Assembly (NCBI GenBank): GCA_031520405.1
Contig: GCA_031520405.1_4842.1
Source of the DNA: a phage
Length of the DNA stretch: 64,000 nucleotides
Strand: one strand, 5' to 3'
Shown here: piece by piece, positions 1 through 64,000 of the stretch
Numbering within the stretch: the first letter of the stretch is position 1
How the letters are laid out: the number at the start of each line of letters is the position of its first letter
Program-made: the position numbers and the translations under genes
Notes under the pieces: generated by a model
Seen by the model: only the letters and a program-made list of their open reading frames with translations
Database searches by the model: none
What the model was told of the DNA's origin: nothing

Positions 1-66
1 AAAAAAACATTTTATAGTATTCTAGGTCACGGCAACAACGCCTTACTTGACCAGAAGGACTATATC

Positions 67-453
67 ATGGATCTGAATTCCCATATTATGCTAGACGCCA
101 CCACCGCTTTCCCTATCCAAGGTTTGGCTTTATCCCTACCGTTTAAACAATATGTACCATATATGTTCACGGTTATCGGGAAGGAGTACCCCCGCTCTAT
201 TATCAGAGCATTGCGTGATGCCCTCCATGGAGGCGCTGTGTTACCCAAAGAGACCATGCGCTCGAAAAACGTTATGGTAATTGATCCTGAATGTTTATCT
301 GAAGACCAAAAATTATACAAAGAGTTTCAATATAATGCTAGACATGCGGAATTACTGTATCAATCTGAATGCCTCACGTTCAGAAAAGACAACCAACTTT
401 TATACGTGATCGACCGTGGTACGAACTTGCCGTTGGCTCTCTATATTCAGTAA
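67..453 (+). CDS. hypothetical protein (128 aa)
   Basis: Intact ORF from the track, followed by a GC hairpin terminator; no recognisable motif. Confidence 0.45.
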   Translation: MDLNSHIMLDATTAFPIQGLALSLPFKQYVPYMFTVIGKEYPRSIIRALRDALHGGAVLPKETMRSKNVMVIDPECLSEDQKLYKEFQYNARHAELLYQSECLTFRKDNQLLYVIDRGTNLPLALYIQ

Positions 454-468
454 AATCCAGTAAATTTG

Positions 469-498
469 AAGCCCCTCACAATGAGGGGCTTTACTTTT
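469..498 (+). terminator. intrinsic terminator-like hairpin
   Basis: Stem gcccctc / gaggggc with 5-nt loop followed by tttactttt, directly after the stop of ORF 67..453. Confidence 0.55.
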
Positions 499-802
499 GA
501 AACCTTCCCACCTATACTTCCCAGTAATTCATTGGCCAACGCCACAAATTGAAAGCGGGTACTACATCATGACCAACTCCGAAATATATCATGCATCTAT
601 GCATTATCACGACCTACGCGCCCGTCCAGGACACGCAAAACAAAAAGCATTCTGGGTGGCAGAACTCAGATTACGCCGTGCTGTCGTTAACCACCAAATA
701 ATCATGAATCGGAAAAACGACAAATCACCGTTGTTGGCAGATTCTTATCTTGAACTCCGCACAGCCTATGAACAAGCCAAACAACACGTAATAGGAGCAT
801 AA
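497..802 (+). CDS. hypothetical protein (start uncertain, possible internal ATG near 569)
   Basis: ORF from track; the 5' end overlaps the upstream terminator, so the true start is probably internal. Confidence 0.3.
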   Translation: MKPSHLYFPVIHWPTPQIESGYYIMTNSEIYHASMHYHDLRARPGHAKQKAFWVAELRLRRAVVNHQIIMNRKNDKSPLLADSYLELRTAYEQAKQHVIGA

Positions 803-803
803 T

Positions 804-1265
804 ATGTCAAACAAATTACTCACCAACCCCCGCCACAACTTTGGTTATATCCAATTACCAGAAGTGATAGACACGTTGTTTGCTGAAGACAAGGAAGAAG
901 TTTGTTGGGCACCAGCGACTCTTATTGAACGCGAAATTTTCAAATCTGAAGTAGACGTGATGTTCCGCATCGGTTCATCCGGAGACCTCCATTATTTGGG
1001 GAAAGTGACCGAGTTAAAGACCTGCCATGCTCAAAGATTTTTGCGCATTGACACCACTCAATGTGAAGACTTTTCATTCAGCATTCTGCGTGAATATGTT
1101 CAGGTCAACCGTCCTGTGTATCAACACCGTCCTTATTTGACGTCGATGCATATAGACAATTATATTTCTGACATTCATTTACGTGCATCAACTATCCATG
1201 AAGAAGATTCTGGTATCGCGGTTGATACAGTACTCAATATGATCGTCATTACTTTGGTGCCATGA
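804..1265 (+). CDS. hypothetical protein (153 aa)
   Basis: ORF with AGGAG about 5 nt upstream of the ATG; tightly packed after the previous ORF. Confidence 0.5.
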   Translation: MSNKLLTNPRHNFGYIQLPEVIDTLFAEDKEEVCWAPATLIEREIFKSEVDVMFRIGSSGDLHYLGKVTELKTCHAQRFLRIDTTQCEDFSFSILREYVQVNRPVYQHRPYLTSMHIDNYISDIHLRASTIHEEDSGIAVDTVLNMIVITLVP

Positions 1266-1266
1266 T

Positions 1267-1605
1267 ATGTACAAATTCCCGATATTAGAAACGGTGTACT
1301 CTACTCACAAAAAGGAAGGTCCTTTATTTGAAAATTTGGATATTCTGTTAAAGGAAAAAGTCCGTATCCCTCTGGTTCTAAAGGGAAAGCAAATAGGATA
1401 TAGCCATGATTGCCAAATAATGTGTTCTGAAGACACCGACGTCTTACGCATCCGTCTGACATTTGTGTTGACAGGTCATTTGGATGGTATGGTGGTTAAT
1501 CTGAAACCAACCACCATAGTCCACAGAACGGGTGGGAAAATATTATATCGTTTATTAACACATTTTGAGATAGTGACGAAACGTTCCGCCGCCGACGTTC
1601 TTTAA
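1267..1605 (+). CDS. hypothetical protein (112 aa)
   Basis: ORF from track, 1-nt spacing from the upstream ORF (operon-like packing). Confidence 0.45.
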   Translation: MYKFPILETVYSTHKKEGPLFENLDILLKEKVRIPLVLKGKQIGYSHDCQIMCSEDTDVLRIRLTFVLTGHLDGMVVNLKPTTIVHRTGGKILYRLLTHFEIVTKRSAADVL

Positions 1606-2015
1606 TTTGTCCGTTTCAACCATATGGTATCTGTTATCGGCTCTGGGTTGTTGACCACATAAAACGTTATGGTTACACCCAGAGAATGATAATCTTCAGA
1701 CAATGACACATCAACTGATTGTATCTCCGCTCTCGGTTCAAATAAAGCAATCGCGTCTTCAACTTTGTTTTTAACATCAACCTGAATTGTGGGATTCGTA
1801 TTTTCCCCCAGCATGGTATACAGCCCAGCCCCGATACTTGGGTATGTCGGCCAATCCCCAACTGTTGTCATCACGATATTTCGTACGGATTGCAACACGG
1901 CATAGACACCTGTTTTCTTTGTGACATCTTTGGTGACCGGATGCATGCCAAACTTCAGGTCAATGTCCTTGTACTCTTTCATGTTAAACCCCTTTGGATA
2001 TTGCCTCTCCGGCAC
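1602..2015 (-). CDS. baseplate wedge subunit, gp25-like (GPW/gp25 family)
   Basis: 137-aa protein with the size and residue pattern of T4 gp25 / P2 gpW lysozyme-like baseplate proteins; lies immediately downstream of the gp5-like gene on the same strand. Confidence 0.6.
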   Translation of the reverse strand: MPERQYPKGFNMKEYKDIDLKFGMHPVTKDVTKKTGVYAVLQSVRNIVMTTVGDWPTYPSIGAGLYTMLGENTNPTIQVDVKNKVEDAIALFEPRAEIQSVDVSLSEDYHSLGVTITFYVVNNPEPITDTIWLKRTN

Positions 2016-2046
2016 GAGAGGGCATTATCTACCCTCGCCAGTGTAA

Positions 2047-3672
2047 TCATGCGTCTTTACCACCAAAGTTGCCGCCATTATCCTCCAGTTCCGGTTTTAT
2101 ATCAATTGGACCAGGACCAGAAGTAGATACTGGAGTTGCCCCAGCGCGTGATGCAGCACGACCAGCACCTTCAGCATATTTGATGTTGCCTTCAATAGTC
2201 TGCGCCACCGACAACTTATCACAAACTATTTCACTCGCCAGTATTTTAGGCACTTTTAAAGTATTGGAAACTTCCAACATCTCACAGATGATACGCATCA
2301 CGTTTTGCGCCTGAATTTCGGCCAGCTGTGAAAATTTCATCAACGCCGTGCCAGCAACCACATTGGAGTAGTTCGATGAATGTAGATGATAGACCTCACC
2401 TGTCTTACGCTGTACTTCAGTCCCGCCGATAGTCAGGTTATGATCGCGCCCCACATAATAACGTTTGTCAAACATCGTCAGATCATAATGATCTTTGACT
2501 GATTTATTGACCACGTCCCCGTCAGGAAGCATCTGCTTATAAGACCCCGAGGAGTGCATCCAATGGAGACGTTCCCCGCCTGGTGTGTCATCAACCTCCA
2601 TGATATGCCCTGACCGAGATGCCATGACATTGTTGTAAGGATAACGAGACCCGCCAGCAGAAGGAACCGACACCTCTCCTGTGTTATCAATATCTTGAAC
2701 ACGCCCAGAAGGGGGCGGAGTTTCCTGAACTTTTGGTGTACGATCAGGGATTGGCTCAGACCATTTACCATTTTGTTGCGCAGGAGCCGCCGATGCTGTC
2801 GTAGCAGGACCAGGCCAACGATAACCCAACACAGATGAGCGGCTGAAGCGACTCACCTTCACAGAATCTGATTGGTTGCCTCCAATACACCAAACATAAT
2901 TGACATCGAATTTCTGCACGAACGCAACGTGTCCGAATGTTGGGTTGTTGCCACGCCGGAATACAACAACAGCGCCGTAGCGGGGTTCCGACAAAGGGGA
3001 ACCCCATTGCAAATATGAACGAGCCAAAGCCGAGCGCGTTGAAGTGTATCCTGCTTGGATCAACACCCATCCCACAAATGAAGCGCACCAGCTGACTTCA
3101 TCTTCCGAAGCGCCCAAAGATGTTGTCTTGTGATATTCCAAAATCCTTGGGTTATTATTGAATTTGCCAGAATATTCTTTGACACCTAATTCACCACGAG
3201 CCACTGTCATCCATTTCTCAGGATCATAACCGTCCACAGGCGGTTGAGGTTCTGGTTGTGGGTCGTCTTCAATCTTGACAGGAACATTTTCAACGGCGTT
3301 ATATTTCTGTCTTTCTATAGATTGAACAACCTGGCCCAGCGCCAACGGGTTTGTGTCTGAACCATCCGTTGGTGTCGCCGCTGGCCAAACCCAGGCGATA
3401 CGAATATTTTGGTATGCTTCATCCAAAGCAAATCCCATAACATCCGACCCGACTGTAATACCCGTTGGAGACCAGCCTAAACCTGCCGAGGAGGCGTTAG
3501 ATGCTGGCATGAGCATTTTACCCCAAGGCAATAATTCGGTAGGTAAGAGAGTGGTATCTTCCGTGTGTACACCATAGATGCGCACAGCGACGCGCCCGTT
3601 CTGGTCGGGATCATTCACGTCTTCAACGCGCCCGTAAAACCAACGCAAGTTGTCTAACATATTGAAACCCAT
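2047..3672 (-). CDS. baseplate hub / central spike protein, gp5-like, with CHAP-type cell-wall peptidase domain
   Basis: N-terminus (NLRWFYGRVEDVNDP..RVAVRIYGVHTEDTTLLPTELLPWG) matches the T4 gp5 OB-fold domain; the central region has a Cys..His peptidase signature (SWCASFVGWVL ... GHVAFV) where T4 gp5 has its lysozyme domain. Confidence 0.7.
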   Translation of the reverse strand: MGFNMLDNLRWFYGRVEDVNDPDQNGRVAVRIYGVHTEDTTLLPTELLPWGKMLMPASNASSAGLGWSPTGITVGSDVMGFALDEAYQNIRIAWVWPAATPTDGSDTNPLALGQVVQSIERQKYNAVENVPVKIEDDPQPEPQPPVDGYDPEKWMTVARGELGVKEYSGKFNNNPRILEYHKTTSLGASEDEVSWCASFVGWVLIQAGYTSTRSALARSYLQWGSPLSEPRYGAVVVFRRGNNPTFGHVAFVQKFDVNYVWCIGGNQSDSVKVSRFSRSSVLGYRWPGPATTASAAPAQQNGKWSEPIPDRTPKVQETPPPSGRVQDIDNTGEVSVPSAGGSRYPYNNVMASRSGHIMEVDDTPGGERLHWMHSSGSYKQMLPDGDVVNKSVKDHYDLTMFDKRYYVGRDHNLTIGGTEVQRKTGEVYHLHSSNYSNVVAGTALMKFSQLAEIQAQNVMRIICEMLEVSNTLKVPKILASEIVCDKLSVAQTIEGNIKYAEGAGRAASRAGATPVSTSGPGPIDIKPELEDNGGNFGGKDA

Positions 3673-4000
3673 TAGTCAATTAGAATCATGGGTTATTTAT
3701 GGCGGGGATTTGAAATCTGTCGAATAGTAATATTATAGGAAGCTCTGCTTCCGTTCAACTTTATTCTTTTCGTTTCTACTCGCTGAAGCTCGTAACACCG
3801 CCTTGACAGGCAGTCCCATTCCAATGCCATGGAGGCATAAAGGCGAGGAAAATACTGTACACCTCAGAACATGCGTAGAAAAGGATTATTTTTGCTTCAA
3901 AACAAATTCAAACCCCAATTTACACAACACTTACTTCAGCAACAACGGTGTTATAGCAATTTAAGGTTAAACGTTCCTGTCTTAACCTATAAAACAGGTA

Positions 4001-4030
4001 AACAAAGAAAACCCCACATTACGTGGGGTT
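4001..4030 (-). terminator. intrinsic terminator-like hairpin
   Basis: Stem aaccccac / gtggggtt with 5-nt loop; on the minus strand it is followed by a T-rich tract (tttctttgttt). Confidence 0.45.
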
Positions 4031-4179
4031 GGAAGATTTCTTGGACAAACGTATCTTTAGTGTCTCTGTTAGCAAATCAAGATGCCAAGGCATCGACTCG
4101 CTTATTTCAAATATGCTATAGCCATGTGCCTTTAATTCGTCACACATCACGAAGTAGGAGAGTAAATCAATTTCAAAAA

Positions 4180-4983
4180 TTAAATGAAAATTTCAGTGAC
4201 ACTGTTAAATTTGACTTCATGTTCTTTCCCACACGAAGGACATTTAATTTTCGTCGCGTAACGGATACGAGGAATCTTTTTAAAGAAATCGTCGGATATA
4301 TCTTGAACAATCTCAGATTCAATATTTTCCCCCACCCATTTAACAAATTCATCTTTGACACGTTGACGTTCTTTAGCAACATCGGGTGCTATGCCAGGCT
4401 CTGCCGGATTCTCTACTTTCCAAACCTGACCATCATCGTCATACAAACAATCAATAAATGTCGCGATCATTTGCTCCACAGATGATGCTTCGTTGAGCAC
4501 TGAGGCGTCCGAGAAGGACGGTTGACGCATCTTGATGTGATAGCCACCAGGGAGGTCAAATGTTTCCCTGAAGCCTTCTGGGGAAACGCATTTCACTTGG
4601 TTGAGGGGGATCGGTAAAACAAGTTCTTGACCACATTCTTTAAGGCCAGAAACTGGTTCTTCACCTTCATTTGTGTCGGATGGAACTTTGTTGTTACATT
4701 TGTATCGTATCTTCATGACCTCGCCGATAGATATACAGCGCATCTTTAAAAATACTTCTTCAGTAACACCGATTGGCAGTTTACTAAAGGGAACCCCAGC
4801 GTCAACACAACTATCAAACAGTTGCTCCAGCGTCGCTACACGTTCACTCATAGGAGTGTTCGGATCAGCAACCTGAAGTAACATGGTCTGTTGCCCTGCT
4901 GTGAAAGCGCGGTATTTAATCACCGTCGGCCAGAAATCACTTTTGTGTGTTCTCTCAGTTTTGGGCAATGATGGTAAATTCAT
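4180..4983 (-). CDS. late protein, putative baseplate hub component (gp26-like?) with C-terminal zinc ribbon
   Basis: Start chosen at the ATG of MNLPSLPK: GGAG lies 7 nt upstream and a TATAAATA late-promoter motif about 30 nt upstream. C-terminal CPSCGKEH zinc-ribbon motif. The product name is a guess from neighbourhood. Confidence 0.5.
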   Translation of the reverse strand: MNLPSLPKTERTHKSDFWPTVIKYRAFTAGQQTMLLQVADPNTPMSERVATLEQLFDSCVDAGVPFSKLPIGVTEEVFLKMRCISIGEVMKIRYKCNNKVPSDTNEGEEPVSGLKECGQELVLPIPLNQVKCVSPEGFRETFDLPGGYHIKMRQPSFSDASVLNEASSVEQMIATFIDCLYDDDGQVWKVENPAEPGIAPDVAKERQRVKDEFVKWVGENIESEIVQDISDDFFKKIPRIRYATKIKCPSCGKEHEVKFNSVTEIFI

Positions 4984-5012
4984 AATGTATCTCCACGGTA
5001 TATTGTAACCAT

Positions 5013-5020
5013 ATTTATAA
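5013..5020 (-). promoter_or_regulatory. T4-type late promoter core (TATAAATA)
   Basis: Exact TATAAATA on the minus strand about 30 nt upstream of the ATG at 4983, with GGAG between them. Confidence 0.5.
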
Positions 5021-5032
5021 TGAGGACCGAAA

Positions 5033-5557
5033 ATGCACGCGTTCTGTTTCAGTAAAGTTGGAGAACAACTTACCATTAATTATCCGGATACAAATACGGA
5101 TTTCTTTGTATTGCTAACGGATTTCGCGAATAAATTGGGGATCAAGAATATCGCCATGACTGTGGGCGATATGAAATTTGGTCGTCTGGGTGTAAAAGAT
5201 TTATTGAATTACGGATTCAACGTAATCATTGTCGATCAGACATACAGCCCAATTGACGAGGAAGATGTTATTCCAGTTTGGGTTCAACGAGACATAAACA
5301 CTCTGGATAAGCATTATCTCGATTGTGTCATCATTGGCGAATTAATACCATATTTTCATAAACGTCGTCGGCTTGAATCAATTAAAAGTTATTTTCAAGA
5401 TAGCGATGACGGATATAAAATGGATGTCCTTACGAGCGGTTGGGTTGTGAAGAATACCACAGGCAATGCCGACCGAATTACTTCCCGTCTTTATGAATAT
5501 GTTAAAGAACGGGATTATGAACTGGAGAACAATAATGCCAAACGTAGAACGCGCTGA
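5033..5557 (+). CDS. hypothetical protein (174 aa)
   Basis: ORF with GAGGA RBS 7 nt upstream of the ATG; no recognisable motif. Confidence 0.5.
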   Translation: MHAFCFSKVGEQLTINYPDTNTDFFVLLTDFANKLGIKNIAMTVGDMKFGRLGVKDLLNYGFNVIIVDQTYSPIDEEDVIPVWVQRDINTLDKHYLDCVIIGELIPYFHKRRRLESIKSYFQDSDDGYKMDVLTSGWVVKNTTGNADRITSRLYEYVKERDYELENNNAKRRTR

Positions 5558-6020
5558 TATTCAGCAGGTACAAGACGTCATCCTTCAACGCCTCCGCGCT
5601 GTGATCACAAATGAAAATGGAGAAATTGCGCCAGGGTTTGAAGGCGCATTCGACGGTTTCGTTGCCGATGATCAGGGGAACCCCGTTGTACAAACGATCG
5701 CTGGCATGATTATGCTGAATAGCGAATTTATGGCTGATGGTAAAATCCATTATTCTCCCAATCTCAGTGTTGACGGAGAATCTTTGGCTTCCGAAGTGGT
5801 TGATTTAACGGTTGCCGTTGGTGAGTTGGGTTATGTTTTGATGGTTTGCACCGCGCATTATGTGGACGCCAACGGCCATGTGTCATATGGTGATGAAGCG
5901 CGGGGAATCAAACGTCATGTGGATACTGCGGCAGTTCTGCAACAGATCCGCCAGATGCAAGACAATATGGATTCCAAACCCCGCCTGATTTTGCCAGATA
6001 GTAAAATCGTGACAAGATAA
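5535..6020 (+). CDS. hypothetical protein (161 aa)
   Basis: In-frame ATG with GGAG RBS inside track ORF 5466..6020; overlaps the stop of the upstream ORF (translational coupling). Confidence 0.45.
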   Translation: MPNVERADIQQVQDVILQRLRAVITNENGEIAPGFEGAFDGFVADDQGNPVVQTIAGMIMLNSEFMADGKIHYSPNLSVDGESLASEVVDLTVAVGELGYVLMVCTAHYVDANGHVSYGDEARGIKRHVDTAAVLQQIRQMQDNMDSKPRLILPDSKIVTR

Positions 6021-6057
6021 TCCGGTCTAAATACCCATAACACAATGAAACTTCGTT

Positions 6058-6669
6058 ATGGGTATTTTTATGAAATTTTGCGGAATCGACTATTCTTATG
6101 GCTGTCCTGCCATGTGCTTCTGGGATGATAAAGATCCTTTGGATTTTGACCATCTTCATTTCTATGCGCATCATACTGTAGAAAAACATTGCCGTCAGGT
6201 ACGGCATAACATCCTCATTTTACGCCAGCCGAAATATGAATCCCCAGAAGAACGCTTCTACAATATCTCCAAATGGGCCGAAGCTGTTCTTCTAACCGAG
6301 AAGCCTGATTTCATCACCCTTGAGGGGTACGCAATGGGCAACTCGAAGAATTCCAATAACATATGCCAAACCGCCGAGAACACATCTCTATTGAAACAAG
6401 CGATGCGCCGGAACAATATGGAATTTCAGATTGTTACCCCGTCTTTTGTTAAGAAACATTTTTGTGGTAAAGGAAATGCCGACAAATTGGTCATGATAGA
6501 TCACTTTGAGAAGCTGTTCAACGTTAAGATGCGCGGTATAATGGACATGTTGGACGTGAAGGATCCAAAGCCAATCGATGACCTCGTGGATTCGTTCGCA
6601 AATATGGTTTCTGGTCCTTACTTCATAGAAAATTATCCTGATTTCAATAGAGGTGTAAGAAATGATTAA
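6058..6669 (+). CDS. putative RuvC-like (RNase H fold) nuclease / Holliday junction resolvase
   Basis: N-terminal GIDYS, central ITLEGY and C-terminal ADKL/DHFEK acidic motifs resemble the RuvC catalytic residues; assignment by motif only. Confidence 0.4.
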   Translation: MGIFMKFCGIDYSYGCPAMCFWDDKDPLDFDHLHFYAHHTVEKHCRQVRHNILILRQPKYESPEERFYNISKWAEAVLLTEKPDFITLEGYAMGNSKNSNNICQTAENTSLLKQAMRRNNMEFQIVTPSFVKKHFCGKGNADKLVMIDHFEKLFNVKMRGIMDMLDVKDPKPIDDLVDSFANMVSGPYFIENYPDFNRGVRND

Positions 6670-6958
6670 CTACTGGCTGCTGGCAGATATACTGCTTTTC
6701 GCCTTGCTGTTGATGACGGCGTTTGTTTGGATTAAGGGATTCTTGACATTCCTTCATTCATTAAGTGCCATGGTATCTTTCTATGCGGTTTCGCCACATA
6801 GTGACGTCAATGTAAGAGCTGCAAATCAATCTGATATGTTGGCCGAATATGTTTTGCTGCGTGACAAAGCAATCAGGATTGTCCTGTTTTCTACGCTGGT
6901 GGGAGCAGTTATTATATTTCTACGACACGTATTGGAGGCGATTCATGCCGTTTTATGA
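6662..6958 (+). CDS. small hydrophobic membrane protein
   Basis: 98-aa ORF with two hydrophobic segments (LLADILLFALLLMTAFVWI and IVLFSTLVGAVIIFL). Confidence 0.4.
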   Translation: MINYWLLADILLFALLLMTAFVWIKGFLTFLHSLSAMVSFYAVSPHSDVNVRAANQSDMLAEYVLLRDKAIRIVLFSTLVGAVIIFLRHVLEAIHAVL

Positions 6959-7190
6959 TTATGCCTGTACAGGTTGTGGAAATTCGTTTAGTGCTCGAAA
7001 ATCTTGTGCTGAACGTCATACACCTGAATTAGAGCCATGTTCTGAATGTGGCGGTGAAATAAAAATGATTATTGGAGCACCAAAGATCGTATCTGGTGTT
7101 CGTGGTCCTCAGTCCGCGCCTGATGGCTTCAAAGACGTTTTGCGTCATATTAAGAAGCAATCAGGGAAGGGGAATACAATCGATGTCTGA
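6945..7190 (+). CDS. zinc-ribbon protein (FmdB-like CxxC..CxxC)
   Basis: MPFYDYACTGCGNSF...CSECGG pattern typical of FmdB-family zinc ribbons; ATG is in frame within track ORF 6849..7190. Confidence 0.5.
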   Translation: MPFYDYACTGCGNSFSARKSCAERHTPELEPCSECGGEIKMIIGAPKIVSGVRGPQSAPDGFKDVLRHIKKQSGKGNTIDV

Positions 7191-7425
7191 TCAACAAATA
7201 GCACAAGTGCTCACACCAGATTCTTTTTCCGAATTGGTGTTGATGAGAGCAAGCCAACGCAAGGAATCAATCCTTGAAACGATGGCCAGTGTTTGTGAAG
7301 AGTATGACATCGAAGAAGCAAAGGTCAAAAAATTGATCACGCCTCCTCTTCTGTCAAGGCTAACAGCTGAATGTTCTGATGCTCGGTTGTTGAAGGGTGA
7401 ATTGAAATCTAAAAAACTCATTTAA
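7183..7425 (+). CDS. hypothetical protein (80 aa)
   Basis: Internal ATG of track ORF 7072..7425 with GGGGAA RBS; overlaps the stop of the upstream gene. Confidence 0.45.
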   Translation: MSDQQIAQVLTPDSFSELVLMRASQRKESILETMASVCEEYDIEEAKVKKLITPPLLSRLTAECSDARLLKGELKSKKLI

Positions 7426-7434
7426 GGTTGTAAC

Positions 7435-7674
7435 ATGAGCAAAGAGCAAATCTATAAAATGTTGAAGGCGCAAGAGTATCTGCCAGGTTCTATCCGCTGG
7501 CGGCACGGTAGCCTCAATGAACATGCTGATGATATGGATCGTGTACGTTACACGACGCCGGAAGGTAAATCCTATGTCATCGAATACCATACATTCTTGG
7601 AAGGACACAAAACCTTCTCAGATGTGTACGACATTATTGAAATAGACCCAGCAAAACAAATGATTGCGGGTTAA
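7435..7674 (+). CDS. hypothetical protein (79 aa)
   Basis: ORF from track with AAGG upstream of the ATG. Confidence 0.45.
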   Translation: MSKEQIYKMLKAQEYLPGSIRWRHGSLNEHADDMDRVRYTTPEGKSYVIEYHTFLEGHKTFSDVYDIIEIDPAKQMIAG

Positions 7675-7770
7675 CTCAATAGCAAAACGCAGTATAATTA
7701 CACCGTCGGAATAATTGACAAATACATTTACAGAATAGCCCGAAGGGGCGGATTATAGAGGAATATTAAA

Positions 7771-8802
7771 ATGGGTAATTTATTTGATCGTCTTAAACAA
7801 TCTCGTGGCCAACAAGCCGAAGCTATGCAACAGCGACTCGCTCAGCAAGGCCAGCGTGTTGGTGGCGGTCGTGACCCGCGCATCTGGAAGTGGACCTGGA
7901 ATGACAAGGGTACTTCTGAAAACATCATTCGTTTCCTGCCGATCCCTTTGGTGGACATGAAGGCTCAAGAAGAAGGCACCATCCCTGAAGATGCTGTGTT
8001 AACTCCGTGTGCCATGATCATGAAACACGCATTCCAGGGCGCTGGTGGTTGGTATATCGAAAACTCTCCTCAGACTTTCGGTAACGATGATCCTGTTCGT
8101 GACCATGACCGTCCTCTGTGGGCACAACAGAAAGAAACGAATGATGAAAAGCTGAAAACAGTTCTCAAAAAACGTCTGCCGGACACCAAATACTACGCCA
8201 ACATCCTGGTGATCAAAGATGGTAACAATCCGGAAAACAACGGCAAGGTCTTCTTGCTTGAGTTCGGTAATGCCGTCAAGAAAATCCTGGATTCGGCTCA
8301 GAATCCTAAGTTCTCAACTGACCCTAAATTCGACCCGTTCGATATGTGGGAAGGCGCGAACCTGATTCTGAACCTCTTTGGTGAAGAGAAAGAGTTCGGA
8401 AACTGGAAAGGTCTGGTGGCTAACTTCACCAATGTGAAGTGGGATACTCCGGCACCTTTGGGGACAGACGAATACATTGAAGAGATCTGGGAAAAAGAAC
8501 ACAGTCTGTTTGAGTTCTTTAATCCGGCCAACTTCAAATCGTACGAAGATCTGGAAAAACGTTTGCGCAAAGTTCTGGCCATCCCTGACAATCAGCCTCT
8601 GGTTGAAGGTGGTGCTTCTACTATGGCACATGCGCCTACCCAGTCTCAGGAACCACAGCGCCCAACAGCGCAGGAAAGTCTGAACCAACAACAATCTCAG
8701 CCTTCTAATGCACAGCAATCTGTTCCAGCCAATAATGGTGGTGCCGATGCGAAACAGACGGCTACCATTGATGAGTTCGAGCAGTTCCTGAAGCAAGACT
8801 AA
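7771..8802 (+). CDS. 32: single-stranded DNA-binding protein gp32
   Basis: 343-aa protein with a T4 gp32-like core (IIRFLPIP, zinc-site-like Cys/His region) and an acidic, Q/S-rich C-terminal tail; GAGGAA RBS; strong terminator downstream. Confidence 0.8.
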   Translation: MGNLFDRLKQSRGQQAEAMQQRLAQQGQRVGGGRDPRIWKWTWNDKGTSENIIRFLPIPLVDMKAQEEGTIPEDAVLTPCAMIMKHAFQGAGGWYIENSPQTFGNDDPVRDHDRPLWAQQKETNDEKLKTVLKKRLPDTKYYANILVIKDGNNPENNGKVFLLEFGNAVKKILDSAQNPKFSTDPKFDPFDMWEGANLILNLFGEEKEFGNWKGLVANFTNVKWDTPAPLGTDEYIEEIWEKEHSLFEFFNPANFKSYEDLEKRLRKVLAIPDNQPLVEGGASTMAHAPTQSQEPQRPTAQESLNQQQSQPSNAQQSVPANNGGADAKQTATIDEFEQFLKQD

Positions 8803-8808
8803 TTTCGC

Positions 8809-8835
8809 TAAAGCCCCTTCGGGGGCTTTTTAGTT
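8809..8835 (+). terminator. intrinsic terminator
   Basis: aaagcccc ttcg ggggcttttt hairpin plus T-run immediately after the gp32 stop. Confidence 0.65.
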
Positions 8836-9771
8836 TTTGACAACATCCTGTAACAATCCGAGTAAACTACTCTTCTCAGACGCCGTCAGGTTATCATTGC
8901 CTAAGATATCCCTCTGGATGCCGATAGAGATCCTTTCGAAATCAGCCAAGCTGATACCAGCCAGATTGTTTACAAGCTGCTCGAGTTGCTTATAAGCCAG
9001 CAGGGCTTCACCTGTGAAGTTTCCTTCTTTGATCTTTTTATACAGCTGTCCGGCTTTTGACGCAGCGGTTTCCCAGTCTCCGGAAGCAAGAGCATCAGTA
9101 ATACCCAAAGGAAGAAAATCGCTGGCGAGGCTGCGCGTTTCATATTCAGTCTCCGATAATACTTTGTTATAAGAAAAGGAAATGTTGTACTGATTAAATT
9201 GATCGGCGGCGCTTTTATCCAGATCTATAGAACTGAAGTTGATGGGGTGAGCCTCAGTCACATAAACGCGATGAACAACCTGATCTTCTGTATCCATTTG
9301 CTCTATACAAATATCGGTCACGAAGTCTTCATAATAACCCATCTTGGTTGTGTATGGGTCGAATATCAGATTCTTCCATTTGTCCATGACCGACTTTTCA
9401 TAATAATCGTTGGCGAGGAGGAACGACAACTCCAGATCAATGTTCGTCTTGTTGTTCGGCATTTTAATGTGGTTGCCGTTGTTGGTCATGGGAGTAGTGT
9501 CAATCCCTGTACCAGGTAAAGATGCGACCATACACATCATTTGCAGGGAACGAGATGTTTGGTTTGTCCCTCCAAAGAATGCGTTTACAATACGGGCGCT
9601 TTGTTTGAATAAATCGCCGAATGAAGATGAAGGATATGCGTTCCCATCATTCGCTAGTGTCGCATTGGAATCAAATATTCCAGGCGGCAACGGAATTGTA
9701 ACACGAAATCTGTTCTTGCGGGAAATACCCCGTTGAAGCAGTTGCGTTAGAAAATTGCGATAGTCTTCCAC
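8830..9771 (-). CDS. late protein, putative virion (tail-tube-like / baseplate) protein
   Basis: Track ORF 8830..9966 trimmed to an in-frame GTG at 9771, which has GGAG 8 nt upstream and TATAAATA about 35 nt upstream; the longer version would overlap the divergent gene at 9826. Function is guessed from late-promoter context and a beta-rich sequence. Confidence 0.45.
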   Translation of the reverse strand: MEDYRNFLTQLLQRGISRKNRFRVTIPLPPGIFDSNATLANDGNAYPSSSFGDLFKQSARIVNAFFGGTNQTSRSLQMMCMVASLPGTGIDTTPMTNNGNHIKMPNNKTNIDLELSFLLANDYYEKSVMDKWKNLIFDPYTTKMGYYEDFVTDICIEQMDTEDQVVHRVYVTEAHPINFSSIDLDKSAADQFNQYNISFSYNKVLSETEYETRSLASDFLPLGITDALASGDWETAASKAGQLYKKIKEGNFTGEALLAYKQLEQLVNNLAGISLADFERISIGIQRDILGNDNLTASEKSSLLGLLQDVVKN

Positions 9772-9805
9772 GATGAGGACTCCATTTAAATAATATATCT
9801 GTTGA

Positions 9806-9813
9806 TATTTATA
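9806..9813 (-). promoter_or_regulatory. T4-type late promoter core (TATAAATA)
   Basis: Exact TATAAATA on the minus strand upstream of the GGAG and GTG start of gene 8830..9771. Confidence 0.5.
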
Positions 9814-9825
9814 AGGAGTTGACAA

Positions 9826-10530
9826 ATGGCTAAGAACGCTATGGGTGAAGAAGACCCGTTGTTGCTTCCCGCCGAGATGGACGCCCCAGAACTGGTCAAG
9901 CGTTACATCCGCAAATATCGTCAACATTTTGGGCCGGAAGCGAAGCGTAATATCCGTCGTTCTCATGTGTGGTTTATGGAGCGCGTATCGAAAGATGCTA
10001 ACTTATCTCCGAATCACATGATGAAAGCATTCGCTGAAAATAAACGTCCTGTTCAGGGTGTGCGTTATATTGTTGGTCGCATGTATTATTTCAAATATGA
10101 TGCGCTGACTAAAGATGAACTCCCGTATTGGGATATGTATCCTCTGGTGTTCTTCTTCAATTTTGTGAAGGGGGATGGGGTGAAATTCGGTGAACGTGGT
10201 GTAACCTATCTTTATGGCCTAAACCTCCATTATTTACCGCCTAAACTCAGATTGTTGGTATTTGAAGATCTTATTAAATTGAGAAATGAACGGGCATATC
10301 GTTCTAAAACACGTTTGAGACTTACCTGGGATGCGCTAAAGCGGTTTGCGAATCACCCTTTGTACAATCATTGTGTCAAATTATACCGCGCAGATCAATT
10401 TCGTTCACAACTTTATGAAATTGAACCGCAATATTGGGAGGTCGTTTTGTTTATGCGTACTGCTCGATTCCAGAAACAGAGTCAGATGTCTGTTTGGAAG
10501 GACGCACGTCGTAAACACAAAAATGGTTAG
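9826..10530 (+). CDS. hypothetical protein (234 aa)
   Basis: ORF with AAGGAG RBS 7 nt upstream of the ATG; basic, Tyr/Phe-rich; no assignable motif. Confidence 0.55.
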   Translation: MAKNAMGEEDPLLLPAEMDAPELVKRYIRKYRQHFGPEAKRNIRRSHVWFMERVSKDANLSPNHMMKAFAENKRPVQGVRYIVGRMYYFKYDALTKDELPYWDMYPLVFFFNFVKGDGVKFGERGVTYLYGLNLHYLPPKLRLLVFEDLIKLRNERAYRSKTRLRLTWDALKRFANHPLYNHCVKLYRADQFRSQLYEIEPQYWEVVLFMRTARFQKQSQMSVWKDARRKHKNG

Positions 10531-10536
10531 TTCTAA

Positions 10537-10572
10537 AAGCCGTTCTACGTGATAATTCGCGAACGGCTTTCT
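10537..10572 (+). terminator. hairpin, possible terminator
   Basis: aagccgttc / gaacggctt stem with a long loop after the stop of ORF 9826..10530; weak T-tract. Confidence 0.3.
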
Positions 10573-10591
10573 ATAAACATGAGGTTATGAT

Positions 10592-11338
10592 ATGTCACAG
10601 CTACATCGTATTTTTGGTATTGAATTCAGTTCTAATTGCGTTCGATATGATCGCACCCATAAAGATTCGGGTGGTAAAACCGGATATGAACTCGGTAGCC
10701 AGTTGGGATATTCCAAGGAACAATTGTTTAATCAGCACAGGCTGAATGAAACGGATCTTCTTAAGGTTATGGGTATTGAACTTGATTCCGAAGCCAGCTT
10801 GGATCTGGGCGACGAAATTCGTTTTGGCAAACCAGAAGCATTGGAATTCATTGAAGACTTCGTTTCTGGTTATACCCAAGCCGCTACGAACCGCCGCGCT
10901 GCTAATGATGCAGTGGGTAAATTCTACTTTGCGGCGAAATATCTTGCCGACAAACGTATACAGATGGAAGCGGAATTCAGTAAAGAAAATCTGAAAGCGG
11001 TTTTCGGCGAAGAAGGCGATTTCCGTTTAATGCCAGAATCTGGCACTGATTCAGCTCGTGATTTCTTTGAAAAACCATTTGTGGTCAAAGGCTGTAAAAT
11101 TCTTACCGACGAAGACCACGCTTTCGCAATCCATACTGAAGTCGTTTACAATGAAGAGAATTGCCTTGTTATTTCCAGATTGTTCAACAGTCTGTCATAC
11201 ACAGCGTATTCTTTGATTGAACGTTGTATGGAAGAAGAGCATCGTCAGGTAGTGGTGAATAAAATTCGCTTACACGTTGAGCAGAATTTTAACGGGTTTG
11301 GTTGTGAATCCGGCGAAATTCCTAATTTCTATCTGTAG
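10592..11338 (+). CDS. hypothetical protein (248 aa)
   Basis: ORF with GAGG RBS; acidic protein, no recognised motif. Confidence 0.55.
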   Translation: MSQLHRIFGIEFSSNCVRYDRTHKDSGGKTGYELGSQLGYSKEQLFNQHRLNETDLLKVMGIELDSEASLDLGDEIRFGKPEALEFIEDFVSGYTQAATNRRAANDAVGKFYFAAKYLADKRIQMEAEFSKENLKAVFGEEGDFRLMPESGTDSARDFFEKPFVVKGCKILTDEDHAFAIHTEVVYNEENCLVISRLFNSLSYTAYSLIERCMEEEHRQVVVNKIRLHVEQNFNGFGCESGEIPNFYL

Positions 11339-11355
11339 CACAAGCAGGGGGCTGT

Positions 11356-11643
11356 ATGAAGAAATATGTTCGCCTGAACACAGTACTGGAATCTGTAATC
11401 GAATATTTCATAATGCAGCACCTGAGAGCAGAAAATGATCATGTGAGCGATGCTTTGACTTATGACCACCGGATAGTGGTTCATTCCGTCGAAATAGTGG
11501 ACGACGAATTGTTGATTGCTAACATAGAACATGCTCTCTGGGACGAAGTTTTGGACCAGTATGTTCAACCCAAATTCACACAAATCGAGTTATCTGCCAT
11601 GTGGCCACCTGAAACAGTTTTCAATATTGATATACAAAGTTAA
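11356..11643 (+). CDS. hypothetical protein (95 aa)
   Basis: ORF from track. Confidence 0.45.
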   Translation: MKKYVRLNTVLESVIEYFIMQHLRAENDHVSDALTYDHRIVVHSVEIVDDELLIANIEHALWDEVLDQYVQPKFTQIELSAMWPPETVFNIDIQS

Positions 11644-11720
11644 TATTCACGTCAGTCCGCGCTGTTCCAGCGTTCCGTTGTCTAACACAGAAGTGTTAAC
11701 CAACTTTTCAATAAAAAGTG

Positions 11721-11749
11721 GTTTACATCTTCTAAAAAGGCAGTATATT
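11721..11749 (+). promoter_or_regulatory. candidate sigma70-type early promoter (GTTTAC-N17-TATATT)
   Basis: -35-like GTTTAC and -10-like TATATT with 17-nt spacing, preceded by an A/T-rich TTCAATAAA motif, upstream of gene 11817. Confidence 0.4.
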
Positions 11750-11816
11750 AATGTTCCAGACGCACAGTTGAACATTAGACTGCCAAAGAAGGTTACTACA
11801 CAAAAGGGTTTTTATT

Positions 11817-12776
11817 ATGTCCTATATTCTTCATATCGAGTCCGGCCTGAAATTTGAAATTGATGGTAAAACCGCTGCTGATCTTCAAGCAGAAATCAAA
11901 GGTGCAGACCTTATCATCGGCAACGTCACGTTACGCCGTATGATGGAAGGCGTCCTCCAGTCAGCCAACGGCTTTGAACTCATTGAAGGTCTGAGCCAGG
12001 AAGAGAAAGAAGAGACTCTCGAAGCTCTTGACCGCGCTGAAGCCGAAAAAGTTAAACCGACCGAAGATGCGGGGGTTAAACAGGGCGACGGTGAATCAAA
12101 TCCGGTGATTGACGCCGAAGAAACGGTTGGGCAACCTGTCGGTGATCAAAATTCCCAGACCGTCGAAGACGGTTCTCTTGAAGTCAACAAAGACGGTTCC
12201 ATTTCCCTGGTAGTTGAAGGCGAAGAAGTTCTTGACGAAGAAGCGCAAGCCCGTGCTGAAGAAGTTCGCCGTCGTATGCTGGGCACAACCGTTGCTGAAG
12301 CAATCGCCGACGTTGAAAATCCGAAGGATGATCAGGCTTTAGCGAACGCGAAGGCGGTTCTGGCCAAGAAATCTTCTGAAATGCGCCCTGCATCTTCTAC
12401 CGAAGAACGCAAGCGTCGTCATAACAAGCGTGAAGAAATGGTTGAAGCGGCTCGCGCATCCAATTATGGTCCTATCCTGGCTGCGGTTGAATCGGGGGTT
12501 GTGCCTGGGGTTTATTTGAGCTATGTGAATCCGGATATGCGCTGGTTCCAGTTCCCTGTTACCGAACTGGCAGATGAAGCCAATCCACACGCCCGCACCA
12601 ATACTTATGTTGATCTGGCGCCGATCGTTTCCGGCGGCTGGGGGTTCAGTCTGTATGTGAATGGTAAATCATTCACCAAACGCCAGAAAATCAAAGAAAC
12701 TGATGCCGAATCTCTGGTGAAAGCAATCAATGAATGGTTGCCACAGGCGTTGGCCGAAGCGAAAGCTGCTGCGTAA
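11817..12776 (+). CDS. acidic hypothetical protein (319 aa)
   Basis: Long ORF, E/D-rich central region; terminator downstream. Confidence 0.55.
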   Translation: MSYILHIESGLKFEIDGKTAADLQAEIKGADLIIGNVTLRRMMEGVLQSANGFELIEGLSQEEKEETLEALDRAEAEKVKPTEDAGVKQGDGESNPVIDAEETVGQPVGDQNSQTVEDGSLEVNKDGSISLVVEGEEVLDEEAQARAEEVRRRMLGTTVAEAIADVENPKDDQALANAKAVLAKKSSEMRPASSTEERKRRHNKREEMVEAARASNYGPILAAVESGVVPGVYLSYVNPDMRWFQFPVTELADEANPHARTNTYVDLAPIVSGGWGFSLYVNGKSFTKRQKIKETDAESLVKAINEWLPQALAEAKAAA

Positions 12777-12804
12777 TTTAATTCAGAAGCATTCAATAGA
12801 TGAA

Positions 12805-12834
12805 GGGGCTGCTATAATAGCAGCTCCTTTTGTT
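12805..12834 (+). terminator. intrinsic terminator
   Basis: ggggctgct / agcagctcc stem followed by ttttgtttatt; a TATAAT lies within the loop region. Confidence 0.55.
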
Positions 12835-12848
12835 TATTGGAGCACACC

Positions 12849-13511
12849 ATGTCGTATTCGCTCAAAGGGTTGTTGAAGCGCCCCGTACATCTATTTGTAA
12901 AACCACCTGCTGTCGAAGGGGAATATCCGGCACGAGGAGAGTTGTATTACGTTAAAGGCTCCAACGGTAGCGGCAAGTCCACTGTCCCTTCCTATCTGGC
13001 GGAGAATGATCCTCAGGCGTATGTCGTGACCTACAATGGCAAGATCATGCTCACAGTTTGCCCTTCCTATAACATTATCTGTATTGGTAAATATGACAAG
13101 TCTAAGTCTAAAGGTGTTGATTCCCTGAAAGATACCGAGCAGATGTTGTTCGCCTTGTCCATTGCTGATCAGCCGGAATATCTGAAATATGACGTGTTGT
13201 TTGAAGGAATCATCCCTTCAACTTTGCTCAGCTCATGGATTCCCCGCCTGACGCGCCCACCGCGCGAATTAGTCGTGCTCTTCATGGACACCCCGCTTGA
13301 AACCTGTGTTTCCCGTGTGAAATCACGCAACGGCGGCGCAGACTTCAATGAAAGCCTGGTTGTCGAAAAGTGGGAGAGAGTTCATGACCACCGCCAACGG
13401 CATAAAGGCTTGTTCCCTACCGTTCCCGCAGGTATGATGAAGTCCAATGGCCTGACTATAGAGCAGGCTGTTTTTGCGTTTCTCAATCGTGATTTTGGGA
13501 GTATTGATTGA
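12849..13511 (+). CDS. P-loop NTPase / kinase-like protein
   Basis: Walker A GSNGSGKST and Walker-B-like YDVLFEG; start set at the ATG with GGAG RBS (track ORF begins at an upstream TTG); first gene of the hydroxymethylase operon. Confidence 0.55.
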   Translation: MSYSLKGLLKRPVHLFVKPPAVEGEYPARGELYYVKGSNGSGKSTVPSYLAENDPQAYVVTYNGKIMLTVCPSYNIICIGKYDKSKSKGVDSLKDTEQMLFALSIADQPEYLKYDVLFEGIIPSTLLSSWIPRLTRPPRELVVLFMDTPLETCVSRVKSRNGGADFNESLVVEKWERVHDHRQRHKGLFPTVPAGMMKSNGLTIEQAVFAFLNRDFGSID

Positions 13512-14551
13512 TGGAAATTTTTGCTTTAAACAATAATGATATGCTGAAGAAGGCTGTGTTGGCCATCCGTGAACACGGCATTGAGTCAGATCCTGGCAAC
13601 GCAGAGATTAACACTGACGGCACTCGTTTCATTGATGGTGTAACAATTACAGTATCAGATCCACGTGACCGTTGGCTTTCCGTTGAAGGCCGCAACTCGT
13701 CGGCAATTGCTGCCATCGGTGAGACATTCTGGGTGTTGTCCGGACGTAATGATATCCGTTTCCTTTCGAAAGTCTTACCCCGCGCCGCCAACTTCTCTGA
13801 TGACGGTGTAACCTGGCGAGGCGCGTATGGCCCACGTCTGTACAATAATGGCCAGTTGGATAGTGTCATCAGCCGTCTGCGTAATAATCCCAACACCCGT
13901 CAGGCGTATCTCACCATCTATGATCCGGCGCTGGACTCAGATGAAGGTTTGGCCGCCCATAGTGAAACTGGAGAAGCCAAGACCAAGGACATGATCTGTA
14001 ATCTTGCTCTATTGTTCAGTATAACAGAAGGGCGATTGAATATCACTGTCATTAACCGCAGCCAAGATGTCTTGTGGGGCATGAGTTCAATCAATTTCAT
14101 TGAATTCTCTATCCTGCAAGAAGTTCTGGCGAAAGTGCTGAATGTCGAAGTTGGGTATTACAAACTGTTTTCTAACAATCTTCATTATTACAACAATGAA
14201 GTTAGTCGGAAACAACTCGGGGGTATCACTAAGAAGACCAAAACTTCTTCTGGGATGTACAATTCTTTGCTGGAATTCTCTTCAGAAAAAGTGAAGTCGC
14301 AAAAAGATATTTGTAATCTATTCCTCGGCGTGTTACATCACTGTGACATCGGCAGTGATTTTGGTAAAATCAGAGAACATCTGAAAGGATATCAAGCAGA
14401 CACGGGATTGATGATGGATATGTCATATTGCCTGTGGTGTCGCCTCAATGATACCAAAATTGACAAACGCCGTATCGCTGATGACGGTCTTCGTACTGCA
14501 TTACTGCATTCCCCTGTTGATCAGAAATTTATGTGGGGGTATGGCGAATGA
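13511..14551 (+). CDS. pyrimidine (dCMP/dUMP) hydroxymethylase, thymidylate-synthase fold, gp42-like, with about 100-aa C-terminal extension
   Basis: TRQAYLTIYDP and MICNLALLFSITEGRLNITVINRSQDVLWG parallel the T4 gp42 motifs SRRGIMIYTRP and FMCTNT...NMRSNDVVFGF (nucleophile Cys and downstream RSxD). Length 347 aa versus about 246 aa for gp42. Confidence 0.65.
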   Translation: MEIFALNNNDMLKKAVLAIREHGIESDPGNAEINTDGTRFIDGVTITVSDPRDRWLSVEGRNSSAIAAIGETFWVLSGRNDIRFLSKVLPRAANFSDDGVTWRGAYGPRLYNNGQLDSVISRLRNNPNTRQAYLTIYDPALDSDEGLAAHSETGEAKTKDMICNLALLFSITEGRLNITVINRSQDVLWGMSSINFIEFSILQEVLAKVLNVEVGYYKLFSNNLHYYNNEVSRKQLGGITKKTKTSSGMYNSLLEFSSEKVKSQKDICNLFLGVLHHCDIGSDFGKIREHLKGYQADTGLMMDMSYCLWCRLNDTKIDKRRIADDGLRTALLHSPVDQKFMWGYGE

Positions 14552-15117
14552 TGTACCAGAACCTTGAATTCTTCACGGGGCGCAAGCGCTCCGGCAAGGA
14601 CTTCTGTTTGGAGTCCCTGATCAGTTTTCATCATATTCAGGGTGATAAGGATATTCGTCGTCTGTCTTTCTCAGATGAACTGCGACGTGTCGCCAATTTC
14701 ATCTACCCATGGCTACCAGCGGAGGTGGAGGATGCTGTGAAGGACGTTCCATTCGTACACCCTGATAACCCCAAGGGCTTAACCCCACGGCAGATCTGGC
14801 TTCATCTGGGCAGCGATACGGGCTTGCGTTATGTACAACCAGACCTGTTCCTGTCATTCTTTAAACGATATCAACTTCCTTTGGTGGAGCAGAACCCACA
14901 CGTTCATTATATCGTGAGTGATTTGCGCACCCCTCAGGAATATGAATGGGCGCTGAGCACTAAATGTCCCATCACCCGCATTTCAAAGGCGGATCGCGGT
15001 GGTATCATAGAGGATGACATTGAGGCTTTCATTGATGAGATGAAAGTTGATTATGAATTTGTTAACCCATTTGAAGGTTGGCAACCATTCGTCAAATTTT
15101 ATAGGGATCGGAAATGA
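14548..15117 (+). CDS. deoxynucleoside monophosphate kinase, gp1-like
   Basis: GRKRSGKD P-loop variant matches the T4 gp1 signature (GVKRSGKD); ATG overlaps the upstream stop (ATGA). Confidence 0.6.
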   Translation: MMYQNLEFFTGRKRSGKDFCLESLISFHHIQGDKDIRRLSFSDELRRVANFIYPWLPAEVEDAVKDVPFVHPDNPKGLTPRQIWLHLGSDTGLRYVQPDLFLSFFKRYQLPLVEQNPHVHYIVSDLRTPQEYEWALSTKCPITRISKADRGGIIEDDIEAFIDEMKVDYEFVNPFEGWQPFVKFYRDRK

Positions 15118-15659
15118 TCACAGCAGAGCATATCAAAAATCTGCTCGAACTTCAAAAGGCCACCAACGTGGCCTATTTTGGGGAAGAGTGGAAGAAGCGC
15201 TGGACCGAAGTGGCGATAGCAAACTCCATCTATCGTGAGTGGGCAGAGTTTCTAGACGAAACAACCATAGACTGGAAGATCTATGGGGGTGGTAAGCATT
15301 GGCGACAAGTGGATGCCATATACGAGTTGGTGGACGTTGTTCACTTCATGCTCTGTGCTGTCCTGCAGGAGGAAGACAAACCACACGATATTCCAGAAAT
15401 GGTGAGATTCGTTCAGGCGCAGCCAATTCAAACCCCTCACGACCTCAGGAAAGTGACTGAACTGTTCACGTATTTCATGTCACACCCTCTTCGGAATGTT
15501 TTGGCTACCTTCTTGGCGTGTGCTTGTGGTTATCTAGGACTGGACGCCGAAACTTACATGCTGGCACACAAACGCAAAAATGATCGCAATCGGCTGCGTG
15601 CTGCTGGCGGTGCGAACTACGATAAGTCCGCAGAAACCCCTCTGACCCTGGAGTTCTAA
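15114..15659 (+). CDS. dCTPase/dUTPase-like all-alpha NTP pyrophosphatase (gp56-like)
   Basis: ELVDVVHFMLCAVL resembles the T4 gp56 ELVDIFHFVLNMFVGL core; start overlaps the upstream stop. Confidence 0.5.
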   Translation: MITAEHIKNLLELQKATNVAYFGEEWKKRWTEVAIANSIYREWAEFLDETTIDWKIYGGGKHWRQVDAIYELVDVVHFMLCAVLQEEDKPHDIPEMVRFVQAQPIQTPHDLRKVTELFTYFMSHPLRNVLATFLACACGYLGLDAETYMLAHKRKNDRNRLRAAGGANYDKSAETPLTLEF

Positions 15660-16189
15660 TGTTTACAGTTGTCGTATCATATTATGCGGAACATGCCCCG
15701 CGCATGGCAGAGAACTTCGCTGAGTTTATTAAACCAGGCGGTCATGTCGTTATTGCGACCAATTTCAAGAAAGAGCCAGATGGTGCGGCTACTGTAACAC
15801 AACATATTACAACCAAAGAGCCGGAAACACTTTTTAAACGCATTGAAGATTTTGCTTTTGGCGGGGAAGAAATTCCAGAGTCATTACAGCATATCTATTT
15901 TGAAGATGCGATATATTATGTTCATGCTATTCCAAAGGATGTTACAACTGAACAAATGATGTATATCCTGAATATCGCATTGAATGTTTCTTGTGTCAAC
16001 AGGGCACAGCACAATCGTCTGCGTAATATGTATTTAACAGAACGCGGGGGTTCCGAAATTAACGATGAAAAACTCCCGTCAATAATGGCGATTCATGAAG
16101 CAATCAATATATTGTCCAAGAAAGTCTTGGGCACCGATTTATTAATTACGATCAACAAGCAAGAGGAAACGAAATGGCCGATTCATTGA
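15659..16189 (+). CDS. hypothetical protein (176 aa)
   Basis: ORF from track, translationally coupled (TAATG) to the upstream gene. Confidence 0.5.
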   Translation: MFTVVVSYYAEHAPRMAENFAEFIKPGGHVVIATNFKKEPDGAATVTQHITTKEPETLFKRIEDFAFGGEEIPESLQHIYFEDAIYYVHAIPKDVTTEQMMYILNIALNVSCVNRAQHNRLRNMYLTERGGSEINDEKLPSIMAIHEAINILSKKVLGTDLLITINKQEETKWPIH

Positions 16190-17259
16190 TGGCTCGCATG
16201 CTCAAGACAGCAAAGAAACTGGACCCGAATGCCGAAGTGCTGTCAAAGACCGATGCGCTGAAGCCTGACATTATTTGCAGTACGGGTATTCCTATTCTGA
16301 ATTTGGCCTGGTCCGGTCGTATTGATGGTGGTCTGATATCAGGCATCAAACAGTTGGTGGGGGATTCTCGTACATTCAAAACCATGTTTGGGCTGGTGGA
16401 TGTTAAGGCTTACATGGATAAGTTTCCTGATGCAATTTGTATCTTCGCGGATTCAGAAGGCGGTGCGAATGAAAACTACTGGACATCTATGGGTATTGAC
16501 ATGGACCGTGTCTTGTATCTGCCGATTGAAAACGTTGAAAAGACGAAGATCAAGCTGACACAGCTTCTGAACGATGCACAGAAAGGTGACAAGATCATCG
16601 TATTCATTGACTCAATCAGCCAGTTGCCGTCTACCAAAGAAGTTGATGATGCCATCGCGGGCAAAGACACGCAAGATATGACCCGCGCTCGCGCTCTCAA
16701 TAGTTTTTGGCGTGTTATCACCCCGTTGGTCACTGAAAAGAAATTCGTTTTGGTATGGATCAACTCGTACTATGATGAAATCGGGAACCAATACGCCGAG
16801 CCGAACATCAAAGGCGGTAAACAGGGGTTCCTGTCTTCTAACCAATTGTGGTTCATCACGCGTTCTCAAGTTAAAGAAGACAAAGACCTTTTGGGATGGC
16901 AGTTTACAGTCAACATTATGAAAGGCCGCTTTGTCCGTGAAAAAGCCAAGTTCCCTGTCACTGTGTTGTATGAAGGCGGTATTGACCGTTGGTCCGGTAT
17001 GTTAGAAATTGCGCGCATGCTGGGGTATGTGGATTTGGTGAGTGGTTCTTGGTATCAACGCACTGCCAAAGGCGGGTTTGATCCAGAAAAAGAAAAGAAA
17101 TATCGTAAGGCAGAGCTGGGGGATGACTTCTGGTATCCGCTGCTGGAAAACCCAGACTTTGTTGACGATGTGAACAACATGTTCGGTATCTCTCAGAGTT
17201 CGGTTATGCCTGCAGATATGCTGGAGCGCCTCGATAATGTCATCAAAACAACCGAGTAA
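16174..17259 (+). CDS. uvsX: UvsX recombinase (RecA/Rad51 family)
   Basis: Collinear with T4 UvsX (IPILNLAWSGRIDGGL, LVGDSRTFKT, DAICIFADSEGG, IVFIDSISQL, DMTRARALNSFWRVITP); 361 aa. Confidence 0.85.
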   Translation: MADSLMARMLKTAKKLDPNAEVLSKTDALKPDIICSTGIPILNLAWSGRIDGGLISGIKQLVGDSRTFKTMFGLVDVKAYMDKFPDAICIFADSEGGANENYWTSMGIDMDRVLYLPIENVEKTKIKLTQLLNDAQKGDKIIVFIDSISQLPSTKEVDDAIAGKDTQDMTRARALNSFWRVITPLVTEKKFVLVWINSYYDEIGNQYAEPNIKGGKQGFLSSNQLWFITRSQVKEDKDLLGWQFTVNIMKGRFVREKAKFPVTVLYEGGIDRWSGMLEIARMLGYVDLVSGSWYQRTAKGGFDPEKEKKYRKAELGDDFWYPLLENPDFVDDVNNMFGISQSSVMPADMLERLDNVIKTTE

Positions 17260-17566
17260 TATTGCAGGGGGAGGAGACTCCCCCGTTAATTACAAAATCA
17301 TCGACCCTGGTTCTGATCAGTTAGCAATAATCGAAATAACGGAAGGCAAATTCCGTGGCGTTCAATTTCGTATAGGGAAAGTGGGTGTCCATTTAGATAA
17401 TGGAGAGCCTCGGTTATCCTTTACAACAGATATATTGAAGAAACCATGGCGTTTGTTATTTGTTAATTTGAAAGAAAATGACTTGTTCACTGTGGTGTCT
17501 GGGGATATCTTAGTTGATCTGATACAGCAAAATGCTCAGGATTACAACAAAATTTTGGTGGGGTAG
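17237..17566 (+). CDS. hypothetical protein (109 aa)
   Basis: ORF between uvsX and the helicase gene; overlaps the uvsX 3' end. Confidence 0.45.
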   Translation: MSSKQPSNIAGGGDSPVNYKIIDPGSDQLAIIEITEGKFRGVQFRIGKVGVHLDNGEPRLSFTTDILKKPWRLLFVNLKENDLFTVVSGDILVDLIQQNAQDYNKILVG

Positions 17567-17572
17567 TTGCCA

Positions 17573-18997
17573 ATGTTACTCGAATCTGTCGTGCTTTCCC
17601 AATTAATCTATAACGAAGAATATCAAAGAAAGATCCAGCCGTATTTGAAAGCCGATTATTTCGATAACGAAGGCGAGAAAATTATATTCGGTCTCATTGA
17701 CCATTACACTTGCGAATATAATGCTCGTCCTTCGGTTGAAGCGTTGTCTATTATGCTGGAAAAGACTTCGCTCAACGAACACGTATTTGAACAAGCTATT
17801 TCTGCTCTTGAGAATATCAATGACAACACATTCCATCAGGAATGGCTTGTAAAAGAAACAGAAAGTTGGGCGCGGCAGAAAGCTGTTCATAATGCGATCA
17901 AACACGCCGTCAACATCTATGGTGATGAGAAACGTAAAGATGAGATGAACACGATTCCAACTCTCCTACAAGAGGCGTTGGCGATAAGTTTTGATTCTTA
18001 TCTTGGCCATATCTATTGGGAAATGGCTGAACAACAATACGACCACATGAACTCTAATGAAGCGAAGATTCCTTTCGCTGTAGAGATATTCAACAAAGCG
18101 ACTCGTGGTGGTGTTGGTAAGAAAACGCTGAACATCGTGACGGGTGCAATTAATGCGGGTAAGACAACAACTCTGATTGATTTGGCTGCTGGTTACTCCG
18201 AGCAAGGGTTGAACGTATTCGTATTCACCCTAGAAGTGGCTGAGAACGTCTGGCGTCACCGCCTTGATGCCCGTATGATGCGCAGGGACTTCGAGTCCTT
18301 AGAGAAGCTCTCACGACATGAATATGTCGCCACGATACAAAAGTTGCGAACTCGTCAAGACGGTTCCATGAAGGGTGATATTGTTATCAAGGAATATCCT
18401 TCGGGCGCGGGGCATACAGGTTTGTATCGTCGTGATATTCTTGATTATGCGACTGCAACAGGAATTACACCCGATGTCATCATTATTGACTACTTGGGGG
18501 AATCTGCATCTTCTCGCCTTCCCGCTCACTTGATGCAAAACACCAACGTGTATTATACATCCGTGGCGCGAGAATTCCGTGCGCTTGGATTTGAATTTGA
18601 TTGCCCTGTATGGACAGGTATGCAATTTAACCGTGAAAAACAATCGGCGACTGATGGTGATATTAGCGACCTGGCAGATGCTATCGGTATTCCGAAGGTT
18701 GCAGACTTCATCATGGCGTTCTATGCCCCTGATGAACTGGCGGCTGTTAAGAAAGCCCGAGCGTCTATCTTGAAAAACCGTTATGCCAATAAACAGAAAC
18801 TCAAATCGTTCTTGTTCGGTATGGATCAAGATAAACAGATATTGTTTGACTTGGATTGGAATGAAGTCAAGCGAGACCTGACAGAAGAGGAAGCCCGTTA
18901 TGTTGAGAATGTTCATATCAAACATGACTTAAACAAAACAGGCGACGTAAATGATGTCAAGAAAGCCGAGACCGTGAATAATTGGAATTTCGGTTAA
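17573..18997 (+). CDS. 41: replicative DNA helicase gp41 (DnaB family)
   Basis: Walker A GAINAGKTT, DnaB-like C-terminal motifs, 475 aa; start taken at the ATG 6 nt downstream of the track TTG. Confidence 0.85.
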   Translation: MLLESVVLSQLIYNEEYQRKIQPYLKADYFDNEGEKIIFGLIDHYTCEYNARPSVEALSIMLEKTSLNEHVFEQAISALENINDNTFHQEWLVKETESWARQKAVHNAIKHAVNIYGDEKRKDEMNTIPTLLQEALAISFDSYLGHIYWEMAEQQYDHMNSNEAKIPFAVEIFNKATRGGVGKKTLNIVTGAINAGKTTTLIDLAAGYSEQGLNVFVFTLEVAENVWRHRLDARMMRRDFESLEKLSRHEYVATIQKLRTRQDGSMKGDIVIKEYPSGAGHTGLYRRDILDYATATGITPDVIIIDYLGESASSRLPAHLMQNTNVYYTSVAREFRALGFEFDCPVWTGMQFNREKQSATDGDISDLADAIGIPKVADFIMAFYAPDELAAVKKARASILKNRYANKQKLKSFLFGMDQDKQILFDLDWNEVKRDLTEEEARYVENVHIKHDLNKTGDVNDVKKAETVNNWNFG

Positions 18998-19060
18998 CTT
19001 CAATAATGGTGATCATAGGGTATAATCTCTATGATCTGAATATTAACCCAGGAGCACATC

Positions 19061-19393
19061 ATGTCGGATGTTGCATTTATAGCTGACCTGATTCGGGCGG
19101 CACAACAGGTGTGCCAGTCTGGAGAAACCAGTCTCAAACTCACTACAGAGCAGACTCTAGAATTTTATAAGAATCGTCGGCATTGGGGTAAGAATGTCAA
19201 GATACATTGCGAACCAGGTGAATTGGTTCAGCTTGATCTTCCGTCTTTTCCATTGCCAGTACAGACCAACACTCAGGAATATTACAATGTTGAAGGCGTT
19301 GATATTATTCCTAAGTTTGGTTTTCACAGTATCGTTTATTTCTTCCTGCGCCGTTTGGGAACCAGTATCGGTCCACTCGGTTCTCGTCATTAA
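19061..19393 (+). CDS. hypothetical protein (110 aa)
   Basis: ORF preceded by TATAAT at about 19032 and a GGAG RBS. Confidence 0.45.
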   Translation: MSDVAFIADLIRAAQQVCQSGETSLKLTTEQTLEFYKNRRHWGKNVKIHCEPGELVQLDLPSFPLPVQTNTQEYYNVEGVDIIPKFGFHSIVYFFLRRLGTSIGPLGSRH

Positions 19394-19405
19394 TGAGGAT
19401 ATATT

Positions 19406-19708
19406 ATGTCAGTTGAACAAATTGGTTTTTATCAACTCCCTTCTGATCCAAAACTGCATCAAAAGATGATGCAGACTTTAGAAAATTGTCGTGCCGCCCA
19501 GATCCGTATCAAGTCTGAACAGACCTTTGTTACCGAAGCCCTGGCCGAATTGGCAAAAGAAACAGGCATCAAAACCGTTGATCTGCGCAAAGTCGTTACT
19601 GACCGCGCTGGCGGAACATACACCAAGACCATCGAGACCAGCGCCAAATACCAAGATCTCTATGAGTCTCTTTATCCTAATGCAGCGCCTGATCGCACTG
19701 CTGAATAA
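19406..19708 (+). CDS. hypothetical protein (100 aa)
   Basis: ORF with GAGGA RBS; terminator downstream. Confidence 0.5.
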   Translation: MSVEQIGFYQLPSDPKLHQKMMQTLENCRAAQIRIKSEQTFVTEALAELAKETGIKTVDLRKVVTDRAGGTYTKTIETSAKYQDLYESLYPNAAPDRTAE

Positions 19709-19716
19709 TATCGGTA

Positions 19717-19743
19717 AAAGCCCAACATTTGTTGGGCTTTAAT
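19717..19743 (+). terminator. intrinsic terminator
   Basis: aaagcccaac attt gttgggcttt hairpin directly after the stop of ORF 19406..19708. Confidence 0.6.
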
Positions 19744-19769
19744 TCAATAAAACTTTACTTCAATAAAAC
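19743..19769 (+). repeat. tandem direct repeat of ttcaataaaac (16-nt period, 2 copies)
   Basis: ttcaataaaactttac ttcaataaaacttgcg read directly; it contains the recurrent TTCAATAAA motif. Confidence 0.6.
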
Positions 19770-19782
19770 TTGCGGCTATCAT
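19754..19782 (+). promoter_or_regulatory. candidate early promoter (TTTACT-N17-TATCAT)
   Basis: T4-early-like -35 (TTTAC) and a -10-like hexamer with 17-nt spacing, about 45 nt upstream of the ATG at 19826 (GAGAGG RBS). Confidence 0.4.
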
Positions 19783-19825
19783 TTAACCTACATTGAAAAG
19801 TTTCACTACATCATGAGAGGCAAAA

Positions 19826-21019
19826 ATGAAAGCCAAGACCTTCAGCATCCCAATTGATAACATTGGTCGTGTCAAGGAACGTCTGGCCAAACTTGAAAGA
19901 ACGGCAAACCGCCTGAAACTCGAGTTCCCTCTTGTTGAGTTCAGTGAACCATACAAAACACAACATCGCGATTCTATCACTGGCGAAAAATTTTATCGTT
20001 GGTGGCAAGATTGTACTCTAACTGGTGAAGGCATCGACCGCCCCGTTTCTTATGGTGGGTGGAGTATCATTGGACAATTCAACCACCAGTATCCAAAAGT
20101 CATTCTGAATAAACTGTCAGATGACATCCACCCAAATTTCGTTCAAAGATTCGAAGCTGAAAACGTATCTTGGTGCGAGCATTGCAACAAATCTGTGCGT
20201 CGTCATAACACATATGTCGTTCGTAACGAACAATCTGGTGCACAGATGCTCGTGGGTAGCAGCTGTATGCATCATTATGTCCCGCATCAGAAATCCCTTG
20301 ATGCAGTTATGTCTTATTACATGTCTATTCACGAAATGTTTACTCCCGATGAAGATGACCCAGAAGGGATTTATCGGGTTAATGAACCAGATTATGTTGA
20401 CACAGAAGGATATTTGCGTAAATGCTTTCAGGTTTTGCTGTCCGGCCTGAGCATTAAAAGTGATGATTTTGGTCGGGTTCTTGGTCATATCTCTAGCGGC
20501 ACTCGTCCGGAGAAAGGTTCCGACGTAGAAATGTTTTACAATAAGGCTATCAAAGCTCGCGAAGATGCCCAATCAGAGATGTATCATATGATGCTTTTCA
20601 TCGCCGCGTTGTCTGAGAACAATGATTTCAACGTTCGTCTGAAACGTATGTGTGAACCTGGATATCACCTCGTTAAGGACTCAACAACAGTTCGTTGGGG
20701 AGCAGCAAAGTATTATGATTATATTCACACCCCGCGCCAAACGCGCACTGTATCAAATTGGGTTGGTGAAGTTGGTGAAATGTTAGAAGTACAGGTCAAA
20801 TTTGAAGTAAGGATTTTTCTGTATTCGTCTGATTATGGTGACACGTATCTGTATACTTTCAAAACCAAGGAAGGCAATACCATTACATGGAAGACTTCCT
20901 ATATGGAAACCGAGTTTTTAGAAGGCGATATGATCATTCGAGGTCGTGTCAAAGAATTGACCGAATTCAAAGGTATTAAACAAACTCAGATCACAAGGGC
21001 AAAACTGAGGAAATTATGA
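19826..21019 (+). CDS. hypothetical protein (397 aa) with Cys/His cluster
   Basis: Long ORF with WCEHC...SSCMHH metal-binding-like cluster and a beta-rich C-terminal region; function unknown. Confidence 0.6.
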   Translation: MKAKTFSIPIDNIGRVKERLAKLERTANRLKLEFPLVEFSEPYKTQHRDSITGEKFYRWWQDCTLTGEGIDRPVSYGGWSIIGQFNHQYPKVILNKLSDDIHPNFVQRFEAENVSWCEHCNKSVRRHNTYVVRNEQSGAQMLVGSSCMHHYVPHQKSLDAVMSYYMSIHEMFTPDEDDPEGIYRVNEPDYVDTEGYLRKCFQVLLSGLSIKSDDFGRVLGHISSGTRPEKGSDVEMFYNKAIKAREDAQSEMYHMMLFIAALSENNDFNVRLKRMCEPGYHLVKDSTTVRWGAAKYYDYIHTPRQTRTVSNWVGEVGEMLEVQVKFEVRIFLYSSDYGDTYLYTFKTKEGNTITWKTSYMETEFLEGDMIIRGRVKELTEFKGIKQTQITRAKLRKL

Positions 21020-21131
21020 TTATTTTTCAATTTGTGTTAAAAGCGTTTGCATTCGGTCTGATAGCATGCGGGGTGATCACGGCTATGCTGATAATCATAG
21101 CCCTGGTCATCCCATTTAAGAGGAAACGCTG

Positions 21132-21341
21132 ATGGAATGTTCATGCGGAGGGCAAGGCACAAGTGCATACTTGCCATTTAACACCGTGAAGGAAGCCGAA
21201 GAAGCCGGATATGCCGTGGATAAGGCTCCCTGTGTAATCGCCACCAAGGATTGTCCGTGCTGTAAGAGGCACTCTCAGGACGTTTGGTATGCCCCAGAAG
21301 CAAAGGGCAAAATTAATTTATTGAATATGATGAGGAAGTAA
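21132..21341 (+). CDS. small Cys-rich protein (69 aa)
   Basis: CSCGG ... CPCCK cysteine pairs suggest a zinc ribbon. Confidence 0.45.
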   Translation: MECSCGGQGTSAYLPFNTVKEAEEAGYAVDKAPCVIATKDCPCCKRHSQDVWYAPEAKGKINLLNMMRK

Positions 21342-21342
21342 T

Positions 21343-21681
21343 ATGACCACACTTGTAGAAACATTATTCCCAGGATGCACCCTTGGGCGCGGTGGTAGCG
21401 AAGCCAACGGGCTGGCAATTGACGCCGAACCCCAGAACTGTGTTGTTATCGACAAATTCCATGACAACCACTACCCTTTGAGCCATCGCCGCGATCATTA
21501 TCTGGTTTCTGTTGGCGAAACATTGGTCTCTCTTCGTATTTGTGAAGCAATGCCTGGTTATGGTTACGATGCATTTGCATATATCCATAGCGTTTCCAAT
21601 GGGGAAATGGGGAAAGAATCCCTGACCGAACAATTTAAAGGATGGAAAGAATCTTTCACTTCTGTCAAGGAAAGAAGTTAG
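21343..21681 (+). CDS. hypothetical protein (112 aa)
   Basis: ORF immediately following the previous gene. Confidence 0.45.
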   Translation: MTTLVETLFPGCTLGRGGSEANGLAIDAEPQNCVVIDKFHDNHYPLSHRRDHYLVSVGETLVSLRICEAMPGYGYDAFAYIHSVSNGEMGKESLTEQFKGWKESFTSVKERS

Positions 21682-21739
21682 AATAATTCTATTGAAGTCT
21701 CTGGGGTTATAATAACAAGACGAATAACCCTGGAGACAC

Positions 21740-23167
21740 ATGATGCTTCCTCTTTTAGAAATAATTCAAAATCTTCGCGATACTAAAGGCACCAACGCCA
21801 AGAAAGCTGTGCTGACCGAGGCGTTCAGAAACAACCCAGAATTGGTTGATTTCCTTCAATACGTCTACGACCCGATGCGTTCTTATTACCGCACTCAATT
21901 CAATCTAAACGCATTCCCTCGCATGCTCTCGCGCGGCGTTGTTGGTAGCTGGGATCAGGTTTATGACGTTCTCGATATGATGGCCGAACGCAAGATCGGT
22001 GGGATGAAGGCAGATCAAGAACTTGCGAAGGCCGCGACCAACATTCATCCGGATTACCATACCCTGATACAAATTATACTCGACAGAGACATCAAAGCGG
22101 GAATTGCCGAGAAAGGTATAAACGCAGCATTCAACGCAGCAGGTGGTACAGGGCGTCTGATTAATATCCTTCCATATCACCGTTATGATAACATGACGAT
22201 TGACTTGCTGAAGAAGATGGACTTCAAGCGCGGCGTCTTCAGCCAGCTGAAGTCAGATGGCATGTTTGCCAACATCATCTGTCGTTATGGAAGAGACCCA
22301 GAGATTCGTTCTCGTTCCGGTTCTCTTATTGCGGGTGGTTCCGTTGATAACCTGTCATTGGTTTTCAAAGACCTGATCTACGATGCGGGGATTGGTGAAA
22401 GCGTCTTCCATGGTGAACTGCTCGTCATTGATCTGAAAACGAATACAGTGTTGCCTCGGGCTATCGGCAATGGTAAGCTCAACAGTGTTATCCAAACGGG
22501 TGAACCCCTGGAAGATCGTTACAAGGTGATCTATCGGGTATGGGACGTTGTGCCGTATGATAATTGGTTCAATGCTCAGCGTGTGGATACCCCATATGAG
22601 CGCCGTTTTGATATCATACAACAGTTGTTCGAAGGGGATGACGGACTGGTTCAGGTTCAAGAAACCCGTGTTGTTCATTCATTTGAAGAAGCTGTCGAAC
22701 ACTTCAAAGACGCTTTGGCTCGTCGGGAAGAAGGCACGATTTGTAAGGCCGCAGATATGCCTTGGGAAGATGGAACATCATCTGAAGGGTTAAAGCTAAA
22801 AATGGAAGTAGAATGTGACCTTGAAATCGTTGGCTTCAACGAGGCCGATAAGAAAGGGAAGCACGCCAAGACATTTGGATCTCTCCTCTGCAAGACCTCT
22901 GATAGCCTCTTAGTTGTTGGCGTATCGGGTATCTCAGATGAGTTGAGACTACGAATGTGGGAAAACCAAGAGGACTTCATTGGTAAGATTGCCGCCGTGC
23001 TCTCTAATGGTGTACAGGATAAAACCGATGACGCCATGAAGTCTCTATTCCTTCCACGTCTCGTTGAAGTACGCACAGACAAGAAAGTCGCTAATACACT
23101 GGCTGAAGTCTATGCTATCCAGAAAGCATATATCGAAAATATTTTGGTGTTGTTGGAAGCGGCATGA
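21740..23167 (+). CDS. 30: ATP-dependent DNA ligase (gp30-like)
   Basis: Adenylation motif I KSDG (QLKSDGMF), motif EGTICK and C-terminal LPRLVEVRTDK characteristic of ATP-dependent ligases; 475 aa. Confidence 0.85.
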   Translation: MMLPLLEIIQNLRDTKGTNAKKAVLTEAFRNNPELVDFLQYVYDPMRSYYRTQFNLNAFPRMLSRGVVGSWDQVYDVLDMMAERKIGGMKADQELAKAATNIHPDYHTLIQIILDRDIKAGIAEKGINAAFNAAGGTGRLINILPYHRYDNMTIDLLKKMDFKRGVFSQLKSDGMFANIICRYGRDPEIRSRSGSLIAGGSVDNLSLVFKDLIYDAGIGESVFHGELLVIDLKTNTVLPRAIGNGKLNSVIQTGEPLEDRYKVIYRVWDVVPYDNWFNAQRVDTPYERRFDIIQQLFEGDDGLVQVQETRVVHSFEEAVEHFKDALARREEGTICKAADMPWEDGTSSEGLKLKMEVECDLEIVGFNEADKKGKHAKTFGSLLCKTSDSLLVVGVSGISDELRLRMWENQEDFIGKIAAVLSNGVQDKTDDAMKSLFLPRLVEVRTDKKVANTLAEVYAIQKAYIENILVLLEAA

Positions 23168-23172
23168 AAATT

Positions 23173-23190
23173 GGGGTTCTTCGGAACCCC
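23173..23190 (+). terminator. GC hairpin (terminator-like, weak U-tract)
   Basis: ggggttc ttcg gaacccc right after the ligase stop, followed by TTCAATAAA and a TATAAT hexamer. Confidence 0.4.
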
Positions 23191-23244
23191 ATTCAATAAA
23201 GACAGTAGCAGTATAATTCCAAGAAATCATTACCAGGTGTTATT

Positions 23245-23508
23245 ATGAAACTTATTGATAAGAAACCAAGGAAAGACAATGATTCTCTTAATCTCATAAA
23301 CATTATGAGGGAATTGGGAGTTTCTGAATTACAGATGATGAAGATGATGAATTGTTCTGATGTCGTTTATAATTGGACCAACGGCTATCGTCTCATACCA
23401 AAATCTTTTCGGCGTTTTATTCTGGCGTTGGTTTTTATTCACCGACAAGGGAAGACAGAAGAGTTTCAACGTTTCGTTCGCACAGAGGAGAGATCACGTG
23501 GTTGGTAA
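23245..23508 (+). CDS. small protein with helix-turn-helix-like segment
   Basis: LINIMRELGVSELQMMKMM resembles an HTH motif; 87 aa; an alternative overlapping ORF exists in another frame. Confidence 0.4.
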   Translation: MKLIDKKPRKDNDSLNLINIMRELGVSELQMMKMMNCSDVVYNWTNGYRLIPKSFRRFILALVFIHRQGKTEEFQRFVRTEERSRGW

Positions 23509-23651
23509 AAATCCGCCGTCATATGCCAAGATTGGAATTGCTTTTCGAAACGCCATTCTCTTTATAAAGGAGAAAGGATTGCTGTCTGAGTACTACCAGT
23601 TTTGCCCAGAACGTCGCCGACTTCAAAGACAGAAACACAAGGAGAAACTCC

Positions 23652-24314
23652 ATGATAACTGAGTGGGAGAAAATGCAATATGAAAGGGCATTCAACGTTT
23701 ATTGCATCTATATGGCGATCAAATTGCATTTCACCACAAAAGACTTTGATTATGGCCTGTATGGACCGATGAACAATTACAAGTTTGAAACGTTCTATTC
23801 TAAACAGGGCGTGGCCAAACAATTTGCTAAACTTGCTCGTCGGTTCGAATCGTCCCAAGGTGAAGTGGTGGAAAATTATATTATTGCCAACTTTGTTAAA
23901 TCACCAAAGACGTGGGTGACAACATTACTTACAAGACAGGCCCAAGAAAATTATAATGAATATCGCCGCCTGTATGACAACTTCTCATATAATTTTCTTG
24001 AACATTTTGAGAGATATATGATCCCTGAGATAAAAGAAAGAGGCGTGAATTTTATCCAATATATCAAAGGAAATGGTAATGGGCATCCATCTTTACTGAC
24101 AGATATTATTGTTAAACGCTATCCAATTTGGTTTCTCGTTGGATTGAATAAAGTAGTGGGTTTCATCCATTTATATGATACAATACTCAAGGATGACATC
24201 TATTGGAACTCTGAGTCTTTTTTATTAAAGAAAACCAATTCAGTTGTTCCTGATGAAAACACAGAATACACAAAAGGAAAACTCCGTGAGCTAATCCTTG
24301 CCCACGGAATTTAA
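23652..24314 (+). CDS. gp59-like helicase loader
   Basis: N-terminal YERAFNVYCIYMAIKLHF..DFDY and IIANFVKSPKTWV parallel the T4 gp59 N-domain (YKLYLMIKQHMNGKYDVIKY; ISNLVANQDAWI); AAGGAG RBS. Confidence 0.55.
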   Translation: MITEWEKMQYERAFNVYCIYMAIKLHFTTKDFDYGLYGPMNNYKFETFYSKQGVAKQFAKLARRFESSQGEVVENYIIANFVKSPKTWVTTLLTRQAQENYNEYRRLYDNFSYNFLEHFERYMIPEIKERGVNFIQYIKGNGNGHPSLLTDIIVKRYPIWFLVGLNKVVGFIHLYDTILKDDIYWNSESFLLKKTNSVVPDENTEYTKGKLRELILAHGI

Positions 24315-26255
24315 TTACCAATCCCAGAGAATGCGCCCTGTATCAGTACGGTTGGACGGCTCCAACTGTGAACTATTGAAGTTGTTCGTCGTACTGACTT
24401 TCTTCGAGTTGTCCACATTTTGTTGTACTGGAACCACAACACTGGCTGGCGGGTTAGCATAGGCGGATTTAACTTCTTCGATGTTATTGGCTGCTCTTCC
24501 TTGAACCGGATAAGCCCCGCCCAGAGTACCTCCCCCAATCCCTGCGTATGCGTCTTTCAATTGTGAAGTTCTATCCGTAACGTTGACAGCGTCTGAGGAC
24601 ACCCCAGAAGGCATCGGAGTTAACGTGCTGATATTGGCATTGGGTTGTGCTGGTGATTGGCTGCTTGGAGGCGTAGACGCATTCTCAGGAGCCTTATCGT
24701 CTTGGCTGATTAGCATAGACTGTCTTGCTTCCGCCATTTTGTTCCTGGCTGCTTCACCACCCAGAGCATCAGGTATGATACTCACGAATTTATCCACGAT
24801 ATCAAACATGGCATTGGTTATGGCATTCAACATATTAAAGAATGGTTTCTTCACGTTTTCCGCAAATCCTTTCTTCATATCTTCAACGACTTTATTTGCA
24901 GCCGCCATGCCATCATCAATCAATCCTGATATCCCGCCCGTTACCCAATCAACCAATTTTATCAATTGGCCTTGTAAGTTGTCTGCAAGTTTACCAGGGA
25001 TTTCGGTCAGTGCTGTCCCTTTACCGATCCCAGCAAACAGATCGTTGGATACCCAATCAACGATAGAATTGAGCCAGCGCACTGGTGCTTCGGTCATCTT
25101 CAATACTTGTTCACGGAACGCCTTTCCAAATCCTGCGTTATCCCAACCAAATATTTCAGCCACCCAATCAGCCAGATCTCCGAAACTGCCAACAAGTTCT
25201 GTTATACCCGCCTGAACCCTGTCTACTATTGAAACTTGGGCTTTGCCAAGGATTTCTTTAGCATTGAAGAAACCTTTACCGAATTCAAATACAGATGTTA
25301 TCAGAGCCAAAGGTCCGACTCGAAGCATCTTGGTCGCTGCTTTCAAAGGCTTCAATAGACCACCGATGCCCATCCCGAATCCCATGAATAATTTGATGAA
25401 TCCTCCAATAAGTTTTAGGGGAGACATCAGGAGTTTCAATGCTCCCAAGCCGAGGAGTGCACCCAGCGCCGCGCCCATACCGGAAGATTGCCCGTCCTGT
25501 TTTGGTTCAGAAGGTGGAATAGAACCTGCTTCGGGATTGTTCTTGTTCTCTTTACCTTCTTCGCCGCGCCGGAATTTCTCTTCTTCTCGATATTTTTGAT
25601 CACTCTCATAGATACGCGTTAATGTGTCATTGAGGTCTTCATTCATGTACCCCAATTTATCATCAATGCTGTCAAGACGAGTAACGGTTTCGTTGTTGGC
25701 ATCTTTATTGAAGTCTAGCGTGTCCTTATGAGTCTGGAGCATTATGTCGGTCAGGTTTACAATCTTCCCTCCCACCAATGCCAGTTTGTCCTGTAATCCA
25801 TCAAGACGTTCTAGACTATCTTCATTCGCTGCTCCTAATTGATCCGATATCATGTCAAGATATTCAACAGACATATCATCAACAGGACCATTCGCCGCTT
25901 CGCCAAATTTTTCTATTTTGGTTGCGATTCGCATCAGTTCTTCATTTCCGTCCTTGGAAAGGCTGACAGTGTCTTTCATCCACGTGCTATAGTCCCTTGT
26001 GAAAATAGGACTAACGCGAACGAACCCACCAACGATGTCATTCACCGATGGGAATTTGATTGGAGGGACTTTCTGCTCCTGATTAGACGCCTGTCTTGTC
26101 TTCAGAGATTGCAGTTGTTTGTTGACATCAGCGAGCTGTTTATTCGTCTCGGATTGGGCGCGCAATTGCTTGCGCTCCATCATTTCCTTTTTGATTTTAT
26201 CCAAGACCTTGACGATGTCCTGCTGCCCTGGTGTCGGTTGATTGTTATCTGCCAT
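24315..26255 (-). CDS. tail tape-measure / baseplate hub protein (gp29-like)
   Basis: 646 aa with coiled-coil N-terminal region and a long Gly-rich hydrophobic core (GMGAALGALLGLGALKLL...GFGMGIGGLL) typical of tape-measure proteins. Confidence 0.6.
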   Translation of the reverse strand: MADNNQPTPGQQDIVKVLDKIKKEMMERKQLRAQSETNKQLADVNKQLQSLKTRQASNQEQKVPPIKFPSVNDIVGGFVRVSPIFTRDYSTWMKDTVSLSKDGNEELMRIATKIEKFGEAANGPVDDMSVEYLDMISDQLGAANEDSLERLDGLQDKLALVGGKIVNLTDIMLQTHKDTLDFNKDANNETVTRLDSIDDKLGYMNEDLNDTLTRIYESDQKYREEEKFRRGEEGKENKNNPEAGSIPPSEPKQDGQSSGMGAALGALLGLGALKLLMSPLKLIGGFIKLFMGFGMGIGGLLKPLKAATKMLRVGPLALITSVFEFGKGFFNAKEILGKAQVSIVDRVQAGITELVGSFGDLADWVAEIFGWDNAGFGKAFREQVLKMTEAPVRWLNSIVDWVSNDLFAGIGKGTALTEIPGKLADNLQGQLIKLVDWVTGGISGLIDDGMAAANKVVEDMKKGFAENVKKPFFNMLNAITNAMFDIVDKFVSIIPDALGGEAARNKMAEARQSMLISQDDKAPENASTPPSSQSPAQPNANISTLTPMPSGVSSDAVNVTDRTSQLKDAYAGIGGGTLGGAYPVQGRAANNIEEVKSAYANPPASVVVPVQQNVDNSKKVSTTNNFNSSQLEPSNRTDTGRILWDW

Positions 26256-26265
26256 TTGTCACCTC

Positions 26266-27654
26266 TCAGACCTTCTGGGCTTGTCCTTTCTCTGTTGGCG
26301 TCGGGGTTGGGTTAGAAGCCACAGTTTGTCCAGTCTGAAGTGGTAATACCTTCTGGATCATACTGTCTTTGGCAATCTCGGCGACGCATTGATAATCATT
26401 TGTCAGGCGTGAAATCTTATGGCGTATCTTTGTGACAATATAGTGGCCTGATGATAACTTACTTAACTCGGCAATGTTTTCATTAGATTTAGGGCGGTTA
26501 GACAAGTCTTCAATATAATAAACCTGACCAACGTTCAGGCGGTTATCGCCGACGACGAGCAAACGCATAACCGTAGATGCTAGACTGAATTCTATTACGC
26601 GGCGAGCATAATCTATTTGTTCAGCTCCATCTGGTTGTGCCTCGATATAACGAACATTTTCACGATCAAATTGATCTGAGAATAACGGGAACGGGTCAAG
26701 GTGAGCCGTGCTGTCAAACCATTCTGAATAAATGCGTTGGGTCGCTGTCGTGGATTTTGTACTAAAGTCATACACGCGCTCGTTCACTGCCAAGATATCC
26801 CGATAATTCGCCATGTACTGATCACGCGCCAGTTTCTTTTCAGCCTTGATGATAGTCCGCATAAAACGTTCTGAGTTGAAATTGTTATCCTGCATCAACG
26901 GCGCGTCTTGAGGGTCTCGGAAGAATTTCTTTTCAATAGAAGCCTCTTGCTTCTCTTCAGCAGTCATAGACTGGTTGCCCTGGTTGAACAACGTCGTCAT
27001 GCTTTTGAAGTGATAACCCGTAAAGTCTTCATAGAAAACGAATGGCATGAATAATTCGTCATATGCACGGCTGGCCATATAATCTATGGAGCGGAGTACA
27101 GGCCAAAGAGGGGTAGCGAACCTTTCTTGTATCCCATATGAAGGATCTATGTCTTCAAATTTGGTGCGTGAATTCAGTTGCTCAAAGATCTTAGCTGCCA
27201 TCTCAGAATAAGAACCGCTTAATCCAAGAGATTTACGCAACATGCTATCTCGATACGCGTCTGTTGTCACCAAGTGTAACCAGAATGCCTTTTTCGAAGA
27301 AGAGTTCGATTCATCAGCAACTCTCCCTACCCGACTGACTCGCAATGAAAGCGTAGTGTAATCAGAAGCTGCAGGCGATTTGAACGATACCACTACTTCC
27401 TCACCTCCGAGGATTGGCATTGTATCCAATATATCCCAGCCTTCTTTGATCAGAATATTAGCTGTCAGCGACGGTGAAGCATTCCCTTCCAGACCAAGAT
27501 CCTGATATACGTTGAATTCTTGAAACAACGATGAAAGGTCATAAGGCTTGGGAGTACCGCCTTCAGGCGTGTGTGGTAATATCGCCATATATTTCAAATC
27601 AAATGTTGTGGACGGAGTTAAAATTCCGTCCTGGGATTCTTTATTTTCGATCAT
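26266..27654 (-). CDS. baseplate structural protein (gp27-like by position)
   Basis: 462-aa ORF immediately upstream of the tape-measure gene in the same operon; assignment by synteny only. Confidence 0.4.
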   Translation of the reverse strand: MIENKESQDGILTPSTTFDLKYMAILPHTPEGGTPKPYDLSSLFQEFNVYQDLGLEGNASPSLTANILIKEGWDILDTMPILGGEEVVVSFKSPAASDYTTLSLRVSRVGRVADESNSSSKKAFWLHLVTTDAYRDSMLRKSLGLSGSYSEMAAKIFEQLNSRTKFEDIDPSYGIQERFATPLWPVLRSIDYMASRAYDELFMPFVFYEDFTGYHFKSMTTLFNQGNQSMTAEEKQEASIEKKFFRDPQDAPLMQDNNFNSERFMRTIIKAEKKLARDQYMANYRDILAVNERVYDFSTKSTTATQRIYSEWFDSTAHLDPFPLFSDQFDRENVRYIEAQPDGAEQIDYARRVIEFSLASTVMRLLVVGDNRLNVGQVYYIEDLSNRPKSNENIAELSKLSSGHYIVTKIRHKISRLTNDYQCVAEIAKDSMIQKVLPLQTGQTVASNPTPTPTEKGQAQKV

Positions 27655-28208
27655 TTTGTCAGCTCCTGTTCCAGCTGATTAACAAAGGAAGAAACATAAT
27701 CTGGGTCTAGAACCTGAATATTCCGTTTGGCTTCGTTTTTGTTTATAGCATCATCATGATATGTAATACCTGTCAGGCCATAGTTGGCGATAATCGTGGA
27801 ATCATCCATAGAACCAAGGCCATATGCTAAACGTATTGCTCTAGGATCTGTTTCATGACCGAATTCGTCAACATAGTATTTCACATCCCACATTCCGTCA
27901 AGGCCGTATCGAGCAGTCAGTTCTTCAATGATACGGCGCTCCGGTTTCGGCCAGTCCTCTACGATGTCCATGATACCATTGATAAGACATGGGATCCAAA
28001 ACAGCTCGAAGGAACCGTAGACGCGTTCGGCAAAAGACCTTGGGGTTTCCCCATCAAAAACAGTATACGGCAGGAGAAGCCCTTCTATGTCCCTAATTTT
28101 CTTAACAACCATAACCCGTCGTGTTAAGTTCTGCAACAGGACTTGGTCATCCTCCTTGACACCAATTAGTTGATGCCACACGAGTGGAAATTTCTCAAAA
28201 TATTTCAT
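27651..28208 (-). CDS. baseplate-associated hypothetical protein
   Basis: 185-aa ORF with AAGGAG RBS inside the baseplate operon. Confidence 0.4.
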   Translation of the reverse strand: MKYFEKFPLVWHQLIGVKEDDQVLLQNLTRRVMVVKKIRDIEGLLLPYTVFDGETPRSFAERVYGSFELFWIPCLINGIMDIVEDWPKPERRIIEELTARYGLDGMWDVKYYVDEFGHETDPRAIRLAYGLGSMDDSTIIANYGLTGITYHDDAINKNEAKRNIQVLDPDYVSSFVNQLEQELTK

Positions 28209-28220
28209 GGCATCTTCTCC

Positions 28221-29189
28221 TTAAAAGCTGTCGCCTTCGGTATCAAAGCGGCCTTTGTGCAACGGTTCTAGTTCTATAAACGTCATGTCGATTTGTGTCG
28301 ACACGATGCTGTCATCTTTGTGTACAGCATATGAAGAGTCAGGCGTCTCGTTGACAAACATATTTGATAGGACGCAAGTCGATATCCGATGCAACCATTT
28401 GTTGCGTTCTCCCTGGACCATGAACGTGATATCAAACGTGGATGGATGAAGATAGAATGCGCTGGAATTCTTGTTGTATTTGTATTCTGGATACATGTGC
28501 ATCTTGAATAAACGGATAATCTCCCGCACCATTTTCGCCTCTTTTTGCGATCTTGGAGTGAATTTGAATGTGAACGGGATTTCTCGGTTGCGCACCCCTT
28601 GGAAAATCATTTCCACATACGGGTTGGTCATCGTACCTGTAAACAATTCTAATGTATCATGAGCATTAATTGTCGGCAAGAAAGGAATTGCTTCCGAAGC
28701 AGATTGAATGGCCTTTGTTGCCGCAAATCTCCCCATTTCTTTCCCAACATTCAAAGCATCCCCAAGTTTGAATTGACTCATATCTTGGGCGGCGCGTGAT
28801 AAGAATTGGGCACCCATACCTGCTAATCCCAACTCGGAGCCGTTCCAGCCAACGCCATAGTTGGTTGTAATGGATTCGGGCATACACAACACAATTGACT
28901 CGTTAGAGCGGACATGACGCACCCAAGCATATTTGCTAATAGAACCCGATTTAGAACCATAAACCACAGGAGTCTTACCCAATGGATTTTGTATCGGATT
29001 TTCGACGGTTTGGGTTGTGGTGTCCCCATATGAAGAACCAGATATTCGGTTGATGTTGAATAGAACATAATGACCGAGGGTTTTACCCCCTGTTATGTCT
29101 AATGGATAGACCAATTGCTTCTGAGACTTGGCCAAGCCTTTTGTGTTCAGAACTTTGATCTTATCGATGGTCGACTTGAAATTCGCCAT
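28221..29189 (-). CDS. baseplate tail-tube initiator/cap-like protein (gp48/gp54 family?)
   Basis: First gene of the minus-strand baseplate operon; beta-rich with FTFKFTP-type segment reminiscent of tail-tube-fold proteins. Confidence 0.4.
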   Translation of the reverse strand: MANFKSTIDKIKVLNTKGLAKSQKQLVYPLDITGGKTLGHYVLFNINRISGSSYGDTTTQTVENPIQNPLGKTPVVYGSKSGSISKYAWVRHVRSNESIVLCMPESITTNYGVGWNGSELGLAGMGAQFLSRAAQDMSQFKLGDALNVGKEMGRFAATKAIQSASEAIPFLPTINAHDTLELFTGTMTNPYVEMIFQGVRNREIPFTFKFTPRSQKEAKMVREIIRLFKMHMYPEYKYNKNSSAFYLHPSTFDITFMVQGERNKWLHRISTCVLSNMFVNETPDSSYAVHKDDSIVSTQIDMTFIELEPLHKGRFDTEGDSF

Positions 29190-29242
29190 GGTCTGAAGCC
29201 CTTTAATTAGAATAGAGTGATGACACTATTTAGGACTAGAAT

Positions 29243-29983
29243 ATGGCTATGTATCTCGTATACCAAATTACCAATCTGATAAACAATAAAATATATGTTG
29301 GGGTTCACAAAGGAACTCCAGATGATGGTTATATGGGTTCTGGCCGAGTTATAACAAGAGCGATATTGAAATATGGTGTTGAGAATTTCCGCAAAGATAT
29401 ATTGAAAGTTTGTAAAACATCAGAAGAAATGTATGAAGAAGAATTCAGGATAGTGAATCAAGAATTTATAGATAGAGATGACACATATAATTTAACATGC
29501 GGTGGGCGTGGTTCATTTACGCACATAAATTCGGATCCATTAATCAGGGCCAACGCTTCGGAGAAGGCTCTCAAAACCCTAAGTTTAAAATCAAAAGACG
29601 AATTACAAAGAATTTACAAATCTAGGGGATTTCCTGGAGAAAGAAATTTTTGGTTTGGTAAAAACAGGTCCGGTGAAAATAACCCAAGATTTGGCTGTGT
29701 AATGGAACAAGAAACAAAGGACAAAATAAGAAATTCCAACAAGAAAAGAGTGGAATCCGGCCTCGTGGATTATTCTAATTGCAAAGGGCCAATCACAAAA
29801 GAAGGGAAGAACGCAATATCCCAAGCAAACTCCAGAGAATTCAAATTTGTTAATCCAGAAGGAAATTTGGTCACAGTTATCAACCTTTCTAAATTCTGTA
29901 AAGAAAATGAGTTGAGCGAAGGATCTATGAGACATGTCCATAACGGCCGAAACATACAACATAAAGGTTGGAGGAAAGCATAA
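29243..29983 (+). CDS. GIY-YIG homing endonuclease (Seg/Tev-like)
   Basis: N-terminal YLVYQITNLINNKIYVGVHKG (GIY...YIG), conserved R and NLTCGG, basic C-terminal DNA-binding region. Confidence 0.7.
   Translation: MAMYLVYQITNLINNKIYVGVHKGTPDDGYMGSGRVITRAILKYGVENFRKDILKVCKTSEEMYEEEFRIVNQEFIDRDDTYNLTCGGRGSFTHINSDPLIRANASEKALKTLSLKSKDELQRIYKSRGFPGERNFWFGKNRSGENNPRFGCVMEQETKDKIRNSNKKRVESGLVDYSNCKGPITKEGKNAISQANSREFKFVNPEGNLVTVINLSKFCKENELSEGSMRHVHNGRNIQHKGWRKA
29243..29983 (+). mobile_element. free-standing homing endonuclease gene
   Basis: GIY-YIG endonuclease ORF sits on the opposite strand between the baseplate operon and a gp4-like gene, typical of HEG insertions in T4-like phages. Confidence 0.5.
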
Positions 29984-30603
29984 TGGCATCGTATTTACAA
30001 GGAAAATTTATTCCCAACAATCCTCAAAAATATGTCGGAGACGTAAAAGATATCGTGTTTCGTTCCTCTTTAGAATTGGTTGCATTCAAATTCTGTGACA
30101 TGAATCCTGCTATCGTGAAGTGGGGTTCGGAAACTTGTGTAATCCCTTACATATCTCCGGTTGATGGCCGCGCCCATCGTTATTTCATGGATTTGAAGGT
30201 TTGGACTCGTCGGCAGGATTCTGATGAATTACAAATTACTCTTATTGAAATAAAACCCAAAGACCAGATTAAAGAACCTCGCAAAACTAAAACGATGAAG
30301 GAATCAACATTCAATAATTCAATGCGCACTTGGTTGGTAAATCAGGCAAAGTGGACAGCAACTAAAGAACATTGCGCAAAGGTAGGTTGGAAATTCATTA
30401 TCTGGACAGAAGAACATTTGGTGCCAGGTGAAGACCCAGAAGTTAAAAAACAATTTGCTCTTCGTTCTAAGAAAAAGCGCGAAGTCGAAATGGAAGATCG
30501 ACGCCGCGCTCAAAGGATTAATGCGTTGAAAGAGCAAATGAAGAAGGAAACTGCTAATAAACAACCAACGCAATCGGAAGATGATGGTTTGTTATTACCC
30601 TGA
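29983..30603 (+). CDS. PD-(D/E)XK-like protein, possibly gp4-like head completion protein
   Basis: YVGDVKDIVFRSS...IPYISPVDGRAHRYFMDLKVW...IEIKPK gives a D...E.K nuclease-fold pattern; GGAGGAAAG RBS; basic C-terminal tail. Confidence 0.4.
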   Translation: MASYLQGKFIPNNPQKYVGDVKDIVFRSSLELVAFKFCDMNPAIVKWGSETCVIPYISPVDGRAHRYFMDLKVWTRRQDSDELQITLIEIKPKDQIKEPRKTKTMKESTFNNSMRTWLVNQAKWTATKEHCAKVGWKFIIWTEEHLVPGEDPEVKKQFALRSKKKREVEMEDRRRAQRINALKEQMKKETANKQPTQSEDDGLLLP

Positions 30604-30813
30604 TTTCCTTGGATGTCCAGGGGCAAAGCAAGTTTGTTTGTCCCTGCATATCATCCACCCATCAGCACGGGCTTGTCTAGCACAGTCTCCCCAAGATTCA
30701 CCAGCATAAGACTTCATCCCACATCTGGGGTGATGTTCTTGCCAAGCCCAATTACAAGATTTGCATTCAACACACTCACAATACAAATCGACGGTGTATC
30801 CTGCAGTAATCAT
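30595..30813 (-). CDS. small Cys-rich protein (72 aa)
   Basis: Nine cysteines including CECVECKSC; possible zinc-binding protein. Confidence 0.35.
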   Translation of the reverse strand: MITAGYTVDLYCECVECKSCNWAWQEHHPRCGMKSYAGESWGDCARQARADGWMICRDKQTCFAPGHPRKSG

Positions 30814-31221
30814 TTAGTCACCCAGATGATCATAAATTTTTTGACGGAATTCGTTCCCTTTAGCACAACCTGTAGCCAACAGGCGAGTACCGCCCGTACC
30901 AATAACACTAATGGTCGAAAACTTCAGGATACGGCCTGTAATAGACTGGTCCACCTTAATGGTTTCTACTTTACCAAGACGGAGTTCATCAGCATCACGA
31001 CGAATAAATCCCCGTTTGACAATAACACGCTTGTTGGTGACTGCGAATTCAGTTGTCAATACATTTAAAATTGTTGGTATCAGAAATAACAAGCTGAATC
31101 CAAATGTTGGGATAATCGTTAAAATAACCAGAACATAAATCCAAAAACCGCTCCACCAAGTCGGGCGGGTGAAAGCGATGACATGTTCATTTTCGCCGAG
31201 CATGCGGTCTACATAACGCAT
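30814..31221 (-). CDS. membrane protein with bacterial PH-like (DUF304-type) domain
   Basis: Two N-terminal TM helices followed by a VTNKRVIVKRGFIRR segment typical of bPH_2 domains. Confidence 0.45.
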   Translation of the reverse strand: MRYVDRMLGENEHVIAFTRPTWWSGFWIYVLVILTIIPTFGFSLLFLIPTILNVLTTEFAVTNKRVIVKRGFIRRDADELRLGKVETIKVDQSITGRILKFSTISVIGTGGTRLLATGCAKGNEFRQKIYDHLGD

Positions 31222-31222
31222 T

Positions 31223-31744
31223 TTAATTCCTTACTTTGTCTGGGTTGGATAAGATTTGTTCGTATCCGACTTCGCCTTGATCGTCGAAAACATGCTGAAG
31301 AATCGCCATATCGTCTACCATCCGATAAACTTCAATTCCAGCGTTCATCAATTTTTTGATTCCATCCATGATACGATATGGCTCTTGATAATATACTTTA
31401 TCGATCTTGCCGTTGTCGATGATCTTCTGAGTGCAATCAGGGCATGGGCTATGTGTCACAAACATAACCAACCCTGTGAAATCATCTGCATTTTCGGGGA
31501 TACGCATTAGAGCATTTTCCTCCGCATGAATGACACACGGGTTTGTAACAATTTGCCCGTGTTGTTCCATCTCACAAACATTCGGCATGCCAGGAGGCGT
31601 TCCGTTCCATCCGATAGCCACAGGCTGATCAGTTTCAGGGTTTACGATAACACAACCGACTTGCAGACGCCGAGCATAACTGGTTACACCATATGCTGCA
31701 GCTGATCGCATATGGGCGAACATCATTCGTGGTTTGATAGCCAT
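31223..31744 (-). CDS. cd: dCMP deaminase
   Basis: Zinc-binding deaminase motifs HAEENAL and SPCPDC; 173 aa. Confidence 0.8.
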   Translation of the reverse strand: MAIKPRMMFAHMRSAAAYGVTSYARRLQVGCVIVNPETDQPVAIGWNGTPPGMPNVCEMEQHGQIVTNPCVIHAEENALMRIPENADDFTGLVMFVTHSPCPDCTQKIIDNGKIDKVYYQEPYRIMDGIKKLMNAGIEVYRMVDDMAILQHVFDDQGEVGYEQILSNPDKVRN

Positions 31745-32061
31745 TATTTTACCAGAGCCTTTTCAAGTAAAAAGATCATGTCATCCTGGTCGGCGCGGCC
31801 AAAGATCTGACCGAGTGACACCATGGAATGAACCTCTTTGACAATCAGGTCTTTGCCTGTTACACCGCTGCTGTCCAATTCGAGAATTGTAGACATGCGC
31901 TCAACCATATGAGGTGGATGATTGATATAACGTTGAAGATACTTTTCACGCAACGCAATTTTTTCGATAAGATCTGACATTTCTGCATTCTCTTCTGAAT
32001 ACAGACGTTCTTTAGATTTCAGTTCTTCGAGGCGTTCGTACATTTCTTTTAATGAAATCAT
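31744..32061 (-). CDS. hypothetical protein (105 aa)
   Basis: Start moved to the ATG with GGGAG RBS (MISLKEMY...), just downstream of a hairpin. Confidence 0.45.
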   Translation of the reverse strand: MISLKEMYERLEELKSKERLYSEENAEMSDLIEKIALREKYLQRYINHPPHMVERMSTILELDSSGVTGKDLIVKEVHSMVSLGQIFGRADQDDMIFLLEKALVK

Positions 32062-32082
32062 GTTTGTCTCTCCCAATAAATT

Positions 32083-32105
32083 AAGGGGAAGTATACCTTC
32101 CCCTT
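32083..32105 (-). terminator. hairpin terminator-like element
   Basis: aaggggaag tatac cttcccctt; flanked on the plus strand by CTTCAATAA. Confidence 0.45.
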
Positions 32106-32124
32106 TCTTCAATAACCTAAAATA

Positions 32125-32475
32125 TTATTCAGTACATGCTTTACCGAGGTCTGTAAGCCTATAGAATGTTACTTCAGACTTCGGCCAATGCTTATACTCT
32201 TCAGAGTTGTCATGAACCATTGTAAACGCAGGTTCTATCAGACCTTTAGACAACAAGGATTGACCTGAACGCGTATCCCATGGATCACCCTTTACAGAAC
32301 GAAACCCGCCAGATATCGGTGGCGCATGAAAAGTCCAAACCGTTTTCCCTTTATCGTTCGTCCAAGATTTGGGATTCAAATACCAATGACAAAGGCGTCT
32401 GGCTTCACCTTTTTCAAAATTCAACATTCCTAAAAGGACGCAGAGTTGATGTCCTGTGATGCGTGGCTTTTTCAT
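32125..32475 (-). CDS. hypothetical protein (116 aa)
   Basis: ORF from track. Confidence 0.5.
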   Translation of the reverse strand: MKKPRITGHQLCVLLGMLNFEKGEARRLCHWYLNPKSWTNDKGKTVWTFHAPPISGGFRSVKGDPWDTRSGQSLLSKGLIEPAFTMVHDNSEEYKHWPKSEVTFYRLTDLGKACTE

Positions 32476-32804
32476 AAGATCCCCAAGTCAGTAAGGTAAC
32501 GATAAAACAAGATTATAGACAGAAATACAATTAACACCCAAGACGACAGGATGGGCTTGCAATTTAGCGTAGTCTTTCCATTGGGTATGTTGGGACTTCC
32601 AGTAATAACAACCGAATCCGTTTTAGCTCTCAGCGTCATGACAGAACCCATGAGGATGATTGGGCGCACATAATGCCCTTCATGATTGCGCTTCACGATA
32701 CATGGTGAAGAAAATCGCAGGAACGGATCACCGCTTTTATAACCAAATAACTCGACCTTTTGTATTTCTTCGGGTACTTTCTGACCAGGAAAGAATATTC
32801 TCAT
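32472..32804 (-). CDS. hypothetical protein (110 aa)
   Basis: ORF from track, overlapping start/stop with neighbours. Confidence 0.45.
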
Positions 32805-33361
32805 AGCACAATTCCTAAATTTGTGTATAACAACTCAGCCAGGGTTACAGGACGCTTGAATTGTTCCCAACTGCAGTTCAGGTATTCGCGCTCTTCGCGA
32901 ATATTTTCGTGAAGATGACCATGGATATTATACGCCCAACGGTCTAATTGATAAGGAACATGTGTTGTCAACACACGGCCAACAGGCGTGTCACGTTCAT
33001 ACATAGCGCCGAAGGAGCTAATCCAGCCGTCCAGATACAGAGACAACAACATCTTAAAGCTGTCATGGTTGCCTTGTGCCACCTTGATGATAAAGTTCGG
33101 ACGCCAGTCATCGGGAACGGGGCGTCGCTTAAACTCATCAATGTTTCGCTTGGCACCCTCCCGCATCAGGCGAATGAACCCTTCAGCCCCGATGAAGCAT
33201 ATATCACCAGCCAGTTCAAGAACGTCCCGAGACTTCAACCCCTGAAAGATACTGTCAATGACCGCAGCGTCATGGGCTTCCTGTGTATCAAATCCACGCG
33301 GTTTAAAGACCTTCTTATGCCCAAGATGAGTGTCACCAAGGTGCTTTACAATTCCCGCCAT
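32801..33361 (-). CDS. calcineurin-like metallophosphoesterase
   Basis: Motifs GDTHLGH (GDxHG), AGDICFIG (GD), GNHD and IHGHLHE (GHxH) in canonical order; 186 aa. Confidence 0.65.
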
Positions 33362-33828
33362 TATGTCCTCTCCTTCTTCACGAGGTTATCATAGGCGTTC
33401 TTCAACATGGCATCCGACCAGCTAGTCCAATTGAACACATTAATCGGACTCACTCCTTTGTATAGTTCTAATATGGTTGGCGAAAGTTTGATTTCTATCG
33501 AGTTGTGGTCTTCACCTTCCACCACCGTTAACCAGAACAAATCTTTATCCAACAATTTGTGAGCAACGTGTACGTACTTGGATGCAGTTTCATCACACCA
33601 TTGTTCCAGGATTGAATACAATTCCCTTTCTATCCTCATGCGGGTCTCTGAAGAATTCGGGGTTCCGTAATAAGGGGAATTGGAATGATATGCCGTGGCT
33701 TCCTGTAAGCGTGACACCAATGGTATAGCAAAGCCAGCCTGGAACATATATTTCCAATGACTTTCAAGGGTGGAGATGATCTCGTCTCTTTCGACCTGCG
33801 ATAAGCGCATTATGGTTTCCTCAGCCAT
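33361..33828 (-). CDS. hypothetical protein (155 aa)
   Basis: ORF from track. Confidence 0.45.
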
Positions 33829-34151
33829 TCTAAAATCGGCACGTTCACAAACCCTTTATGCCAACGATGCGGTTTGTGACCTCTATTATGTTCGAGCAAA
33901 CACGTGTCTGGTGGGACACTGAAGTGGATGCCGTCGATGTCGTAGTAATGTCCGTCAATCAGAGTATACACATGACCTTCGATCTGGCTGTAATGGATCT
34001 CTGCTTGAGGATACACATGCTTCAGAACCAGAGCAACCTGATAGCACTTTCCGTTCTTCCCAACATACTCAACATCCACCTGTTGTGGGAAGACGTCTTT
34101 GATAAGATTTATCAATCTCGTGATGTCATTTACAACAACTGAACGTTTCAT
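33810..34151 (-). CDS. hypothetical protein (113 aa)
   Basis: ORF from track; His-rich. Confidence 0.45.
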   Translation of the reverse strand: MKRSVVVNDITRLINLIKDVFPQQVDVEYVGKNGKCYQVALVLKHVYPQAEIHYSQIEGHVYTLIDGHYYDIDGIHFSVPPDTCLLEHNRGHKPHRWHKGFVNVPILEWLRKP

Positions 34152-34153
34152 CT

Positions 34154-34816
34154 CTATGATAACTCATGGCGATGTCGAACACACGCAGGGCAATCACAAT
34201 TCTTTTTCAAAATTGGCAATTCACACCATGTCATTAAGTCATGTATTGGGGACATGTGATGATAGAACCAAGATTTCTTGAGACTAATCAATGGATATAA
34301 AATTTCAATAGGTCTTTCCCCGTCTCTGGTCATCATGTTGTACCCTTCAATGACTTTATTAAAGGCGGGTATCCAGTGTATTGCGTCATCGCCGTTAACA
34401 TATGCCAATATATACGTGGAAGGCAAGCTCCTGCCTTTAAATTGCGTGTTTAATAACCATATCGGGGCTTGTGCTAAACAAGAGCGAAAACCACCGTTCG
34501 GGACGTTGATGCTACTGATAGGTTCTTGATGATGTGTCCAACGATACATGAGAAGTGGGGCATTTTTATTAATCCAGTTGTGTATTTTATTCCTCGCCCA
34601 ATTTTCGCGCTTAGATTTAAATTTATTATTTTCGAGGTGGCAATACACAGTATGAACTGAATATCCTTTCGATAACAACCAAATCAACATGTATGTGCTA
34701 TCCACCCCACCAGACCAGAACAACGTCACTTCTTGATTATTCTCCGGTAATGGAGCATCCCCTTGAAGAACACGGTATACAAAATCACAATCAGATACTG
34801 AGACAACAATTTCCAT
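34154..34816 (-). CDS. QueC-like PP-loop ATPase with C-terminal zinc ribbon
   Basis: PP-loop LFWSGGVDSTYML (SGGxDS) near the N-terminus and C-terminal C-x8-C-x-C-x2-C followed by R (CELPILKKNCDCPACVRHR), as in QueC; 220 aa. Confidence 0.5.
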   Translation of the reverse strand: MEIVVSVSDCDFVYRVLQGDAPLPENNQEVTLFWSGGVDSTYMLIWLLSKGYSVHTVYCHLENNKFKSKRENWARNKIHNWINKNAPLLMYRWTHHQEPISSINVPNGGFRSCLAQAPIWLLNTQFKGRSLPSTYILAYVNGDDAIHWIPAFNKVIEGYNMMTRDGERPIEILYPLISLKKSWFYHHMSPIHDLMTWCELPILKKNCDCPACVRHRHELS

Positions 34817-35127
34817 TAAAATATTCCTCTTAAAGAATCATTTATCCTGCGCAATTCGTTTTCCACTTTTATCTTCATATTTTTATCGTCGTTCACGAAA
34901 ATCATTTTATCTAAATCTTCGCCATTAATCTTTGTATAAAAATAAATGTCATGCTCAAAGAAAATCGTTTTTCCAACAGAACGCATGGCAAAGAACGTTG
35001 CGATAGTTCTTGATAAAGGTTTGAATTTAATGGCATTGAAACGCAAAGCCTGATAGAGAGGTTTTAATGTTCCTAAGCGAATACAATGCTGGATAATTTC
35101 TTGCTCTTTCATTTTGTTGTGCGCCAT
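34816..35127 (-). CDS. hypothetical protein (start uncertain)
   Basis: Track ORF 34816..35283 trimmed to the first ATG downstream of the hairpin; no clear RBS. Confidence 0.35.
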   Translation of the reverse strand: MAHNKMKEQEIIQHCIRLGTLKPLYQALRFNAIKFKPLSRTIATFFAMRSVGKTIFFEHDIYFYTKINGEDLDKMIFVNDDKNMKIKVENELRRINDSLRGIF

Positions 35128-35159
35128 AAAGATATGATGGTACAATGATAATACATTAT

Positions 35160-35188
35160 ACAAATAGAAAAGCCCCGAAAGGGGCTTA
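35160..35188 (-). terminator. intrinsic terminator (bidirectional-looking)
   Basis: aagcccc gaaa ggggctt hairpin flanked by T-rich tracts on both strands. Confidence 0.5.
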
Positions 35189-35476
35189 TTTGTCTTCAGA
35201 TTCGTACAAACGCCAATTGCCGATGCTAAACCATTCCCCCACATTATTTGAATATCTGGTTGTTCGGACTCCTCCGACTTCATACGCCCATTTGAAGAAT
35301 TTCCATTTGGACGATAAAGAAGGACATTCGCTTCCGGATTTCAAAGAACACGCTGTGAGCCAACGCGTAATACCGAGAGCCTGAAAAATCGGATGGATAA
35401 ATGAAGAATACAATATCCAAAGCGTTATGGTAACAAAAACAATGGTCGTGATCACCCCGACAATTTGAAAGAACAT
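35186..35476 (-). CDS. small membrane protein (96 aa)
   Basis: N-terminal hydrophobic helix VGVITTIVFVTITLWILY. Confidence 0.4.
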   Translation of the reverse strand: MFFQIVGVITTIVFVTITLWILYSSFIHPIFQALGITRWLTACSLKSGSECPSLSSKWKFFKWAYEVGGVRTTRYSNNVGEWFSIGNWRLYESEDK

Positions 35477-35553
35477 TTAAGAACCTCCAAAATATTGAAC
35501 ACAGACTATGAAGAAAACTATGATTGTAAACAACCATGAAAACAAGGAAAGAA

Positions 35554-36186
35554 TCATCCTTCTACCTTCAGCCCCATCAGGTCTTCCATGGTTTTCTGAA
35601 TGCGTAGCCAGTCAAGCGCCGCATCATAACGAGGATCATGATAGACCATGCCTTCCAGTTCCCACGCCTTGATACCAGCATATCGATCCTGCTGCCCAAC
35701 ACCCTTCAGCCAGCTTACGATGTCAAATGTGTGGTGATAGTCCCAAGGTTCGTTGGAATCTTGCTTACACGTCACCTCAATGATGTGCTGAGCCTTGCGT
35801 AGGTCAAACAGATTCCTATCACACCAGTCAACCGATCGCGGGTCGATCCCAAGGCGATGGCATCCCCTGCGAATTTCATCGGCCAATTTGAAAATAGAAA
35901 TATCCTTGTCGGTCGGATATAGACTGATAGTTCGGGCGGCGTCGCACGGGTTGCGTTTACCTGTACCCAGCCACCATTCCACAGTGCCCTGGTCTTTCAC
36001 ACGGCCAAGTTCAATCTGTTCTTTGACATTCAGTTTGATAAATGTCGTGCGCTCTACAACAAGCTGCTGAAGAGTATAACGCTTGGTCAGGTCGGCGATA
36101 GTCTGTGCCCAAGACAACATGACAGCATCATCCCAACGACCGAGAGTTTCGCTATCAGCGACGGCCAAGAAATTAGATTTATACAT
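35554..36186 (-). CDS. dexA: DEDDh 3'-5' exonuclease, DexA-like
   Basis: Exo motifs FLAVADSETLG (DxE) and YHDPRYDAA (YH..D) parallel T4 DexA (IIDFETMG; AHDSIHDCA); 210 aa. Confidence 0.55.
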   Translation of the reverse strand: MYKSNFLAVADSETLGRWDDAVMLSWAQTIADLTKRYTLQQLVVERTTFIKLNVKEQIELGRVKDQGTVEWWLGTGKRNPCDAARTISLYPTDKDISIFKLADEIRRGCHRLGIDPRSVDWCDRNLFDLRKAQHIIEVTCKQDSNEPWDYHHTFDIVSWLKGVGQQDRYAGIKAWELEGMVYHDPRYDAALDWLRIQKTMEDLMGLKVEG

Positions 36187-36523
36187 CAGTTTCCCCTGCT
36201 TTCTCTAAAAGGAGTTTCAAAGGATATGTCCCACAAGCGGTGGCATACTCGACTTTGAAATATGAATTATCGTTCATGGCGAAATTGCGATGTGGGAAAT
36301 ATTCCCCGTCATCCAACCCGCCTAATCCCCCGCCGACGCGATATTGTTTTAACTCGACTTCGCCGCCATAACGGAGTTGGGCATATAGGCCGATAGGAGC
36401 GCGAACATAATGCTCCAGCCATACCCAATTTCCATCGTGTAAACGTGTAGGGATAAATGCAAAACGCACCTTGGGATGAAGAACGGCTTTGGCGAGCATC
36501 TCTTCTGTTATTTCACGCTTCAT
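36179..36523 (-). CDS. hypothetical protein (114 aa)
   Basis: ORF from track. Confidence 0.45.
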   Translation of the reverse strand: MKREITEEMLAKAVLHPKVRFAFIPTRLHDGNWVWLEHYVRAPIGLYAQLRYGGEVELKQYRVGGGLGGLDDGEYFPHRNFAMNDNSYFKVEYATACGTYPLKLLLEKAGETDV

Positions 36524-37140
36524 CCAATACCTTCCTCTTCGATGATATCTTCTTCACTAGCGACGACAGAGATTCCGTAGTCTACCATCTGGGAAAGTTC
36601 TTGTAAATCTTGTTCAAACCCGTCACCCTGTCGGATATAAAAGACGGGTACGACACGACGCCTGGTATCTTCGAAGATAGTATCCGCGATTTTATTAATC
36701 TGGCTCACCACATGAAACAGTTTCAATCCACCGATGCCACAGCCGATGGCGGGTAAACCAACATAGACTGTTTCGTCAGTTTTTGCCTCAATGATATCGT
36801 GAACTTGTTCAAACATAATCTGAACTGAACTGATAATGGAAGGCATGCGTGCGTTAGGACCAGGGTAGAACTGAGTGTACAAATTGAATCCCCAGACACC
36901 AGTGTCATGATCAAACGCATAGGACATGTTCCCCAAACGTTGTTCCGGACCACGTTCATCTAATTGGTCGGCTCGGTAAATTTCTGGGAAATCTAATCGA
37001 ACATGGTTGGCGATACCTGCGCCCATCACAGACCAACAATTTGCGCCATGAGCGAAAGCATTGATGAGATTAAAACTCGTAGCGGCTTTCAGTAAATCGC
37101 CGTTTGTGATAACATATGTGGTCATGCGTAACGTCTCCAT
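36520..37140 (-). CDS. macro domain protein (ADP-ribose binding / processing)
   Basis: YVITNGDLL, INAFAHGANCWSVMGAGIA and GLPAIGCGIGGL match the macro-domain motifs (xxGD, NAAN..G.G, G.G.G); 206 aa. Confidence 0.6.
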   Translation of the reverse strand: METLRMTTYVITNGDLLKAATSFNLINAFAHGANCWSVMGAGIANHVRLDFPEIYRADQLDERGPEQRLGNMSYAFDHDTGVWGFNLYTQFYPGPNARMPSIISSVQIMFEQVHDIIEAKTDETVYVGLPAIGCGIGGLKLFHVVSQINKIADTIFEDTRRRVVPVFYIRQGDGFEQDLQELSQMVDYGISVVASEEDIIEEEGIG

Positions 37141-37358
37141 TGTATAATTTCGTTGTTGACACAGCTAACCTGGATGATACACATATTCTGGCGATGGTCA
37201 GTGAGTGTCATAATAAAACTGTCTGTCTGTGCCATAACACAATTGACAGATATTCCTCGCATTATCAAACGAACACAGATTTCTTGATATAATCGTTTCA
37301 TGTATCCTGAAACTGAAGCGGACTCATACACGCGTTCAAATTCATATAACTCGTTCAT
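37122..37358 (-). CDS. hypothetical protein (78 aa)
   Basis: ORF from track. Confidence 0.4.
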   Translation of the reverse strand: MNELYEFERVYESASVSGYMKRLYQEICVRLIMRGISVNCVMAQTDSFIMTLTDHRQNMCIIQVSCVNNEIIQWRRYA

Positions 37359-37579
37359 TTATTCAGACCATCAATAGCGTGTTCGGAAATATATTCAACG
37401 AATTGGTTATCAGCTGCCATCTTTAAAAGTTCAAATAATTCCGTTCCAACGGTACTCCCAAACATCCCTTCCAATACACCCTGAACATCTTCATCTATTT
37501 CTTCGATGACGAGTCCATACGATTTCAGGCGGCGTGAAATAGCACGGAACTGGGCAATATCACCAATTTCATTTGCCAT
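37355..37579 (-). CDS. hypothetical protein (74 aa)
   Basis: ORF from track; acidic. Confidence 0.45.
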   Translation of the reverse strand: MANEIGDIAQFRAISRRLKSYGLVIEEIDEDVQGVLEGMFGSTVGTELFELLKMAADNQFVEYISEHAIDGLNK

Positions 37580-37628
37580 GTTATTTGTCTCATTATGGGG
37601 TTAGGCGGCAATTATACCGCCAATTTAT

Positions 37629-38042
37629 TCAATAGAGGTCTTCGGAAAAGAGTTCTTTGAAAGGAGTGTTCTTCAAACGGACCTGATTAGTTTGTCCGGC
37701 TTCACGAGCGACCACAGCGGCCTCTTCACGGGACATCCATTGCCCATAGTTATCAATAAACCCTTGTTCACGAGTGTGGGTGGTTTCGATAATACCTGCT
37801 TCCTTCAATCGTTTGAGTTGCGTGTTCATCAATTTGTCGTGATGTCGGGCGCTTACAACGATCACATCACCATATTTGTTGGCAGCAGCCACAACACGCC
37901 GATCAAACTTGGTTGGGTCAGGTATATCACGAGTATACAAGGCGATGTGAGTGTCGTCCACGTCCCCTTTCACCTCAGAATATAACTGACACCCATTAGG
38001 AGATCCAGTAGGTAAAGAACGAAAATATCCAAGTAATTTCAT
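37629..38042 (-). CDS. hypothetical protein (137 aa)
   Basis: ORF from track. Confidence 0.45.
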   Translation of the reverse strand: MKLLGYFRSLPTGSPNGCQLYSEVKGDVDDTHIALYTRDIPDPTKFDRRVVAAANKYGDVIVVSARHHDKLMNTQLKRLKEAGIIETTHTREQGFIDNYGQWMSREEAAVVAREAGQTNQVRLKNTPFKELFSEDLY

Positions 38043-38045
38043 AAT

Positions 38046-38405
38046 CTAATCTATCCATATTTCAGGTTCGGGGATATCAACCATCTCCACCGTTTGATTC
38101 TTTAATTCGTGGAAACAGTCACCAAGGAATTGTAATTTACCATCAGTCAAGAACAAATGACAACGACTCGCCGGATCAGAATGATTCACCAACAGACTAG
38201 GAGTGAAAGTCGGTGATTCGAGATCGTGATTCCATTGCCATATTGGGCCAGGCATTTGCCCTGAAATGCGATAAGGATGAAGCATATTACATCCAGGACA
38301 ATGAAAATATATGGAACCACCCATTGATAATAATTTTGGAGTCAATAATTTTGACATATCACGCCTCCACTTCTTCATCAGGATTGTATGGGTGTAATTC
38401 TCCAA
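38046..38405 (-). CDS. hypothetical Cys-containing protein (start uncertain)
   Basis: HCPGC ... C..H pattern suggests metal binding; the 5' end overlaps the upstream gene. Confidence 0.4.
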   Translation of the reverse strand: MENYTHTILMKKWRRDMSKLLTPKLLSMGGSIYFHCPGCNMLHPYRISGQMPGPIWQWNHDLESPTFTPSLLVNHSDPASRCHLFLTDGKLQFLGDCFHELKNQTVEMVDIPEPEIWID

Positions 38406-38637
38406 TTAACTTAGGGAATAATGCGAATCCAAATAAATTAAATGAACGCATGGTGCCAACCATACCCACTTCATCCGATTCGGTTACATCAGAAAGAGCG
38501 CAAAGAGGTATCCATAAATCTTGTTGGCCTTCATGATTGACAAAAGCAACTTCCTCTTTAATAAAACGAGGGCATAAGATATCGAACAACCAATAGAAGA
38601 AAGTCAGCAATGAGAGACTGCGGAAATATACAAACAT
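38359..38637 (-). CDS. small membrane protein
   Basis: Start set to the ATG with AAGGGG RBS (MFVYFRSLSLLTFFYWLF...); hydrophobic N-terminus. Confidence 0.4.
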   Translation of the reverse strand: MFVYFRSLSLLTFFYWLFDILCPRFIKEEVAFVNHEGQQDLWIPLCALSDVTESDEVGMVGTMRSFNLFGFALFPKLIGELHPYNPDEEVEA

Positions 38638-38679
38638 GGTGAACCCCTTGCTTGTTTGGAGGGAATTCACCCTCCGGAT

Positions 38680-40011
38680 TTATAGGCCCAATGCCTTTTC
38701 AAGATCATCTAAATCTTCAGTATAAAGATCGATGTCTTGCTTATTATTTAATTCTTCTCGTTGAACTTCTAAATTCTTTATCTGGTTCAACAAACGTTCA
38801 CGGGCATCTAGTGTAATTGATGATAAAGACATCTTGAATAAATCATCGAGATCGCCATCAAAATCAGGATAGTCTGTCTGGAATAACGCTTTCAGTTCCG
38901 TGAGGCTCCGGCGCATATCTGTAACGACAGCCCACCCAATGAATATGGCACGATTGTTCAAACGGTGTATTTTGTCGGTCAATTCCTTGATAAGATACTG
39001 ACGTCTATCTTCATAGCGACTCAGGCGATAATTGAAAAATGGAAGCAACATATCTTTCCAACCATCGTAACGGTGAATAACACCATCTTCATCCCAAGCT
39101 GTCCACACGGGCTTATTAGCTGAGTAGAGACGGAACATCTGTTCAACCTGTTCGTCATTCAACTTAGACAATTCACCCCGCTTGAATACAACAGTGATAT
39201 CCCAACCATCTTCGGTCGTATCGTTGGCGTACTCAGTGAGGACACCCGCCTTGTACAGAGGCAACAGCACTTTGGTCTCATAGGTTTTAGAGAACCAACC
39301 AATAGGAACCTCGGTGATGTTCAAAGTGGTTGCATTAACGCGGGTGAACAATCCACGACTGTATGCTCTTCCTTCCTCAGTATAGCCTGTCTCTCCTTTG
39401 AAACCATTCCAGTACGGTTTTAAGTCCTTCGGGTCTTCGCCACGGAGAAGTGCTCTCAGGGCACTGAGCACGGACTTAACGCAGTGGCATGGGGTGTCGG
39501 TGGCATAACCCGAGCCGATACCATTGATACCATTCACGAGAAACATGGGCAGGATGGGTAAAAAGAATTTCGGCTCCAGTTTCTCTTCCCCAAGATAATT
39601 GTATTCCAATATCCCATCGTCCTCCTTTCGGAAGATCTTACGGATAACTTCAGACACTGCCACTGAAATATAACGAGCGGAAGACGCTTCGCGCCCCATG
39701 ATTGAACCAAACTGTCCGTCGCGGTCAAAGTATGGGATGTTATTCGTACCTGGGAACCCCTGAGCCATGTTCACGATCGTACCGCTCATGTTCTCACCAC
39801 CGGATTTGTAATTCGTGCGAGCGGCGGCGAACATGCCAAGGCGGTCAACAATCTCCTCCTTGTTGTATTCAAGAGCAGCAAAGAGTATCTTACGCTGGCT
39901 TGGCTTCAGGCTGTCAATCAGCTGAGGGATTTGACGGATGCTGTTAACCACGGAAAACTCTTTATGATCCCCGTTGATAAATTCTGTTACGGTAATACTT
40001 TTAGCAACCAT
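38680..40011 (-). CDS. 52: DNA topoisomerase II medium subunit (gp52, GyrA-like)
   Basis: LIDSLKPSQRKILFAALE, DGQFGSIMGREASSARYISVAVS and FLPILPMFLVNGINGIGSGYAT parallel T4 gp52; start set at the ATG just after the stop of the large-subunit gene (AGGA RBS). Confidence 0.85.
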   Translation of the reverse strand: MVAKSITVTEFINGDHKEFSVVNSIRQIPQLIDSLKPSQRKILFAALEYNKEEIVDRLGMFAAARTNYKSGGENMSGTIVNMAQGFPGTNNIPYFDRDGQFGSIMGREASSARYISVAVSEVIRKIFRKEDDGILEYNYLGEEKLEPKFFLPILPMFLVNGINGIGSGYATDTPCHCVKSVLSALRALLRGEDPKDLKPYWNGFKGETGYTEEGRAYSRGLFTRVNATTLNITEVPIGWFSKTYETKVLLPLYKAGVLTEYANDTTEDGWDITVVFKRGELSKLNDEQVEQMFRLYSANKPVWTAWDEDGVIHRYDGWKDMLLPFFNYRLSRYEDRRQYLIKELTDKIHRLNNRAIFIGWAVVTDMRRSLTELKALFQTDYPDFDGDLDDLFKMSLSSITLDARERLLNQIKNLEVQREELNNKQDIDLYTEDLDDLEKALGL

Positions 40012-40012
40012 C

Positions 40013-41926
40013 TTATTCATCCTCGGTTTCAAATAGGCAAACATCGCTAAACCAGGTTTTTCGGTAATCAGCAGCCTCATCACCGAAACCATTCTTCAGT
40101 GACTGCTTGTATCCATCGTCCAGCGTGACCGTCGTAGTATACGCATCCAGGTTGTTTAGAATACGCTTGAAGTCTTCAGTGCTGTTACCGCCAAGACCTT
40201 TCAGATATTTCTTCTTCGTGATCTTCTTGGCGTCGGGTGTCTTCAGGAACTCCTCATATTCGGCATTGTTCATGAATTCGTGCATTATATTACCACACCA
40301 CACGCGCATGTATGGAGTACGAAGGAGCTTCAGCCTACCCTGACGAACGTATTCAGGCCAGAACGTACAATACAGAGTTATTAACAACCCACGGATATGA
40401 ATGCCGTCGTCATCCGCGTCTGTTGCCACGACGGTCTGTGGGTAGCGGCTGATGTCAAGCGGCTGACCTGGTACTGCACCGCCGTGGATTGTGCACAGGT
40501 TCTTGAACTCTTCGTTCGCCATCACTTTTGAGCGCGGGGCGTTCAAGCAGTTGATAAACTTACCACGAAGCGGGAACAAACCAATTTTCTTGGTATCACG
40601 AGCGTTCAGGATAGGGTTGGATGCGCTGTCACCTTCTGTCAGTAGCAGAGAACACCCACTGCGGTCGCCTCTGGCGGTCGCCGGATAATACTTCTCAATC
40701 TCACGATAATCCCGTTTGCTGATATCCTTCTTCGCCTTTTCAAATTCGGCATCTTCTTGTTCATTGCGTAATGAAGCCAGTTCTTTACTCAGCCCTGCTG
40801 TCACGAACTCAAGCGCCTTGCGAATCAGTTTATCGCTGGGCTTGTAGGACGTACCAAACTGGCTCACAGGAGTCGTCATGCGCTCCTTGGTCTGGCTGTC
40901 AAAGCGAGGGTTGTTGATGTCGGCGGCGATGAACAATGACATGTGGTTCTTGATCATCGCTGGCTTCAGTTCGGTCTTGAACTTCTTAACCAGCTGAGGG
41001 CGTATAGCCGCCACGATCTGGTCAGCAACATAATCAACGTGAGGTCCACCGATGTGCGTGGCGATTGAGTTCACGTATGATGCATGCATGAACGCACCAG
41101 ATGAGGGAGTGATAGCAACAGACCAATCATCCGTTTCATCAACAGCCGAGCCAGCGTAGAAGTAATCAACGAAATGACCAAATCGATCAATGCGGATTTG
41201 CTTGCCGTTGAGAACAACCTTCAGGCGCGGGTTGCATGCTGCCACTTCGAATGCACGACGGTAAATCATGAGCAGGTTGTTCTGGTCAAGCCCCTTAACA
41301 CCCAGGCGCGCATAATCAGGGATCCAGGCAATAGTGGTGCCGAACTCTTTCGGTGTATTGCCGATGACCGGATTGGACTTCTTGCTCATGTTGTCTTCAA
41401 ACAGCTGAGTATAAGACTTCTTGCCGTCACTGGTAGCAACGCGGAACCACTTTGAGAACACGTTGACGAGCGAAGCCCCTTCACCGTTCTGGCCGCCGGA
41501 CTTCTGGTTGTTGTACTCCTCGTCCTCATCGTTGAAGTTGCTGCCCGCATAGAGCGAGCCAAACAACATCTCAGGGAGCCACTCATTGGTGACGCCATGC
41601 TTGACCACAGGGATACCCCCGTTGTCGGAAACGATGATTTGACCGTTCATAGGGGAGACCGTGACGGTGATTTCCGTCAAGCCTTTACCCTCAGGGGTTT
41701 TGCTGTGGTCAACACAGTTGGTGATGATTTCATCAAACTGTTTGATCAGCGCAGGGGAGTACTCAAAGTTGTCACGAAAGATGACTTTGTCTTTGGTTGG
41801 GTCATACACCCACACCGTCCCCACAGACGAACGAATACTGCCCAGATGACGCTCTGGGCGAAGTAGGATATGCTCTATGTGAGTGAGCTTTTTGTATTTG
41901 CGTTCAATATCAATTTTGTTGGACAT
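40013..41926 (-). CDS. 39: DNA topoisomerase II large subunit (gp39, GyrB-like ATPase and TOPRIM; unsplit)
   Basis: 637 aa with GHKL ATPase N-domain and TOPRIM region (LLLTEGDSAS ... DADDDGIHIRGL); longer than T4 gp39, so the gp60-equivalent C-terminal part appears contiguous. Confidence 0.85.
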   Translation of the reverse strand: MSNKIDIERKYKKLTHIEHILLRPERHLGSIRSSVGTVWVYDPTKDKVIFRDNFEYSPALIKQFDEIITNCVDHSKTPEGKGLTEITVTVSPMNGQIIVSDNGGIPVVKHGVTNEWLPEMLFGSLYAGSNFNDEDEEYNNQKSGGQNGEGASLVNVFSKWFRVATSDGKKSYTQLFEDNMSKKSNPVIGNTPKEFGTTIAWIPDYARLGVKGLDQNNLLMIYRRAFEVAACNPRLKVVLNGKQIRIDRFGHFVDYFYAGSAVDETDDWSVAITPSSGAFMHASYVNSIATHIGGPHVDYVADQIVAAIRPQLVKKFKTELKPAMIKNHMSLFIAADINNPRFDSQTKERMTTPVSQFGTSYKPSDKLIRKALEFVTAGLSKELASLRNEQEDAEFEKAKKDISKRDYREIEKYYPATARGDRSGCSLLLTEGDSASNPILNARDTKKIGLFPLRGKFINCLNAPRSKVMANEEFKNLCTIHGGAVPGQPLDISRYPQTVVATDADDDGIHIRGLLITLYCTFWPEYVRQGRLKLLRTPYMRVWCGNIMHEFMNNAEYEEFLKTPDAKKITKKKYLKGLGGNSTEDFKRILNNLDAYTTTVTLDDGYKQSLKNGFGDEAADYRKTWFSDVCLFETEDE

Positions 41927-41975
41927 CGGCCTATCCCGTCAATGGTAAACACACAAGATTATGTATGGGGTTGGC

Positions 41976-42554
41976 TTATAGACCAAATTTAGTGCGCCAC
42001 TTTTCAACTTTGTGTTCTATAGCATGTTCTACTTTAACGATCGTGTTGATATGGTTTTGATTATACCCACACGCCAATTTGGCAGTATTGCGTATCAGAT
42101 TTGAAACCAGGTCTACCATATTATCTTCTGAACGTTGAGGTTGGTTCAGTAAACGAGTGATGCGGCCTTTGTAATGATTAACCATCGCAAGATATTTGTC
42201 TATAGTTTCAACACCACTGTAGAACCAATAATCCTCCAACGTATGTTGACTGAGATCAGTTGTGTGATTGGCCATAGCCAAAGCAAACACCATGGAGTCA
42301 AAGATTTCTTCTTTGGACATAGACCCATGTTGTTGAACTTGTTGATAATCCACAACATATAATAGATCCAGAGCCGAGATGATAACGTCCGCCACTTCAC
42401 CGTTCAGGGGTTCGGATGCAGCGATTCCATAAAGCACATCTGATAGTTCACAAGACTCTTCCACGAGTTTGCAATATACAAACACAGGAGAACGATTAGG
42501 ATCGCGCTGGCTGAGTTCATATGATGTGTTGAAGATAGTTTTTAGAAAATTCAT
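41976..42554 (-). CDS. MazG-like nucleoside triphosphate pyrophosphohydrolase (putative)
   Basis: KLVEESCELSDVLYGIAASEP...EVADVIISALDL resembles the MazG/HisE EExxE...D metal-binding helices. Confidence 0.45.
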   Translation of the reverse strand: MNFLKTIFNTSYELSQRDPNRSPVFVYCKLVEESCELSDVLYGIAASEPLNGEVADVIISALDLLYVVDYQQVQQHGSMSKEEIFDSMVFALAMANHTTDLSQHTLEDYWFYSGVETIDKYLAMVNHYKGRITRLLNQPQRSEDNMVDLVSNLIRNTAKLACGYNQNHINTIVKVEHAIEHKVEKWRTKFGL

Positions 42555-43051
42555 TTCAAATATCCTTCTAGACGGAAGCGGTTAATATGCTGTATGATAA
42601 AATCCATAGAGTTTTGAAAACTGTATTTCCCCTGATGCTCATATGCATGAATAAGGGGAAGACGGCTGTGGGCCAATTGGAATCTCAACTTGGATGGCAT
42701 TGTCAGCAATTTTTGACTCGTCGCTGCGATAATGTCTCGTTTAAATTTGGGATCATCAGGGGACAATACAACGATGCGTGACTTGGCCAGGGTTTGTCCA
42801 AATTGCTTGGCGTCGTTCCCGTAAAGACTACGCAAGTCGTCGTGGCGATATTTTAGCCAATACCAGTAGCCTTCTAACGAATTGAAATTACCATCAACAG
42901 TATCCATGGGATGGTATGCAAAATGGGAAAGGAATCTGCCTAGTTCTGTGCGGCTTCGACTGTATATGTTGTAATGGGTCTTGCCTTCACTATCCGGCGT
43001 CATACGTTCTTTTGGAACATTGAGTAATGGGAGCATGATATAGGGTCTCAA
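42551..43051 (-). CDS. hypothetical protein (166 aa)
   Basis: ORF overlapping the MazG-like gene start (operon). Confidence 0.5.
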   Translation of the reverse strand: MRPYIMLPLLNVPKERMTPDSEGKTHYNIYSRSRTELGRFLSHFAYHPMDTVDGNFNSLEGYWYWLKYRHDDLRSLYGNDAKQFGQTLAKSRIVVLSPDDPKFKRDIIAATSQKLLTMPSKLRFQLAHSRLPLIHAYEHQGKYSFQNSMDFIIQHINRFRLEGYLK

Positions 43052-43077
43052 ATCAAAATTGCTGTGTGTGAGTTAAA

Positions 43078-43269
43078 TCAGATCTTTTTGTACGCTTTCA
43101 AAGCACTAATAACCGAGACGCCGCCAAATAGAACTAACAATATGAATCGTTCCATCCTAAAATCAGGAAGGGAAAGCAGTCCCACAAGGCTGTCTAAAGC
43201 AATCATGAACGTTACTCCAGTCAGCATGCCCAACTTAAAGGAGTTGGAACCTCTTTTGCAACGTAGCAT
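43078..43269 (-). CDS. small membrane protein (63 aa)
   Basis: Two hydrophobic segments. Confidence 0.35.
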   Translation of the reverse strand: MLRCKRGSNSFKLGMLTGVTFMIALDSLVGLLSLPDFRMERFILLVLFGGVSVISALKAYKKI

Positions 43270-43315
43270 AAATCACCTCCGATTCAAATGGGGAGTTCTC
43301 TCCCCACACAGATAT

Positions 43316-43825
43316 CTAGCCCAGAAATACTACTAAAGTCAAATTTGTGAGACTGGTCCGAGCATCCTGCAACATTTCACGGGCAGCGGCTAAACGTTTT
43401 ACATCATGTAGAGTGTCAGAGAACACGATTATGTTAGCCTTATCGATCCTGGTCCCCATGAAATGGGTGATTGTCGTCGTGCTCTCTTTCTTGTCGACAT
43501 CAGGGATAAGTAATTCTTCGCCCGTCTGAGGGTTGCGGGAAGGATAGAAGAATGCATCACGTTCACGAGAAGTATGGAAGACGCCAAACACATATGCGTC
43601 GTTTTCGACCTGAAACTTTTTAGAAAGTAGTTTCTTCAGAGCGGCTGTATGTCCGGTCTGGCGGAGCATTCTGTAGTAGAGCATGTTGCCGGAGCAAATA
43701 GGGTCTATCACTCCCCTAATTTGACGTTCCTTTTGTATCTCATACGCATCTGCCACAAGCTGCTGGATCATATCGACATGGGCATTCATGGAGATTTCTA
43801 TTTTACGTTTGATCATAGATTGCAT
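43316..43825 (-). CDS. hypothetical protein (169 aa)
   Basis: ORF from track. Confidence 0.5.
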   Translation of the reverse strand: MQSMIKRKIEISMNAHVDMIQQLVADAYEIQKERQIRGVIDPICSGNMLYYRMLRQTGHTAALKKLLSKKFQVENDAYVFGVFHTSRERDAFFYPSRNPQTGEELLIPDVDKKESTTTITHFMGTRIDKANIIVFSDTLHDVKRLAAAREMLQDARTSLTNLTLVVFLG

Positions 43826-43885
43826 TTGGTATATCCTCAGTTAGGTTCCGCTCATGGGGAACGGGTCCATTATACACCCAATGCT

Positions 43886-43913
43886 GGAAATGAAAAAGAG
43901 GCCGAAGCCTCTT
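43886..43913 (-). terminator. intrinsic terminator
   Basis: agaggc cgaa gcctct hairpin followed on the minus strand by ttttcatttcc. Confidence 0.55.
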
Positions 43914-44134
43914 TAATCGTCGTATTGGCCTGTCCTGAAATTCCATTTTCGCGCCTTGGATAAATCCAAATCTTTGAAAATGCTGCCAAAGATCTTTTTA
44001 AAATCAGACTCTTCTTCAAGATCTTTTGGTTTTTTGACAGGCTCCTTAACCATACCGCCTTCGGGTTTCCCCACATCGGCGGTCGTGGTTGCCGGAGCAG
44101 AAGAGTCTTCAAGGAAATCCTGGAAGCTCTTCAT
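43913..44134 (-). CDS. hypothetical protein (73 aa)
   Basis: ORF from track; Lys-rich. Confidence 0.4.
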   Translation of the reverse strand: MKSFQDFLEDSSAPATTTADVGKPEGGMVKEPVKKPKDLEEESDFKKIFGSIFKDLDLSKARKWNFRTGQYDD

Positions 44135-44137
44135 AAA

Positions 44138-44959
44138 TTACACCACAGCCATTTCACAACGAGTAGACGTGACAGAATGGCCATCTGCATCAGAAACAAC
44201 ACACCAATATTCGCCTTCATTTGCGGCTTCAACTGCTGTGATAACCAGGTTAGCAGTGGCGGCGGTGGCATTAGTGCCAGCATCGATAACTGACCCCGCA
44301 CCCCCAGGAGTATCAGAGAAATGCCACACATAAGTGTATGGAGTTGTACCGCCCGCAGCAACAACACTAAAGGTTCCGTCTTGTCCAGAAGTCACGTCTT
44401 TGGTGGCAGGTAAATCAGTCGACAGCGATAGAGCGCCTGCAACTGTAATAACCGTAGAATCTGTGTGATTCCCTTCAACCGTGACACCATAAACCGTTAC
44501 AGTTCCTGAAGCCAGCAATTTGAATTTACCACCACCGACATGTACAGCTTTCGTAATATCACCAGAATACCAATTAACGCCTTGATATGTGGCATTGGCA
44601 GGGGATACCGTCGCTAGCAATTCAACAAATTGTCCGATCTCTCCGCTGGCTGTAGCTGGAGTAATCACAAGTCCGGTGGTTAAAATAGCATTCGGATCGT
44701 GGATTTCATAAGATACTTGAAAGCCGATAGGCTTGGTGGGATCCACTTTGGTGACACCGTCCGCTTGTAAATTGCTCTTGGTGAGCAGAGCGTCAAGACC
44801 TTTACATTCGGTCAGGATCTCATCAGGATCTTGGTTGAGGCTGGTCTTTTGCCAACCCTTTGCAACACCCGTCACGACATGATTGCGTTCGGTTTCGGGT
44901 TTGTTGCGGACAACTTCCGGTGCGACTAATACTGTGATTGTTGGCATGGTTTCCTCCAC
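44138..44959 (-). CDS. Ig-like domain protein, Hoc-like capsid decoration candidate
   Basis: Big_2-like segment and a C-terminal Ig-type Y.C signature (TPYTYVWHF...NEGEYWCVVSD...RCEM). Confidence 0.45.
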   Translation of the reverse strand: MEETMPTITVLVAPEVVRNKPETERNHVVTGVAKGWQKTSLNQDPDEILTECKGLDALLTKSNLQADGVTKVDPTKPIGFQVSYEIHDPNAILTTGLVITPATASGEIGQFVELLATVSPANATYQGVNWYSGDITKAVHVGGGKFKLLASGTVTVYGVTVEGNHTDSTVITVAGALSLSTDLPATKDVTSGQDGTFSVVAAGGTTPYTYVWHFSDTPGGAGSVIDAGTNATAATANLVITAVEAANEGEYWCVVSDADGHSVTSTRCEMAVV

Positions 44960-45318
44960 TCATCCAAATCGTTGTTCAGAGCCATCATCAGCTCATTATC
45001 TGGTTCGTATGAACCGGAACATAAATCATCTCGCCAAACTCCTAACGTCAACAGCGCTGCTTTAAGACGAGGATGTTGGTTCTTATCCGTTTTCAACACC
45101 AACATTCGGCACACGGCTTCGGTTTCAAAGGTATTGAAAAGAATAATCAATTGATTGATAAGTACTCGAGGACTTTTCCCTGGCACAAATCTTTTCAATG
45201 ATTGATTAATTAGCGAAATTCGCTGAATGTCTACCATCAAATCATCTCTTGAGACACCAGGGGTGATATAATGTCTTAGAGCGTACTCCATCAAATTGCT
45301 TTCGTCAACGATAGCCAT
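44926..45318 (-). CDS. hypothetical protein (130 aa)
   Basis: ORF from track. Confidence 0.4.
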   Translation of the reverse strand: MAIVDESNLMEYALRHYITPGVSRDDLMVDIQRISLINQSLKRFVPGKSPRVLINQLIILFNTFETEAVCRMLVLKTDKNQHPRLKAALLTLGVWRDDLCSGSYEPDNELMMALNNDLDEWRKPCQQSQY

Positions 45319-45350
45319 ATTGAATTATAATCAGCAGTTATACACTGGGA

Positions 45351-45764
45351 TTATTTAATCTGCAGTTTTTCAGCCAATTGCGAGATTATTTCATTACGGT
45401 CAGTCGCGTCGATACCCAGGGGTTCCGCAAGTGTTTTAAGATCATTGATATCGAGCAAAAGAAGAACTTCAACTGTAATATCGGTTGATACCACAGTACC
45501 TGGTTTCATCGGCTTACCGAATTTATCTAACCCATAACGGCGCAAAGTTCCGGCAAGTCCGGTGAGTTCCTCTAGAAGCTCCTTAGAGCCGTCTTTATAT
45601 TCACACACCCAACCGTAGTCACCAGCGTAGACAATACCGCCGTCGCCGCCCTGAGGCACGTTATCCACCACGCGTTGCAGATAACTGGGAAGTTTATTTT
45701 CTTCCTGTGCAGTGATTTCTTGGATGGTTTGGGTGTTTTCAATTTTCTTTTGTGTCTTCGCCAT
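45351..45764 (-). CDS. hypothetical protein (137 aa)
   Basis: Start set at the ATG with GGAG RBS (MAKTQKK...). Confidence 0.45.
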   Translation of the reverse strand: MAKTQKKIENTQTIQEITAQEENKLPSYLQRVVDNVPQGGDGGIVYAGDYGWVCEYKDGSKELLEELTGLAGTLRRYGLDKFGKPMKPGTVVSTDITVEVLLLLDINDLKTLAEPLGIDATDRNEIISQLAEKLQIK

Positions 45765-46038
45765 GATCAGTTCTCCTATAGACTGTAATATATTTACCAC
45801 AACAATTGCAGCAATAAACATGCATGGAATATCCGTCGTCGTTAAAGTCACAGCCGCCACAACGACAAAATAATTTCACGAACTGGTCGCCTATGACTTC
45901 TCTCGGAGGAAAATTCCTGAACGAGTATTCCTTGAGTTCTCCATCAAATTGGAATGAATCAACAAGGAACTTTGTTTTTCGGCGCAGTGATCCAAATGCC
46001 TGTTGCTCATACACGAAGTAAACATCTCTGGTTTCCAT
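45739..46038 (-). CDS. small Cys-rich protein (99 aa)
   Basis: CRCGGC ... CCNCCGK cysteine clusters. Confidence 0.35.
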   Translation of the reverse strand: METRDVYFVYEQQAFGSLRRKTKFLVDSFQFDGELKEYSFRNFPPREVIGDQFVKLFCRCGGCDFNDDGYSMHVYCCNCCGKYITVYRRTDHGEDTKEN

Positions 46039-46050
46039 ATCGACCTCAAA

Positions 46051-46078
46051 GAAAAGGAGGCCGAAGCCCCCTCTTTTA
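46051..46078 (-). terminator. intrinsic terminator (bidirectional-looking)
   Basis: ggaggc cgaa gcc(c)cctc hairpin with T-runs on both strands, downstream of the rIIB-like gene. Confidence 0.5.
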
Positions 46079-46091
46079 TGTCAGTTCGCGG

Positions 46092-47675
46092 TTACTTGTA
46101 TAGACCTTCAACATCAATGGATTTATGTTGGCGGTTGTATTCCGTGGTGTAATCGTCTAATACCAGATATTCACAGCAGCGGATTTTACTGGAGCCATAA
46201 TCATCAGTGATAGACACGATATCTTTCGGGTTCAGTTTGCAACGGACAACGCGTTGTCCCAGGCTACCAAAACATTGTTTCAGATAAGCCAGAGAACAAA
46301 CGTGAAGACCGTAAGAGCACAGATCTTTGTTGTTATCGTTCACGAATGAGCGAGCCATCCGAACAATGGTGCCAGGAGCATTACTAACTTTTCCTGTGCG
46401 CTTGTCCATGTAGTTACCGCGAACGGATTTATACAGGATGATATCACCGTCTTCATGAATTTCGATATCCGAATATGCCATGAATTCATAGATTCGACCG
46501 GACTGAACCAGCGCGGCGCTCGGGTTTTGGAACATTTTGTCCAGGAAACGACCCAAGCGTTCCAAGTTCGGATAATCGCCTTTTAATGCCAAAGCCAAAA
46601 TGCGTTTGGCAACGGAAGTTCCGGTGATATCATAGCCACCCCAGCGAACACGATTGTCTGAAAGGTCAACCATGCCTGTGGTGAATTGTTTGATGGCTTC
46701 ACGCGGTTTCATCAGAGTGTACGCTGTTTTGACGTCACGATTTTTAATCGCTTCAACAATACGGTCATACGCCTGGTGGCTCGTTGTGATCGTTTCCGGT
46801 TTACCATCAACCACGATCACGATACTTTCCGGCAAAATCATGATCTGGTGTTCGTTCAGGAACACAGACAGATCTTTTTCATTAAATGAATTCTGAGTTT
46901 GCTTGTCGCCTGTTTCTCCAACAACTGCAACAGTCTTGACCACGAATAATACGGATGACAATGCCAGACGAAGTGTACGGCCTAAAATTACATCAAAGTA
47001 ACCCACGCGCCGACGGGCATCAAGGGAACCGCGCATCGGGTATGTTTCGCCGTCATGTTGTACACTGATTACCACGCCATCATTGACTTTGGTAACGCCA
47101 TCAACCAGTGCTGTCGCCAATTCGGCCAACGGCGAAATATTTTCTTCATTGAAGCGGCTTGACCGAGTTTCTAACGGTTTCAGTTCTTCGCTTCTGAAAA
47201 GTTTGGCCTGAATAGCAGCAGAGCTATCGTAACGCATACAGATAAACACTGTTTGGTTTTCCAGGAAACGGCCAACATACCATTCTTCGCCTTCAGAATC
47301 GACAGACACCGAACCTTCCAGAACTTCATAGGTGTCGGGGATTTTCCCTTCTTCAGTCAATTCTTTAATTGGCGAAATCACGACCACGTTATTAGATTCT
47401 TTGATGATACGAACCATCAGGGCGCGGGCAATTGTTTTGGCACTGACGCCATAAACTGATGCCAGAGAAGAATTGCTTTCACCTTTGCTGCTCTTGGTTT
47501 GTATTTCTTGAATCTGTTCAGTGGTCAGAGACTTAATCGAAGCCGGATCCACTCCCAGTTCTTTATCCGACACGCGTTGTATCATTGAGCGCGGTACGCC
47601 CAATTCACTGGCTATTGAACTTTGACTTCTGTTCTCATTCAACAGCTTGAGAATACGTTTTTCTATAGCATTCAT
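46092..47675 (-). CDS. rIIB-like protein with N-terminal tandem HTH
   Basis: 527 aa immediately downstream of the rIIA-like gene; N-terminus has two HTH-like segments (SIASELGVPRSMIQRV; LASVYGVSAKTIARAL). Assigned mainly by synteny. Confidence 0.4.
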   Translation of the reverse strand: MNAIEKRILKLLNENRSQSSIASELGVPRSMIQRVSDKELGVDPASIKSLTTEQIQEIQTKSSKGESNSSLASVYGVSAKTIARALMVRIIKESNNVVVISPIKELTEEGKIPDTYEVLEGSVSVDSEGEEWYVGRFLENQTVFICMRYDSSAAIQAKLFRSEELKPLETRSSRFNEENISPLAELATALVDGVTKVNDGVVISVQHDGETYPMRGSLDARRRVGYFDVILGRTLRLALSSVLFVVKTVAVVGETGDKQTQNSFNEKDLSVFLNEHQIMILPESIVIVVDGKPETITTSHQAYDRIVEAIKNRDVKTAYTLMKPREAIKQFTTGMVDLSDNRVRWGGYDITGTSVAKRILALALKGDYPNLERLGRFLDKMFQNPSAALVQSGRIYEFMAYSDIEIHEDGDIILYKSVRGNYMDKRTGKVSNAPGTIVRMARSFVNDNNKDLCSYGLHVCSLAYLKQCFGSLGQRVVRCKLNPKDIVSITDDYGSSKIRCCEYLVLDDYTTEYNRQHKSIDVEGLYK

Positions 47676-47707
47676 CTTGTAGTTCTCACTGTGGGGTAAT
47701 GGGGCTA

Positions 47708-50449
47708 TTATGCCCCGAGAATACGTTTTGAAATAGCCTTCACAAATCTAGTGGCATCTTCAATCGCGTTGTGTGCCGAAGGCTGATATGTTGACATCAT
47801 GAATTTCACCAAACGATGACATTCAACTCGGTATCGGTTTTTGGCCTTTTGCTTTTGAGATATAGTGCTAGTGACCTTTATCTCATCAAATCCTTCAGCA
47901 GTTAATTTTTCATTCAATAAATCAACAACTTGAGTTAACTGGTTACAGGCGCGGAAAAATCTCGTAGTTGAGAAAGGCATTTCTATATGATAATGTAATT
48001 CCTCAACAGCCTTGCGGAAATAACCGTACCCCGATCCAGACGGATTTCGTTTGGCCAGCATACGAACAATCTTCCATTCTTCTTCAGTGATTTGTTGTTT
48101 CGCATAACTGATGATTGCTTTTGCCCTGTGTTGATGATGGGCATAGCCATCCGTAACTTTTCCATGGGAATCAATCAACAGCTTGGCACCATAATCAATG
48201 CGATGAGACATGATGTTTATGCCCTTGCGAAGTTTCAGGAGTTTCTTAGATTCAAGCGCCTGAAATTCATCTTTATAATGCTCAAGCAACATATCAAACA
48301 CTGCGTCAATGGGGATGAATACTTCTGGGAATTTCTTCATCATCGGAACAGATTTACGACGCGCAAGAACGATTGTTGGATGTGCTCCCAGCAAATCAAA
48401 CAGGTTTTCGTTTCCATTCTCGCCGAACTTCGTTCTTTCCATCGCTTCACGCAAATGTCCAGCCGCGGATTGTCGTAAGGTATTACCATGAATTTTATGG
48501 ATACCTTCTCGGCCAGATACTTCGATATATACGATCTTTTTGCCCGAATCAATAATATCTGAAACGGTTTTTCCATCTAATTCATAAACGCGGTCGAAGT
48601 TAAATGAATTGTAATGGAAACTAAACATCCCAGGATCTTTTTCAACGGTCGGGCGAACATATTCCATTTCATGCATGAAATAGACTTCATCCGGATTGAA
48701 TAAATCGCCAAAGACCTCGATCAGTTTATCGGCAAAGACCAGGTAGTCCGGCGTTGTTTCTTGTACACCGATCCATGATTCAAAATAAGACTTCAATTCC
48801 TCATGGTTGGTAAATGATTCTTTATGTGCCGCCAGCTGATTCCGATTACTGAAATAATTTTCATTCGGTTTGACGACGATAACGACATTGAAGTTATTGC
48901 GTGCTGTTTGTATCTTCAGGTTTCGAGCACGATTCGAGTTATCAATAATAACAGCAATTTTTGATTTAGATTTCAACCAATTTCCGACAGAGTTCACATA
49001 AATGCTGTCGTGTACTACACCGTTGTCGTGTACTTCAATTTCGTAAGGACTACCAATAGACCGGAAAGGTGCATCCAAAGAGTAATCGCGCACGACGTCC
49101 GGCGCTCCGATATAACGGAACGTGCCTTTGTAGAAACGGTTATCTGCAGGAAATTCTCGCTCCACTAATTTACGGAAACCGCTACCGAACATATCGGTCA
49201 ATTGAGCCTTCTTCATATAAAGCATAAGAGGACCCATAGATTCGGCCTGGCGAAGTTCATACATCTTCGCCTGCATAATATTGTCAGCCACATATTTGAA
49301 CACTCGGTTCAGGCTTTCACGGGTGAACTCGTCATATGACAAGTCTTCACGTGATGGAGGAACATTCAATTCTCCAAGTTCGAAGAAGGTATAGGAACTC
49401 GGGAATTTTTCCAGCACGGTGCATATTTCAGAGTCCAATTGGTCGAGATCTATCGGGTAAGAAACCCCGCCCATGACAGCATAGTGGATGTTGTCGGAAT
49501 CTGACTTCGGTTGGATATATGTGTTACCTACACGGTTTTCGAAGTTGATGTCAGACCAACGGAAAGAATAACTGGCGTTTTCAACCTTCGGTCGCATTGA
49601 AGGTCGCATCACTCGACCCAAACGGACCAACTCTTGTTCAAAGGCGGTAAACCGCTGATTCTTTACAGGAACTTTAACAGTCAGGCCGTTGAACTCATCA
49701 GTGTCCTCCGGTTTAGGATCACGGGTATCTAAATCCTTGGTAATGAGATCCACAGTTGGGATTCTGTCCGCATTCAGATACATCAGGAAACGATACAGTT
49801 TCCCTTCATAGCGACTTTCTACTGTAAATGAATCAGATACAGCAAATGGGGATTTAGAACCTAGCCCAAACGCCCCTATTTGCCCGTCGTCGTCCTCTTT
49901 TGTACTATGGAAGAGTGTTGTATACAAACCAGGTCCACGAATGATCTCGCCATCCTCAGCGCGGAATACCAGTACCCCATTATAATAACCAGGTGTACCA
50001 ATAACAGCAGTGCTATCAGGGATTTCGTCTTCCTTCACGACGATATTACCTTCAACCAGCACTTCATCTTCACGCGCTGTAATAGGCTCGCCGATGATCA
50101 TTTCTAATGGAAGACCAACCCCATAATCTTTAATTTCCAGCCAGGGTTCCATAACATCCGGTAAATGTACAACAACAGGAGTTCCCTTGGGGGCAAGATG
50201 TTTGCTGTATCGTTGAGGCATAGGAGTGAGAGGAGCATAATGCGATGGCATCCAGCGTTGTTGGCGATCACGCATATTATGTGAGTCTATACCATTACAC
50301 AACGTCTCACGCAAAGACGCCGCCTCTTTATATTTGTAGAGACTTGAAAATAATGTTTCAAATAATTTATCCGTCATCTTGACATTGAATGTCTGTCCGA
50401 CGATGGTAGAAGAAGAGCGCACGAAATGCTCGGACTTGCGCATTTTCAT
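47708..50449 (-). CDS. rIIA: rIIA-like protein with GHKL (Bergerat-fold) ATPase domain
   Basis: N-box ETLCNGID, G1 box DYGVGL, G2 box IGAFGLGSKSPF near the N-terminus; 913 aa; position upstream of the rIIB-like gene and near topoisomerase II genes. Confidence 0.55.
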   Translation of the reverse strand: MKMRKSEHFVRSSSTIVGQTFNVKMTDKLFETLFSSLYKYKEAASLRETLCNGIDSHNMRDRQQRWMPSHYAPLTPMPQRYSKHLAPKGTPVVVHLPDVMEPWLEIKDYGVGLPLEMIIGEPITAREDEVLVEGNIVVKEDEIPDSTAVIGTPGYYNGVLVFRAEDGEIIRGPGLYTTLFHSTKEDDDGQIGAFGLGSKSPFAVSDSFTVESRYEGKLYRFLMYLNADRIPTVDLITKDLDTRDPKPEDTDEFNGLTVKVPVKNQRFTAFEQELVRLGRVMRPSMRPKVENASYSFRWSDINFENRVGNTYIQPKSDSDNIHYAVMGGVSYPIDLDQLDSEICTVLEKFPSSYTFFELGELNVPPSREDLSYDEFTRESLNRVFKYVADNIMQAKMYELRQAESMGPLMLYMKKAQLTDMFGSGFRKLVEREFPADNRFYKGTFRYIGAPDVVRDYSLDAPFRSIGSPYEIEVHDNGVVHDSIYVNSVGNWLKSKSKIAVIIDNSNRARNLKIQTARNNFNVVIVVKPNENYFSNRNQLAAHKESFTNHEELKSYFESWIGVQETTPDYLVFADKLIEVFGDLFNPDEVYFMHEMEYVRPTVEKDPGMFSFHYNSFNFDRVYELDGKTVSDIIDSGKKIVYIEVSGREGIHKIHGNTLRQSAAGHLREAMERTKFGENGNENLFDLLGAHPTIVLARRKSVPMMKKFPEVFIPIDAVFDMLLEHYKDEFQALESKKLLKLRKGINIMSHRIDYGAKLLIDSHGKVTDGYAHHQHRAKAIISYAKQQITEEEWKIVRMLAKRNPSGSGYGYFRKAVEELHYHIEMPFSTTRFFRACNQLTQVVDLLNEKLTAEGFDEIKVTSTISQKQKAKNRYRVECHRLVKFMMSTYQPSAHNAIEDATRFVKAISKRILGA

Positions 50450-50520
50450 AGTATAGAATTCCTGTTCAGATCAAAGAAGAACACATTATTGGGTAAGGTT
50501 ATGATACTGGCGGGTGGTTC

Positions 50521-50548
50521 AATAGAAAAGCCTCCAATCGGAGGCTTT
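50521..50548 (-). terminator. intrinsic terminator
   Basis: aaagcctcc aatc ggaggcttt hairpin followed on the minus strand by tctatt; sits between gene 50557..50910 and rIIA. Confidence 0.6.
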
Positions 50549-50556
50549 AATCAGGA

Positions 50557-50910
50557 TTAACTTCCCTGAACGTTTACAACGGTGGCGTTGAAATTGAATA
50601 TCGGGTGGGTGGCACCTGGCTCTAACGTCTCTTCCAGATAACCCACAATATTGCGTGTCACAGATTTCGGCTCTGCGCGGGAAGGCTTCGTTGCGCCGAG
50701 GTCAATAATGCTCGAAGTGACTTGTTCAACCTGAGTGTGATTGACAACAAAATGATAACGACTACCGAAGGCCGCAACTTCAACTTCTGTTATTTCTAAA
50801 CCACTCAATTCAGAGCTGTTCAACTGCTTCACATTCAATTGAGAGCGGAGGTGCTCTACAATATTGCTGTAAACATATTGTGGTGTGATCAGCTGTTCAA
50901 TAGAACTCAT
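50557..50910 (-). CDS. hypothetical protein (117 aa)
   Basis: ORF from track. Confidence 0.5.
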   Translation of the reverse strand: MSSIEQLITPQYVYSNIVEHLRSQLNVKQLNSSELSGLEITEVEVAAFGSRYHFVVNHTQVEQVTSSIIDLGATKPSRAEPKSVTRNIVGYLEETLEPGATHPIFNFNATVVNVQGS

Positions 50911-51078
50911 GACATATCCTCATTTCTTTGGGGGTTTATTGTTACTTAAACGGATCACCTCTGCTCGAAGGAAGAGGATTTCATCGGCCATCATTTTACC
51001 TTCTTGAAACATAACATGACATCGTGTGATCTGGGTTCACCTTCCGATAATGCGTGAAGGCGATATTCGGGGATGACA

Positions 51079-51285
51079 TCATTTACGGCGTTTCTTTTTG
51101 TTCTTTCCATGGGTCTTGGCCTTTTTAGGACGACTGACGGAAGGACGAGCATGCCCAGGTTCCCCAGGGGTACACCCTTGTGCATAACGATGATCATCCC
51201 AGAGACGACCATTATGCGTCATATCTTCAGCCATGGCGGACAAAGCAAGGGTTGCTACAGCCGCAGCAGATAATGGTTTAGACAT
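51079..51285 (-). CDS. small predicted secreted basic protein (68 aa)
   Basis: Start at the ATG with AGGAG RBS 6 nt upstream; N-terminal signal-peptide-like segment (AAAVATLALSAMA) and K/R-rich C-terminus. Confidence 0.45.
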   Translation of the reverse strand: MSKPLSAAAVATLALSAMAEDMTHNGRLWDDHRYAQGCTPGEPGHARPSVSRPKKAKTHGKNKKKRRK

Positions 51286-51724
51286 TTGTTTCTCCTTTTG
51301 CTGCATACGACAGAGCTTTTACGATCATAACAGCCAAACCGATAGGATCGTATGCATTGTCGAATTCTTGTTCTATGTTCTGACGAATTTCATCAGAAGA
51401 TTGTACTTCAGAGCAGTTCTTACTCTGTCTGCGTTGCTCTTGCTCGACTAGATCTTTGAACAGAAGGTCTTTGAAAGAATACTCATCGAAGTTTTCAAGA
51501 TACCGTTGGATGCTTGGTTGTTTTACATCCATCGTTTGACGCAAATTGCTAATAGTTGAACTTGCCTGTTCGCGGTGTTTGTTCATAACAGCAAAGTTAA
51601 CGGGCTTGCCCCAAGCATTCATCACTGGATTAGAGCATACTTGGCCAAAGAGATCTTGGAAGGCATCATCCATGTGGATCAACGCAGTGGCCAATTCCTC
51701 ATAAGTCGGTTTTTGAGTAGTCAT
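51278..51724 (-). CDS. hypothetical protein (148 aa)
   Basis: ORF from track. Confidence 0.5.
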   Translation of the reverse strand: MTTQKPTYEELATALIHMDDAFQDLFGQVCSNPVMNAWGKPVNFAVMNKHREQASSTISNLRQTMDVKQPSIQRYLENFDEYSFKDLLFKDLVEQEQRRQSKNCSEVQSSDEIRQNIEQEFDNAYDPIGLAVMIVKALSYAAKGETNV

Positions 51725-52098
51725 TTTCGTTTACTCCGATTTTTATATTTCTTAGCCTGACGTTTATGTTGGGCGGCTCCATATAGGCGCGGCGGCTTTT
51801 GATAACGTTGTGACGCAATTATGTCTCTGTCATCGGCTTCACAATACGAAATATCTGCCTTCCGTAACTGAGCCACCGCTTGAGATACCAAGGTTTTGCG
51901 TTCACTTTCTACCAGATCATCACAAATTATCATGCGTTCACCTGGTTCACAACAACGTTTAGGAATATCGTCTACACTGATACATTCTACTTCAACACCT
52001 TTCAACTTTTCTTGAAGGATAATGGCCATAGTCCGAGCGCCGATTCCTCCTCCAATAATCGCTATCTTTCTTGTCTTGTCTGTCATGTTCTTGCCCAT
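51721..52098 (-). CDS. small protein with Rossmann-type GxGxxG motif
   Basis: KIAIIGGGIGARTMAII dinucleotide-binding-like motif; start taken at the first ATG after the hairpin (track ORF begins at TTG). Confidence 0.4.
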   Translation of the reverse strand: MGKNMTDKTRKIAIIGGGIGARTMAIILQEKLKGVEVECISVDDIPKRCCEPGERMIICDDLVESERKTLVSQAVAQLRKADISYCEADDRDIIASQRYQKPPRLYGAAQHKRQAKKYKNRSKRK

Positions 52099-52103
52099 GA
52101 AAA

Positions 52104-52138
52104 GGGGATAGAGCAATAATACCCTATCCCCATTTATT
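52104..52138 (-). terminator. GGGG hairpin element with flanking TTCAATAAA motif
   Basis: ggggatag / ctatcccc stem with 12-nt loop; T-tracts on both sides; paralogous to the element at 55335..55377. Confidence 0.45.
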
Positions 52139-52147
52139 GAAGAACTA

Positions 52148-52570
52148 TTAGTCTTCCGAACCTACAACCCCACCACGCAGATCCTGTGCTGGCTTACCAT
52201 CAGGTGCCATGACATAGATGGTATTGATAGTCTCAAACCAAGACAATAAATCAACTCCTTCGGTGTATGGCGTTACCGGAACAGAAGTTTTGATTTCTTT
52301 CTGTTCATCCTTCAAATCCGGATGACTTCCCGATAGGGTTAACCAAGCGAATCTTCCATTGGGATAAATAATGCCTTCTTTGAACATTACAATCTTTTTG
52401 CGAGGATTATTGGCTTCACCCAGGCACACCACCAGATGATGGATCATTTCGGGGCGCGTCAACAACGTGTCGTCACGGATAATGCCCTGCTTGACAGCAG
52501 AGATTACCACTTCATCCAGCAACGCCTGTTGCTGTTCCAGCTTCAGGGATTCAGTGAGTTTCACGCTCAT
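52148..52570 (-). CDS. hypothetical protein (140 aa)
   Basis: ORF from track. Confidence 0.5.
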   Translation of the reverse strand: MSVKLTESLKLEQQQALLDEVVISAVKQGIIRDDTLLTRPEMIHHLVVCLGEANNPRKKIVMFKEGIIYPNGRFAWLTLSGSHPDLKDEQKEIKTSVPVTPYTEGVDLLSWFETINTIYVMAPDGKPAQDLRGGVVGSED

Positions 52571-52574
52571 GATA

Positions 52575-52772
52575 TCAGCCTTTTAAGTTAAGAATTTCAC
52601 CAAGGACAGCGTGCAAATGCTTTGCAGATTCAATGTCCAACAGAATGGTGTCATAAAGACGCCCGTTGTCATCACTCCCAACCTGCTTTATCACCACTCC
52701 CCTGGGGTCTAAGCTCACCAAAGTTTCCTTGGCAGGCGTCGTGTACACAGAGCTAAATTTATCAGTGGGCAT
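52575..52772 (-). CDS. hypothetical protein (65 aa)
   Basis: ORF from track. Confidence 0.4.
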   Translation of the reverse strand: MPTDKFSSVYTTPAKETLVSLDPRGVVIKQVGSDDNGRLYDTILLDIESAKHLHAVLGEILNLKG

Positions 52773-52821
52773 AACAGAACCTTACTCGGTTTGGTTAGCT
52801 CCAGTTGGAGCTAACTGTGAA

Positions 52822-53391
52822 TTAGCCTTTAAAGCTGATCGGTTTCTGAACCCCGGCGTCGAAAGCAGCCTGGGTACGAGTATCGCTCACCACCTGACAG
52901 GTCTTGTCAAGATCGATGCGCGGGTATCCAAACACGCCAGCAATCAACGAACCAGGGAACTGGCCAAGTTTAGTTTCATAGATCGCACATGCGTCCAATT
53001 TTTTAGTTTGGCTAATGCGGAATTCATCCCGACCTGAGCTGATAACAACCTGAATCTCTTTGTACAAAGATGAATCAAACTGAATATTCTGTTCCTGAAT
53101 CCATTGCATTACTGCTTTAGAACCGTCTGCGCCATAACGGCCTTGGAAAGTATCTTTGATCACTTCCTTCAAACCGTTTTTGTACATGTCAGGAATCTGC
53201 GCCGTCTCCTGAACTTTGAGCGTGTAGTTGCTCAGGTGGTTTTCAGAATCTTTGTTGAACTTTTTGACCTGTTGTTCAATGCGGTTGAATTCATTGAAAT
53301 AGCTAACCACACTACCAATCCCAATTACAGCAAATGCTAGAATCGCCAACCCAACGATCCAACCAATTGAAATACCTTTACGTTGTGACAT
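52822..53391 (-). CDS. LemA-like membrane protein
   Basis: N-terminal TM anchor and C-terminal FPGSLIAGVFGY matching the LemA family FP..(I/L)(I/V)A..FGF signature; 189 aa. Confidence 0.55.
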   Translation of the reverse strand: MSQRKGISIGWIVGLAILAFAVIGIGSVVSYFNEFNRIEQQVKKFNKDSENHLSNYTLKVQETAQIPDMYKNGLKEVIKDTFQGRYGADGSKAVMQWIQEQNIQFDSSLYKEIQVVISSGRDEFRISQTKKLDACAIYETKLGQFPGSLIAGVFGYPRIDLDKTCQVVSDTRTQAAFDAGVQKPISFKG

Positions 53392-53406
53392 CTTTACTTC
53401 CTCTTG

Positions 53407-54516
53407 TTAAAACAAACGTTTATAAGTTCGACCATTGTACTGCATGCGGCCTAATATGAAAACTGCGGTAAAAGGGATACATCCAAACAGCACGACGATA
53501 ATCACTTCCCAAGTTTTAAGATCTCGCCATTTCAGATATTCCATTTCCTTCATCTCAACTCGGTTGTATCCCTTACTGATATTGACCGCAACTTCTTGGA
53601 ACACGGATATACCCATTGGTTTCCCAGTCAATGAAAGTCCGTTACGAGAATGGAGTTCCATGTTGTTCATGCCGTCGGCAAATGACGTAGACTTACCCCA
53701 ATTAATTTTCATATCCTTTGAAATATCGGTGACTACAATAACATCGTTCTTTTTACCGCCGGACCATGCATATAGAAGTCCCTGAAAATATTCAACAGGC
53801 TGGCCAGAAGTCACAACCCAAACGATATTAACCTGACGTGAAGCACCTAATGTTTTCAGAGTGTCGTTCAGATAATCATTCCAGTAATCAACAGGAATGT
53901 CCATCCCTGACATATTCAGAACACGGGTTACTCGGTAATAATCATACACCCTTGGATATGAAGGGATATGCTCTTTGAAATTCTCAGCGAATTGCTGGTC
54001 AGATTTAGAGAATAATGAATCTTTGTTGCCCAGCACATAATTCATATATGAATGTTCACGTGCCGCAGGTTCCCCGATTTTAACTTGTGCCCAACGCGGA
54101 GGCTCTGTAGTACCCTGACGATCAATACGGTCAATGCTCAGATCACCGACGGTTGTTAATACGTCCCAATCAACGTCATAAGAGTGCTCATAGCATGTGC
54201 TGCAATGACGCGTTTGTGTACAAGATCGGTTATTTCCTGAACCAGAGCAAGATGTTGTGTAATAGCACATACATTCATAAGAATGTTCACAACCCACCTT
54301 ATTCCGTTGCTTATCAGTTACATATCCATTCAAAATTTCCACGTCCCCAGAACTACCAAGGGAGAAAGCAGCATATAATCCCGACTGGATAAGGCAAGAC
54401 AATACGATAACAATGGCCGTGGCGATCAAAGTCTCCTTTGGCTCATGAGTCTTGCGGTGATATATCACAAACAAGATGGCCAAAATTACAGGAACCACAA
54501 ACAGAAGGTAAATCAT
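53407..54516 (-). CDS. membrane protein with Cys-rich module, LemA-associated
   Basis: 369 aa: two N-terminal TM helices, an 8-Cys cluster (CEHSYECMCYYTTSCSGSGNNRSCTQTRHCSTCYEH), a large soluble domain and a C-terminal TM helix; immediately upstream of the LemA-like gene. Confidence 0.5.
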   Translation of the reverse strand: MIYLLFVVPVILAILFVIYHRKTHEPKETLIATAIVIVLSCLIQSGLYAAFSLGSSGDVEILNGYVTDKQRNKVGCEHSYECMCYYTTSCSGSGNNRSCTQTRHCSTCYEHSYDVDWDVLTTVGDLSIDRIDRQGTTEPPRWAQVKIGEPAAREHSYMNYVLGNKDSLFSKSDQQFAENFKEHIPSYPRVYDYYRVTRVLNMSGMDIPVDYWNDYLNDTLKTLGASRQVNIVWVVTSGQPVEYFQGLLYAWSGGKKNDVIVVTDISKDMKINWGKSTSFADGMNNMELHSRNGLSLTGKPMGISVFQEVAVNISKGYNRVEMKEMEYLKWRDLKTWEVIIVVLFGCIPFTAVFILGRMQYNGRTYKRLF

Positions 54517-54899
54517 AACACACCATCCACGAGTTGTTCCTTCGTCATACCAAGGAGTTGATTTTTGTGAGAACTGTGCGCCCCGTTCAATTTGAGCAAT
54601 TCCCAGCGTTCTTCATGATACTGTGGAGTTATTGCATCGTCAAAAGAAACATGGTGGCGATGCATAATTGTTGCAACGGTGTGAAGAACGATTGCTGTTG
54701 CTCTTTTTAAAGCACGTGTATCCGTGATGTGGTCTTCGTATTCGATTCCCATCAAATCGAGTTCTTTTCGGATATATGCTATAGACAAATCACCTTCAGA
54801 ATGCAATTTAACAATAGTCGCTTTCTTAGGATGTAATGCGCCGTCTGTTTCTTTCATGAACAGATCGTACAAATATTGTTTGTATCCTGACTGCGTCAT
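54513..54899 (-). CDS. hypothetical protein (128 aa)
   Basis: ORF from track, start/stop overlap with neighbours. Confidence 0.5.
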   Translation of the reverse strand: MTQSGYKQYLYDLFMKETDGALHPKKATIVKLHSEGDLSIAYIRKELDLMGIEYEDHITDTRALKRATAIVLHTVATIMHRHHVSFDDAITPQYHEERWELLKLNGAHSSHKNQLLGMTKEQLVDGVL

Positions 54900-55108
54900 T
54901 TAGATTCTCCCATGACGATAACGGAAGCGCCATTACGGAAGCATCCATATTCGGGTGGAAGACCTTCGCGAACCTTCTGTGTGAACGCTTCAGAAACTAC
55001 CAGACGGCCAACTCGAGAGTCTTTTTGTTTCGGGGTAGATTCAAAATAGTCGCCAAATGTCGCTTCCATATCGAGCACAGACATGTCTTCAATTCGTTGC
55101 ATTGCCAT
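54896..55108 (-). CDS. hypothetical protein (70 aa)
   Basis: ORF from track. Confidence 0.4.
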   Translation of the reverse strand: MAMQRIEDMSVLDMEATFGDYFESTPKQKDSRVGRLVVSEAFTQKVREGLPPEYGCFRNGASVIVMGESK

Positions 55109-55119
55109 GATATAGGACC

Positions 55120-55311
55120 TCAGTATAATTTCGTATAAACTTGTTTAACGCCAATATCGGCAGGAGCTGTGCTCTGCTGCATATTATAGAATGCCAAATC
55201 TGCTTGTTCTTTGTTTTCAAAATCAACTACAACTGTGTGTACTGATATTGCTTCACCCTGTCCATAAGCATAACAACGGCTGGTGACCAATATTTTGTAT
55301 TGAGGTGTCAT
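55120..55311 (-). CDS. hypothetical protein (63 aa)
   Basis: ORF from track. Confidence 0.4.
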   Translation of the reverse strand: MTPQYKILVTSRCYAYGQGEAISVHTVVVDFENKEQADLAFYNMQQSTAPADIGVKQVYTKLY

Positions 55312-55321
55312 AAATCAATCC

Positions 55322-55364
55322 TTGCAAAAAGAAAGGGGAACGGGCTAATAATAACCCATTCCCC
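55322..55364 (-). terminator. GGGG hairpin terminator with flanking TTCAATAAA motif
   Basis: ggggaacggg / cccattcccc imperfect stem; on the minus strand it is followed by tttcttttt; near-identical architecture to the element at 52104. Confidence 0.5.
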
Positions 55365-55392
55365 TTTATTGAAGAACGCAATCGCAATCAGA

Positions 55393-55560
55393 TTACTTTT
55401 TCTTCAGCTCGTCCAGTTTGGCTTCGATTTGTTCCAGGATGTCTTTACCCTTCTGAACAATCACTTCACCGTCTTGCGCGTGTTTACGGAAGACCAGAGC
55501 GCCAGCTACGAAGCCGACAACAACGCCAGGAAGCGCGTACACCAACAGATCTTGTAACAT
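55393..55560 (-). CDS. small membrane protein (55 aa; below ORF-track size cutoff)
   Basis: Hand-translated ORF MLQDLLVYALPGVVVGFVAGALVFRKH... with GAGGA RBS 8 nt upstream; hydrophobic N-terminus; terminator immediately downstream. Confidence 0.4.
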   Translation of the reverse strand: MLQDLLVYALPGVVVGFVAGALVFRKHAQDGEVIVQKGKDILEQIEAKLDELKKK

Positions 55561-55596
55561 GATAATATCCTCACTTTATAGGTGAGGATATTTATA

Positions 55597-56832
55597 TCAG
55601 CGCTTCAACAAAGACATGAGGTTTACACTGGTCGACTTCGGATTGTCCTCTATCTTTCGGACGGGCATTTTCAGATTAGTGTAAACCTCAGATGGTTCCC
55701 AACGCGTACCCTGCTGCAGGTGCCATATATGTAGAGGAACACCCGTCTCAAAGAACACAGGCATCTTCCACTTCTGGACGCCAGGAACGTGCCCTGTAGG
55801 AGCTTTTTCGCACAACAGGGTATCTGGTAGCCAGAGGGAACGGGCTTCCCAGAGAGGCGCACAGGAGTATTCAGGCCAAATACGCTCCATATAATCGATC
55901 TCGTCCCATGTACGCTCGGCGTCCCACCCGATGTAACGGGTATTCTTCAGTCGGAAGAATTTCTTCAGCCAACAAGCACCGGAGGTCTCAAAGTTCAGAC
56001 GATTGATAAACGTGATGTGGCCGAACTCTTCAACGCATTCCTGAAATGCTTTCTCAAGGTCGGTTTCGAGTATATCACATTCTTCGTCTGTAATAGGACA
56101 ACCGTTGATCTTTTTCTTCCCGTGCTTGGTCACCCAGTCGTCACGGTTTGACAAGAATGCCGCGCCGTTGCGGTTGGACTCGCTGCCATCGCGGTCACGC
56201 AACATGAAGCCAGGGACGTCTATATCCCATATGTTACCGAAGACCATGTTCAGGGCTTCCAGGAAGTTCCATGCGCTCAGGCGACCGAAGTATTTCCATG
56301 ACATCGCCGTATTCCACAGTTCAGTGAACTGGTCTTCCTTGGTAGTGCATTCCAACATCCAACGAAAAGAATCCATTTGGGTTTTACCACCCAACCAATC
56401 GATATAGGACTGAACGCACGGAATCATCTTCGACTTACGATAACGACAATCTGTATCGAAGCGCATACGATCAAAGTTCAGGTTATACCAATCAGAAAAT
56501 CGCTGAAACTCTTTCGGAGATTGTGGGGGTACAGGAAATTCACTGTAAATTGTCCATGGTCCAATCCCATTATAGCAACAACCCCACAAAAAGGCCATCC
56601 AAATCTTGCGCTCGATCTTCTCGAGCTGTGTGATGCCTTCTGTAACCTCTATGGCATAATCCATCAGACGGACTTGCTGGTTATGCTCTTCAGTGTAGGA
56701 TAGCGCCTCCACCCATGCCTTGAGCAGGTACATGCGATTTTCTGGCTTACGATAATCTACTGCCAGATCAATCGGGTATTTCCATTTTTCAGGGGCTTTA
56801 TATCCCTGCGGCATTTTAGAAATGTGTATCAT
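55597..56832 (-). CDS. hypothetical protein (411 aa), Trp/Cys-rich, candidate enzyme of unknown function
   Basis: Long conserved-looking ORF with no motif I can assign; co-oriented with a P-loop kinase-like gene and small membrane proteins. Confidence 0.55.
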   Translation of the reverse strand: MIHISKMPQGYKAPEKWKYPIDLAVDYRKPENRMYLLKAWVEALSYTEEHNQQVRLMDYAIEVTEGITQLEKIERKIWMAFLWGCCYNGIGPWTIYSEFPVPPQSPKEFQRFSDWYNLNFDRMRFDTDCRYRKSKMIPCVQSYIDWLGGKTQMDSFRWMLECTTKEDQFTELWNTAMSWKYFGRLSAWNFLEALNMVFGNIWDIDVPGFMLRDRDGSESNRNGAAFLSNRDDWVTKHGKKKINGCPITDEECDILETDLEKAFQECVEEFGHITFINRLNFETSGACWLKKFFRLKNTRYIGWDAERTWDEIDYMERIWPEYSCAPLWEARSLWLPDTLLCEKAPTGHVPGVQKWKMPVFFETGVPLHIWHLQQGTRWEPSEVYTNLKMPVRKIEDNPKSTSVNLMSLLKR

Positions 56833-57014
56833 CCGATTTTACTCCCGAGTTCAACACGGAACGCCAGATAGAAGAAAGTGGCGATCGATACAGGACATAT
56901 CACCAAGAATGGGCGCTGTTGCACCCCTTCTGTGACCATGACGCCGACCAGCGAAACCGTAAAGATAACGAACATCAACATCATGAAGATAAAATCAACC
57001 TGCTTGATTTTCAT
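56829..57014 (-). CDS. small membrane protein (61 aa)
   Basis: Two hydrophobic helices. Confidence 0.4.
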   Translation of the reverse strand: MKIKQVDFIFMMLMFVIFTVSLVGVMVTEGVQQRPFLVICPVSIATFFYLAFRVELGSKIG

Positions 57015-57381
57015 CTTTCGCTTCCTCTACAGGAGAAACAACTTCAGGCTCAGCTTCGGGAGCCAGCTGAATTTCTTCGGGGCTTACTACGGGCTGTCCC
57101 AGAGACCAGATAGGCAGGAAACGACGATCATTCGTCACCAACCAAATTTGCTTGGCGGTTTTCGTCTTTTCGGAAATAAAATGCTGGGCATTGACTTGGG
57201 TACGAGCCAAACCCACCTGACGCCAAGAACCGAAATCCTTAGAAGAAGGATTGGTATTCAGTTGAAATTGTGGGACGATTTTATTCTGTTCCGGATAATA
57301 ACGGACAGCGTTAATCATCTTCGCATCACCACGGTAATCAATAGCAACAGCGACAACGTTGCGTGGAATGAGGATTTTCAT
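56995..57381 (-). CDS. hypothetical protein (128 aa)
   Basis: ORF from track. Confidence 0.45.
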   Translation of the reverse strand: MKILIPRNVVAVAIDYRGDAKMINAVRYYPEQNKIVPQFQLNTNPSSKDFGSWRQVGLARTQVNAQHFISEKTKTAKQIWLVTNDRRFLPIWSLGQPVVSPEEIQLAPEAEPEVVSPVEEAKDENQAG

Positions 57382-57382
57382 T

Positions 57383-57586
57383 TTAATTCCTTTTGAAACT
57401 CTGAATTATGTTATAGACGAAAGGCGTTAATAAGATAGCACCCCCCAAATAATATAACGCGTAAACGTTCAATATTTCGGTTGAATCCAACTCAACGATG
57501 CCCAAATATTTCATGACACCGACAAGCACAGCTGTGATACACATCACCAATCCGACGAACACAAAATATTTAGACATCTGTTTCAT
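57383..57586 (-). CDS. small membrane protein (67 aa)
   Basis: Two hydrophobic helices. Confidence 0.4.
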   Translation of the reverse strand: MKQMSKYFVFVGLVMCITAVLVGVMKYLGIVELDSTEILNVYALYYLGGAILLTPFVYNIIQSFKRN

Positions 57587-57588
57587 TT

Positions 57589-58494
57589 CTAACCCTTACT
57601 CAACAGGCCGAGAAGGGATACAGAGGACTTTGTTACCTCTCCCTTGGCGCTCGCCTTGGTTTTAGATTTGGTCGCCTTCTCAGGGACTCGATGCGCTAGA
57701 GGATCATCCCCACCGACTTCACGCGTCATTGGGTCAGTTTCACAGAATCCGTAGAAATCTTTGATGTCCAGACCCATGGCGTGAAACTCACCACGCATTT
57801 GATGATGAATAGCGTTGCCAATCACCCACAAAGGTGCATCAAACGGCATCATGGCTAATTCGCTATCATTTCCTGTTTTGAATTCTTGAGTGTTTGTAGA
57901 CGATTGGCGATACAACACGTCTTGACCGCTGTAATCATTGACCACCACTTCCCAACCCAGCGCCAGCATTTCAGTCTTCGACTTCTCAAACTCCTTGGAG
58001 TAAGATTCGTTGCGTGACCAGCCGGAGTCCCCCGCTTCCTTACCAGAGCGTCCACGGATGCGAGCATCGTACTGATAGCGGTCAGGGTATGCAAAGTACA
58101 GCAGTGCCAGTGATTCAATCGGATAGTTCTTGAACATCCATTCAGGACGCCATTTATCCGACAACATGAGGGGTTCACCCTCGCACACCAAAGTGTAACC
58201 CTGAGCCAGCCAGCCTTTGACCAGATCACGGGCGATATCACCCGAGCCTGTGGCGGCGTGGATGGCGTCCATGGAAGTCCAGGAAGCCAGACCGGATTTG
58301 TTGGACACAGTATACTGGCCAACGAAGATTAACTTCAGCTCTTCGAATTTCAGACCGAATGGGCGCGTCTTGTCACCAATGGTGTAGGTGAGTTCAGTAG
58401 GCTCCAGCTTAGTTCGGAGCCATTCGATGAACTGGACCACTCTCGTACCCTTGCCCACGCCACTTGTTCCCTTCACTACAATTATTTTAGCCAT
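57589..58494 (-). CDS. P-loop kinase-like protein (adenylate-kinase-type GxxGxGKGT) with C-terminal extension
   Basis: N-terminal VVKGTSGVGKGT Walker A of the NMP-kinase type; about 130 extra C-terminal residues of unknown fold. Confidence 0.55.
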   Translation of the reverse strand: MAKIIVVKGTSGVGKGTRVVQFIEWLRTKLEPTELTYTIGDKTRPFGLKFEELKLIFVGQYTVSNKSGLASWTSMDAIHAATGSGDIARDLVKGWLAQGYTLVCEGEPLMLSDKWRPEWMFKNYPIESLALLYFAYPDRYQYDARIRGRSGKEAGDSGWSRNESYSKEFEKSKTEMLALGWEVVVNDYSGQDVLYRQSSTNTQEFKTGNDSELAMMPFDAPLWVIGNAIHHQMRGEFHAMGLDIKDFYGFCETDPMTREVGGDDPLAHRVPEKATKSKTKASAKGEVTKSSVSLLGLLSKG

Positions 58495-58835
58495 TATGCA
58501 TCTTCCTCAATACGCCAGCTCACACCGCCCATCCATGGTGCCCAGAACACAGCAACCTGTGGGCGGCCATTCTCTTCAAACTTCACTTTATACTGGTCGT
58601 CGAAGTTATAGAAAATTTCATCGTCATCTGGTGCCATACCGTTTTCTATCAGAACACGCTTTAACTCCAGCGCCGCACCAACGGAAGTGGGTGTGGTTTG
58701 TTTACGAATGAAGTTGTTCACATGGATAATAACGCCATCCATATCGCTATCACCGGAACGCTTGTCTGGGGTTTCCCCAAACTTGGATTGTTCTTGCACG
58801 ATGTCCTCCTCAATGGACGTATTGATAATGGCCAA
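58494..58835 (-). CDS. hypothetical protein (113 aa)
   Basis: ORF from track; acidic. Confidence 0.45.
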   Translation of the reverse strand: MAIINTSIEEDIVQEQSKFGETPDKRSGDSDMDGVIIHVNNFIRKQTTPTSVGAALELKRVLIENGMAPDDDEIFYNFDDQYKVKFEENGRPQVAVFWAPWMGGVSWRIEEDA

Positions 58836-59592
58836 TCAGGCGGTTCACCACTTCGACAATATTGCGGTTCAGGAAGTCGAAGTGGTTCTGGCCTTCTACT
58901 GGTTTAATATAAAGCATATCTTCCGAGTTCGAAAGATCCAGTTTTTCATAATTTCCCTGAGGAACAAAGATGACAAAAATATTGTTCATCGCACAGGGTT
59001 CAACGTATTTCGGGTTATCATCAATTAAAACATCACCTGCCAAAAGATGCTTTTCGTCGGTGCTGACAAACCCGTTGAAGATGCCAGGGAACTTGTCATA
59101 GACAAACTGGCGCTTGCTGCGCTCGTGTTCTGGCTCACACTTAGATACTGCGATCAATTCAACATTTTCAAAGTCTTCGAGAAGGATCTTCTTCAGATTC
59201 ACCAGGAACTCGTAAGCGCCTGGAAGCGGGTTCATCTTGGCATACAGGTCCGGCATGCGCCACCAATCCATAGGATCACGTCCTGTAGGTGAATCCATCC
59301 ATTGACCAGCAACAAACACACGGCGCGTCAACCATGCTGGGTGAGCGCGTTCCCGCATGAGGATCGCCAAATCACCAGCATGAGCCATATAGCACTCTTT
59401 GGTGATACGCTGGAAATCATTGGGATAATCATGACAACCCATGTTTTCAGCAGCAGCTTTTGAATTGGAAATATTAAACCAATCCACCCAAGGGGAGAGG
59501 CTATCAACCAAAGTCAAGTCTACGTCTACCAGGATACGATACATTCCACCGATTTTAGAATTGGCATCATACAGACCAACATGATTATTCAT
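58810..59592 (-). CDS. HAD-superfamily 5'(3')-deoxyribonucleotidase-like protein
   Basis: HAD motif I VDVDLTLVD (DxDxT) near the N-terminus and a DD motif (GDVLIDDN) near the C-terminus; start set at the ATG with GGAGAAG RBS. Confidence 0.5.
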   Translation of the reverse strand: MNNHVGLYDANSKIGGMYRILVDVDLTLVDSLSPWVDWFNISNSKAAAENMGCHDYPNDFQRITKECYMAHAGDLAILMRERAHPAWLTRRVFVAGQWMDSPTGRDPMDWWRMPDLYAKMNPLPGAYEFLVNLKKILLEDFENVELIAVSKCEPEHERSKRQFVYDKFPGIFNGFVSTDEKHLLAGDVLIDDNPKYVEPCAMNNIFVIFVPQGNYEKLDLSNSEDMLYIKPVEGQNHFDFLNRNIVEVVNRLIGHYQYVH

Positions 59593-59929
59593 CAGACTTC
59601 TCCACTTGATCATAACCAGTTGCGGTGCATTGCTCTTCTGTGCAATCTGCATACAGAACCACAGAAGATTCCTTCACGTAAGTGGTACAGTGATAGGTTT
59701 CATCTTCCTGGATGGAATCGTCATAATTGCAAACAGTTTGCAACGGACCAGGAGTGGTGTTATCCAACGCAGCATGTGCCTTGATGGTGTCTTCCATCTT
59801 ATTCACCGCTTGCTGATTGGTGAACGTCGGCGCATCGAGGTCAACAGTAGACGCAACGTCCAGAAGGGTAGAGCATGCAGTGGTAGAGAAAGCCAGAGCA
59901 CACACCAGAAGAATCTTATTGAGTTTCAT
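59585..59929 (-). CDS. predicted lipoprotein
   Basis: MKLNKILLVCALAFSTTAC: signal peptide with a lipobox-like Cys; 114 aa. Confidence 0.45.
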   Translation of the reverse strand: MKLNKILLVCALAFSTTACSTLLDVASTVDLDAPTFTNQQAVNKMEDTIKAHAALDNTTPGPLQTVCNYDDSIQEDETYHCTTYVKESSVVLYADCTEEQCTATGYDQVEKSDE

Positions 59930-59957
59930 AACAATACCTGTTGTCAAAGGGATAACA

Positions 59958-59990
59958 GGGGGAATTATATCCCCCTTTGGTTTATTGAAT
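59958..59990 (-). terminator. GC hairpin with flanking TTCAATAAA motif
   Basis: ggggga attata tccccc stem directly downstream of the DNA polymerase stop; motif TTCAATAAA between the stop and the hairpin on the minus strand. Confidence 0.4.
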
Positions 59991-62986
59991 CAACCTTTCT
60001 TGCCCATCATGGACAACAGATTAACTCGACGTTTATGAGACCAACCAACCACATCCAAGATAGACTGAATTGGCTCTATAAAGGTCTTTTCAAACGTGGT
60101 GTGGTAATCCACCCATTTATCCAATCCCAATTCTGGAGGAAGGAAGTCAGGGAAGGCTATGCGATCATTCCCCACAGGATTGCCAGGTTTCAGGTTGATG
60201 ATTTTAACCTTATCGCCAGATTCGATAGGGGGAAGACCGAGATCTTCGTGCTTATCGATCAGCTTGTTGTACATAATACAAGCCTTGGCAGCAAAGTGCG
60301 TACCGCTGATGTAATTCCCGTTCGCGTCTAACCACTTCTCAATATCGCTCACACCAGATGCCTGAGCGATATCATCCACGGTGAGTTCCATATATTCCTT
60401 TTTGTATCCAGCGATTAATTCCTGAACCTCTGCCTCAGTACCGAGCAGGACTTTCTCATAACATTTAACCAGACGCTCACGACACCACTCAGGAGTGGTT
60501 GATTTACGCGCTTCCAGACCTTTGAATTTGATCTTTGGTTTCTCATACTTGATGCCTTCGCTATCGTATACTGCCATACAATACATCTTCTTGGCTCGCC
60601 ATACAGCAGACGATGCGATGACCTCACGTTCCCAGACCATGCGCTGCTCAAACCCGTTCATGGTATTACACAACAACTGCGCCCATTCACTGGTTTTTGG
60701 CTGGTAATTCTCTTTGATCCATTGGTCAATGTTATCAACGAGTTTGTGATGGTCCTTTTCTTCAGGCCACAATTGCTTGACCAGGCGTTCAATGCAAATG
60801 TAGTTGGAGTCTGTATCACCTGCGATAACAAAATCCTGACCAGTGGTGCCACAAAGTTTGTTCAGATAATCATCAGTGTGGCGTTTGTTCCATTTATTGA
60901 TCAGCTGGCCGGAAGTGGTAATTGCTTCAGCGATGTTGATGTTGAAGTATTCTTTAAACCAGACGTTAGAAATTGCACCATATCCTGCGTTCATCAAGAT
61001 CTTCAGACCTTGTTGTAACGTATCTTGGGCAACTCCCAAATCTTCCCACTTGTGCATGACTTCAGTCAGGTGATCAAGGTCGATATGCTTGTGTTCTTCA
61101 TACCATTCAGGATCGTAGAAACGAGACTTCATGGCAGATTCAAGGTGGAAATCACCTTTAGACATTTCCTTACACCAACCAGCCCATTGCTCATACTTCA
61201 GGCCAGTTGCTTTCTCTCCTTTACGGTCAGCGTATATGCCTCGCATAATTTCGGAAAGGAAAGACATCTTCTCATTACTGAAGAATTGAACGTTCGGGGT
61301 AAACGAAACGTTATATCGACGTAATGTTTCAAAATGGAATTCACCCAGCGCGACCAATTCATCAACAACTTGTATGCGTTCATCAATAGCACGCTGCAGC
61401 TTGTCGTGAAGATTTTTGAGATGACGGCGCTTGTTCATAGGCGTTGTCATATCATTCATCGCTTTGGTCAATTCTTCACACATGGACTCAATGATATCGC
61501 GACGTGTGTGCTTGTCAGAAACGATAGTCTCAGGACCAAGGTTGTATTGCTGTATGATGTGGGGATACAGGGAGTTTAAGTCCTCAGAGAATACCCAGAA
61601 ATATATCCCTGGTGCAACCTCCATGACATATGCGCCTTCAAAGTCCGTTGGACCATCATATACACGCTGTATTTTAGGGACAATCCCCTTTTCATAAAGA
61701 CGATAGTAACACATCGCCAGCCATGGTGCTACAGTCCCAAGACCGTCTTCATAGTTAGATTTGGTGCGATACGCCAATACGAACATCAGCTGTATCAAAC
61801 GCAGCTTTTGTTCTAAACGCCACACGAGTTTGACGTCTTTGATACCATATCGGGTGTGTTTGCAATAATCATTAAAATATAGATCATACAATGACTTGCT
61901 TTCACTATAATCCAACTTCTTCTCACCGAGTTCACAATAAGCGATCCAATCCAGTGAGTATTTTTCGCGGGTTGTGTACGTGTGTTTCTTGTAAACTTGC
62001 ATGTAGTCCATCATAGGACAACCCACGAATTGATAAGAAGTCACGTCGCCTTTACGGTCTTTGATGAAACGTTTCTTGAGTTTGCCCCAAGGACTGAGGC
62101 GCTCTGCCTGGGTTTCGCCGAGAACCTGCGTAATACGTTCAACCAAGTACGGGCTATCAAACGTTTCGATGTTCCAGCCAGTCCAACCATCAAATTGACG
62201 TTCAGACCAATAATCTAAGAAGGCGCGAAGAAGTTCTTGTTCAGTCGTGTATTCTTTGTATTCAACCTCAAGACCACCTATCTCTTCATCATTTGGATCA
62301 TATTTGAATTTATGGCGATCCTTAGAACACGGCATACCCCAGACATAGAACTTGTTGGTGTTCATGTCTTGAAGCTGGATGAGCGTAATAGGGAAGGCGG
62401 CATTCATGTTCTGTGTGATCTTCCCATTACTATCAATGATAGGGAACTGGTCAGTCACGTTGTTGGAAATAAAGGAACCTGGGAAATGCTCTCGAACGAA
62501 ATCATGGTTGGCCAACACTTGCTTATGGAATCGGCGAACACGCGCCTCACTCCCCTTAAACGTGTGGGATTCAATCGTCGCGTGAGGAAATGGGCCTTTA
62601 GTCATTTCTCCATCGCGCCACCCAGCCGAGAAAACTTCGATATCCACGTTGGCGATGTGAATATTTGAGTAATCGGGGGTAATCATCCCAGGAAAACTAT
62701 GCGCTATGAATTGATATGCATAATCCGTTTGTCCGTAAACGGCAGCGCCTTCGACCTCCTTATATTCCTCCAGATAGTTGTCGGCGTCACGCATTGACGC
62801 AAATTTTTTAGACACCAACGGTTCATTGAGGAGGCCAATCTTTTCAACTTTGGAATAATCGGCTGTGGGTAAATACAAGGTGGGTTCGAATTTCTTACGC
62901 AACATACGGCGATTGCCGTTGTCGTCTGCAATACGAATCAGAAGGTCGTTACCCTGTCGGGCAACGTTCGTATAGAAAACAGTCAT
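59990..62986 (-). CDS. 43: DNA polymerase (family B), gp43
   Basis: Exo I (IANVDIEV), motif A region (KILMNAGYGAIS), motif C (AGDTDSNYI) and an N-terminus collinear with T4 gp43 (MTVFYTNVARQGN vs MKEFYISIETVGNN); start set at the ATG with GGAG RBS, giving 999 aa. Confidence 0.9.
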   Translation of the reverse strand: MTVFYTNVARQGNDLLIRIADDNGNRRMLRKKFEPTLYLPTADYSKVEKIGLLNEPLVSKKFASMRDADNYLEEYKEVEGAAVYGQTDYAYQFIAHSFPGMITPDYSNIHIANVDIEVFSAGWRDGEMTKGPFPHATIESHTFKGSEARVRRFHKQVLANHDFVREHFPGSFISNNVTDQFPIIDSNGKITQNMNAAFPITLIQLQDMNTNKFYVWGMPCSKDRHKFKYDPNDEEIGGLEVEYKEYTTEQELLRAFLDYWSERQFDGWTGWNIETFDSPYLVERITQVLGETQAERLSPWGKLKKRFIKDRKGDVTSYQFVGCPMMDYMQVYKKHTYTTREKYSLDWIAYCELGEKKLDYSESKSLYDLYFNDYCKHTRYGIKDVKLVWRLEQKLRLIQLMFVLAYRTKSNYEDGLGTVAPWLAMCYYRLYEKGIVPKIQRVYDGPTDFEGAYVMEVAPGIYFWVFSEDLNSLYPHIIQQYNLGPETIVSDKHTRRDIIESMCEELTKAMNDMTTPMNKRRHLKNLHDKLQRAIDERIQVVDELVALGEFHFETLRRYNVSFTPNVQFFSNEKMSFLSEIMRGIYADRKGEKATGLKYEQWAGWCKEMSKGDFHLESAMKSRFYDPEWYEEHKHIDLDHLTEVMHKWEDLGVAQDTLQQGLKILMNAGYGAISNVWFKEYFNINIAEAITTSGQLINKWNKRHTDDYLNKLCGTTGQDFVIAGDTDSNYICIERLVKQLWPEEKDHHKLVDNIDQWIKENYQPKTSEWAQLLCNTMNGFEQRMVWEREVIASSAVWRAKKMYCMAVYDSEGIKYEKPKIKFKGLEARKSTTPEWCRERLVKCYEKVLLGTEAEVQELIAGYKKEYMELTVDDIAQASGVSDIEKWLDANGNYISGTHFAAKACIMYNKLIDKHEDLGLPPIESGDKVKIINLKPGNPVGNDRIAFPDFLPPELGLDKWVDYHTTFEKTFIEPIQSILDVVGWSHKRRVNLLSMMGKKG

Positions 62987-63065
62987 TGTTTGTCTCCGGT
63001 TAACCGTGCCGTTAGCACGTCCCCGTAATTTAGCTGAGGAACGTTCAATGACCAAGGAGTTTATT

Positions 63066-63638
63066 ATGGCAATCCCCTTTGTGAGTATTATCCCAGGGGC
63101 GCTAAAGCAACTCTGGAACCTCGGGACTGATTTGATCCAATACAAGCGGGAAGTTGTTCAGGCAAAACACGATGTCAAGCTAGAGGCTATCAAGTCCTCC
63201 TCAGATTGGGAGCTGTCTAAGATCACCGAAGTCGGCGGGTCTTGGAAAGACGAATTCTGGACTATCGTGTTGGCCGTACCCGCTATCCTCGTCATGACTG
63301 CTCCGGTTGTGGAACTAATTCTGTTCCCTGATGAGTATCATAAAGGGGATTTCATCAAAGCAGTAATCGGCGGCCTCCAGGCGCTCGATACCGCACCTGA
63401 ATGGTATACCTATTCGTTATTGACAGCAATTAGTGCATCATTCGGTATCAAGGGGTATAACCATTACAAAAGCAACAGCCGGAAGGCGCAAGCTGTGGAT
63501 GCTCTCAAGCAGTTTGGGGTCAAAGTGGTTAACAAAGATCCCACTGTTGTTACTCAGTCGGGTTCTCCCGATCTTGAGTCTGCTCCCCCAGCTGGGTCTA
63601 CTGCGACCTCTGGTGCGTGGCCTGATCTGAAGAAATAA
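63066..63638 (+). CDS. membrane protein (three hydrophobic helices)
   Basis: Start at the ATG with AAGGAG RBS within track ORF 63006..63638; divergent from the DNA polymerase gene. Confidence 0.5.
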   Translation: MAIPFVSIIPGALKQLWNLGTDLIQYKREVVQAKHDVKLEAIKSSSDWELSKITEVGGSWKDEFWTIVLAVPAILVMTAPVVELILFPDEYHKGDFIKAVIGGLQALDTAPEWYTYSLLTAISASFGIKGYNHYKSNSRKAQAVDALKQFGVKVVNKDPTVVTQSGSPDLESAPPAGSTATSGAWPDLKK

Positions 63639-63679
63639 GTTAGAGGGGAGGAAACTCCCCTTTCTTTTGGTGTTAAGGA

Positions 63680-63892
63680 ATGAAAGTGGTAAACAAGAGA
63701 TTGCTCGTCACCCAAGGCGGGGCGACGATAGTAAGAGGAAGGATTTACGAACAGATTCAGCTGGGTGATCATAAGACACGCCTGACTGTCAAGGCACCGG
63801 ACGGTGGATGGCCCACAAAGGTGGTTGTCCCCGACGGCCTCATAGAACGAGGGACAGCAGTGTACAAAGGAGCAGAGTTCAAAATTTATTAA
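63680..63892 (+). CDS. hypothetical protein (70 aa)
   Basis: ORF from track. Confidence 0.4.
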   Translation: MKVVNKRLLVTQGGATIVRGRIYEQIQLGDHKTRLTVKAPDGGWPTKVVVPDGLIERGTAVYKGAEFKIY

Positions 63893-63910
63893 AATATTTA
63901 TTGAATAAAG

Positions 63911-63938
63911 TTTACTTCTTCAATAACTGGCGTATACT
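63911..63938 (+). promoter_or_regulatory. candidate early promoter (TTTACT-N16-TATACT)
   Basis: -35-like and -10-like hexamers embedded in an inverted TTATTGAA / TTCAATAA pair, about 50 nt upstream of the ATG at 63988. Confidence 0.4.
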
Positions 63939-63987
63939 TCTAATTGTAGTACGAACAAACAACAATTTGAAGAGAAGGAAATACATC

Positions 63988-64000
63988 ATGGCAATCGAAA
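63988..64000 (+). CDS. 5' end of a gene continuing beyond the window
   Basis: ATG with GAAGGAA RBS; ORF is still open at the window end. Confidence 0.35.

Follow-up and report, generated by a model that had tools for sequence, protein, structure and literature searches.

The four genes at positions 12849-15659 (+ strand) of the window, by which we mean the whole stretch of 64,000 nucleotides analysed, very probably form the conserved module of the ViI-type thymidine hypermodification pathway that covers its nucleotide-pool steps and the first step at the DNA level. The window belongs to a Kuttervirus (Ackermannviridae) genome that is 95-98% identical to PhaxI, ViI and other phages, and the DNA identity of the four-gene region to ViI and PhaxI is 96.8-97.9%. 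A sequence-only reading of this DNA had predicted a non-canonical pyrimidine in the phage DNA, and this agrees with the modified base published for ViI: ViI DNA contains 5-(2-aminoethoxy)methyl-dU (5-NeOmdU), which has also been reconstituted in vitro (PMC5889632, PMC8989533), takes the place of about 40% of T, and blocks many restriction enzymes. The system is already known: its prediction dates from 2011, and its chemistry and enzymes were worked out in 2018-2021. Its base is hmU, not hmC. That 5-NeOmdU is also the final base of this isolate is assumed from ViI, whose second kinase and transferase are 87-90% identical to those encoded here.

The four coupled genes and the motifs named for them were all present on the + strand: ORF1 (12849-13511, 220 aa) with GSNGSGKST, ORF2 (13511-14551, 346 aa) with KDMICN, NRSQD and WGMSSIN, ORF3 (14548-15117, 189 aa) with GRKRSGKD, and ORF4 (15114-15659, 181 aa). 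Read directly from the sequence, the ORF1/ORF2 junction is TGATG with an overlap of 1 nt, the ORF2/ORF3 and ORF3/ORF4 junctions are ATGA with overlaps of 4 nt each, and a GGAG-like Shine-Dalgarno sequence precedes every start in the block. The coupling runs past these four genes, through ORF5 (15659-16189, +), which encodes a phage ACT-like domain protein (Pfam PF24021, E=9.9e-89), into uvsX (16174-17259); ORF4 and ORF5 overlap by 1 nt (TAATG), and ORF5 and uvsX by 16 nt. ORF5, which sits between the dUTPase-family gene and uvsX, is at most a candidate member of the pathway. The 5' boundary of the block is an intrinsic-terminator-like hairpin at 12802-12830 (+), with a 13-bp stem followed by a T-run, at the end of the preceding gene. 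By megablast, the region was matched in 271 phage records, with a coverage of at least 80% in 209, and the four genes are real and conserved. An antisense ORF at 13483-13896 (137 aa), which lies within the coding sequence of the kinase and the hydroxymethylase, was treated as spurious. There was no excess of internal promoters, with 23 promoter-like sites against 20.6 +/- 3.9 expected in shuffled sequence; these sites, one of which (14343-14370) falls in the part of ORF2 that encodes its C-terminus, were rejected as evidence. The ORFs range from 0.40 to 0.50 in GC content around a window mean of 0.44, with no clear sign of foreign origin, and a search of the window for structured RNAs and tRNAs found none.

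ORF1 (12849..13511, +) matches the Pfam family of 5-hydroxymethyl-dU (5-hmdU) DNA kinases (PF18748) at E=1.7e-116, scoring 387 bits where 27 is the cut-off, has its Walker A sequence at nt 12957-12983, and is 99.5% identical to Vi01_061c (YP_004327432), that is, ViI gp67, for which phosphorylation of 5-hmdU in DNA has been measured (PMC8989533). By this near-identity to an assayed protein, ORF1 is assigned as a 5-hmdU DNA kinase, abbreviated 5-HMUDK. The upstream P-loop protein had been noted as having no equivalent in the T4 gene 42 neighbourhood, and it does represent a step that T4 lacks, but it is a characterised enzyme rather than an unknown NTPase. A search for a solved structure of this DNA kinase found none, the best E-value being 0.06. 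The RefSeq product names for ORF1 are "terminase small subunit", the same as the label of PHROG 800, which matches ORF1 at E=1.5e-68. If these names were taken at face value, ORF1 would be a small terminase subunit with no part in base modification; we give this reading practically no credence, given the Pfam score, the P-loop and the kinase activity measured for a nearly identical protein, and because ORF1 lies among early nucleotide-metabolism genes and not beside packaging genes. The hydroxymethylase gene is adjacent to it, and members of PF18724 (55597-56832) and PF18747 (57589-58494) are also found in the window.

The substrate of ORF2 can be read from its catalytic core (residues 1-236; 13511..14218, +), which has the thymidylate-synthase (TS) fold and a sole Pfam match, to PF00303 (residues 67-234). 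Glu71, Cys163 (13997-13999), Arg183, Asp186, His225 and Tyr227 are invariant in 53 homologues and correspond to E58, C146, R166, D169, H207 and Y209 of E. coli ThyA. The base-specificity position had been described as ambiguous, an ambiguity that the residue alignment removed: Asn195 (14093-14095) aligns with ThyA Asn177, MilA Asp186 and T4 Asp179, and it has been reported that Asn or Asp at this position decides between uracil and cytosine (PMC5175136). Asn195 is kept in 51 of the 53 homologues, and Asp is found there in only the other 2. Because Asn195 aligns with ThyA Asn177, the base is assigned as uracil, not cytosine, and ORF2 as a dUMP and not a dCMP hydroxymethylase. Therefore, although a pathway going beyond a simple hydroxymethyl base had been rightly anticipated, its framing around hmC gives way to hmU. 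It could be argued that ORF2, like T4 gp42, hydroxymethylates dCMP, with ORF4 as a dCTPase and hydroxymethyl-cytosine in the DNA, since T4 genes 42, 1 and 56 form a formally parallel set and the nearest solved structure is that of the cytidylate hydroxymethylase MilA. However, besides the scarcity of Asp at the specificity position, hmC is not substituted for C in phage CBA120, the modified base of ViI DNA is T and not C, and the kinase encoded by ORF1 is specific for 5-hmdU in DNA, all of which make a cytosine pathway extremely improbable.

The reaction is indicated by Asp160 (13988-13990), which is present in all 53 homologues, aligns with Leu143 of E. coli ThyA, and stands three residues ahead of Cys163, a spacing shared with T4 D145 and with the corresponding Asp of MilA and SPO1. 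An acidic residue at the Leu143 position is a signature of hydroxymethylases (PMC13326640), and because Asp160 replaces the water-excluding Leu143, the exocyclic methylene would be hydrated and not reduced. The active site is not that of a canonical thymidylate synthase, which had been named as the alternative. Arg130 and Ser184 are of the deoxyribose type, in contrast to Lys133' and Ala176 of MilA, which are of the ribose type (PMC5175136). A point against the assignment is that ORF2 has Gln131 where ThyA has its second phosphate-binding Arg (Arg127), a state common to SPO1 gp29 and 23 of the 53 homologues. The identity of ORF2 to SPO1 gp29 is 34.6% (E=3e-27), compared with ~24% (E~5e-4) for T4-type td, and the family profile of ORF2 scores SPO1 gp29 at 248 bits, E. 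coli ThyA at 93 and T4 gp42 at 52. The second-best PHROG for ORF2 is 5131 (E=3.6e-60), the family of SPO1 gp29. Production of 5-hmdUMP from dUMP and methylene-THF by ORF2 is predicted on homology and these residue signatures.

GenBank and RefSeq records mostly label ORF2 as "thymidylate synthase", while the literature calls its ViI counterpart a dUMP hydroxymethyltransferase (PMC5889632). If the record label and the single Pfam match were followed, ORF2 would be an ordinary thymidylate synthase making dTMP, the hydroxymethyl group would arise by another route, and the about 60% of ViI T positions that stay T would fit such an enzyme. We consider this very unlikely. The replacement at the Leu143 position speaks against it, and so does the absence from ORF2 of the ThyA-type C-terminal tail that closes over the folate, in place of which there is a helical domain. 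Furthermore, ORF2 scores only 32-53 bits against the NCBIfam TS equivalogs, whose cut-offs are 108-405, and no TS comes nearly as close to it as the dUMP hydroxymethylase of SPO1. In CBA120, 3H-thymidine was not incorporated, and the TS homologue of this phage falls in a cluster with hmU phages (Kutter 2011); for ViI, no alternative of the TET/JBP type is known.

The dUMP hydroxymethylase assigned to ORF2 runs about 110 residues beyond the last core element, in a stretch (14219..14551, +) that comprises a linker (residues 237-263), a MilA-type C-terminal helical domain (264-346) and the stop codon; the AlphaFold model places helices at 264-338. The roughly 100 extra C-terminal residues reported for nt 14258-14551, which encode residues 250-346, are real, but they are not unrecognisable, since by fold comparison ORF2 is of the MilA type, in which the TS core is followed by an additional domain of five helices that is found throughout the MilA/dUMP-hydroxymethylase clade, is confined to it and diverges fast. 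Truncated forms of MilA were insoluble. This equivalence is seen only by fold comparison: no sequence similarity of the ORF2 C-terminus to MilA was detectable, the profile alignment ending at residue 234, and nothing significant was found for the region in Pfam, PHROG or NCBIfam. A profile of residues 237-346, built from 19 homologues, gave only 3 matches among 1.84 billion representative proteins, two of them to full-length TS-like proteins and one to a protein of 69 aa that matches in this domain only; they yield no functional lead. The domain is a structural appendage and not a second catalytic module. As a rather unlikely possibility, residues 264-346 may be a lineage-specific docking module and not a folding aid, which would tether the hydroxymethylase to the dNMP kinase, the dUTPase-family enzyme, 5-HMUDK or the replisome, so that 5-hmdU nucleotides would be channelled as in the T4 dNTP-synthetase complex; the universal retention of the domain together with its variable surface is the one point that may speak for it.

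The genes for the third and fourth proteins had been called gp1-like and gp56-like, and both family assignments were confirmed, whereas the description of the fourth as a dCTPase was not. Family-level profiles were needed for both, because BLAST gave short motif matches only. ORF3 (14548..15117, +) belongs to the dNMP kinases of the T4 gp1 family, as both ORF3 (E=2.4e-48) and T4 gp1 (E=1.8e-65) match PHROG 139 and their P-loops align (GxKRSGKD); the BLAST match between the two was weak (E=0.003), extending over 21 residues of the P-loop alone. ORF3 had no Pfam or NCBIfam match above threshold and no match in the PDB below E=0.87. The CBA120 homologue has been annotated as a dNMP kinase (Kutter 2011), and ORF3 is a predicted 5-hmdUMP kinase. 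ORF4 (15114..15659, +) belongs to the all-alpha (dimeric) dUTPase-family NTP pyrophosphatases of the T4 gp56 family, with 37.2 bits against PF08761 (cut-off 22.9) and E=1.5e-42 against PHROG 173, which also contains T4 gp56; by BLAST, only short motif matches to T4 gp56 were found. Among PDB entries it matched the dUTPase of C. jejuni best (1w2y, E=8.5e-5); the ExxE and ExxD motifs of the two align, and the metal-binding residues E42, E45, E71 and D74 are present. A dUTPase/dTTPase activity has been proposed for this type of protein by analogy (Kutter 2011) and is predicted for ORF4 as well, dCTP, as in T4, being the other possible substrate.

Further genes of the pathway are located far from the block, on the - strand. 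A second 5-hmdU DNA kinase, HMUD2 (57589..58494; PF18747, E=2.5e-150), is 87% identical to ViI gp243, whose kinase activity has been demonstrated (PMC8989533). An amino acid:DNA transferase of the clade 2 aGPT-Pplase type (55597..56832; PF18724, E=1.9e-57) is 90.5% identical to ViI gp247, a serine:DNA transferase whose activity was demonstrated with the purified enzyme (PMC8989533). The B-family DNA polymerase of the phage (59990..62986; 98% identical to that of ViI by tblastn) must, if the published ViI pathway applies, incorporate 5-hmdUTP.

Taken together, these genes suggest the following sequence of reactions, of which we infer the pre-replicative steps from family membership and active-site residues. 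ORF4 would produce monophosphates by hydrolysis of dUTP and probably also of dTTP, thereby excluding these triphosphates from DNA and supplying dUMP. Cys163 of ORF2 would then attack C6 of dUMP, a methylene would be taken from methylene-tetrahydrofolate, and hydration would give 5-hmdUMP, which ORF3 would convert to 5-hmdUDP and a host NDP kinase to the triphosphate for incorporation by the phage polymerase. The post-replicative steps have been biochemically demonstrated for the ViI proteins and would by analogy proceed likewise here: ORF1 would phosphorylate 5-hmdU in DNA at its hydroxymethyl group, with one phosphate taken from ATP, the serine:DNA transferase would exchange the phosphate for the side-chain oxygen of serine, and a PLP decarboxylase (ViI gp226, located outside the window) would yield 5-NeOmdU at about 40% of T positions.

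The main value of this analysis is one of calibration: the raw sequence sufficed to infer a non-canonical pyrimidine chemistry that had been established in 2011-2021. The names "thymidylate synthase" and "terminase small subunit" in the records hide a modification pathway in Ackermannviridae, including phages under development for biocontrol and therapy, whose DNA is resistant to many restriction enzymes, with consequences for cloning and sequencing workflows. Asn195, Asp160, and Arg130 with Ser184 provide a quick sequence test for substrates in the clade of ORF2.

Among known systems, ViI (Vi01) is the closest, although a separate isolate, with 95-97% DNA identity over 25 kb. Its genes Vi01_061c to Vi01_058c (gp67 5-HMUDK, "thyA", dnk and dUTPase) have the same order and overlaps as those of the window, with protein identities of 99.5% (ORF1), 100% (ORF2), 98.9% (ORF3) and 89.5% (ORF4), the dUTPase-family protein having a divergent patch; homologues of its second kinase and serine:DNA transferase are likewise present, at 87-90% identity. 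The dUMP hydroxymethylase gp29 of SPO1 belongs to the same clade as ORF2 and shares the WG-x4-N specificity loop, one residue longer, the Asp-x-x-Cys arrangement and the TRQ phosphate motif; its C-terminal region is likewise long and can be aligned to the ORF2 family profile. However, gp29 has 383 aa and a C-terminal sequence not recognisably similar to that of ORF2 by BLAST, and the SPO1 pathway, which has no 5-HMUDK, ends at 5-hmdU with full replacement of T. MilA, the CMP 5-hydroxymethylase of mildiomycin (PDB 5jnh, 5b6d; PMC5175136), is the closest solved structure, but has Asp186, Lys133' and Ala176 (cytosine, ribose) where ORF2 has Asn195, Arg130 and Ser184 (uracil, deoxyribose). T4, with genes 42, 1 and 56 and beta-glucosyltransferase, likewise combines a hydroxymethylase, a gp1 kinase, a gp56 pyrophosphatase and a DNA-level enzyme, and its order of hydroxymethylase ... 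uvsX - small ORF - gp41 helicase is syntenic with the window. In T4, however, cytosine is modified (Asp179), gp42, of 246 aa, is without the C-terminal domain, and at the DNA level the base is glucosylated, whereas in the window this step would be phosphorylation followed by amino-acid transfer.

The four plus-strand open reading frames of the sequence-only reading are present at 12849-15659 exactly as it described them: ORF1 (12849-13511; 220 aa, GSNGSGKST), ORF2 (13511-14551; 346 aa, KDMICN, NRSQD, and WGMSSIN), ORF3 (14548-15117; 189 aa, GRKRSGKD), and ORF4 (15114-15659; 181 aa). Their junctions are TGATG (ORF1/2), ATGA (ORF2/3), and ATGA (ORF3/4), and a GGAG-like ribosome-binding site lies ahead of each. 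The view that they form a four-gene operon holds for the overlap and coupling of these genes, but the coupling runs on past ORF4. A gene for a 176-aa protein with a PF24021 'phage ACT-like' domain (15659-16189, plus strand) overlaps ORF4 by 1 base and is overlapped by 16 bases by uvsX (16174-17259, plus strand). Next come an ORF of 109 aa and the gene for a helicase of the gp41/DnaB type. ORF1 through the helicase gene make up a block of eight replication and nucleotide-metabolism genes, not a four-gene operon. The gene for the PF24021 protein is translationally coupled and lies between a dUTPase-family gene (ORF4) and uvsX. The gene upstream of ORF1 ends in a strong terminator-like hairpin (12802-12830). 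Within the window (1-64000), neither tRNA nor tmRNA genes were found, and no Rfam family scored at or above its gathering threshold.

In megablast searches, 271 phage records matched the region, the best being Escherichia phage PhaxI (97.9%), Salmonella phages GEC_vB_GOT and sal1 (97.0%), and Salmonella phage Vi01/ViI (96.8%), all of which belong to the genus Kuttervirus of the Ackermannviridae. Several Kuttervirus genomes are 95-97% identical to the window over its first 25 kb. When translated, ORF1 is 99.5% (Vi01_061c), ORF2 100% (Vi01_060c, 'thyA'), ORF3 98.9%, and ORF4 89.5% identical to the ViI proteins.

The Pfam thymidylate synthase (TS) match on ORF2 is limited to residues 67-234. The NCBIfam TS equivalogs, whose cut-offs are 108-405 bits, give it 32-53, and therefore ORF2 is not an ordinary ThyA. 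ORF2 was aligned with its homologues (53 sequences in the alignment) and with SPO1 gp29, whose record is annotated as dUMP hydroxymethylase, T4 gp42, E. coli ThyA, which was confirmed to be identical to the wild-type PDB sequence, and a fragment of MilA, the CMP 5-hydroxymethylase of mildiomycin biosynthesis. Glu71, Cys163, Arg183, Asp186, His225, and Tyr227 of ORF2, corresponding to E. coli ThyA Glu58, Cys146, Arg166, Asp169, His207, and Tyr209, are invariant among the homologues. The specificity loop of ORF2, WGMSSIN, like that of SPO1 gp29 (WGTFGAN), is one residue longer than the loops of TS (GLPFN), T4 gp42 (GFRND), and MilA (GAVSD). The base-specificity position, which had been considered ambiguous, is decided by the alignment to ThyA, T4 gp42, SPO1 gp29, and MilA. 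According to the MilA structure paper (PMC5175136), enzymes acting on cytosine substrates have Asp at the position of MilA Asp186, while those acting on uracil substrates have Asn; ORF2 has Asn195, conserved in 51 of the 53 homologues and equivalent to ThyA Asn177 and T4 Asp179. HMMER likewise pairs Asn195 with TS Asn177, and with MilA Asp186 when the family profile is used. ORF2 is thus of the uracil type, and the earlier leaning toward hydroxymethylcytosine was wrong.

Two further signatures are informative. The first lies three positions ahead of the nucleophile, where ThyA carries Leu143, believed to keep water out; the corresponding residue is acidic in T4-type hydroxymethylases and in MilA (PMC13326640). 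At this position ORF2 has Asp160, three residues ahead of Cys163, as do all 53 homologues (T4 Asp145; Asp in MilA). Ribose preference is associated with MilA Lys133' and Ala176, in place of which deoxyribose enzymes have Arg and Ser (PMC5175136); ORF2 has Arg130 and Ser184, each found in 47 of the 53. The base, hydroxymethylation, and sugar signatures all point to ORF2 as a predicted dUMP hydroxymethylase. The similarity scores agree with this assignment: tblastn with ORF2 found SPO1 gp29 at 34.6% identity (E=3e-27) and T4-type td genes at ~24% (E~5e-4), the family profile gave 248 bits for SPO1 gp29, compared with 93 for E. coli ThyA and 52 for T4 gp42, and the second-best PHROG is the family of SPO1 gp29 itself.

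Among the homologues, Lys occurs at position 130 in 6/53 and Ala at 184 in 6/53, the residues of the MilA ribose signature, and Asp occurs at the base-specificity position in 2/53. The clade is therefore probably mostly dUMP-type, with a few UMP/CMP-type or cytosine-type enzymes. In addition, residue 131 of ORF2 (13901-13903) is Gln in place of ThyA Arg127, the second phosphate-binding Arg; Gln is also found in SPO1 gp29 and 23/53 homologues, and the remaining members keep Arg.

The C-terminal extension of ORF2, for which no motif had been recognized, is a MilA-type feature of the clade. An AlphaFold model built on the homologue alignment (mean pLDDT 94.3, pTM 0.93) contains a linker (237-263) followed by five helices (264-338), where pLDDT stays at 92-98 as far as residue 340. 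In a Foldseek search, MilA ranked first, with TM 0.76/0.82 over the full length, while ThyA structures covered just ~265 columns. The MilA-like fold makes the extension a known structural feature of the ORF2 clade; it is present in 52/52 other members of the alignment (324-381 aa), and the profile alignment to SPO1 gp29 (383 aa) runs through residue 358. Among Ackermannviridae, the extension diverges more quickly than the core does (core identity is 88% for homologue P0006, for instance, against 54% for the helical part), and its family-wide conserved positions are exclusively hydrophobic or Gly/Ala. Searched against 1.84 billion representative proteins, an extension-only profile matched only three: a pair of full-length TS-like proteins and a protein of 69 aa in which the extension alone is matched. 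We read the extension as a structural appendage; MilA truncations were insoluble (PMC5175136). Five metagenomic ORF2 homologues (P0062, P0096, P0039, P0055, and P0086) are 495-590 aa long, and their ~170-250 further C-terminal residues, which had no Pfam match, may be an uncharacterised fusion partner.

The P-loop protein ORF1, regarded earlier as an unknown without equivalent beside T4 gene 42, matches PF18748 '5-hmdU DNA kinase' (E=1.7e-116, 387 bits against a cut-off of 27). Because of this match and its near-identity to the assayed ViI gp67 (Vi01_061c, YP_004327432), ORF1 is a characterised enzyme: ViI gp67 and gp243, like their homologues, were shown to phosphorylate the 5-hmdU hydroxymethyl group within DNA, with ATP as the donor of a single phosphate (Lee et al. 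2021, PMC8989533). RefSeq and PHROG-based/Pharokka-style records of many Ackermannviridae label this gene 'terminase small subunit', because PHROG 800 bears that name; we consider this a mis-annotation, contradicted by Pfam and the published biochemistry.

The 'gp1-like' and 'gp56-like' labels for ORF3 and ORF4 hold at the family level. ORF3, without a Pfam or NCBIfam assignment, belongs to PHROG 139 (dNMP kinase; E=2.4e-48), as does T4 gp1 (E=1.8e-65), with which it has the GxKRSGKD P-loop in common. ORF4 scores above the Pfam dUTPase_2 threshold and falls in PHROG 173, to which T4 gp56 belongs; its best solved relative is the Campylobacter jejuni dimeric dUTPase, and it retains the ExxE...ExxD metal ligands (E42, E45, E71, and D74). 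In an hmU phage, the expected substrates would be 5-hmdUMP for the ORF3 kinase and dUTP/dTTP for the ORF4 pyrophosphatase, as was proposed for phage CBA120 by Kutter et al. ORF4 is just 89.5% identical to its ViI counterpart, compared with 99-100% for its neighbours, and 9/19 differences fall within residues 50-64, between the two metal-binding motifs, pointing to a patch that has either recombined or evolved fast.

Other pathway genes lie on the minus strand of the window: the second 5-hmdU DNA kinase, HMUD2 (57589-58494; PF18747, E=2.5e-150; 87% identical to ViI gp243), an amino acid:DNA transferase (55597-56832; PF18724, E=1.9e-57; 90.5% identical to ViI gp247), and a DNA polymerase 98% identical to that of ViI. 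ViI gp226 (PLP decarboxylase) and gp160 fall beyond the window limits. Between the DNA polymerase and HMUD2 genes, a 280-aa protein (58810-59652, minus strand; PHROG 420 'unknown function') matches Pfam NT5C (5'-deoxynucleotidase, E=8.7e-8) and is a candidate for the nucleotidase that hmU-type phages are expected to use for clearing dTMP.

The prediction of a non-canonical pyrimidine that goes further than simple hydroxymethylation was right in spirit, and the system is already known, including a hydroxymethylase of the type phage that is 100% identical to ORF2. 5-(2-aminoethoxy)methyl-dU (5-NeOmdU) was identified in ViI DNA and reconstituted from gp67, gp160, gp226, gp243, and gp247 (Lee et al. 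2018, PMC5889632), and the order kinase, serine transferase, decarboxylase was set with purified proteins (Lee et al. 2021, PMC8989533). It replaces ~40% of T, and the genes are conserved across Ackermannviridae (2024 review); CBA120 does not incorporate 3H-thymidine (Kutter et al. 2011). As residues and homology suggest, ORF4 would hydrolyze dUTP/dTTP, ORF2 would hydroxymethylate dUMP, ORF3 would phosphorylate 5-hmdUMP, and the phage polymerase would incorporate the 5-hmdU nucleotide. ORF1 and HMUD2 would phosphorylate 5-hmdU in DNA, and O-serinylation by the transferase followed by decarboxylation would yield 5-NeOmdU, as shown for near-identical proteins.

The gene order at 13511-18997, from the hydroxymethylase to uvsX, a small ORF, and the gp41-type helicase, mirrors that of the T4 locus (42 - b-gt - segA - uvsX - 40 - 41), and in both phages an enzyme acting on the hydroxymethyl group at the DNA level is encoded beside the hydroxymethylase gene.

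Follow-up and report, generated by a model that had tools for sequence, protein, structure and literature searches.

TTCAATAR, a probable upstream element of early and middle-type promoters in Ackermannviridae phages

The 8-mer TTCAATAR is probably (with a probability of roughly 0.72) the upstream element of a family-specific set of pre-late promoters, both early and middle-type, in phages of the Ackermannviridae. It is a conserved element, constrained in position and located next to promoters. As read from the sequence, the sites that carry it would be active promoters of the early or middle class with putative transcription start sites. The ViI-like phages of this family are widely used in biocontrol, diagnostics and tailspike engineering. 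The window (the whole stretch of DNA analysed, 64 kb in length) is a segment of a Kuttervirus (Ackermannviridae, ViI-like) genome, as judged by an identity of ~98% over 6 kb to the Salmonella phages PM10, 38 and Det7. Its gene map comprises 97 genes moved from the Det7 annotation by tblastn and four further ORFs. The whole sequence of Det7, assembled with its annotation, served as the comparison genome.

The intergenic share of the window is small, at ~3-3.3 kb (~4.7%). A first-pass annotation had read a recurrent intergenic 9-mer as a dedicated regulatory or processing signal, not as an effect of A/T richness, and had proposed a comparison with shuffled controls. This comparison has been run, and the motif frequency far exceeds the expectation from composition. 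Against dinucleotide shuffles of the window, TTCAATAAA was observed 12 times with 1.46 expected, and TTCAATA 51 times with 15.5 expected. When only intergenic DNA is considered and its own composition is used as the null, TTCAATAR occurs 14 times against 0.62 (with a maximum of 4 in any shuffle) and TTCAATAAA 8 times against 0.14. Intergenic DNA does have a lower GC content than the window overall (38% versus 44%), which would favour the motif as a chance product of A/T-rich sequence. This explanation is of negligible probability, since the counts exceed the null of intergenic composition itself and the sites are conserved at orthologous positions across genera.

When every 8-mer of the complete Det7 genome was ranked by intergenic enrichment, without prior selection, TTCAATAA came first, above terminator stems and the late-promoter-like CTAAATAC. 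The intergenic 7.5% of the Det7 sequence holds 25 of the 43 copies (p ~1e-17). Within genes of the window, exact 9-mers are found at 5200, 21317, 25704 and 47913 (n=4), and the 34 intragenic copies of TTCAATA represent about twice the expectation, an excess that may be an effect of codon usage. A scan of IMG/VR for TTCAATAA-N12-TATAAT gave scattered single matches among the matches listed.

Every site reported in the first-pass annotation was present, at 0-6 nt from the position given there. The refined positions are:

11707, 12792 (TTCAATAG), 18999, 19743 with 19759 (tandem, 16-nt period), 23192 and 32108: motif copies
52133-52141, 55365-55373 and 59981-59989, minus strand: motif copies
63897-63905 (minus) and 63919-63926 (plus): inverted pair

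Copies absent from that annotation were found in reverse orientation at 21689-21696 (ligase), 37628-37635 and 50518-50525 (rIIA), and with one mismatch at 7675-7682 (gp32).

The motif is arranged in two layouts. In the first, a single 8-mer in either orientation precedes a -10 box by 11-14 bp (mode 12), which places it at about -32 to -25. The -10 boxes of the cassettes are of the sigma-70 type (TAnnnT), with TATAAT, TATTAT, TATACT or TATCAT at each. Forward copies of the 8-mer begin at 7675 (one mismatch), 12792, 18999, 23192, 52141 (minus), 55373 (minus) and 59989 (minus):

7675-7698, plus strand: probable cassette with one mismatch, CTCAATAG, N10, TATAAT; before the gp32-like ssDNA-binding protein gene at 7771
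12792-12830, plus strand: single-copy cassette, TTCAATAG, N13, TATAAT (12813-12818) at the apex of terminator hairpin 12802-12830; before the gene at 12849
18999-19036, plus strand: single-copy cassette, TTCAATAA, N14, TATAAT (19021-19026) in the loop of hairpin 19011-19036; before the gene at 19061
23172-23217, plus strand: single-copy cassette, terminator hairpin 23172-23191, TTCAATAA (23192-23199), N12, TATAAT (23212-23217); before the gene at 23245 and the helicase loader gene
52104-52141, minus strand: single-copy cassette, TTCAATAA (52134-52141), N12, TATTAT (52116-52121) in the loop of terminator hairpin 52104-52131
55334-55373, minus strand: single-copy cassette, TTCAATAA (55366-55373), N12, TATTAT (55348-55353) in the loop of terminator hairpin 55334-55365
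59958-59989, minus strand: single-copy cassette directly past the DNA polymerase stop codon, TTCAATAA (59982-59989), N12, TATAAT (59964-59969) in the loop of hairpin 59958-59975

Reverse copies, with the layout YTATTGAA-N11-12-TATAAT, begin at 21689, 32115 (minus), 37635 (minus) and 50525 (minus):

21689-21737, plus strand: reverse cassette, CTATTGAA, N11, TATAAT (21708-21713) in the 5' arm of the long hairpin 21697-21737; before the DNA ligase gene at 21740
32085-32115, minus strand: reverse cassette, TTATTGAA (32108-32115), N12, TATACT (32090-32095) within hairpin 32085-32103
37604-37635, minus strand: reverse cassette, CTATTGAA (37628-37635), N11, TATAAT (37611-37616) in the loop of hairpin 37604-37621; before the gene at 37579
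50501-50548, minus strand: reverse cassette, terminator 50526-50548, CTATTGAA (50518-50525), N11, TATCAT (50501-50506); before rIIA (start 50449)

The nearness of the motif to TATAAT-like hexamers, remarked on in the first pass, is borne out by the composite TTCAATA-N11-15-TATNAT, which is found 7 times in the window against 0.09 expected. Det7 contains 12 forward composites against 0.8 and 6 reverse composites (YTATTGAA-N10-13-TAnnnT) against 0.28. Start codons lie 50-75 nt downstream of the motif, and for gene-facing intergenic composites of Det7 this distance is 51-92 nt, most being 51-67 nt. The enrichment, the fixed spacing to the -10 box, the constant distance to the start codon and the conserved orthologous intergenic sites with diverged flanks all support a dedicated signal. 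On reading of the sequences, the single-copy cassettes have neither a usable -35 hexamer at 16-18 bp nor a TGn extended -10 box. A generic sigma-70 scan of the window yielded 29 matches against 25.6 expected, with no enrichment over shuffles, which explains why only about eight promoters appear in published genome papers.

The genes behind the single-copy cassettes belong to DNA replication, recombination and nucleotide metabolism, together with small genes without known function. Among them are the gp32-like gene, the DNA ligase gene and rIIA, a cluster that follows the helicase and another with the helicase loader, as well as genes past the DNA polymerase and within the nucleotide-metabolism block. 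Structural genes have different upstream motifs, TATAAATA or CTAAATA. Because replication genes and small genes carry the motif and structural genes carry others, the motif marks pre-late transcription units. The T4-type late promoter (gp55), with TATAAATA at -10, is not found at the motif sites; TATAAATA and CTAAATA occur at other intergenic regions, before structural genes.

This arrangement is similar to that of the middle promoters of T4, of which the present phage is a distant relative with gp55/gp33-type late transcription. Both combine a sigma-70-type -10 box with a phage-specific element near -30, located 11-14 bp upstream of it in place of a -35 hexamer. The genes served are also alike (gp32, ligase, helicase loader, rIIA/B and nucleotide metabolism). 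A difference from the T4 middle promoters is that extra copies of the motif here flank promoters of the early type.

In this second, multi-copy layout, two or three 8-mers surround the TTTACT -35-like hexamer of a sigma-70-like promoter. It is found at 19743/19759, 63898/63919 and 11707. The interval 19717-19797 contains the following elements:

19717-19740, plus strand: T-run stem-loop (AAAGCCCAACATTTGTTGGGCTTT) terminating the DsbA-like gene 19406-19708, at the upstream edge of this interval
19743-19750, plus strand: TTCAATAA, copy 1, upstream of the -35-like hexamer
19754-19759, plus strand: -35-like hexamer TTTACT, 17 bp from the -10 box
19759-19766, plus strand: TTCAATAA, copy 2, within the spacer of the promoter and 10 nt upstream of its -10 box
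19777-19782, plus strand: -10 box TATCAT of an early-type promoter that would serve gene 19826-21019 (397 aa, function not known)
19791-19797, plus strand: CATTGAA, a degenerate inverted copy past the -10 box, which reads TATTGAA in other genera

The other early-type promoters are:

11707-11749, plus strand: TTCAATAA (11707-11714), TTTACA (11722-11727), 16 bp, TATATT (11744-11749); before the gene at 11817
63898-63938, plus strand: TTATTGAA (63898-63905), N13 containing TTTACT (63911-63916), TTCAATAA (63919-63926), N6, TATACT (63933-63938)

The pattern is TTATTGAA, N13-14 with the hexamer inside, TTCAATAA, N6-10 and the -10 box, often with a further TATTGAA at or just past the -10 box. The -35-like hexamers, TTTACT or TTTACA, bear a weak resemblance to TTGACA and are 16-17 bp from the -10 box. 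Their association with the motif, noted in the first pass, was confirmed (2 observed, 0.02 expected). The layout at 63898-63938 is also found in Det7 and phiEa2809. The motif stands at several offsets from the -10 box (N5-10), and such variation resembles operators more than a core promoter element.

With a transcription start ~7 nt past the -10 box, copy 1 (19743-19750) would occupy about -46 to -39. The proposal of a promoter UP-like element fits only the most upstream copy of the multi-copy promoters. In the orthologues of this promoter, the stem at 19717-19740 is conserved with variable loops in other genera. An exact TTCAATAA is present within this promoter region in every orthologue examined: in the Agtrevirus-like AV101 and in Limestonevirus the upstream copy is exact and the spacer copy degenerate (TTTCAAGA), and in the Taipeivirus-like phages it is the upstream copy that is degenerate (TTTCAAAA).

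None of the genes after the multi-copy promoters has a known function in Pfam or PHROGs. Small genes without known function are typical of early (host-takeover) genes. The multi-copy promoters share several features with the early promoters of T4, which have a GTTTAC-type -35 and conserved upstream A/T: a (G/C)TTTACT at -35, a TATAAT-like -10 box at 16-17 bp, conserved sequence beyond both hexamers and small genes without known function behind. They differ in that the extra sequence here consists of two or three repeats of one discrete 8-mer, each in a defined orientation, with copies also in the spacer and after the -10 box.

The adjacency of the motif to GC hairpins noted in the first pass holds. 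Of the 11 single-copy cassettes, 8 have their -10 box within a GC hairpin, mostly at the apex, and in two further cassettes a terminator is found immediately before the motif. Folding z-scores of the hairpins range from -3.6 to -7.4. A GC-rich stem-loop followed by a T-run, the form of an intrinsic terminator, is present at 12802-12830, 19717-19740, 23172-23191, 50526-50548, 52104-52131 and 55334-55365; no T-run follows the hairpins 19011-19036 and 37604-37621. Several of the hairpins with a T-run also score as terminators. The stems differ by genus, with, for example, GGGGCTGC/GCAGCTCC in Kuttervirus, GGCCGC/GCGGCC in Taipeivirus and GGGACTGC/GGCGGTCCC in Nezavisimistyvirus. The fold and its apical TATAAT are kept between genera despite these changes. 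In the hairpin downstream of the helicase gene, 3 of 8 pairs have changed on both sides, and 95% of cells are paired compared with 30-46% when the partner is slid. The frequent G-U pairs of this hairpin indicate an RNA structure, in read-through transcripts, rather than a DNA cruciform.

Each GC hairpin belongs to the transcription unit upstream, as an RNA stem-loop or an intrinsic terminator. Hairpins stand either before the motif or after it, in the latter case around the -10 box, and yet the distance between motif and -10 box is fixed; the hairpin is therefore a separate, overlapping element and not part of the motif. The terminator would overlap the next promoter, usually with the -10 box at its apex, to form a compact stop-and-restart cassette. 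A transcript from the overlapping promoter would escape that terminator because it lacks the 5' arm of the stem. Overlapping terminator/promoter units of compact phage genomes are similar in having a GC stem and T-run a few bases before the next unit. Here the -10 box is usually at the terminator apex itself, and is kept there with compensatory stem changes across genera. Such cassettes are compact insulating parts which may serve synthetic biology. They are distinct from the N4-type hairpin promoter, which has a 3-nt loop and is read by a virion RNA polymerase: the apex here carries a TATAAT box, G-U pairs point to RNA, and there is no phage RNA polymerase gene in the Det7 annotation.

The position of the motif beside stem-loops, typical of RNase E sites and terminators, and the behaviour of the hairpins as RNA structures that tolerate G-U pairs, would suit a signal at the RNA level, either a processing site (e.g. 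for RNase E) or part of a terminator. The former was one of three options put forward in the first pass, the others being a promoter UP-like element and a binding site for a phage transcription factor. It is disfavoured because the motif works in both orientations relative to transcription, at an equal distance from the -10 box, and sits upstream of the inferred transcription start. A role at the RNA level is made very improbable further by the variable place of the hairpins against a fixed -10 spacing, by the multi-copy promoters, where copies flank the -35-like hexamer, and by the window having no match to any Rfam family. A promoter element or transcription factor site gives the best fit of these options.

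The motif is present at orthologous sites in five further sampled lineages (Agtrevirus-like AV101, Limestonevirus, two Taipeivirus-like lineages and Nezavisimistyvirus) and in a distant Vibrio phage. At orthologous intergenic sites of AV101, Kamild/LIMEstone1, Madison and IME250 the 8-mer is identical and the flanks and spacer have diverged. The site downstream of the helicase gene was compared in 13 distinct sequences, 12 from four genera (Kuttervirus, Agtrevirus-like, Limestonevirus and Taipeivirus-like) and one from Erwinia phage phiEa2809. The 8-mer and GGTATAAT are essentially invariant among them, the exceptions being TTCAATAC in one sequence and AGTATAAT in phiEa2809 only; the bases preceding the motif and those of the spacer differ. 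Conservation of the motif is similar at the ligase, regulator-downstream and 12792-type sites.

The genome of phiEa2809 (Nezavisimistyvirus, 50% GC) has 27 motif copies in 100 kb against 3.0 expected, and 11 composites with a -10 box against 0.24. Before its gp32-like gene, at the orthologous place, there is TTCAATGG-N11-TATAAT with a hairpin. In the distant Vibrio phage K362, 8 copies are found in 40 kb against 2.1 expected, within the same cassettes. Conservation from Salmonella to Vibrio phages fits direct reading by a conserved host polymerase equally well. The ligase promoter has a reverse copy in five lineages and a forward copy in phiEa2809, at an equal distance from the -10 box, and this flip between genera indicates that both orientations function. 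Function in both orientations is unusual for an activator that contacts RNA polymerase.

The likeness to T4 middle promoters does not extend to the MotA/AsiA system. The MotA box, (a/t)(a/t)(a/t)TGCTTtA, is unrelated in sequence to TTCAATAR, and MotA sites have one orientation whereas the present motif works in both. T4 encodes MotA and AsiA, for which a phmmer search of all Det7 reading frames, using T4 query sequences, gave nothing below E = 0.4; they were likewise not detected by Kutter 2011 (PMC3184105). As the sequence differs, both orientations work and no homologue is detectable, membership in that system fails.

The motif could instead be read directly by the host RNA polymerase with no extra factor, the sites being strong host-type early promoters. 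The motif might then be an unconventional -35 or spacer element, or a UP-like element, contacted by region 4 of sigma-70 or by the C-terminal domain of alpha, which the phage may first ADP-ribosylate. Across phages that infect Salmonella, E. coli, Dickeya, Klebsiella, Serratia, Erwinia and Vibrio the motif does not vary; the polymerases of these hosts are highly conserved, and early genes need the unmodified host polymerase since no phage polymerase is encoded. The multi-copy promoters carry the TTTACT -35-like hexamer at 16-17 bp, and the TT favoured at the third and second positions ahead of the motif could belong to a weak -35 hexamer. Det7 gene 48 matches the RNA polymerase ADP-ribosylase family. 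Sites for the alpha domain tolerate both orientations. The geometry argues against such a contact, as TTCAAT is 14 bp and the reverse TTGAAN 10-11 bp from the -10 box whereas sigma-70 accepts 16-18 bp, and the TGn extended -10 box is absent from the single-copy promoters. The alpha domain normally binds upstream of -38 and not at -30. The strict 8-mer shares just 3 of 6 bases with TTGACA, which is not what a -35 surrogate predicts. Direct reading is therefore considered unlikely, if still a serious alternative to a family-specific promoter element.

A purely negative role has also been considered, in which the motif would serve a repressor or a nucleoid-type protein as its operator, and the pre-late promoters would be shut off or tuned through it. 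The motif works in either orientation, and its places near -30, within the spacer and directly past the -10 box are ones at which a bound protein would occlude the polymerase. Inverted pairs occur at fixed spacing around the -35-like hexamer (TATTGAA-N13/14-TTCAATA, between 7-mers) and, in phiEa2809, across the -10 box (TTCAATAA-N8-9-TTATTGAA, between 8-mers). Candidates for the bound protein are a phage HU/IHF-family protein (by analogy with TF1 of Bacillus phage SPO1), the DsbA-like protein and host H-NS. Det7 gene 59 encodes a protein of HU/IHF type (PF00216, E = 1e-29), which also matches TF1 structures; the motif precedes this gene itself, and the Vibrio relative also encodes an HU/IHF-type protein. 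The DNA of ViI-like phages reportedly has a hypermodified thymidine derived from hydroxymethyl-dU. TF1 is an HU-family protein that binds hydroxymethyluracil DNA at early promoters. The two systems are alike in thymidine-hypermodified DNA, in the HU/IHF-family protein and in a location on pre-late promoters. TF1 is without a short strict consensus, unlike the motif here, and a TF1-like role would be repression only. For H-NS, TCAATAAAT resembles its high-affinity site, TCGATAAATT.

Against an operator is the single-copy layout, in which promoters without a -35 hexamer of their own would have no means of recognition if the site were purely negative. The IHF consensus WATCAANNNNTTR shares only TCAA with the motif, and no T preference is seen at the TTR positions among 29 intergenic instances. 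Nor would a phage be likely to keep nucleation sites for H-NS at promoters that it needs itself. A purely negative element is judged unlikely, if still a serious alternative, and an upstream promoter element is the preferred reading.

For such an element, a mechanism may be proposed in which host RNA polymerase with sigma-70 would read the -10 box, and a dedicated factor with sequence specificity would recognise the 8-mer at about -30. At the single-copy promoters this factor would replace the -35 contact, as does the MotA box in T4, and at the multi-copy early promoters it would have a modulating function. It would most likely be phage-encoded and conserved across the family. A wider model, offered tentatively and with doubt, is that in the Ackermannviridae and related Vibrio phages a regulator non-homologous to MotA/AsiA directs the host sigma-70 polymerase to replication-gene promoters via an orientation-independent 8-mer at -30. 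The same protein, at two to three copies around -35 and -10, might lower the early promoters, and the terminators with the next -10 box at their apex might form a conserved stop-and-restart module.

By analogy, the phage HU/IHF-family protein (Det7 gene 59) is a candidate reader. The 100-aa 'transcriptional regulator' encoded at 19406-19708 is a homologue of T4 DsbA (PF11126 on homologues) and a weak candidate only; its AlphaFold model (pLDDT 72.8) has no significant fold match. A 169-aa 'histone-like' protein (43316-43825) was considered because its position between the rIIB and topoisomerase genes resembles that of T4 motA. It was rejected, with weak matches of its model (pLDDT 84.5) to RecA-like/helicase C-terminal domains and none to DNA-binding regulators. 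The sigma-70-family protein of Vibrio phage K362 was rejected as a shared reader, there being no homologue in Det7.

In the ViI-like phage CBA120, eight sigma-70-like promoters only were reported, early promoters were not identifiable and no MotA/AsiA was found (Kutter 2011, PMC3184105). The same applies to phiSboM-AG3, where early and middle signals were not found (Anany 2011, PMC3121705). In the LIMEstone paper, promoters were predicted only by similarity to T4 consensus sequences. The motif would thus mark promoters that earlier genome papers missed, and implies a reader. The unusual features of this phage-specific -30 element are its orientation independence, the multi-copy bracketing of early promoters and the -10 box at terminator apices. 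A full-text literature search found no mention of TTCAATAA in ViI-like phages, with an earlier description in the Viunalikevirus genus paper being possible. The abstract of that paper is said to mention 'conserved regulatory sequences'.

The motif supplies a testable promoter map, with ~15 promoters in the 64-kb window and ~30 motif sites per genome, and separates pre-late from late transcription units. It also provides a bait sequence for finding the proposed regulator. A suspected conserved start-codon context, CATCATG, occurs at only 4 of 101 genes. The positions of the motif correct at least two annotated start codons.

The 5′ untranslated region that follows the 18999 promoter, CTGAATATTAACCCAGGAGCACATCATG (window 19037-19060, +), is nearly invariant over four genera, and at the relatives' loci compared here (L010-L028) it is more strongly conserved than the adjoining coding DNA. 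The tandem-motif promoter, with copies at 19743 and 19759 (+), is the predicted promoter driving the second of two genes in this region.

Genes adjoining the tandem-motif promoter
19406-19708 (+), 100-aa 'transcriptional regulator' of the T4 DsbA family (PF11126 on homologues)
19826-21019 (+), conserved 397-aa protein, function unassigned

The DsbA-family protein is kept from Kuttervirus to Erwinia phages; comparison of its fold with solved structures returned nothing significant. The 397-aa protein contains a zinc-like CxxC...CxHH motif, and its C-terminal segment looks like an OB fold.

The same TTCAATAA cassettes, each a motif copy with a -10 box at fixed spacing, are present in the distantly related Vibrio phage K362. 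This phage encodes a sigma-70-family protein, containing regions 2 and 4 together with additional helix-turn-helix segments, for which no homologue was found in Det7. Its 383-aa neighbour has 53% identity to Det7 gene 191.

Sigma-70-family gene of Vibrio phage K362
L170:1867-3669, 600-aa protein, adjoining the DNA polymerase gene

The presence of a promoter cassette inside the annotated 5′ ends of two genes, 31744-32112 (-) and 59585-59947 (-), indicates that the TTG starts transferred to them are probably wrong. The former has an alternative ATG with a Shine-Dalgarno sequence near 32061, while a downstream ATG of the latter, near 59922, matches the usual motif distance of ~60 nt.

Copies of the motif also occur within genes, four of them exact.

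Intragenic copies of TTCAATAAA in the window
5200-5208 (-)
21317-21325 (-)
25704-25712 (-)
47913-47921 (+)

Overall, TTCAATA occurs in the coding DNA of the window at ~2x the shuffle expectation. The intragenic copies and this excess may reflect either internal promoters or an effect of codon usage.

A further annotation, that of a 169-aa protein, was re-evaluated.

Protein labelled 'histone family DNA-binding'
43316-43825 (-), 169 aa

This label looks unfounded, as sequence comparison with Pfam and PDB gave zero matches and the AlphaFold model (pLDDT 84.5) bears a weak likeness to RecA-like or helicase C-terminal domains.

Structural genes are preceded by late-promoter-like motifs which differ from TTCAATAA.

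Regions with late-promoter-like motifs in the window
4984-5032 (-)
9772-9825 (-)
6021-6057 (+)
29190-29242 (-)

The T4-type TATAAATA lies upstream of the genes for the gp26-like baseplate hub and the tail tube, and CTAAATAC(CC) and CCTAAATAG lie upstream of the genes for the RuvC-like and gp48-like proteins. Of the 21 copies of CTAAATA in Det7, 15 are intergenic. Strong intergenic enrichment was also recorded among 8-mers of the Det7 genome (L002-L005) for ACCCCGCC/GGCGGGGT (12/16 copies) and AACCCCGC (11/13), which suggests a common terminator stem sequence.

Follow-up and report, generated by a model that had tools for sequence, protein, structure and literature searches.

The window analysed here, 64,000 nucleotides in length, derives from a Kuttervirus (Ackermannviridae, ViI/CBA120-like; a Salmonella/E. 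coli phage) and is 98.9% identical to phage ST-W77, so that the T4-like affiliation assumed in the original prediction has to be abandoned. At positions 34154 to 34816 lies an ATG-initiated ORF of 220 codons on the minus strand (Table 1), which encodes a QueC-like protein with LFWSGGVDSTYML at residues 32-44. The first description of this ORF gave no strand; the plus strand of the same interval translates into a sequence riddled with stops. Phage KE28, which is 98.8% identical to the window and whose whole genome served for the partner-gene searches below, has the same 663-nt CDS in its annotation. The start codon overlaps the stop codon of the upstream ORF (TAATG). A Pfam search of the ten flanking ORFs of the window returned DUF7618 and a YunG-like family and nothing else.

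Table 1. Features of the QueC-like gene in the window (residue numbers refer to the 220-aa protein; A1, A2 and A3 are the alignments described in the text)
Feature	Position	Strand	Basis
CDS, QueC-superfamily PP-loop ATP pyrophosphatase (phrog_1550), stop codon included	34154..34816	-	ORF list, profile, KE28 annotation, dN/dS
Shine-Dalgarno-like AGAGGA, 8 nt 5' of the ATG	34825..34830	-	sequence read
PP-loop SGGVDS, residues 35-40, ATP alpha/beta-phosphate loop	34697..34714	-	A1, A3, alignment to QueC/Cap9 PP-loops
N63-N64-x2-K67-x3-E71, at the position of QueC YxQxHxxE	34604..34630	-	invariant in A1; mapped onto QueC
R111-x2-L-x-Q116-x-P-x-W120, at the position of QueC VPxRN	34457..34486	-	A1, A2, A3; 3bl5 alignment
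Y139-V-N-G-D143-D144-A145	34382..34402	-	A1, A2, QueC alignments
K180-K181	34274..34279	-	K181 invariant in A1, A2, A3; pairs with QueC/Cap9 Lys
Cys4 motif C198-E199-x7-C207-x-C209-x2-C212, presumed structural Zn site	34181..34225	-	A1, A2, A3; QueC/Cap9 alignment

The gene is under strong purifying selection, with a dN/dS of 0.03 at a dS of 1.26 against the ViI-type orthologue and an overall range of 0.03-0.37, and 193 of 196 phage records contain it intact. That it has no reported function or phenotype, and is annotated as hypothetical in many records, would suit a spurious ORF or a pseudoenzyme left over without catalytic activity. We regard this as hardly conceivable, however, in view of the low dN/dS, an intact PP-loop, about 30 columns invariant among 21 homologues, a good Shine-Dalgarno sequence with a start translationally coupled to the upstream ORF, and a family comprising hundreds of divergent clusters. 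Furthermore, one peptide of the orthologous gp66 of phage Sajous1 was recovered, once, by mass spectrometry (PMC10892097).

Conservation was assessed in three sets of increasingly distant homologues, comprising 21 (A1), 50 (A2) and 9 (A3) sequences. The SGGxDS signature of QueC is conserved in all three: G36, G37, D39 and S40 are invariant in A1 and S35 is nearly so, and in A3 every position from S35 to S40 apart from V38 is invariant. At the C-terminus, the protein reads C198-x8-C207-x-C209-x2-C212-V-R214, where C207, C209 and C212 are invariant in A1 and C198 nearly so. The pairing of a PP-loop with a C-terminal four-cysteine motif, on which the original prediction was built, is thus real; since both motifs are conserved in 21 homologues of a gene with a dN/dS of 0.03, they did not arise by chance. 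The motif had been given as C-x8-C-x-C-x2-C-R, in which the cysteine spacing is correct and the arginine is misplaced, as one residue separates it from the last cysteine. Compared to the QueC zinc motif, C-x8-C-x2-C-x2-C (PMC13329287), the second spacer of the Kuttervirus protein (CxCxxC) is one residue shorter, whereas the wider family has exactly the canonical CGxCxxC; the corresponding segment of Cap9 in the alignment is CGsCasC. The AF2 model is weakest at this putative Zn loop (pLDDT <50 for residues 200-205). Overall, A1, A2 and A3 show little or no variation in SGGxDS, D143, K181 and the Cys4 motif; the lysine corresponds to K165 of E. coli QueC and to the lysine of the Cap9 motif PF(x)4K (PMC13329287).

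Profile and fold searches both place the protein nearest to QueC and Cap9, with end-to-end alignments, in agreement with its initial description as a QueC-like PP-loop ATPase. The protein matches phrog_1550 over residues 1-219 (E 1.4e-81), and the family profile in turn matches QueC (3bl5, E 8e-10) and Cap9 (E 3e-9); comparison with canonical QueC by hhalign gives a probability of 96.9% over 176 columns, and QueC ranks second among fold matches. Full-length homology and fold are therefore those of the QueC superfamily (PF06508 fold, an N-type ATP pyrophosphatase with a C-terminal Zn ribbon).

Some of the weaker matches point instead to an RNA-base-modifying enzyme of the ThiI/MnmA/TtuA/TilS type, which would act on host or phage tRNA: Pfam ThiI reaches 22.2 bits (cut-off 20.5), tRNA_Me_trans matches weakly, and a single BFVD neighbour carries the label 'tRNA(Ile)-lysidine synthetase N-terminal domain'. 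However, the ThiI and tRNA_Me_trans matches are confined to the shared PP-loop half, whereas QueC and Cap9 obtain higher scores over end-to-end alignments. tRNA thiolases and TilS combine an RNA-binding domain with a catalytic cysteine or Fe-S site; within the 220 residues we detected no THUMP, PUA or other RNA-binding domain, and A1 and A2 contain no conserved catalytic cysteine beyond Cys4. The genomic context is one of DNA replication, and ARAGORN found no tRNA gene in the 64-kb window. A tRNA-directed function is thus quite improbable. Other N-type ATP pyrophosphatases differ from the window protein as well: ThiI, TtuA/NcsA, TilS, LarE, NAD synthetase, GMP synthase, YcfA and the nitrile synthetase ArtA all obtain lower structural scores, their sequence matches to the window protein are confined to the PP-loop, and they either lack the QueC-type Cys4 ribbon or carry RNA-binding, dimerisation or Fe-S extras absent here.

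Within the superfamily, the protein is distinct from QueC itself. It scores 18.4 bits against the TIGR00364 equivalog model, whose cut-off is 150.3, with residues 33-58 alone matching, and it barely exceeds the Pfam QueC gathering score (23.9 bits vs 22) with a match that covers only the PP-loop. QueC recognizes 7-carboxy-7-deazaguanine through the motifs YxQxHxxE, VPxRN and YPDC, and residues Y35, R99, Y131 and Y189 of the E. coli enzyme are essential by mutagenesis (PMC13329287). These four residues have no counterpart here. In both the alignment and hhalign, only the glutamate of YxQxHxxE is shared; N63 and N64, at the same site, are at least 90% conserved and E71 is invariant in A2 (n=50). 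VPxRN is missing and aligned with LxQxPxW, the essential QueC arginine pairing with Q116 in the 3bl5 alignment, and this glutamine is invariant down to the most distant members (A3, n=9). YPDC occurs nowhere in the 220-aa protein: hhalign opens a gap after Y139-x-N-G-D-D-A, a segment in which D143 pairs with the conserved QueC aspartate. Finally, the tyrosine that follows the first zinc-motif cysteine of QueC ('CY') is replaced by glutamate ('CE'). Judged from these alignments, the substrate-site motifs of QueC are replaced by family-specific invariant residues. On each of two contigs, L019 and L043, a canonical QueC complete in its motifs and a phrog_1550 member are encoded about 7 kb apart; because both occur on the same contigs, the phrog_1550 family is a paralogue distinct from QueC.

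A genuine QueC would convert host CDG into preQ0 for insertion into DNA or tRNA by a transglycosylase, either the host's or an unrecognised one of the phage. The PP-loop with its C-terminal Cys4, the Pfam QueC score and the rank of QueC among fold matches could be read in this way, and enterobacterial hosts do make CDG. The host already has QueC, however, so a phage-encoded copy would be redundant, and neither the equivalog score nor the lost active-site residues fit such an enzyme. The partner genes are missing as well. Using phage 9g queries, tblastn found no DpdA, FolE, QueD or QueE in the window, as the original prediction had stated of these functions and of TGT, or in the whole KE28 genome (all E>0.09), whose annotation contains no DpdA/TGT, FolE, QueD or QueE gene either. 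A full-genome search had been proposed, and by this measure the gene is a genome-wide orphan in KE28. The orphan status is not new, having been noted by Hutinet et al. (2019); in addition, we found no queD, queE, folE or dpdA within +/-8 kb of the gene in 79 viral loci of the family (1.2 Mb).

The chemistry of the DNA itself agrees with these results. LC-MS of ViI, CBA120 and CBA6 DNA revealed the four canonical nucleosides and a single fifth peak, 5-NeOmdU, and no deazaguanine peak (PMC5889632). A role of the QueC-like gene in 5-NeOmdU synthesis was considered and rejected: five other ViI gene products suffice for this modification in vitro (PMC5889632) and the steps of the pathway have been assigned (PMC5889632, PMC8989533). 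Nothing points to a new DNA base in ViI/CBA120-like phages. The suggestion that the enzyme acts on a host-supplied 7-deazaguanine precursor, with DpdA encoded elsewhere, is not supported in view of the loss of the QueC motifs, the TIGR00364 score, the absence of DpdA and the presence of 5-NeOmdU as the only non-canonical nucleoside in ViI-like DNA, and we consider a true QueC highly improbable. The other suggestion, that a different substrate bearing a carboxylate or carbonyl group is amidated, may still hold as far as the chemistry goes. For the original claim, the outcome is mostly deflationary. The PHROG label of the family, 'QueC-like queuosine biosynthesis', is a name given by annotation only; it invites the false inference that Kutterviruses contain 7-deazaguanine DNA, which the present analysis corrects.

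The family thus delineated is large and, as far as we can see, almost absent from cellular genomes. We collected 1425 representatives that pass E<=1e-3, and 639 that pass E<=1e-10 (50% identity clusters); all 50 of the relatives sampled match phrog_1550. Searching 185,579 cellular species genomes with one narrow peptide pattern returned two loci, a figure that holds at the sensitivity of that pattern, and one of the two is a lone copy flanked by IS3-type transposases, with no informative operon. Among longer members (300-435 aa), a scan for fused domains matched the QueC region alone. Our search of the literature on PP-loop enzymes in Ackermannviridae or on phage DNA-modifying PP-loop enzymes found nothing specific, and a viral branch is not dealt with in the 2026 survey of PF06508.

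The genomic context is dominated by replication functions. In the Kuttervirus, the neighbours are a YunG-like protein, proteins without a Pfam match, DexA and a phosphoesterase, with dCMP deaminase, topoisomerase II and ligase genes nearby. Outside Ackermannviridae, an SNF2 helicase gene neighbours the family gene at 44 of 65 loci and PolB at 37 of 65; for the PolB of the main uncultured lineage, we found no close cultured relative. In other lineages, the gene lies beside RecA/UvsX, a DnaB-like helicase, a 5'-3' exonuclease, gp32 or Mre11-Rad50, and in large, very different phages it adjoins RNase H, UvsX, polymerase, helicase, gp32 and ligase genes. Individual examples include SP-15, where it directly follows the DNA polymerase gene, HPP-Temi, where it lies by DprA, dCTP deaminase and ligase, and Vibrio phage YC, where it is located between gp46/47 and ligase. 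Functional coupling need not explain all of this synteny, part of which may have been inherited along lineages of large phages whose replisomes are T4-like.

A feature of the relatives outside Ackermannviridae raises the question of a physical link to the replisome. The C-terminal tails that many of them carry are acidic (median isoelectric point 5.2, compared to 7.6 for the cores), and 22 of 53 relatives contain Q[LM]x[LIFM]xF in the tail against 0.11 expected from shuffles, although many of these sequences belong to one lineage and the counts are non-independent. The motif recurs in independent 50%-identity clusters, in some at the extreme C-terminus, and neighbouring gene families show at most a single match. 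It resembles the bacterial sliding-clamp-binding motif, QL[SD]LF or QLxLxF. Together with the polymerase, helicase and recombination genes that adjoin the gene in unrelated phage lineages, the tail might indicate an enzyme tethered to the replisome whose target is either a replisome protein or newly made DNA, the latter altered chemically at particular sites or only infrequently. For the window protein we think this unlikely: it ends in ...RHRHELS, with neither tail nor motif, so inferences drawn from the tail may not transfer to it, and the single non-canonical peak of ViI-like DNA is accounted for without the QueC-like gene (PMC5889632). We also rejected a C-terminal 'ELSVFE' extension of relatives with 60-65% identity as a degenerate clamp motif; it is not conserved across Ackermannviridae, 'HELS' is helical in the AF2 model and the window protein lacks the extension. 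For the family as a whole, we tentatively entertain, with some small chance of being right, that phrog_1550 proteins are adenylating enzymes associated with the replisome of large phages, many of them recruited through a QLxLxF tail that resembles a clamp-binding motif. Their target at the fork would be newly made DNA, a nucleotide precursor or, by analogy with the nucleobase-protein conjugation of Cap9/QatC, a protein of the replisome. If so, a new enzymatic activity would be linked to phage DNA replication, with the Kuttervirus protein as a member that performs the same chemistry without a tail.

The reading that we favor, with a probability of roughly 0.6, is that the gene encodes a catalytically competent Zn-containing ATP pyrophosphatase of a phage branch of the QueC superfamily, phrog_1550, which is neither a preQ0 synthase nor left over from a 7-deazaguanine pathway. 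On the model of QueC, Cap9, NAD synthetase and GMP synthase, the PP-loop would bind ATP, the substrate would be adenylated on an oxygen of its carboxylate or carbonyl group with release of PPi, and a nitrogen nucleophile, which could be ammonia, an amine or an amino terminus, would then displace AMP. N63/N64/K67, Q116/W120 and Y139/N141/D144 would form a rebuilt pocket in place of YxQxH, VPxRN and YPDC, and, because the pocket is rebuilt, the substrate would be something other than 7-carboxy-7-deazaguanine. The gene is conserved inside, and would be expressed with, an early/middle module for replication, recombination and nucleotide metabolism; given this location, the most probable substrate is a metabolite resembling a nucleotide or nucleobase, or else part of the replication machinery. 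Our best reading is thus of a Zn enzyme that adenylates a substrate other than a deazaguanine and acts in the replication and nucleotide-metabolism programme. The analysis delineates a large conserved enzyme family, spanning hundreds of 50%-identity clusters and kept in the replication modules of large phages. On the QueC scaffold, this family forms a branch apart, restricted to phages and marked by invariant pocket residues of its own.

How does this branch compare to known systems? With QueC (PF06508 cluster 1; TIGR00364; PDB 3BL5), it has in common SGGxDS, the aspartate (D143), the lysine (K181), the C-terminal Cys4, which in the Kuttervirus protein is one residue shorter, and homology over the full length. 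It differs in having none of YxQxHxxE, VPxRN, YPDC or the tyrosine after the first cysteine, and in never being linked to queD, queE, folE or dpdA in the 79 viral loci or in the KE28 genome.

Cap9, the QueC-family ligase of type IV CBASS (PDB 9NTO), is closer in some respects: both are compact single domains, both have the 'CE' start of the Zn motif (PMC13329287) and a PL..K motif, and the sole defence-model match of the window protein is the PADLOC CBASS 'QueC' model, at 26 bits (45 bits, full-length, for the relative P0042). QueC-family enzymes are now known to modify protein N-termini, and the gene lies in an early region with many small ORFs. A Cap9- or QatC-type ligase joining a small acid to the N-terminus of a phage or host protein, or a decoy interfering with type IV CBASS or QatABCD, could be imagined on this basis. 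However, Cap9 retains the Y/FxQ(x)5E, RN and H(x)4YxDC motifs for 7-carboxy-7-deazaguanine and its gene lies beside those of a CD-NTase and Cap10 (PMC13329287). In the 9nto_B alignment, none of these substrate motifs is conserved in the phrog_1550 family. The Kuttervirus gene has no CD-NTase or Cap10 neighbours, and there is no TGT-like gene in the window or in KE28; the family is encoded in phages and not in defence islands. No partner gene is conserved across lineages (an adjacent 120-aa ORF occurs in one lineage only), the Kuttervirus neighbours are the YunG-like protein and proteins without a Pfam match, and a constant position in replication modules is atypical for anti-defence genes. On balance, we judge a function of this kind improbable.

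QatC of QatABCD differs further: it is about 400 aa long, with N- and C-terminal extensions and a motif set of its own, it is encoded with qatA, qatB and qatD, of which there are no such neighbours here, and PADLOC gives no QatC match for the 220-aa window protein. Nevertheless, QatC retains SGGxDS and a variant Zn motif on a QueC-family scaffold with a remodelled substrate site (PMC13329287), and thereby provides a precedent for the same kind of repurposing. Recent work has shown two repurposings of the QueC scaffold in immunity, Cap9 and QatC, both for the conjugation of proteins with nucleobases; phrog_1550, if our reading is true, would be a third repurposing of that scaffold, this time by phages, relevant to the fields of both nucleic-acid modification and phage replication.

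The QueC-like gene is a real gene under selection, because comparison with its ViI-type orthologue gives a dN/dS of 0.03 at a dS of 1.26. It is intact in 193 of 196 carrier phage records, and plus-strand translation of its interval yields many stops. The sequence AGAGGA lies 8 nt upstream of the start, the ATG shares bases with the stop codon of the ORF before it (TAATG) and the next gene starts 2 nt past the stop; the gene is predicted to be translationally coupled to an upstream gene whose putative start differs between models. Upstream, at 34816-35537 (minus strand), the window holds overlapping ORFs of 155, 96 and 85 aa, whereas at the matching place KE28, an annotated 98.8%-identical phage, has three CDSs, all of them short (98, 57 and 84 aa); Pfam gave no match for any ORF of this interval. 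The original prediction was right about the PP-loop, found as SGGVDS at residues 35-40, though it gave no strand for the ORF, which is on the minus one, and its cysteine motif is present as described, with one extra residue before the Arg (C198-x8-C207-x-C209-x2-C212-V-R).

The phage had been taken for T4-like. Because Salmonella phage ST-W77 is 98.9% identical to the region and KE28 is classified in Ackermannviridae (Cvivirinae; Kuttervirus), it is a ViI/CBA120-like Kuttervirus instead, although its replication genes are T4-like. About 100 other records match likewise, covering most of the region. According to the KE28 annotation, the minus-strand block containing the QueC-like gene also includes rIIA/B, topoisomerase II subunits, a MazG-like protein, DexA exonuclease, a phosphoesterase and dCMP deaminase. 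Two further members of this operon-like block, the YunG-like and DUF7618 proteins, belong to conserved phage families without known function. Identity to S118-type phages is 99% over 33808-39000 and about 87% over 30019-33370, and the ORF at 33361-33828 is missing from S118/SFP10-type Kutterviruses; a mosaic boundary therefore lies at about 33808, where the YunG-like gene terminates.

Coordinates of the QueC-like gene, its neighbors and related loci
Feature	Position	Strand	Remarks
QueC-like ORF	34154-34816	minus	ATG start, 220 codons, sole ORF of interval
Phage YunG-like protein	33810-34151	minus	PF24591, E 8e-44; immediately downstream of QueC-like gene
DUF7618 protein	32472-32804	minus	E 8e-52; two genes beyond YunG-like gene
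155-aa ORF	33361-33828; segment 33371-33807	minus	Present in window and KE28/ST-W77-type
Cellular copy	L087:7896-8582	plus	Chromosome OW818669.1; only clear one among 185,579 species genomes
L019 QueC pair (canonical QueC, phrog_1550 member)	423-1220, 8001-8579	both plus	Uncultured phage contig; likewise L043
Tail-motif relatives (examples)	L082 (Q ORF ending ~8516 plus tail), L050, L055, L038		Proteins P0056, P0107, P0052, P0102, P0163

As a single sequence, the protein has one strong match, to phrog_1550 ('QueC-like queuosine biosynthesis', E 1.4e-81). Matches to Pfam QueC (23.9 bits, gathering score 22, residues 33-76), Pfam ThiI (22.2 bits) and TIGR00364, the NCBIfam QueC equivalog (18.4 bits versus a cut-off of 150.3), are weak and confined to the PP-loop. 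A 50-member family profile aligns end to end, zinc motif included, with QueC 3bl5 (E 8e-10) and with Cap9, the QueC-family ligase of type IV CBASS (E 3e-9), and in hhalign the match to a canonical phage QueC covers 176 columns with 96.9% probability. The protein is therefore a true homologue of QueC and Cap9 and not of tRNA thiolases. That it modifies tRNA, with the ThiI score on one side and these alignments on the other, seems quite unlikely.

Canonical QueC proteins, as surveyed for PF06508, display SGGxDS, YxQxHxxE, VPxRN, YPDC and C(x)8CxxCxxC motifs, and function in vivo requires residues Y35, R99, Y131 and Y189 (PMC13329287). Besides the PP-loop, the phrog_1550 family shares with them one Asp (D143), one Lys (K181) and a Cys4 ribbon, which in the window protein (C-x8-C-x-C-x2-C) is one residue shorter than in QueC. 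However, N63-N64-x2-K67 stands in place of YxQxH, an invariant Q116 within LxQxPxW takes the position of the VPxRN Arg, and the Tyr following the first Cys has become an invariant Glu; YPDC is gone. The ATP-activating half is thus conserved and the substrate half rebuilt.

Searches by tblastn with DpdA, FolE, QueD and QueE of phage 9g detected none in the window or in four loci that jointly span all of KE28 (best E 0.09-10), every query recovering itself as a control. None of the four appears in the PHROG-based KE28 annotation, or within 8 kb of the phrog_1550 member in 79 viral loci (1.2 Mb total). The predicted orphan status is thus confirmed for both window and KE28 genome; it is already in the literature, Hutinet et al. 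having suggested that such a protein is likely another N-type ATP pyrophosphatase subfamily member (PMC6884629). On each of the contigs L019 and L043 there is, some 7 kb from the phrog_1550 member, a second QueC gene. That of L019 has every QueC motif (FNYGQKHKVE, VVPNRN, YPDC, CGKCGSC), and no other deazaguanine-pathway gene was seen over 16 kb of this contig. Canonical QueC and the phrog_1550 branch co-exist as distinct, non-redundant paralogues.

By LC-MS, DNA from ViI, CBA120, CBA6 and 1.255.O shows dA, dG, dC and dT together with a single additional peak. This is 5-NeOmdU, which stands in for about 40% of T and was reconstituted by lysates expressing gp67, gp160, gp226, gp243 and gp247 (PMC5889632); later work assigned each step of its synthesis (PMC8989533). 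This pathway leaves no room for the QueC-like gene and no abundant base unexplained; rare modifications are compatible with the LC-MS data. Between replaced substrate motifs, missing partners and the lack of a deazaguanine peak in ViI-like DNA, the 7-deazaguanine role first proposed is not supported, and a true QueC is very improbable. The other reading offered, action on a different substrate, is possible.

The family profile matched 1425 of 1.84 billion representative proteins at E<=1e-3 (639 at E<=1e-10), mostly proteins of about 200-300 aa that align over the entire domain. Of 50 members sampled, every one matches phrog_1550 and 48 give a weak Pfam QueC match; the consensus motifs read WSGGLDSTY, NN..K..RE, L.Q.P.W, GYVMNDDAIS, FPL.K..K and TWCE...CGxCxPC. 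Cultured carriers include all sampled Ackermannviridae, Pawinskivirus (HPP-Temi), Bacillus phage SP-15 and jumbo phages of Ralstonia, Burkholderia and Pseudomonas, with no T4-type phage seen; IMG/VR adds 94 relatives, and the contigs that carry many of them measure 100-370 kb. A pattern scan of one genome per species (185,579 species) returned two cellular loci. The clear copy is isolated; its neighbors are two identical pairs of IS3-type transposases and one large protein of WD40/caspase-like type, and it resembles a stray insertion of mobile DNA more than a member of an operon. At pattern-scan sensitivity, the family is essentially phage-only.

We clustered the ORFs of the 79 loci and compared neighbors. 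Outside Ackermannviridae, an SNF2 helicase adjoins the gene in 44 of 65 loci, and in 37 of 65 a 1200-aa family B DNA polymerase follows it immediately, with a NUDIX gene farther downstream. Other lineages show RecA/UvsX, a DnaB-like helicase, a 5'-3' exonuclease, gp32-like SSB and an Mre11-Rad50 fusion, in varying order. The gene just follows DNA polymerase in SP-15, adjoins DprA-like, dCTP deaminase and NAD-ligase genes in HPP-Temi, and lies between gp46/47 and ligase in Vibrio phage YC. What these contexts have in common is the replication, recombination and nucleotide module, a supportive and not decisive argument because part of the pattern reflects common descent among large phages with T4-like replisomes.

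In many relatives the chain continues past the zinc ribbon as an acidic tail (median pI 5.2). Of 53 distinct tails from outside Ackermannviridae, 22 contain Q[LM]x[LIFM]xF (0.11 expected from shuffles, maximum 2 in 500), for example PYQLSLDFD, QLEFEF and, at the C-terminus, QLIFDF and QMSFAF; neighboring gene families have at most one match each. A looser pattern is found in 13 of 147 representative tails (3.05 expected). We take the motif to resemble bacterial clamp-binding QL[SD]LF/QLxLxF, with a looser likeness to the 'LDF' tails by which T4 proteins bind the clamp. Since the window protein, ending ...RHRHELS, has no tail, the motif bears on the family and not directly on this gene. A replisome-tethered modifier of DNA or protein, which such tails and the module context would suit, is unlikely. 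Metagenomic relatives P0002-P0014 (60-65% identical) are 7-15 residues longer at this end (...HELSVFEGKL, ...HELSIFEQRVSN). HELS are the last residues of the Salmonella Kuttervirus protein, and the extension is not conserved across Ackermannviridae.

Our preferred reading, at a probability of roughly 0.6, is that the protein adenylates a substrate other than 7-carboxy-7-deazaguanine (CDG); gene context suggests that this substrate is a metabolite resembling a nucleotide or nucleobase, or else a component of replication. The PP-loop would bind ATP, a carboxylate or carbonyl oxygen would be adenylated with release of PPi, and the acyl or imidoyl group would then pass to a nitrogen nucleophile, the Cys4 site being presumably a structural zinc site as in QueC. 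For the original claim, the QueC-like gene is an ordinary mis-named gene; phrog_1550 is nonetheless a large family of uncharacterised phage enzymes that deserves biochemical study. What is new is its invariant pocket, phage restriction, size, constant replication-module context and, in many relatives, clamp-like tail motif. Adenylation followed by transfer to nitrogen is shared by the N-type ATP pyrophosphatases QueC, Cap9, NAD synthetase and GMP synthase. A protein ligase or immune decoy akin to Cap9 or QatC, the QueC-family protein of QatABCD, is unlikely, the Cap9 alignment being set against a replication-module context. For QatC, the same pattern of conserved ATP half and rebuilt substrate half has been described (PMC13329287).
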